A DNA stretch of 20,000 nucleotides from an uncultured virus (IMG/VR IMGVR_UViG_3300009378_000005) (IMGVR_UViG_3300009378_000005:56159-76158), one strand, 5' to 3'. Numbered from the stretch's first letter, positions 1 through 20,000 are shown. Notes: generated by a model from the letters alone, not told the origin. Made by a program: numbers and translations.

Positions 1-22
1 TTTCTGTATTTCCTCTCAGGCA
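1..22 (-). mobile_element. Start of a probable third portal intein (truncated by the window edge)
   Basis: After portal sequence LGYDEGLGAKATL the frame reads CLRGNTE, matching intein block A (C-L-x-G-[DN]-T) and resembling the CLTGDT start of intein 1. Only 7 residues are visible. Confidence 0.75.
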
Positions 23-3000
23 TAGTGTTGCCTTTGCACCCAGGCCTTCATCATAGCCTAGATATGCCTTAGGAATCTTTAACGCTGCAAATAGCTTCTT
101 CTGGATGTATTCGACGTCCTCGATAGCTGTTGCATTTGCCCCGCCGGCAAGTGTATCGATCTTGGTGCCTGACTCTCCGCCGCGAACGGGAAGATAATAA
201 TCCTCATCGACCGAATTCTTAATAAAAACCCCAGATTCTATTCTCTGATCATCAGAAAAGCATCTAGAATCGCCCGGAGTTGCAAAGTTATGGTAACCTT
301 CAATTGTTACTGCACCTACATTCTCAGTATGATCTAGAACCTCTACACATACAACTTTATGATTAGCATACGAAGCAGCTTGTTTCATCTCAGATCGTGT
401 TTTTCCAGACATCCACGTCCAGTAACAATCTTGTGAGCAAAATGTTTTATAGCTCTTTATATCTGTATCACAGCCCCGGCATGCAGAATTTGGCTTATTA
501 AATTTTCCGCCAGATAGATAGGTTGTATCAAATGATTTACCAGTATACCCGTGCGACTGCAGTATTCTCATAAAATCATATCGACTTATTCCAAAATGCC
601 TGATTATGTCATTTCTAGAAATGTTTATACTGTTACTAGCATATATTTCTATTTCTTTCCAAGGGGCACGTAATGAAGCATAATAATCTTTTACTTCTCT
701 TAGATTCTTGAACCCATTTTTTCTAAGTTGCTGTATGAATTGACCTTTTGACAATTTATCATTAAATCCATTTTCAAAATTTTCATTCAGAGACCTAAGA
801 TAAGAAGTAAAATTATTGTCATTATTTAACCAGGTTCTTACCTCATATTCTCTAGCAGACGTTGTTAGTTCATTTAATGCTTGGATTACATGGTGAATTA
901 ATTCAGAATTTGTTTTAAGAGTTAGAGCATTTACTCTTTTTTCTCTTATTTCACTATTTTGCCACATCTTTGTATAAATTTCTGGATTTAGCTTTCCAGC
1001 TTCCCAAAGATTGATCATGTTTTTTCTAGATGCTTTTCTTCCAGCGGACGACTTGTTTCTCTCTACGCAGTAATCTCCGTGAATCTTGTGATGTTCTTTC
1101 CATGTGCATGGATGCAAGTTATTAGGAGAGTTATTTGTTTTATCGAAATCTACATGATGAACAACTTTTCCTTTAATTGCTTCAAAACCAGATTCAGCTA
1201 TTATATTTGCTCGATGTGTATAAACATAATTTTGTGAATATGGATCATAGATCATTTCATATCCATCAATTACTCGCTTATCATCACCTTTCTTTGACCA
1301 GCGCTTGTATAGTGGCATCAATGCATCATTTTCGCTTAGATTCTGTGCTTCACAGTATTCTCCATTACGAAGCATGAATTTATGATCAGGAGTTACATCA
1401 AGCCATTTATTGTTATCTAAATGAACCCTTACTAATTTTGCATTTTCTTTTGTTATCCCCGCCCACATTACGCGGCCAGGAGCTAATTTCTTTCCATCGC
1501 GATCAATAGAATATACCCATTGATCTTTTTGGCCGTTACTTCTTTCTTCAATTAGATCTCCAAGAGTAATGTTTCGTCCATCTTGCAGGAATAGAAGTGT
1601 GTTCAATGAGTTACAAAGCGGGTTGTAGCGCAAATCGACGCGCCCTGTGTCCTTGTCCACAACAGACGCCTTCTTTAGTGTCGACTGCACCTGCTCCATG
1701 TATGTGGGAATATCCTCTGGTGGGACATTTCCAACATCAACGTAGAAGACTCTTCTCTCAGGAGACCTAACGATCCTGTACACGAGCATCGCATCCTCAA
1801 CAAGAATTAGCTGTCTCCAGATCCTTCTTGCAGACTCTAAAACAGACGACCCGTAAGGAAGAAATGCATCATTTCCTAATAGTCTCATGTGTGAGACCTG
1901 CCAGTTCTCCAGCGCCTGGTTTCCCTGGGTTATCCACCTGAATCTGACAGCTAGTGGGTCATCAGGATCATATCCCTCCTCCCTCTCGACCTCATTCACA
2001 GGCATCGGATATGCGTTGATAACACCGTGCTCAGGTGACACGTCATTAAAGAGAAAGAAGTCACCGTACTTGACAAGGCTCCTAACCCATGACGTCATGT
2101 TAAACTCAACATTCAAAGTATCGTAGAACAGCTCATGTAGTAGCTTCTTAATCGTCTGGTTGTCTGAGTGGATGTGTAGAACGTTTCCATGTTCATCTGC
2201 AGCAATTGACTCCTCAGAGTAGATATCCAGAGCTGAACTCACCTCCGGTGTGTACTCCATTTCGCTGTTTGAAACAAAACACATCTCCTTTTTTGTACTT
2301 GTGTCACAGACAGCAAAATTGTGTGTTTTTGTTACAGTTATGTCAAATACCGGCTCTACTATGTGTGTATTAACTACATTTATGATCTTATGATTAACAT
2401 ACAATGATTCAAAATCATCAAATGACTTATATCCTTCCCATTTTAATCTATTTAAAACTTTATACTTAGATTGGTTAAGCTTTTTAGACAAAACCGTCAG
2501 TGTATCACCAGAAACATATTCATCATAAATATTTTGAGCTGTAAAAGATCTATCTGCATTTGCATTTTGTAACGCTTTTTGATCTTGCCTGCCTTTGTTT
2601 CCTGTACCGGGGGGGTTTGTTTTATTTCTAAGGATCGTTTCTGCAACATTTTTTCTATAACCGTCAGTTAGCTTTCTTTTCGCAAGATTTTCTTTTTGAT
2701 TTTTACGAAGATCTCCTTCAAGAGACCATCTTAGTGTCATATGGCTAGATTGCTTTTCTCTTTCTTTCGGATCTTCAAATCTTTTATTGTTGATTCTTGC
2801 ATGCAATGCTAGGTGTTCCTTAGCATCCATTAGCTCAAGATTCTCTATTCTATTGTCTTCTTTTATAAAATTCTTATGATGAACATGTAATCCATCGGCC
2901 TTTTCTATTGAACGATTATTTGAATATTCTGCAACCAATACGTGCTCTGGCTTCCACCCCCTTGAAAAACCGTAAACCCAGCGATAATTTCCACCAGTTC

Positions 3001-3538
3001 TTTTAGAATCAAACTTCTTCCTGTAGAATGGCATAACAGCTGTATTGGGCTGGATCGCATCTGTTCGACAATACTCACCATTACGAAGCATAATCGGATG
3101 ATTTCCCGTACATCTAAGTGTAGTACCATTATCAAACGTTATTTCGTATATTTCATCTTCTACGGTTTGCCAGGCATTTTCTACAGGAGCTAATACAGTT
3201 GAATCTGTTTCTTTATCATATGAAAAGACACATACTGTTTCTCCATTTTCAAACTTAGATACAATATCTCGAATAGAGATTACACCTTCTTCAGTATTTG
3301 TTGCTATTAAAGTATCACCAGTCAAACAAAAATCCGAATACCTCGCCATTCTATCATACGTGCCATACGCAGACATTGCAGTGCTGTACACGTGACTCTG
3401 ATTTCTTCGAAACATGTCAAATGCTGACGAGGTGCCGCTTCCGCTTTCAAAGTCCTTCACCCTTCTCTTGATTACAGGGCCGCTTCTAAATAGAAGTGTT
3501 AGCCTTCTAAATAGACTCTGTGAATTTTTATCAGCCAT
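1..3538 (-). CDS. T4 gp20-like portal protein precursor with at least 3 inteins (3' end beyond the window; absent from the ORF track)
   Basis: Manual translation from ATG 3538 (MADKNSQSLFRRL..., upstream GAGAGGG, 14 nt after the terminase stop) finds no stop before the window edge. Exteins are 3538-3329 (70 aa), 2266-1616 (217 aa) and 214-23 (64 aa). They carry gp20-type motifs: EMEYTPEVSSALDI, EDAMLVYRIVRSPERRVFYVDVGNVPP, (S)VDEDYYLPVRGG..GTKIDTL.GG, and IEDVEYIQKKLFAALKIPKAYL. Confidence 0.95.
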   Translation of the reverse strand, partial: MADKNSQSLFRRLTLLFRSGPVIKRRVKDFESGSGTSSAFDMFRRNQSHVYSTAMSAYGTYDRMARYSDFCLTGDTLIATNTEEGVISIRDIVSKFENGETVCVFSYDKETDSTVLAPVENAWQTVEDEIYEITFDNGTTLRCTGNHPIMLRNGEYCRTDAIQPNTAVMPFYRKKFDSKRTGGNYRWVYGFSRGWKPEHVLVAEYSNNRSIEKADGLHVHHKNFIKEDNRIENLELMDAKEHLALHARINNKRFEDPKEREKQSSHMTLRWSLEGDLRKNQKENLAKRKLTDGYRKNVAETILRNKTNPPGTGNKGRQDQKALQNANADRSFTAQNIYDEYVSGDTLTVLSKKLNQSKYKVLNRLKWEGYKSFDDFESLYVNHKIINVVNTHIVEPVFDITVTKTHNFAVCDTSTKKEMCFVSNSEMEYTPEVSSALDIYSEESIAADEHGNVLHIHSDNQTIKKLLHELFYDTLNVEFNMTSWVRSLVKYGDFFLFNDVSPEHGVINAYPMPVNEVEREEGYDPDDPLAVRFRWITQGNQALENWQVSHMRLLGNDAFLPYGSSVLESARRIWRQLILVEDAMLVYRIVRSPERRVFYVDVGNVPPEDIPTYMEQVQSTLKKASVVDKDTGRVDLRYNPLCNSLNTLLFLQDGRNITLGDLIEERSNGQKDQWVYSIDRDGKKLAPGRVMWAGITKENAKLVRVHLDNNKWLDVTPDHKFMLRNGEYCEAQNLSENDALMPLYKRWSKKGDDKRVIDGYEMIYDPYSQNYVYTHRANIIAESGFEAIKGKVVHHVDFDKTNNSPNNLHPCTWKEHHKIHGDYCVERNKSSAGRKASRKNMINLWEAGKLNPEIYTKMWQNSEIREKRVNALTLKTNSELIHHVIQALNELTTSAREYEVRTWLNNDNNFTSYLRSLNENFENGFNDKLSKGQFIQQLRKNGFKNLREVKDYYASLRAPWKEIEIYASNSINISRNDIIRHFGISRYDFMRILQSHGYTGKSFDTTYLSGGKFNKPNSACRGCDTDIKSYKTFCSQDCYWTWMSGKTRSEMKQAASYANHKVVCVEVLDHTENVGAVTIEGYHNFATPGDSRCFSDDQRIESGVFIKNSVDEDYYLPVRGGESGTKIDTLAGGANATAIEDVEYIQKKLFAALKIPKAYLGYDEGLGAKATLCLRGNTE
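215..1615 (-). mobile_element. Portal intein 2 (467 aa) with HNH endonuclease, HTH-like segment and Cys4 zinc finger
   Basis: Junctions YNPL|CNSLNTLL ... VFIKN|SVDEDY. Block B VTPDHKF; block F NVGAVTIEGYHNFA. HNH motif VVHHVDFDKTNNSPNNL..CTWKEHHKIH at 1079-1165; C-x2-C-x10-C-x3-C at 425-481. Removing the insert gives RYNPL-SVDEDYYLPVR. Confidence 0.92.
2267..3328 (-). mobile_element. Portal intein 1 (354 aa) with HNH-type homing endonuclease
   Basis: Junctions YSDF|CLTGDTLI ... CFVSN|SEME. Block B CTGNHPI; block F PVFDITVTKTHNFA; +1 residue Ser. HNH motif HVHHKNFIKEDNRIENLELMDAKEHLALH at 2801-2887. Removing the insert gives YSDF-SEMEYTPE. Confidence 0.93.
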
Positions 3539-3552
3539 CTATGTCCCTCTCT

Positions 3553-5178
3553 CTACTTATACACCCATTCCCACTCTGAGAGAATGTTTAGTTTCTTATT
3601 CCACTCACCTGACAGCTTGCTCTTTTTGAAGTCATCTGGCTGCACCTTTGGATCTCTTGTTGCAGAGCTATATGGCCTCCCTTCTGTGATCGCACCGGGC
3701 ATGTCGTCGTATGTGTTTCTTGACACAGACATTGCCTTTAGCATTGCGCTGTTAAGAGACGATGCTGTCTGACTGTACTCTGAAGATGCATCATATAGCC
3801 ACATCGCGATGGCCATGCTCATAACTAGATCGTCATTGTACCCCTTCATCGCCTGTGCCTTTTGACCCTTCCACACGAACGTCTTTAGCTCGTCATAAAA
3901 TCTCGTTGAGTAGATCTTTATCTGCTTATTCCTTATTACCTCTTCGAGTTTTGCAAGAATTAGATTTCTACTCTTTCCTGAGGTTGTGAATCCTGCGATA
4001 TCACTATCCTTGCTGGGCACATAGTCCCCGACATACACTGCCTTTCTTCTCTTGTGATAAAGATTAGGATATTGCATTTCTTTTAGCTTTAAAACAGTTG
4101 CGTACCCATAGCTGTTATTTTCAGGGCATAGTAATGCCTTATTATATCTGTGGCCGAACTCGTGTAAAAGCTCTGCAAACTTATCTGGGGGTATCTTTCC
4201 CTTATATTCTGCAACACACTCACCTTCTGTAACGTCTATCACGTGAAATGTCGAATAGTCTCTTGAGTCACCTCTTGAGACGTCTGCAGATATGACATAC
4301 TGATGCTCTGATAGCGGATATCTCCATATCCACACATTCATATCATTGCCTGCCCTATCTATGGGAGGCTTGCACTCTAATCTTATCCAGTCTATCTCAC
4401 TGTCTGACAGGAATGTCTCACCCGATGATGCGAAGTCACAGAGATACTCCTGAGAGATCTGTCTCTGCGATAGGTTTTTAGTTGTCTCATTAAACCACGT
4501 CTCATCTCTCTCTGGGTGGATGTTCCATGGAAGCTTTATCGACCTGAACTCGTTTAATCCTGCCTCGGCATCAGTGTATAGCTTATAATACTGACCACCA
4601 ACGCCATTGGGTGTTGATAGTATGATGACTCGACCACCTGTAGAGATCGTGGGATATAATCCCATCCACAGCTCATCAAAATTTCTAACGAATGCTGCCT
4701 CGTCGATGATGAGAAGAGATAGCGCCTCAGATCGACCGGCATCGTCAGATGTCGGTATCGCCTTGATCGATGATCCGTGACTAAACTCTATCAGCTGCTT
4801 ATTGTTTGTGACGATCTCAGGTAAGACTAACCACTTAGGCAGACTTCTAATCATCGTCTTTACCTTGCTAATAAAATTTTGAGCAACTGATAATTTTGTT
4901 GCGATAATTAAAACATTCTTATCTTTCTGAAATAATGCCAGCCACACAGAGTAGGCTGCCACAAGAGTTGACATTCCTAGCTGTCTAGACTTAAGGATTA
5001 TTGAAAATCTCTCATCAATAAATGTTTCAACACAGTCATCCTGAAACGGGTATGTGTCAAACTGTATTAGACCGCGAACAGGATGCTGTATTTTTAAATA
5101 GTTGTTAAAGAAGTATACAGGATCTTTACCAGACTTAACGATCTCCTTTATCTGATTTGTCTTGTTTATTTTTGTCAT
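3553..5178 (-). CDS. terL: Terminase large subunit (T4 gp17-like)
   Basis: N-terminal DPVYFFNNY..I.HP and YPFQ adenine-binding motif, Walker A-like KSRQLGMST, Walker B LLIIDEAAF, motif C STPNG, and nuclease motifs ADVSRG and NDDLVMS. It lies immediately upstream of the portal. Confidence 0.95.
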   Translation of the reverse strand: MTKINKTNQIKEIVKSGKDPVYFFNNYLKIQHPVRGLIQFDTYPFQDDCVETFIDERFSIILKSRQLGMSTLVAAYSVWLALFQKDKNVLIIATKLSVAQNFISKVKTMIRSLPKWLVLPEIVTNNKQLIEFSHGSSIKAIPTSDDAGRSEALSLLIIDEAAFVRNFDELWMGLYPTISTGGRVIILSTPNGVGGQYYKLYTDAEAGLNEFRSIKLPWNIHPERDETWFNETTKNLSQRQISQEYLCDFASSGETFLSDSEIDWIRLECKPPIDRAGNDMNVWIWRYPLSEHQYVISADVSRGDSRDYSTFHVIDVTEGECVAEYKGKIPPDKFAELLHEFGHRYNKALLCPENNSYGYATVLKLKEMQYPNLYHKRRKAVYVGDYVPSKDSDIAGFTTSGKSRNLILAKLEEVIRNKQIKIYSTRFYDELKTFVWKGQKAQAMKGYNDDLVMSMAIAMWLYDASSEYSQTASSLNSAMLKAMSVSRNTYDDMPGAITEGRPYSSATRDPKVQPDDFKKSKLSGEWNKKLNILSEWEWVYK

Positions 5179-5558
5179 TATTCACAGAGAAACCTTGTTG
5201 ACCTTCTGTAATAGGCGACCTTCCTTGGTGTGTAAGGAGATGTTGTAATCATCTCGACACTGTCATCTGTATCCAGCTCTTTTAGCTTAAGAGATCTACT
5301 TACATCATTTTTGAATTCTTTTTTAATATTTTTGATGTATTCCTTGATTAACTTAACAGATTCTTCCTCAAAAACCTTAACCTGATCTCTCAGATTTCTT
5401 TCAGATGCTAGATGAACAACTGTGGTATATTTTAGTGTTAGTACTTCTCCGGCGAGCGACCCTTTAATTGACATGGTTGGAGACTTTACAGTTGAGCTCT
5501 TGCCAAATGTGTCGTTTAAAATTTGTCCAATACAATTAGTTTCTTCAAAGTTTAGCAT
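5178..5558 (-). CDS. Hypothetical protein (about 126 aa) coupled to terL
   Basis: The ORF track starts at GTG 5567; ATG 5558 (MLNFEE...) is the likelier start. The TAA stop overlaps the terL ATG (TAATG at 5176-5180). Confidence 0.8.
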   Translation of the reverse strand: MLNFEETNCIGQILNDTFGKSSTVKSPTMSIKGSLAGEVLTLKYTTVVHLASERNLRDQVKVFEEESVKLIKEYIKNIKKEFKNDVSRSLKLKELDTDDSVEMITTSPYTPRKVAYYRRSTRFLCE

Positions 5559-5577
5559 TATTATCACCCAATATAAG

Positions 5578-5585
5578 TATTTATC
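5578..5585 (-). promoter_or_regulatory. Candidate late-promoter element GATAAATA
   Basis: Lies in the short intergenic gap ahead of the hypothetical-terL-portal block, one mismatch from the T4 late promoter TATAAATA. The same octamer recurs at 15543-15550. Confidence 0.35.
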
Positions 5586-5589
5586 AAGT

Positions 5590-5844
5590 CTAGATTTGAA
5601 AACTAGGAGGAATTAGCTTTCTTTTTTTAATTTCCACATCTAGATCACGCTCTAACGGCCTCCAGCCTGCGATCCAGCGATCTCTATTTGGTTCGGCCCA
5701 CTTGATAGCACAGTCTGAACAACATTTATATCTAGTGTAATAGACATCGTCATCAGAGTTATTCATCACAAATCTGCATACAGGACAGAATAAAGGGGTT
5801 ATGTCTGACTCTCTTCCGTTAATGATGATAATTTCATCATCCAT
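5590..5844 (-). CDS. Small Cys-rich putative zinc-binding protein (about 84 aa)
   Basis: Contains CPVC...YKCCSDC..KWAE. Likely start is ATG 5844 (MDDEII...), overlapping the end of the SbcDC gene by 8 nt; the ORF track extends it to 5868. Confidence 0.75.
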   Translation of the reverse strand: MDDEIIIINGRESDITPLFCPVCRFVMNNSDDDVYYTRYKCCSDCAIKWAEPNRDRWIAGWRPLERDLDVEIKKRKLIPPSFQI

Positions 5845-8800
5845 GGAACACCATCGTATCCTTTTCATTTTTCAGTATCTCAAGAGAGTTATCAACAGCA
5901 TCTTTTATCGCATCAACGTGTGATATAACTATGATATTCTTGAACCACTTCTTAAGAGACTCAAGTAATCTGCTACAGGCCTCAATGCTTGTCTCATCAA
6001 GCGCACCGAACCCCTCATCAATAATTAGCATATTTGTCTTTGGAAGAGAGCTAACGTTGATCAGTGCAACTCTCATTGCAAGTGATGCCATCATCTTTTC
6101 CATTCCAGATGCTAGCTCAATTATCCTCTTTGAGTCACCATAGTCAATAAAGATATCCATTGCATTAGATGCAGGATCTGCAACTAACTCAACTGTAAAA
6201 CCTGTAACACCCTGGAGTATCTTTAATATCTCATCATTTATTAGGGGAAGCTGGGACATCATTATCTGGAGTGGGATTCCCTTTTTTGACATTGCCTGTA
6301 TAAACATATCATACATCTTGAGATCCCTTCGTATCTTATTAAATTCACTCTTTTCGCTCTTTAGCCTCGTTATCTCAACGTTGGCACGGGCTATCTCATT
6401 AGAACACGACAGCCTTTTTTCATCTAGGCGCTCTATCTCATCCCTTAGTGATGAAATGTTGCTTTTAAGTTTGATGCACTCTGATGATGACTCTTCGTCA
6501 ACTACCCTTATAAGCATGTCATCTAAGATTTTTAAATTTTCATCAACGATCCTTTCTGAATTTGATATCTTAGATTGCAACTCGCCCCTTTCAACTTCAA
6601 AGCTCGAAATTTTTCGAAGAATCTCGGCCTCCTTTTCAGAAATCTTATCAAACTTTTTAATCTTATCTTCTACGTTCTCTAGCTTTATTTTTTCAAATGC
6701 TTTTGTTGCCTTGGTTAAATTTTTAGACATACTAGAGACAGCAAGCTTTTGTGACTCAATGCTCTTTTTATCCTTGTGAGAGTCTTTAATGAACTTACAT
6801 GATGAAAACTCATCACCACACGGAACATCTAGTAGCTTTTTAACAGATCGTTTCTGACGACTGAGTATGTTTTTTTGAACCTCGCACTCGTGCTCAAGTG
6901 AGAGCAAAGATTTTTCAAGAGACGTCTGTGATGCCAAACTCTCTCTAAGCTTCTTGATCGGAAAGTCATTCTTTACACACTTAATTCTTAGCATTCTTTC
7001 ATTTTCTTTCTTTAGATTGTCACTTAAGACTCTTAGGTCTCTTTCATAACACTCTAGCTCATCTTTATTTTTGTTAACCTTCTCCCTGTGGTCTTTGACG
7101 TCAGACGGTGTAACAATATCAATTCCGCCTGTTGTTGCTAGCTCAATGCTTAGCCTCTCAAGGATTTCTCTTTTTGTCTTTATCGTACTCTCAGTATTCA
7201 CAAGACTTTCTTTATTTTTTTCAATGATTGATGTTTGATCATCAATTAACGAGTCCCAGTCCTCATGTTTCATCAGTCTGGCTTTTGATCGTGTATCAGA
7301 TGAGTCATTTTTTGCAAAATCATGAAGCTTATCAAATATGTCTAGATCAAGAAAGTTTGTCAATATCATTTTTCTTGCAGTTGCCTTTTCTCTAATGAAC
7401 GTATTCATCTGTCCCTGTGACGCAAGAGATGTCATTAAGAAATCTTCTGATGTTCCTATCATATTTCTAACAATCTTTTCAGTGTTTCTTCGTTGCTCAC
7501 CTGATAGGTCTGATACTATGTCGCCCGCGTCATCAATCTCATATAGGTAGAGGCTCGTTGTTGCATATGTGTCATTTTTTTTTGTTGTATTTTTGACAGT
7601 CTTTCTCTTTATTCTAAACTTTTTTCCATTCATGCTAAATTCAATTGTTGAGCTACAACTATTCTTTCTATTATTGATTACATGAATGTTTTTTATCGGA
7701 CCTCTGTCTGTAGTGTTAAATAAACCATACATCAATGATCCAATTATCGATGACTTTCCTTTTGTATTTTTTCCAAAGATTCCAGTTATTCCAGGAAGAT
7801 TATCAAAATTTACCATATTTCCAGAACCGTATGCAAACGTATTATTAAACTTAAAATTATTAATTTGCCACCTTACGTTTCTTAGCCTCTCATCCTCTAA
7901 CACTATTTGAGATAGATATTTGTCAATTAGATTATCAAATTTATCAAATGTTCCTTTTCTATGGCTAATGTTATCATAATATTCTCTAATCAGCCTTTTT
8001 TGAGCTTTTGCATCTCTTAAATTATCACCACTTACACTTTTTTTATTGTTAATTTCTGATGAATTAAATGTTGTTTCAGACTTAAACACGACCTCAGATG
8101 CAGACTTAAACGTTAACAGCTCATTTTGAACCTGTCTTGATGTTGCCTGTGTCATACTTTGGTCAGATCGTATCCTGAACCTGGAACCGTTTGGATACTT
8201 TGCAGATTCTATTAATGTCTTTTTAACGCTTCCCTTCCAGTCAATCGTTATAAATGGCTTACTGTGTGGTATCTCATGAAAAGAAACATCGAAGTCATCC
8301 TTTCCCCTGATATCCCAAAATAAAAACCCCTTGCCGACCGACTCACCGTAATTTTGCTGAATTTGTGACCCGCAATAGGCTATCTTTTTATCATCAGTTA
8401 AGAATTGAACATAGTGAATGTCAGCTAAAAGAGCATAGTCATAATCATCAAAAAAGTTTGCTGTTATCTCACCTTCAAGCTCCCAATTTGAATCAGTCTT
8501 AGAACCCTGAACACATCCGTGAAATAGTGCTATATTTACATCATCGTCAGTCGGTTTGACATCTTTCCAGCCTGGCTCATCAAAGCATGAAAATACGTTC
8601 CAGCTAAATCCAGGATGATCTACTATGGGATATGTTCCTGAATCCTTATAAAGATATATGTTTGGATCATTTAATGCTGACAGTATCGGTGATATCGCAT
8701 CCTGTCTAGACTTATTCAAAAGAAGGCCGTCATGATTTCCAAGAATCACATGGACAGGTGCGATCGACGACAGCTCCCTAAACCACCAACAGATGTTGTC

Positions 8801-8974
8801 TATCAGCTCTGGAGATATCCCTTGCGTCTTTGAATGAACAATATCACCGCCGACGTAGATGACATCTGGATTTAATTCTGTAGCAATCTTAAAAAAGGCT
8901 GCAAATGACTCTCGATACTCGTCGTGGCGTGAAAGTCCACGCCAGTGAATATCTCCTAAATGTATGACTTTCAT
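5837..8974 (-). CDS. Fused Mre11/SbcD nuclease and Rad50/SbcC SMC-type ATPase (1045 aa)
   Basis: Metallophosphoesterase motifs GDIH, GGD, GNHD, FHG and ADIH. Then Walker A GKNTKGKS, Q-loop-like ASQGQ, a long K/E-rich coiled coil with central PCGDEFSSC, signature ASGMEK, Walker B/D-loop LIIDEGFGALD, and H-loop VISH. Confidence 0.93.
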   Translation of the reverse strand: MKVIHLGDIHWRGLSRHDEYRESFAAFFKIATELNPDVIYVGGDIVHSKTQGISPELIDNICWWFRELSSIAPVHVILGNHDGLLLNKSRQDAISPILSALNDPNIYLYKDSGTYPIVDHPGFSWNVFSCFDEPGWKDVKPTDDDVNIALFHGCVQGSKTDSNWELEGEITANFFDDYDYALLADIHYVQFLTDDKKIAYCGSQIQQNYGESVGKGFLFWDIRGKDDFDVSFHEIPHSKPFITIDWKGSVKKTLIESAKYPNGSRFRIRSDQSMTQATSRQVQNELLTFKSASEVVFKSETTFNSSEINNKKSVSGDNLRDAKAQKRLIREYYDNISHRKGTFDKFDNLIDKYLSQIVLEDERLRNVRWQINNFKFNNTFAYGSGNMVNFDNLPGITGIFGKNTKGKSSIIGSLMYGLFNTTDRGPIKNIHVINNRKNSCSSTIEFSMNGKKFRIKRKTVKNTTKKNDTYATTSLYLYEIDDAGDIVSDLSGEQRRNTEKIVRNMIGTSEDFLMTSLASQGQMNTFIREKATARKMILTNFLDLDIFDKLHDFAKNDSSDTRSKARLMKHEDWDSLIDDQTSIIEKNKESLVNTESTIKTKREILERLSIELATTGGIDIVTPSDVKDHREKVNKNKDELECYERDLRVLSDNLKKENERMLRIKCVKNDFPIKKLRESLASQTSLEKSLLSLEHECEVQKNILSRQKRSVKKLLDVPCGDEFSSCKFIKDSHKDKKSIESQKLAVSSMSKNLTKATKAFEKIKLENVEDKIKKFDKISEKEAEILRKISSFEVERGELQSKISNSERIVDENLKILDDMLIRVVDEESSSECIKLKSNISSLRDEIERLDEKRLSCSNEIARANVEITRLKSEKSEFNKIRRDLKMYDMFIQAMSKKGIPLQIMMSQLPLINDEILKILQGVTGFTVELVADPASNAMDIFIDYGDSKRIIELASGMEKMMASLAMRVALINVSSLPKTNMLIIDEGFGALDETSIEACSRLLESLKKWFKNIIVISHVDAIKDAVDNSLEILKNEKDTMVFHG

Positions 8975-9001
8975 ATACTCAAATTTTGCACAAGTCCAAT
9001 A

Positions 9002-9031
9002 ATATTACACAACCTGTACTGGTATTTACAA
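9002..9031 (-). promoter_or_regulatory. Candidate sigma70-like promoter for the SbcDC fusion gene
   Basis: Minus strand TTGTAA-N18-TAATAT, with TGTG just before the -10 box, in an 81-nt AT-rich intergenic region. Confidence 0.3.
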
Positions 9032-9055
9032 AAACATCTCATCTAATAAATAATC

Positions 9056-10027
9056 TTAAAATGATGATCCACTCTGTAGCCTTCCTATTTTCCTTAAAAG
9101 AAAATCAGACATATTCCACTCAACTGCCTCATCCCTCTTAGCTAAAAAGTCTTTCTTGCTCATATCACCCACGTCTGTGTCTTCATCAAGGCTTACCATT
9201 CTAACATGACAGCAGTATTCTGACAATAGCCTTGCATATCTGTCTGTCTTGATCACCATGTCTGAGTCTAGCGCTAATAGAACTGGAGTGCTATTGGCTA
9301 TGATTCTTTTGAATAGCATTGATTTTTCACTAAGTGACGATCCTAAAAGACATGTTGCATTTGAATTACACTTTACAAGATCAAACGGGCCTTCGACGAT
9401 CGTTAGTTCATCATTCCATCTTATGTTTATCTCATTAAACACAATAGATGTCTTGTCTAGCTTTGAATTTAGATACTTTGGCCTTACCTTATTATCAATG
9501 GTTCTAGAAGAAAAGTAGTTAAGATCACCAAATTCATCAAATGATGGTACTATTATCCTTCTTCTGTGCTCGCCGGACCTGGCTGTTCCAAACTTAAAAT
9601 ACCAAAAGTCTCTATCTTTTAGACCCCTGCCATAGACATAGCTGATACAAGCCTTTATGTCAGGATCGTTACTATCAAGACTATCAGCGAGCAAGACAAA
9701 GTCATCTGGTAACCTTACACTCTCCTCTATGTCGTCTTCATGTGTAGGTTCCAGGCTTTTTCCTAAAAACTCTGACGCGTATTGTCTTGCAAGAGAGACA
9801 TCTATGTATCTCTTTATTATATTTTCGAGAGTCTTTCCCTTTGTACCACACACCCAACAGTGAAACTGCCACGTCTCTAGGTTTATCGAAAGCTTTTTCT
9901 TTCTCACCTGTCTACTGTTAGATGCACACGCAGGACACATCACAGCTATATTTTTTCCATCTCTTGCTAGTATTGCAGGACCAAACACCCTTTTAACAAA
10001 TCGAATTTTTTCACTTATGCTTTTCAT
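9056..10027 (-). CDS. DnaG-like phage DNA primase (zinc-binding domain plus TOPRIM)
   Basis: CPAC...LSIN...FHCWVC zinc module; RIIVP, YFSSR and PKYLN motifs; TOPRIM IVEGPFD and LALDSD; terminal DVGDM. Confidence 0.9.
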   Translation of the reverse strand: MKSISEKIRFVKRVFGPAILARDGKNIAVMCPACASNSRQVRKKKLSINLETWQFHCWVCGTKGKTLENIIKRYIDVSLARQYASEFLGKSLEPTHEDDIEESVRLPDDFVLLADSLDSNDPDIKACISYVYGRGLKDRDFWYFKFGTARSGEHRRRIIVPSFDEFGDLNYFSSRTIDNKVRPKYLNSKLDKTSIVFNEINIRWNDELTIVEGPFDLVKCNSNATCLLGSSLSEKSMLFKRIIANSTPVLLALDSDMVIKTDRYARLLSEYCCHVRMVSLDEDTDVGDMSKKDFLAKRDEAVEWNMSDFLLRKIGRLQSGSSF

Positions 10028-10057
10028 GTATAACTTTAAAAATATACAATTATTTCT

Positions 10058-10600
10058 TCACGTGTTCATATGTGAATATGCACTAGCGATGACATACGCA
10101 TCTGCTGAATCAAAGCACCCCTCTGACACAACAGTCTGCCCCTTTCTCGGTCCGCTTTTTAGCACTCTCGTCTCCCAGATATGATCAGGAATTTTTGATG
10201 ATACCCACTCAAGAATCTGTTCCTTTGTCGTCTTATCAGATTTTCTATCAAGCTTTAGCCCGACAGACTTTCTAGCAACGTTGACATTAATGTGGTCAGG
10301 CTTCATGTTAAACCTGTCGTAGCAGATATACGATATAATTCCATTAAATCTGGCAAGAGTCATTAATGTCTTAGCTGATGATAGCCCAGGTCTAAATGCC
10401 TGTAAGTTTTCTTCAATTAAGATTTTTTGTATCGCGTGTTTTTTAAAAACATCTGACAGATCGTCGGCAACCCTTGATGCCTTATCATACATTTCGTCTA
10501 TCTTTTTTAAAGAGATAAACCCAATATCGACAAGAGATCCGTCATAATCAATAACACACCAGCCTGTACAACTTGTTGAAACATCGAGGCCAAGTATCAT
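10058..10600 (-). CDS. RuvC-like Holliday junction resolvase
   Basis: RuvC acidic-residue pattern: MILGLDVSTSCTGW, ILIEE, and DSADAYVIA. Confidence 0.85.
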   Translation of the reverse strand: MILGLDVSTSCTGWCVIDYDGSLVDIGFISLKKIDEMYDKASRVADDLSDVFKKHAIQKILIEENLQAFRPGLSSAKTLMTLARFNGIISYICYDRFNMKPDHINVNVARKSVGLKLDRKSDKTTKEQILEWVSSKIPDHIWETRVLKSGPRKGQTVVSEGCFDSADAYVIASAYSHMNT

Positions 10601-10605
10601 TTTAA

Positions 10606-13452
10606 TTAAAAATCTTCCCTTATCTTAAAGAGCATCTCATCTGAGCGTCGCTTTTTAACAGGCTGTGCCAGCTTTACCTTCATTATAACATTTAAATTAT
10701 CATCGTGAAAGTTTATTCCGTCGATATATACAAACTTTGGATCATGATCATTTGCATCAAATGACGCTGACACAACCTGATACTGCGGGTTTGATGATGA
10801 ATTATGAAGACCTACGTCACACGGTACATTTATCGTTAATATGTGAGAGCTTTGCTCTCCCTTAAAACTAACCTTATACTGATCTTTTCCAAAGAACGGA
10901 ATGTTTGGAGATTTTATAAGAACTATCCCTTCATCATAGAAAATATTTCCTACGCTGGCCCACTTAGGGTGCGGCGTCAGGGAATCAGACCTGTAAATGC
11001 TTCCTTTTCCATTGTCACTTAATGTCATCTTGACGGCACCACTAGATCCGGTGACATCGTAGTCCTCTATCTTGAAGCTTCCAGGGAGTATTCTGTTTCC
11101 ATAGTATAGATTTGATATGTCAAATATCACTATCTCATTAGAGCTAACGTCTCTAGTTCTCTGTGCAACAGCAAGGCTTGCTATTTCAGGCGCTCCTGAT
11201 GCCTTTTCAGGTGTTGCACCGAGCAAAGTTTTTGCAAATGCATTACTGGGCACTGCCATGCCGTCATACCACAATCTTGGATTTCCACCAGACGCTATCA
11301 GTTTATCTATGTTAATTACGCTTAGATTAAGATCTCCAAGATCACCTTTAAACCGTGACATAGGCCCGCTAATAAGAGACTCAGGCAGCGTGCCACTTCT
11401 AAGGATCTCATAATCAGGAAAGAATAGACCGTTATCACACGGTAAGACAGTTAGATTTCTCTTTCTAGCTGATCCGCGGAGAACGTCTTCCCACTTTGAA
11501 TTAGAAACAGCTAGAGATCCTGTTGAGCTTGCATAAAAATACTCATTAAATGACCACTCTGTATTATCGCTGTGCGATCTGGCAACGCCGACATCGCTTC
11601 CTACGTTGTTTGTGGTTGTCGGGCCTGTTGAACCGGTTAACCTGTATAGGCGTGGGTGATTGTTTGTGATGAAATCTCTAACAAAGTTTTCAAGGTTTAA
11701 GACATGACCGCCGACTGCAAGAGACGCTGTGACGTTAAATGGAGTATTTGTCTGTGCAGTTTTATCAAAAAACGGTGTCTTAAGTATTTTTCTCGGACGA
11801 CTTTCCTTAACAAAGTATGGTGGAAGATAAAACAGCATGCTTCCTGTTGACGTCTGCCCGATAATAGATGCGCTGTGAACGATGTTATCATCAACATACT
11901 CTGTAAATATCTTTACGTCATGGATCTCAGCATTTAACGGATGGTTTAGCTCGAATCCTGAATCGCCTTTTGATCCTGTTGGGTCTCCTTTGAAGCCCAG
12001 GTCAACAACTCCCTCATTTGACGCCGCCGTCGAATTAAAAAATTTAGCTGAATTTGCCCCTGCCTCATTGTCATTTTGATCAATTACATCTGATCCGCTA
12101 TAATAGTTTCCAATAAATAAGGCACCAGCTGTTTTAAATGCTGTCGAACCAGCGCCAGGCTGTATTGATGATGAGTTTATTGTAAATGGATATGATGCAT
12201 CATCAACCCTTATGCTTCCCTCACCATTATTAAATAAATTCGTTCCCCATCTAATCGATATATGATGCCAGTGATTTCTCTGCAGTGAGTTATCTGGTGT
12301 GATAAACATCAGTCCAGACTCACTAGACTGTGGTGCAGCCATCGCTACCTGATTTTTATATTTTGAATTTGATGATGATACCTCAACGGGAATCTGTGAC
12401 GGCTCCCAGTGTTCACAGCTTTCTGCCAACTGAAGCAGTATCCTGTATCCTTTTGTCAGACCATTTTCATCACGCTCTGACCCTGACACAAGAGATATAG
12501 CATAGTTGTTTGGAAGATGCATGATGGTTCCAGGCTTGAAATCCTGATCTGATGCACCATTATGATATCTTGGATTTATATAGAAGTCAAATGTAAATGA
12601 ACCACTAAGTGTATATGGAGGAATTGTACTAAAAATCGGTACAGCGCTAGAAAATACTGCCCACCTGTACGGAACCATATTATCTGGGTTGTCTGATCCA
12701 CCTCTTGGATCTAGCTGCTTTCTAAGATACCCTGATCTATACGGTCCAAAGGTATGGGCAAATCCTGGGCTGAGAGATGTCACGGTGCTATACCCTCTCA
12801 ACGCACCTGAATTTGGATATATCAGTGCAGAATCACTAGGAACATTTGATGCTGTAAAAAAGTTTAATGAGTGATAGTTTGTATATGAGTACTCACAGGA
12901 ATCATACTTTGAACGATAAAATGGCATCAGTGAATTCTTGATCGTAGACTTGATCATTGATCCTGTAGACATCGCGGACTGCTCATATGCGTAAGCCATG
13001 TCAGAATTAGCATTTCTAACCTCATAATAGAAATCATTTTCACCATATCTTCTTATAGGGATCATCTTTCTATTTCTAGGGAGAACATTACCGCTATGAA
13101 CGTATGACATATATTCATCAATAACAGACGAAATATTGACGCTCTGTTGCTGTCTGGTCGCACTTAAAACCTGCCTTGACGCTCCGACAAGGTCATCCTC
13201 TGCTGCAAATCCTCCTAGACCCTGTGAGCTAAACGCGTTTTTGTTTTCTGCAGATATAGAAAAATCCTTGACATCCTTGATAAATGGACTAGGTCTAGCA
13301 GACACGCTAACAGACCCAGACATCTGACTGGGCACTGTGTGTGCATTATTTGAGCGATCACTTGCCTTTGACGACGAAACAAAAGTAACATCTGGATGTA
13401 AGGTTAAAGACGTATTCTCAAAGAATTCTGATAGTATCTTTATAAGAGACAC
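10606..13452 (-). CDS. Putative virion (baseplate/tail) protein with LamG/concanavalin-like domain, 948 aa
   Basis: GTG start behind GAGGT. LamG-like motifs FTFDFYINP, WHHISIRW, LFIGN and IHDVKIF. The C-terminal domain GNIFYDEG...NSSSNP...INFHDDNLNVIMKVKLAQPVKK...REDF is shared with the adjacent 423-aa protein. The ORF is certain; the function is inferred. Confidence 0.7.
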   Translation of the reverse strand: MSLIKILSEFFENTSLTLHPDVTFVSSSKASDRSNNAHTVPSQMSGSVSVSARPSPFIKDVKDFSISAENKNAFSSQGLGGFAAEDDLVGASRQVLSATRQQQSVNISSVIDEYMSYVHSGNVLPRNRKMIPIRRYGENDFYYEVRNANSDMAYAYEQSAMSTGSMIKSTIKNSLMPFYRSKYDSCEYSYTNYHSLNFFTASNVPSDSALIYPNSGALRGYSTVTSLSPGFAHTFGPYRSGYLRKQLDPRGGSDNPDNMVPYRWAVFSSAVPIFSTIPPYTLSGSFTFDFYINPRYHNGASDQDFKPGTIMHLPNNYAISLVSGSERDENGLTKGYRILLQLAESCEHWEPSQIPVEVSSSNSKYKNQVAMAAPQSSESGLMFITPDNSLQRNHWHHISIRWGTNLFNNGEGSIRVDDASYPFTINSSSIQPGAGSTAFKTAGALFIGNYYSGSDVIDQNDNEAGANSAKFFNSTAASNEGVVDLGFKGDPTGSKGDSGFELNHPLNAEIHDVKIFTEYVDDNIVHSASIIGQTSTGSMLFYLPPYFVKESRPRKILKTPFFDKTAQTNTPFNVTASLAVGGHVLNLENFVRDFITNNHPRLYRLTGSTGPTTTNNVGSDVGVARSHSDNTEWSFNEYFYASSTGSLAVSNSKWEDVLRGSARKRNLTVLPCDNGLFFPDYEILRSGTLPESLISGPMSRFKGDLGDLNLSVINIDKLIASGGNPRLWYDGMAVPSNAFAKTLLGATPEKASGAPEIASLAVAQRTRDVSSNEIVIFDISNLYYGNRILPGSFKIEDYDVTGSSGAVKMTLSDNGKGSIYRSDSLTPHPKWASVGNIFYDEGIVLIKSPNIPFFGKDQYKVSFKGEQSSHILTINVPCDVGLHNSSSNPQYQVVSASFDANDHDPKFVYIDGINFHDDNLNVIMKVKLAQPVKKRRSDEMLFKIREDF

Positions 13453-13471
13453 ATGACCTCACAATTAGAAA

Positions 13472-14743
13472 TTAAAAATCAAGTCTAACTCTAATTGTCA
13501 GATCTTTCTCATTATTTTTCTCAATTGGTCGGCTAAGCTTAGCCACAGCTAGCAAGTTATCATTGGCATCATACAGCCCAACAGATGTAAAGAATGAGAA
13601 TGACTTCTGTGTGCTCTCCTGTCCTGCCTCGATCACCTGTATGTCATTGCTAGAGTCAACATAGGTTGGATTTGCTGAGTAGTTGAACTCGTCAGCTGTA
13701 GCACGACAGAATATCAACGTAGAGTTAATGTTTGTAATATTTTGGAATGTTATTGCTGTCTGTGATCCTGAGCTGAATCTACAGCCACAGATATGATTGA
13801 CAATATCATCAATCGATGCCGACACCACTAGATCTGGAATGAACTTGGCATCAGCATTTCCGCTTAGATCTGCTGTTCCTCCCTGTGTTCCTCCTCCGAT
13901 AACCATCTTTCCTGTTCCGACAGATCCCGGATTATTCTCATTCATCGCTGAAATTGCACCAGAGACATGCTGTCCGCCAGACAAGATCTTCTTCATGTCA
14001 AATATGGCTGTTCCTTGCTGATAAAACAGCACACCGACTGACTCTGCAGTATTAGCAGCATTAACAATATTTCCAGCTGATCCTCCAAATGTAGTCTCTT
14101 GATTTGATGCTGCCCCAATGTCTGCAAATATCTTTGATCCGCTTATCGTCGTTCTGTTGAGATTCGTATACGCCGGTCCTGCAACAGATCCATTTCTAGC
14201 TGTTGTATCCTCGGTATCAATGCAAGCAGTTGCAAAGAATCTCATAGCAAAGCTCTCACGCTTTATCTGATCTCTTGTAAACAGACGCTTAAAGTTAATA
14301 AACATCGCCTCATCTATTCCGTCTTCAGATCCAGCGTTGCTAATTGGTGCTGTAAATCGTGCGCTTGCATCACCAAGAAGAAGCTTTGCATGCTGCCTGT
14401 AGATGTCAACTTTCTCTCTCATCATCACTGACTGAGATGGGAATAGCAGCTTTCCTGCTGAATCCTGCCCTGTCGCAGATCCTGTAACTGTTGCACTGCC
14501 GCTATAGAGGCCCATCGTTATATCAAATACCGGATTTGATGTTTGTAATGTGAAATCTTGATCATGCACTGTTTGGAATAGTGACGACGTTACACCTGGA
14601 CCTATTCCGCCTGTAACAAATACCTGATATTTTTTTCTTGTTGTAGACCCAGATATATCTTCCTGGATCACATCAACAAGTTGATTTAGAAATGATCTAC
14701 TTGTCTTAATGTCTGATGCTGCTATTTGTTTAAATGTAGCCAC
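13472..14743 (-). CDS. Putative virion (baseplate/tail) protein, 423 aa
   Basis: GTG start behind GGAG; Gly/Ser/Thr-rich. C-terminal GVLFYQQG...NYSANP...VGLYDANDNLLAVAKLSRPIEK...RLDF is paralogous to the 948-aa neighbour. Confidence 0.7.
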   Translation of the reverse strand: MATFKQIAASDIKTSRSFLNQLVDVIQEDISGSTTRKKYQVFVTGGIGPGVTSSLFQTVHDQDFTLQTSNPVFDITMGLYSGSATVTGSATGQDSAGKLLFPSQSVMMREKVDIYRQHAKLLLGDASARFTAPISNAGSEDGIDEAMFINFKRLFTRDQIKRESFAMRFFATACIDTEDTTARNGSVAGPAYTNLNRTTISGSKIFADIGAASNQETTFGGSAGNIVNAANTAESVGVLFYQQGTAIFDMKKILSGGQHVSGAISAMNENNPGSVGTGKMVIGGGTQGGTADLSGNADAKFIPDLVVSASIDDIVNHICGCRFSSGSQTAITFQNITNINSTLIFCRATADEFNYSANPTYVDSSNDIQVIEAGQESTQKSFSFFTSVGLYDANDNLLAVAKLSRPIEKNNEKDLTIRVRLDF

Positions 14744-14758
14744 TTAAAGAACTCCAAC

Positions 14759-15460
14759 CTACGAAATCTGAACTTTGAAGCTTGTAAATGCACCTGAATT
14801 CATGCCAGATATCTCTACAACCTTTTCTACAACTGAGCCGCCTTTCTGCTTATATGTCGTGTGAACTGAATTTGACACAGATTTTGCCTGGACTGTCATG
14901 GTTAAGGCGCCTAAGTTTGATGTGTTTGTTATGGGATCAGCAGGTATAATGTATGTTGCAATGTTATCAGCGTTAACAGAGTCAGGACCTCCTACGCCGG
15001 GAATTGACAAAAATAGATTATCTATTGTCACCTTAAACGAAGCATCTGTTAGCTCTGGTGCCAAGACACCTCCACCTGACACAGCTTGCTCAACAGTCAC
15101 CTTCTTTGATATGTCACCTGCAGTTGTTGACCTTGTGAGTGAAAGCGTGCTATCTGACACACCTGTGAGCGTTAAGTTAGGAAGCTTTGTCAAATTTGGA
15201 TTGCTAATGCTTACCAGCCTGTACTTTTGTCCAAGATTTCCCCTAGTTAACGCTTCAAGAACTGGTGTGTTCTTTTCAATCTTTTCCTTGCCGACGGTTC
15301 TACCAAACTTTTTAATAATTGAATAGTCTATCTCATCATCCCCTAGTGCAAATTTAACAATAGAAAATGATCCGTCATTTCTCGCTAGAAATTGACGACC
15401 GACATCTGTTAAAACAGCGTCGAGAATAATGTTGTTAGTCGAATGATCAAGATACCCGAT
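14759..15460 (-). CDS. Putative virion structural protein (233 aa) with probable non-canonical ATC start
   Basis: The frame of track ORF 14759-15193 stays open to a TGA at 15476-15478, adding GYLDHSTNNIILDAVLTDVGRQFLARNDGSFSIVKFALGDDEIDY.... This extension has no in-frame ATG, GTG or TTG. AAAAAGAGGTG lies 4 nt before ATC-GGG-TAT (ATC at 15460-15458). Confidence 0.8.
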   Translation of the reverse strand: MGYLDHSTNNIILDAVLTDVGRQFLARNDGSFSIVKFALGDDEIDYSIIKKFGRTVGKEKIEKNTPVLEALTRGNLGQKYRLVSISNPNLTKLPNLTLTGVSDSTLSLTRSTTAGDISKKVTVEQAVSGGGVLAPELTDASFKVTIDNLFLSIPGVGGPDSVNADNIATYIIPADPITNTSNLGALTMTVQAKSVSNSVHTTYKQKGGSVVEKVVEISGMNSGAFTSFKVQIS

Positions 15461-15479
15461 GATACACCTCTTTTTTCAA

Positions 15480-15550
15480 CAGGCCGTGCCTGAACTTCTA
15501 TCAATAATTATACAAATCTTAATTATTCACAGTAAATAGAATTATTTATC
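15480..15550 (-). promoter_or_regulatory. Intergenic control region of the ATC-start gene
   Basis: On the minus strand, in order: GATAAATA (15550-15543), TTTACT-N18-TATAAT (15536-15507), hairpin CAGGC-ACG-GCCTG (15492-15480), then the Shine-Dalgarno. Confidence 0.4.
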
Positions 15551-15555
15551 TATCT

Positions 15556-17550
15556 TCAGCTACCCTGACCTGAATTTCCTAACATTGCAAGCGTTGTAAC
15601 GTTTGCTGAAGACTCTGCAACTGACTGCGGTTCTGTTCTAACATTACTTAGATATATGTCAACTGTTTTTGCACTTTGAAGATCTGTATTAAGAATCTGC
15701 AGCTTGTATGCAGGATAAGACGGTTCTGACTCATCAAGTCCACGAATTAAAGATAAATCATTGCTCTTCGTATCCCAGCCTCCTGACTGCGTCTGTAACA
15801 CCTCTCTCTTATATACCTTGAGAAATTCGGGATCAGAATATATTTTTATTCTACTGTGGCCTGAATCTTTCATTGTATCGACAAACACATCACCATCTAG
15901 ATATAAATTTGGATAAGATTTAGGTGCACCAGATCGTGATATCATCTTGACATTTAGCTTATTTTTTAATTTATCAAATGACACCTCAAGCTGCATAGAA
16001 TAATTTGATGATAGACCTCTTGCATCAATTGAAGCCAGCGTATAGACGTACTTTGAGCTTTTTGTAAAATATGCATCTCTAAATGACTTCTTAGGATGCT
16101 TCATTCTCTGTGATATCGATGCCGGTGCTCTCTCAAGAGGCTGTGTTATTGATGTCGAATTGTCAAAATTATACTCTCTAATCAGGGTAAATGGGTGTCT
16201 TATATTTCCTCGTCTAAATATTTGAAATCTCTTAATGTCTCTCTGTGGGTTTATTGGAAACTCCCAGAATATTATCAGGCCCCCTTTCTTAAAATCATAC
16301 TTAAATCTCACATCAACTGGTGGTGGCGGTGGCATGTCTTCCTTGCACATCACAGTTGTGCTTATTCCAGATGACGCTATTAGTGTGCTGGCCATAACAA
16401 CCTGATCAGCTGTCGACGTAGATATTCTTCTTGCTTCAAATCTAGACAATGATATCGCATGAACCTTATACAGATATTCTCCTCCATACATGACCTCAGT
16501 ATCGATAACTGATGTAATATCTGCTGAATCAACAGGTATTGATCTCATTTTTGACAGGCTTCCGTCACCCTTTATCTCAAACTTTTGAATTAAAAATCCG
16601 ATTAAAACAGACCCTTCGTTGGCATTTGTCCCTCCTTGAGCGGATGCATTGACTAGCTCCTGATCAATCGGAATAACAACAGGTTCATAATCTGTCTCTG
16701 ACACCTGTGTGGGATTTGCACTATTAATTGTCGCATTTTGTACAAACTCAGCAGACTGTAGTATTCCACTTAGCTCATCTGCATATACGTTTATATTATC
16801 GATGATTGAACCGCTAACTATTGTTCCAAACACCAGATTGTTAGCATTGAAGTCAAGCTGAAGACTTCTAACATGTAAGAGAGGATCAGATACAACAGAT
16901 TCCTTTATATCAGTCTTAGAATATGTTACACCTTTTGACTGTAGATTTCCAAGAACAGATCGAACAGAAAAAGGATCAACAGACGTTACACTGTTTGGCA
17001 TCTGAGCTGTCGGAGATGAAAAGCCTGAAAGCGCCGCTGACGAGCTAAGAGATGTATAAAATTTTCTATCAACACCTGTATCCATTAGATTTACACTGCT
17101 AAATGACGTATTTGATATCGCATCTTCGAACATTATATTACTAACATTCTCAGACACCTTGACATTCTCAAATATCGTATTCATCGCTGCAGATGACAGA
17201 TTTCCTCCTTGTTCACTAGCAAGTGTGTTGAACGAGGGAGGAGAAAATGTGATCCTAACAAATCGAGGAACCCTATCTGTGCCGGCCAAAAACTCTAGCT
17301 CATCTCTTGTTGTATCGTTAATTGATATGTTTATCTGTTTAGAGCTTTGATTTGTTTTTTCATCAGGCATAAAATAAACGTAATTAAACTCTGCATTTAG
17401 CTGTGACACCTCTGGTATGTCGATCTGTGTTACCGGCTTTGAAGGATATGACGAGGGAAGCGTGCTATTGCTAATTGAATCGACACCTTCAACACCATCT
17501 GTTGGAGTTATACCCTTGTAGGTATTGTTATAAAATTCCTGTGTTGTCAT
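15556..17550 (-). CDS. Putative structural protein with fibronectin type III-like segments, 664 aa
   Basis: Long ORF with FN3-like patterns DTEVMYGGEYLYKVHAI and PPPP.DV...LIIFW...FQIFRR...YVYTLASIDARGLSSNYS, located within the structural cluster. Confidence 0.6.
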   Translation of the reverse strand: MTTQEFYNNTYKGITPTDGVEGVDSISNSTLPSSYPSKPVTQIDIPEVSQLNAEFNYVYFMPDEKTNQSSKQINISINDTTRDELEFLAGTDRVPRFVRITFSPPSFNTLASEQGGNLSSAAMNTIFENVKVSENVSNIMFEDAISNTSFSSVNLMDTGVDRKFYTSLSSSAALSGFSSPTAQMPNSVTSVDPFSVRSVLGNLQSKGVTYSKTDIKESVVSDPLLHVRSLQLDFNANNLVFGTIVSGSIIDNINVYADELSGILQSAEFVQNATINSANPTQVSETDYEPVVIPIDQELVNASAQGGTNANEGSVLIGFLIQKFEIKGDGSLSKMRSIPVDSADITSVIDTEVMYGGEYLYKVHAISLSRFEARRISTSTADQVVMASTLIASSGISTTVMCKEDMPPPPPVDVRFKYDFKKGGLIIFWEFPINPQRDIKRFQIFRRGNIRHPFTLIREYNFDNSTSITQPLERAPASISQRMKHPKKSFRDAYFTKSSKYVYTLASIDARGLSSNYSMQLEVSFDKLKNKLNVKMISRSGAPKSYPNLYLDGDVFVDTMKDSGHSRIKIYSDPEFLKVYKREVLQTQSGGWDTKSNDLSLIRGLDESEPSYPAYKLQILNTDLQSAKTVDIYLSNVRTEPQSVAESSANVTTLAMLGNSGQGS

Positions 17551-17586
17551 ATCTTTTGTCCGTGATATTCTGTCTATATCGTTTAA

Positions 17587-20000
17587 TCACCTATGAAGGC
17601 TTAAAGGCTTTTGTGCAAGCTCTACTGTTACAAAGAAGTTATAATAGCTTGGATCATCAACACCCCACATCTCACTTGAATCACTTCCCGTATTTCCAAA
17701 ATTAGAACTGCTACTTGTGTCACCTGATGTGTTAGATTGATTTGTGATAGGTCTTATTGCACCTTCGGCCATCATCACAGGTACACCTGTCGGCGTCTGG
17801 TCGTTAGCATCTCCAGACATAAACGAAGGGTTCTGTTCGTGAACAAGAAGGCAAAAAACTCTATCAAATTTTTTAGCCTGGAGGACCCTATTTGCATATT
17901 TTTGCTTGCTAAAGGGTAAAGATCTTGCTATCTCACTTGACAATCTGCTAAATTCAATTGCCTCCTCTGTCGTCTTTACCGTAAACTGACTAAGATTTTG
18001 AAGCGCACTCGTCATTGCCTTCTCGTATGTCTGTGATGTATTAGCAACAATGGCTTCCTTAGCAACTGATGTTCCAAGAGACACAGAGTCTGGTCCAGAT
18101 CGTAATGTGCTAGCGGTATCATGTTGAAATACATCCTCATAGATGTCTATTCCCATCACTGTCTTAAGATAAATTTTTAGATAGTGATCTGACAAGTGAT
18201 TGTTTCTTATATGATCTTTAAGATTAGTTGATGTACCGTACTTACCTAAGTCAACAGGATTGGGTGTCAATACCTTTGTTTCAACTTCGTCATGCTTGTT
18301 TAAGATGTGAAATGACCTGATATTTGCATCATTTAGCATGCTTGCTGTACCATAGGGTGAGGGATCACTAGGTGCGAGACTTATCATGTCATCCTGTCCT
18401 TCGATTCCCTCTACTATGTGATTAGCTGTGTCAAAATAATATACAAGAGGCCCTGGATTCTCACTATCACTAACGAGATTTTGCCTGTGAACAACTATCT
18501 TAATAGTTGTCGCATCACCGTAGTACGAGTCACCTGTCTGACTTTCTGATGCATCCCTAAGATACTCTAATAATCCGGCCGGAAGACCTACAGTCATTAT
18601 TCTTGGTCGTCCGCCAACTTGAATTGCATCTGGGCTGAAAACGTCTTGTGTCATCCAGGATAGCATGTTTAGAACCTGCTTAGAGTGAATCGTCTTGCCG
18701 GCAGGAAATGCGGGATACTCACGAGACGGACTAAGAAGAGAATGATATAGCGCTCCGCTTAAAGACAGCTGATCTCTTGTTAGGTTTTGACATAAAAACC
18801 TGCCGCTTTCAGTATTCAAATTAGTCAAAGTATTTGCGTAGGGACCACTGCTATGATTTAAGCTATTCTGAACTGATGTCGATGTCGTATTTAGCACGTC
18901 CTTTATTTTTTGCAGATAGTGAAGAATGTTAAATATATGCACATCCTCATTAAAAAGATTTATCTTAATGTCAGACATATTAGAAAAAACTCTTAATGCA
19001 TCAGATATCGCTTCTTGAACTTGATCATCTCTTAGACTAGCCATGTCTGAGCTGAAGCTTGTTGGCTCAACCCTTAGCTGTTCACCGTCTAGCCTGTTTC
19101 TTAAGCTATCTTTCAACTGACTACTGTAATCACCGGTTTTTCCTGCATCTGACCAGGCATCCAGAGCCTCAGAAAATGCAATTGCATTCAAAAAATTATA
19201 TCCAAATGACGCAGCTTGATATGTATATGCCTGATGTCCTTGGCCTCCGCCACCATCATTACCTACACTTGCATTAACATCTGCGGTAGATGATGAAAAG
19301 TTTACAAACAAGCTATCACATAGCATCTCCATCATAACCTTCATTGCAACTGCCACTCTTCCGTAATATCCGACGCCAAGATCACCTGTAACTGTATTGA
19401 AGTTTTTTGAATCTGATTTTTGAGTTCCAGGGTCATCAGAACTTCCTAAATTAACATTAGCATCCTGTTCTGCCTCTATCTGAAATTTTCTTGCTGCCTC
19501 TAGTGGCATGTCCCAAATTTTAAACGACGATGTGCCCGTTCCGATCATTCCCTCAAGACTACGCTGTCCAGAAGGAGCATCAGCATCTAAAACATAAAGG
19601 TTATCACGTTCACCTGGAGCAGCAAGTATTGAAACAAGACCTCTTGACAAATATGTTCTTCCGACCCTCTTTGCATCAGTCGTAGTCATTATCATCTTAT
19701 TATCATAGTTTACTTCTCGATCACTGTAGTGCGACCAGATACTCTCTGCAAGATCCTGCTTTGCTTGATTATATTTGCTTACTAGTGTAGCGGGTCTATT
19801 GCTACTGCTATACTGCTGATACTCCTTTCTATACATTATCATTTTTAAAATTAACTGAAATAGGTAAGTGTTATCATTTGCAAGCATGAACATCCACAAG
19901 GAACCTATCTGGTATAGTTTAGACTCAGTCAATCCTTGCCCTCTATCTACTGTTAACTCACCCTTATCTTCAATAAAGTATTTCAACCTCTGGATGATCT
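17587..20000 (-). CDS. Large hypothetical protein, probably a virion protein (5' end beyond the window, more than 800 aa)
   Basis: The track's TTG start at 19986 is probably not real, because the frame stays open to the window edge (..IIQRLKYF). No motif recognised; the structural role is inferred from context. Confidence 0.7.
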   Translation of the reverse strand, partial: IIQRLKYFIEDKGELTVDRGQGLTESKLYQIGSLWMFMLANDNTYLFQLILKMIMYRKEYQQYSSSNRPATLVSKYNQAKQDLAESIWSHYSDREVNYDNKMIMTTTDAKRVGRTYLSRGLVSILAAPGERDNLYVLDADAPSGQRSLEGMIGTGTSSFKIWDMPLEAARKFQIEAEQDANVNLGSSDDPGTQKSDSKNFNTVTGDLGVGYYGRVAVAMKVMMEMLCDSLFVNFSSSTADVNASVGNDGGGGQGHQAYTYQAASFGYNFLNAIAFSEALDAWSDAGKTGDYSSQLKDSLRNRLDGEQLRVEPTSFSSDMASLRDDQVQEAISDALRVFSNMSDIKINLFNEDVHIFNILHYLQKIKDVLNTTSTSVQNSLNHSSGPYANTLTNLNTESGRFLCQNLTRDQLSLSGALYHSLLSPSREYPAFPAGKTIHSKQVLNMLSWMTQDVFSPDAIQVGGRPRIMTVGLPAGLLEYLRDASESQTGDSYYGDATTIKIVVHRQNLVSDSENPGPLVYYFDTANHIVEGIEGQDDMISLAPSDPSPYGTASMLNDANIRSFHILNKHDEVETKVLTPNPVDLGKYGTSTNLKDHIRNNHLSDHYLKIYLKTVMGIDIYEDVFQHDTASTLRSGPDSVSLGTSVAKEAIVANTSQTYEKAMTSALQNLSQFTVKTTEEAIEFSRLSSEIARSLPFSKQKYANRVLQAKKFDRVFCLLVHEQNPSFMSGDANDQTPTGVPVMMAEGAIRPITNQSNTSGDTSSSSNFGNTGSDSSEMWGVDDPSYYNFFVTVELAQKPLSLHR

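Follow-up and report, generated by a model that had tools for sequence, protein, structure and literature searches.

Three inteins in a predicted gp20-type portal gene of an uncultured marine phage

Inteins are already known in the portal genes of tailed phages and prophages, in portal families other than the one described here. As given in the available text of each source, they have been reported in mycobacteriophage portals, with six in cluster C1 (Kelley et al. 2016, PMC5050341), in five separate groups of actinobacteriophages whose portals belong to InterPro IPR009279 (10.1101/2025.01.02.630785), and in the SPP1 Gp6-like portals of prophages, where a genome-wide census counted 14 inteins in five bacterial phyla (Novikova et al. 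2016, PMC4760082). Neither several inteins in one portal gene nor a gp20-type portal intein is described in the available text of the first two of these papers, and our literature search found neither a gp20-type portal with inteins nor any single phage gene with three. The present gene was first noticed in a reading made from the DNA alone (the sequence-only reading), which took the portal to be an unusual intein hot spot. The hot spot has held up; the portal as an unheard-of target has not, since inteins are published in other portal families.

The window analyzed is a stretch of 20,000 nt (G000:C1:56159-76158) at the end of a virus record of 76,158 bases, with an estimated completeness of 23%. 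On the minus strand an ORF runs from 3538 to 2 and is open at its 3′ end; its 1,179 codons in the window match the minimum of 1179 first claimed, and reading a further 1,426 bases past the left window edge extends it to 1,654 codons. The visible part contains 70+217+64 = 351 aa of portal sequence, and intein makes up 828 of its 1,179 residues (70.2%), so that the original figures of 351 aa and about 70% are reproduced. For the whole precursor the intein share is 973 of 1,654 residues (58.8%). The left-hand sequence completes the third insert, and the 'at least three' inteins of the sequence-only reading are therefore exactly three. With slashes marking junctions, the break points are YSDF/C...N/SEME, YNPL/C...N/SVDE and KATL/C...VHN/SQED. 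The reading frame is intact through all six junctions, and the joined exteins give a predicted spliced portal of 681 aa. Features are collected in Table 1.

Table 1. Features of the intein-bearing portal gene and its upstream neighbor, in window coordinates
Feature	Position	Strand	Evidence or remark
Portal precursor gene, visible codons 1-1179	1..3538	-	Pfam Portal_T4 E 3.5e-52
Whole portal gene	window -1426 to 3538 = L002 8574-13538	-	ORF reading
Extein 1, residues 1-70, end YSDF	3329..3538	-	Gap-free alignment to N-termini of 9 intein-free homologues
Intein 1 (I1), C71-N424, 354 aa, block B TGNH, end VSN, then Ser+1	2267..3328	-	PF14890 53.2 bits
HNH domain in I1, precursor residues 199-243	2810..2944	-	PF13392 HNH_3 34.1 bits vs cut-off 24.8
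Extein 2, residues 425-641 (SEME...YNPL), wing and part of clip	1616..2266	-	Portal_T4 profile 10-251, E 3.8e-34
Intein 2 (I2), C642-N1108, 467 aa, block B TPDH, end IKN, then Ser+1	215..1615	-	PF14890 54.1 bits
HNH domain in I2, precursor residues 773-817	1088..1222	-	PF13392 HNH_3 24.9 bits vs cut-off 24.8, borderline
Extein 3, residues 1109-1172 (SVDE...KATL), clip to tunnel loop	23..214	-	Portal_T4 profile 253-308, E 4.4e-19
Intein 3 (I3), first 7 codons (CLRGNTE)	1..22	-	Left part outside window
I3 whole, C1173-N1324, 152-aa mini-intein, end VHN, then Ser	to window -433 (L002 9567-10022)	-	PF14890 59.7 bits
Terminase large subunit, 541 aa, directly upstream of portal gene	3553..5178	-	Terminase_6N 67.5 bits; phrog_2

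The joined exteins align contiguously to the Portal_T4 profile and to nine intein-free homologues, in agreement with the gp20-like portal first proposed. Extein pieces 2, 3 and 4 match successive stretches of the 433-position profile, the fourth at 323-428; extein 1 has no Pfam match of its own. In alignment A1, which consists of the precursor and the nine intein-free relatives (663-699 aa, about 680), the relatives are gapped exactly at YSDF/SEME, YNPL/SVDE and KATL/SQED. These gaps are clean, of 354, 467 and 152 residues, and confirm the breaks originally placed at YSDF/S, YNPL/S and KATL/. The four residues on either side of each junction are invariant in all ten sequences. Extein 2 is 88-89% identical to its best intein-free homologues, and the predicted spliced length agrees with that of the nine. 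A profile built from A1 matches T4 gp20 (PDB 3JA7) with an E of 1.8e-31.

The surroundings are those of a head module. No PF14890 intein match was found in the terminase, which had been described as intein-free. Downstream on the same strand lie a Peptidase_S77 prohead protease and a Gp23-like capsid protein (Gp23 258.7 bits); the protease, two genes downstream of the portal, also bears an intein. The gp23-like protein, of 643 aa, matches its profile in two stretches, and an intein was considered there and rejected, since the extra segment is Gly/Ser/Ala-rich and has no intein match. By homology and context, the predicted product of the interrupted gene is a gp20-type portal protein of an uncultured marine T4-like tailed phage.

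Since the record is a metagenomic contig, the ORF might be chimeric, with a portal gene joined to intein-bearing reads of other origin, an assembly artefact that the sequence-only reading had itself named as a possible refutation. Base composition would suit such an origin: every junction marks a GC change between 46% and 34.5% (inteins 34.5%, GC3 24-29%; exteins 46.1%, GC3 42-55%). Against it, two other virus records (L009 and L010) carry the same sequence at 100% and 99.99% identity over 7.9 kb, with all junctions included, and contigs of run X5 from a second study (P2) bridge three of the five in-window junctions (214/215, 1615/1616 and 2266/2267) with no other letters. Single contigs of 15,176 bases (run X1) and 13,595 bases (run X2) also span the region, although these are possibly the source itself, and the frame is kept throughout. 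Because the gene is identical in two other records and its junctions are bridged by a second study, we conclude that it is not chimeric and regard an artefact as extremely improbable.

The inserts had been read as inteins, and a search for Hint-domain models agrees: all three pass the curated cut-off of PF14890 (Pfam Intein_splicing), 35.8 bits. The model of the intein N-terminal region, TIGR01445, scores 51.1 bits for I1, 40.1 for I2 and 54.6 for I3 against a cut-off of 24.5, and the C-terminal model TIGR01443 scores 18.0 for I1 and 20.3 for I3 against 15.6, with no match for I2. Each insert shows the class-1 features of Cys1, a T-x-x-H block B (TDNH in I3), a C-terminal Asn and Ser+1, the Asn/Ser+1 junctions falling at N424/S425, N1108/S1109 and N1324/S1325. 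I3 is without an HNH domain; in that of I2, residues H153, H154, N166, H175 and H179 are invariant in 12 site-mates. I2 was the one insert folded with AlphaFold (mean pLDDT 80.3). Foldseek places solved inteins at the head of its PDB matches (8ubs_A, E 3.5e-6, target TM 0.60; 4kl5_A, target TM 0.61), 42 PDB matches reach E <= 0.001, and inteins or Hint-type domains fill the 50 top-ranked places of the list; the modeled I2 structure has a Hint fold. I1 and I2 were also compared as possible recent paralogues. They are related (31% identity over 195 aa) but no closer than inteins from other sites, and the idea was dropped.

Some details of the splicing blocks depart from the usual pattern. The penultimate His (G:6) is found in I3 only (VHN), with Ser in its place in I1 (VSN) and Lys in I2 (IKN). 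At the block F position taken as F:4, I2 has Ala and both I1 and I3 have Asp, while Cys stands at this presumed position in the closest site-mates of I2; eight Cys1 site-mates have it there. Together with the missing TIGR01443 match and the borderline HNH score of I2, these departures count against reading all three inserts as splicing, selfish elements. The His, Ala and TIGR01443 observations also suit a decaying element, in which splicing would have been lost from one or more of the inteins, I2 being the likeliest. The allele would then yield no functional portal, and the phage would be defective or would rely on another portal gene; only some 23% of the genome is estimated to be in the record, and a second, intein-free portal gene could lie elsewhere in it. 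No other Portal_T4 match occurs in the record's 76 kb. Inteins without a penultimate His are known to splice. The available text of PMC5222942 describes that residue as 'assisting' the C-terminal step of splicing, and the ends of I1 and I2 are therefore read as variants, not as an exclusion. Moreover, the unusual VSN end of I1 is common to a relative 80% identical to it, and Lys, Arg or Leu commonly precedes the final Asn among inserts at site 287. All 973 intein codons are open, and the class-1 residues are kept in I1, I2 and I3. The genotype, present at 100% and 99.99% identity in two records and showing word depths of about 16 (two runs) and about 4-5 (second study), fits a replicating phage. 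We consider decay improbable.

Portal occupancy was scored in 80 related virus loci. Intein-free and occupied portals both turned up, as a survey of empty and occupied alleles had been meant to reveal: 65 complete and 10 partial genes are insert-free, three have inserts and two were left unresolved. In the size range of 909-2,895 aa we found 819 long portal homologues. Inserts were mapped in 120 of these from hmmsearch domain tables and with a global aligner in which long gaps are cheap; hmmalign gave only local alignments here, with the inteins pushed into the terminal inserts. The 120 proteins have one to four inserts each and together define about eight insertion sites, a wider hot spot than was first claimed.

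For each of the three inteins, the best relative occupies the corresponding site of a different portal. For I1 this is the insert of P0184, to which I1 is 80% identical, with an extein core of 67% identity. The extein core of P0124 is 93% identical, but for the inteins at sites 70 and 287 the figure is only 32%; the site-351 intein of this portal is of the same lineage as I3, with 231 additional residues and a weak HNH match. In L016 the same-site relative of I3 is 383 aa long and 80% identical across the shared 152 aa. Intein similarity and host-gene similarity are, in these sequence comparisons, uncoupled. A long BLAST pair suggested that I1 had recently been copied from the intein at site 86 of P0124; the global identity is only 34%, and the candidate was rejected.

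We also asked how conserved the target DNA is, using 39 of the approximately 65 complete intein-free loci, those passing a start-motif filter. The DNA around the three sites falls at the 75th-85th percentile of conservation in 30-nt windows. The sites are thus just moderately above the rest of the gene, and the statement that inteins occupy the most conserved DNA finds only moderate support, which makes the case for a 'most conserved target' a weak one as far as DNA is concerned. With I1 and I2 as tblastn queries, nine and five of 50,697 phage records were hit, respectively, in no case within a gene annotated as portal. An uncultured record of 484 kb (LR756508.1) has such an intein beside its portal match.

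The sporadic and site-specific occupancy, the same-site best relatives, the uncoupling, the GC contrast and the HNH domains of I1 and I2 lead us to a selfish reading: the gene very probably carries three mobile class-1-type inteins that excise themselves from a gp20-type portal to leave the 681-aa protein. The portal would be translated as a 1,654-aa precursor, from which each intein would cut itself out and join its flanks, giving YSDF-SEME, YNPL-SVDE and KATL-SQED. With three inserts in the ORF, each subunit would need three splicing events, as first stated. The HNH nucleases of I1 and I2 presumably cut intein-free portal alleles in mixed infections, and repair of the cut allele would copy the intein in, homing being the likely mode of spread. 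I3 appears to have lost its nuclease and would persist only through continued splicing.

The sequence-only reading had gone further, suggesting that splicing gates capsid assembly. Under such regulation, conditional splicing of one or more of the inteins, dependent for instance on redox, temperature or DNA, would time or dose the mature portal and the start of head assembly. Insertion sites b and c map to T4 gp20 M328/S329, in the clip, and I396/T397, where the tunnel loop ends (domain limits from the available text of PMC4493910). Both fall in portal parts needed intact for the ring, and an unspliced subunit could therefore hardly assemble. A maturation delay is, however, expected of any intein in any essential protein, so that delay alone is no evidence of regulation. 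Other inteins have been described as splicing conditionally (PMC6195587 and PMC7360933, in their available text), and the intein of the prohead protease may be counted on the same side; in the present inteins no conserved sensor feature, and no sign of conditional splicing, was found. A regulated portal is also hard to square with 65 complete and 10 partial intein-free genes against three occupied ones, with a portal of 93%-identical core that holds different inteins at the same sites, with homing nucleases in two of the inteins, and with intein DNA whose composition is unlike that of the surrounding gene. We therefore judge the gate very unlikely. Much the same doubt attaches to its specific form, in which any unspliced insert, whether at the wing start, in the clip or in the tunnel loop, would keep a subunit out of the dodecamer. 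Whichever intein splices most slowly would then set the timing and amount of portal, and one of the three could sense a condition such as redox (by way of Cys1 and cysteines close to it), temperature or DNA. If the gate were real, head initiation would be tied to the condition of the infected cell, and the prohead protease intein would be part of the same delay. On present evidence no new mode of capsid-assembly control is revealed.

On the selfish reading, a non-enzymatic structural protein, which starts head assembly and serves DNA passage, can tolerate three large inserts. The gp20-type portal family of ocean phages would be a busy landing ground for inteins, with about eight sites and up to four inserts per mapped protein, and nearly identical portals can hold different intein lineages at one site. 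The family offers a natural data set for intein invasion, replacement, nuclease loss and intein loss, and protein engineering could draw on it for new HNH-type inteins and for mini-inteins that have Ser+1 junctions. In practice it is also a caution, since genes of this sort will be sized wrongly or overlooked by gene callers and by phage markers based on the portal.

Among described systems, to the extent of the available texts, the myco- and actinobacteriophage portals resemble the present gene in that sporadic portal inteins of tailed phages are read as mobile, and differ in portal family and host. The SPP1 Gp6-like portals likewise make the portal a recurrent intein host, but belong to family COG2369 and to prophages, and multi-intein alleles are not mentioned in the available account. 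In crAss-like phages an essential late gene is also split by in-frame inteins within genomes dense in selfish elements (PMC7886860, available text); there, however, the gene is the terminase TerL with two Hint-type inteins, in gut phages with alternative genetic codes. T4 gp20 (PF07230, 3JA7, PMC4493910) is of the same family as the joined exteins, but is without an intein, is only about 24% identical to the present portal, and lacks the long acidic tail, about 200 aa in length, at the C terminus of the marine portals. In gene order (TerL - portal - ... - prohead protease - ... - gp23-like capsid protein) the present cluster resembles that of T4.

The portal ORF runs on the minus strand from window position 3538 down to 2 (1,179 codons) and is still open at the left edge. 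Its Pfam matches include Portal_T4 at E 3.5e-52 plus two stretches each of Intein_splicing (E 4.1e-29) and HNH_3 (E 1.2e-13); PHROGs returns a portal protein along with a number of HNH endonuclease families. Since the window (G000:C1:56159-76158) is only part of a 76,158-base virus record (completeness 23% by CheckV), the missing left portion of the gene can be read in another stretch of that record, L002. The sequence-only reading had counted 351 aa of visible portal sequence, about 70% intein and at least three inteins; the first two figures hold (70+217+64 aa; 828 of 1,179 residues, or 70.2%), and the leftward extension sets the number of inteins at exactly three, here I1 to I3. They make up 973 of the 1,654 residues of the full precursor (58.8%), and the four joined exteins (70+217+64+330) come to 681 aa.

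Coordinates of the portal inteins, surrounding genes and related loci
Feature	Location	Strand	Length	Remarks
Five proteins, in gene order	window 10606-19986	minus	799, 664, 144, 423, 948 aa	unmatched in Pfam and PHROGs under the thresholds applied
RuvC-like resolvase, then primase		minus		next in order
Fused SbcD-SbcC-like nuclease	window 5837-8974	minus	1,045 aa	single ORF
Two small ORFs		minus		between fused nuclease and terminase
Terminase large subunit		minus	541 aa	directly before portal
Portal ORF, whole	L002 8574-13538 (window -1426 to 3538)	minus	1,654 codons	
Intein I1	window 2267-3328	minus	354 aa	C71-N424, next residue Ser
Intein I2	window 215-1615	minus	467 aa	C642-N1108, next residue Ser
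Intein I3	window 22 down to -433	minus	152 aa	C1173-N1324, next residue Ser
ORF after portal	outside window	minus	286 aa	followed by prohead protease
Prohead protease	L002 6046-7716 (window -3954 to -2284)	minus	556 aa	two genes downstream of portal
Six ORFs		minus	87 to 472 aa	after prohead protease; no family match
gp23-like major capsid protein P0244	L002 706-2637	minus	643 aa	after the six ORFs; best Gp23 profile match residues 369-633
Fragmented RecA-like gene	L008 1-3246 (G000:C1:12891-16136)	minus		
Four-intein portal P0124	L016 3184-10143		2,319 aa	
Insert at site 287	L016 6604-7794			example
Intein segment in uncultured 484-kb phage record	LR756508.1 146051-148303			~1.3 kb past portal-match end

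The gene encodes a precursor of a gp20-type portal that is interrupted by three inteins. Scanned one by one, the inserts score 53.2 (I1), 54.1 (I2) and 59.7 bits (I3) against PF14890, all above the curated cut-off of 35.8, as the intein assignment had anticipated; HNH_3 is matched by I1 (34.1 bits) and I2 (24.9 bits; cut-off 24.8). All three match the NCBIfam intein N-terminal model, and I1 and I3 match its C-terminal counterpart too, while I2 does not. The predicted structure of I2, made from 12 aligned sequences, has a mean pLDDT of 80.3, and a Foldseek search of the PDB ranks solved inteins best (42 matches at E <= 0.001), with a target TM of about 0.6 to mini-inteins. The joined exteins align contiguously to portals, as had also been expected: three clean gaps separate the precursor from nine intein-free homologues of 663-699 aa (alignment A1), and the junctions read YSDF-SEME, YNPL-SVDE and KATL-SQED, with four flanking residues on each side identical in 10/10 sequences. 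Along the Portal_T4 profile, exteins 2, 3 and 4 follow one another with nearly no loss (positions 10-251, 253-308 and 323-428).

An assembly artefact is ruled out by near-identical sequence in two other virus records (L009, 100.000% over 7,927 nt; L010, 99.987% over 7,928 nt) and by contigs from a second study. The stretch is present in six public runs from two studies, none of which showed a joined form lacking the inteins. In runs X1 and X2 the region is covered by single contigs of 15,176 and 13,595 bases, but these contigs may themselves be the source. Contigs of run X5, from the second study, cross junctions 214|215, 1615|1616 and 2266|2267 with no letter differing; junctions 22|23 and 3328|3329 are unbridged among the X5 pieces listed.

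Cys1, the terminal Asn and Ser+1 are present in all three inteins, as is the T-x-x-H of block B (TGNH in I1, TPDH in I2, TDNH in I3). The penultimate His, which assists the C-terminal reaction of splicing according to the available part of PMC5222942, is found in I3 only, with Ser in I1 and Lys in I2. The unusual VSN end of I1 recurs in P0184, an 80% identical relative, and the residue before the last Asn is often Lys, Arg or Leu among inserts at the I2 site. At the block F position, labelled F:4 by our own reading of intein nomenclature, I1 and I3 have Asp and I2 has Ala. I2 is the least canonical of the three inserts. All three inteins most likely splice.

The I2 site (YNPL|SVDE, site 287 in consensus numbering) is varied among the homologues P0124-P0241. 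Twenty of 33 inserts begin with Pro, an unusual residue at intein position 1, and so have no nucleophile there; their block B reads A-P-E-H and their block F carries Cys (VYCMTV). Eight of the 33 combine Cys1 with block F Cys and three combine it with Asn or Gly, while I2 and its twin pair Cys1 with Ala. Splicing started from a block F cysteine defines class 3 inteins in the portion of PMC5222942 available, and by their sequence the Pro1 inserts bear that signature. With such mixed residues, different splicing chemistries seem to share one homing site.

The A1 profile matches T4 gp20 (3JA7) at E 1.8e-31, and the sites were placed by alignment to gp20 from NC_000866. YNPL|SVDE falls between T4 M328 and S329, KATL|SQED between I396 and T397, and YSDF|SEME near Y79|R80 in a weakly aligned stretch. 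By the limits in the available part of PMC4493910 (wing 70-254, clip domain 279-358, tunnel loop 374-398, then helix alpha-8), these sites lie in the clip domain, at the end of the tunnel loop just ahead of helix alpha-8, and at the start of the wing, respectively. A subunit still carrying an insert there could scarcely be built into the ring, which is true of any intein in any folded core.

A search with extein 2 returned at least 7,999 proteins of <=908 aa at E <= 1e-10, the best matches being 88-89% identical and about 680 aa long, and 819 proteins of 909-2,895 aa (1,389 candidates). Inserts of >=90 aa were mapped, relative to a consensus built from 103 intein-free proteins, in the 120 top scorers among the 819, a non-random set that includes the window's own portal (P0123); all of these but P0180 and P0199 have a precomputed PF14890 match. 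One insert was found in 93 proteins, two in 21, three in 5, the window's portal among them, and four in P0124 alone. In consensus numbering, these 120 proteins hold 15 inserts at site 64, 2 at 67, 12 at 70, 71 at 74/75, 3 at 86, 32 at 287, 15 at 345/346 and 3 at 351. One more, at site 20, has Met as its first residue and HA at its end, and is unlikely to be an intein. The inteins of P0124, at sites 70, 86, 287 and 351, all exceed the PF14890 cut-off. The proposal that the portal is an intein hot spot is thus borne out for the family, by the 819 long homologues and by inserts at multiple sites in the best 120.

The same reading had proposed that splicing gates capsid assembly. This found no support; sporadic, site-specific inteins uncoupled from their host genes fit homing instead. 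Among 80 related loci from the virus-contig collection (78-100% identical in extein 2), the portal gene has no insert in 65 complete and 10 end-cut cases, is occupied in 3 (by the window's three inteins in L009 and L010, by four in L016) and is ambiguous in 2. The closest relative of every intein is at the same site in a different portal: P0184 for I1 (80%), P0163 for I2 (42-46%) and, for I3, P0124 (80% over 152 aa) and P0178 (55%). Intein and host-gene similarity part company both ways: P0184 shares 67% identity with the window's portal over the first 460 extein residues, yet 80% in I1; P0124 shares 93% there, yet only 32% at sites 70 and 287, and therefore has different intein lineages in the same sites. 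At site 351 P0124 has the I3 lineage with 231 extra residues and an HNH_3 match below threshold (22.9 bits), so I3 looks like a mini-intein after nuclease loss. GC content is 34.5% in the inteins (GC3 24-29%), 46.1% in the exteins (GC3 42-55%) and 39.2% in the whole window. The expected signature of site conservation is weak, the DNA at the three sites lying in the 75th-85th percentile (30-nt windows, 39 intein-free alleles). Distribution, uncoupling, GC and the apparent nuclease loss fit the typical homing-intein life cycle, and a conserved regulatory device does not fit the same data; all three inteins are most likely selfish.

The terminase next to the portal is intein-free, as had been noted, and there is no second Portal_T4 match in the 76 kb of the record. 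An intein bounded by ALGE|CVDEETQ and FWTGN|CDHPE splits the prohead protease (Peptidase_S77, 75.3 bits) and gives weak matches to Intein_splicing (24.7 bits) and LAGLIDADG_3 (23.8 bits); with the three of the portal, the head module of this phage thus holds at least four. A long Gly/Ser/Ala-rich segment within the N-terminal 368 residues of P0244, ahead of the Gp23 match, is not an intein. The RecA-like locus, with a gp32-like gene upstream, consists of a 252-aa ORF (profile positions 7-202, 148 bits) and a 96-aa ORF (RecA C-terminus); between them are a 139-aa ORF ending in HINHN|TTPGG, with a weak intein C-terminal match, and a 306-aa Vsr/DUF559-type endonuclease ORF. The arrangement resembles a fractured gene that contains a split intein plus a free-standing nuclease. 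The fused nuclease has an SbcD-like phosphoesterase (Metallophos) at residues 1-184 and an SbcC/Rad50-like ATPase (phrog_77) at residues 278-1038; T4 has two separate genes, 47 and 46, for these functions.

The closest cultured phages are distant in extein 2: Microcystis phage Mel-JY01 (46%), Flavobacterium phage immuto (41%) and Rhodothermus phage RM378 (35%). The segment in LR756508.1 resembles I1 and I2 and lies near a portal match, so portal inteins may occur in huge phages too. Full-text searches turned up no report of gp20-type portal inteins, though supplements of portal-intein papers may list more families, nor of any single phage gene with three inteins. The locus is chiefly of value because it opens the way to a large and little-described hotspot of inteins in the portals of marine phages. 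The portal had also been called an unusual intein target; the hot spot stands for this family, but the unusualness was overstated, portal inteins being already in print. The available parts of the respective papers describe them in mycobacteriophage cluster C1 (PMC5050341), in SPP1 Gp6-like prophage portals (14 inteins; PMC4760082) and in actinobacteriophages (five groups; 10.1101/2025.01.02.630785), and, among crAss-like phages, one TerL with two inteins (PMC7886860).
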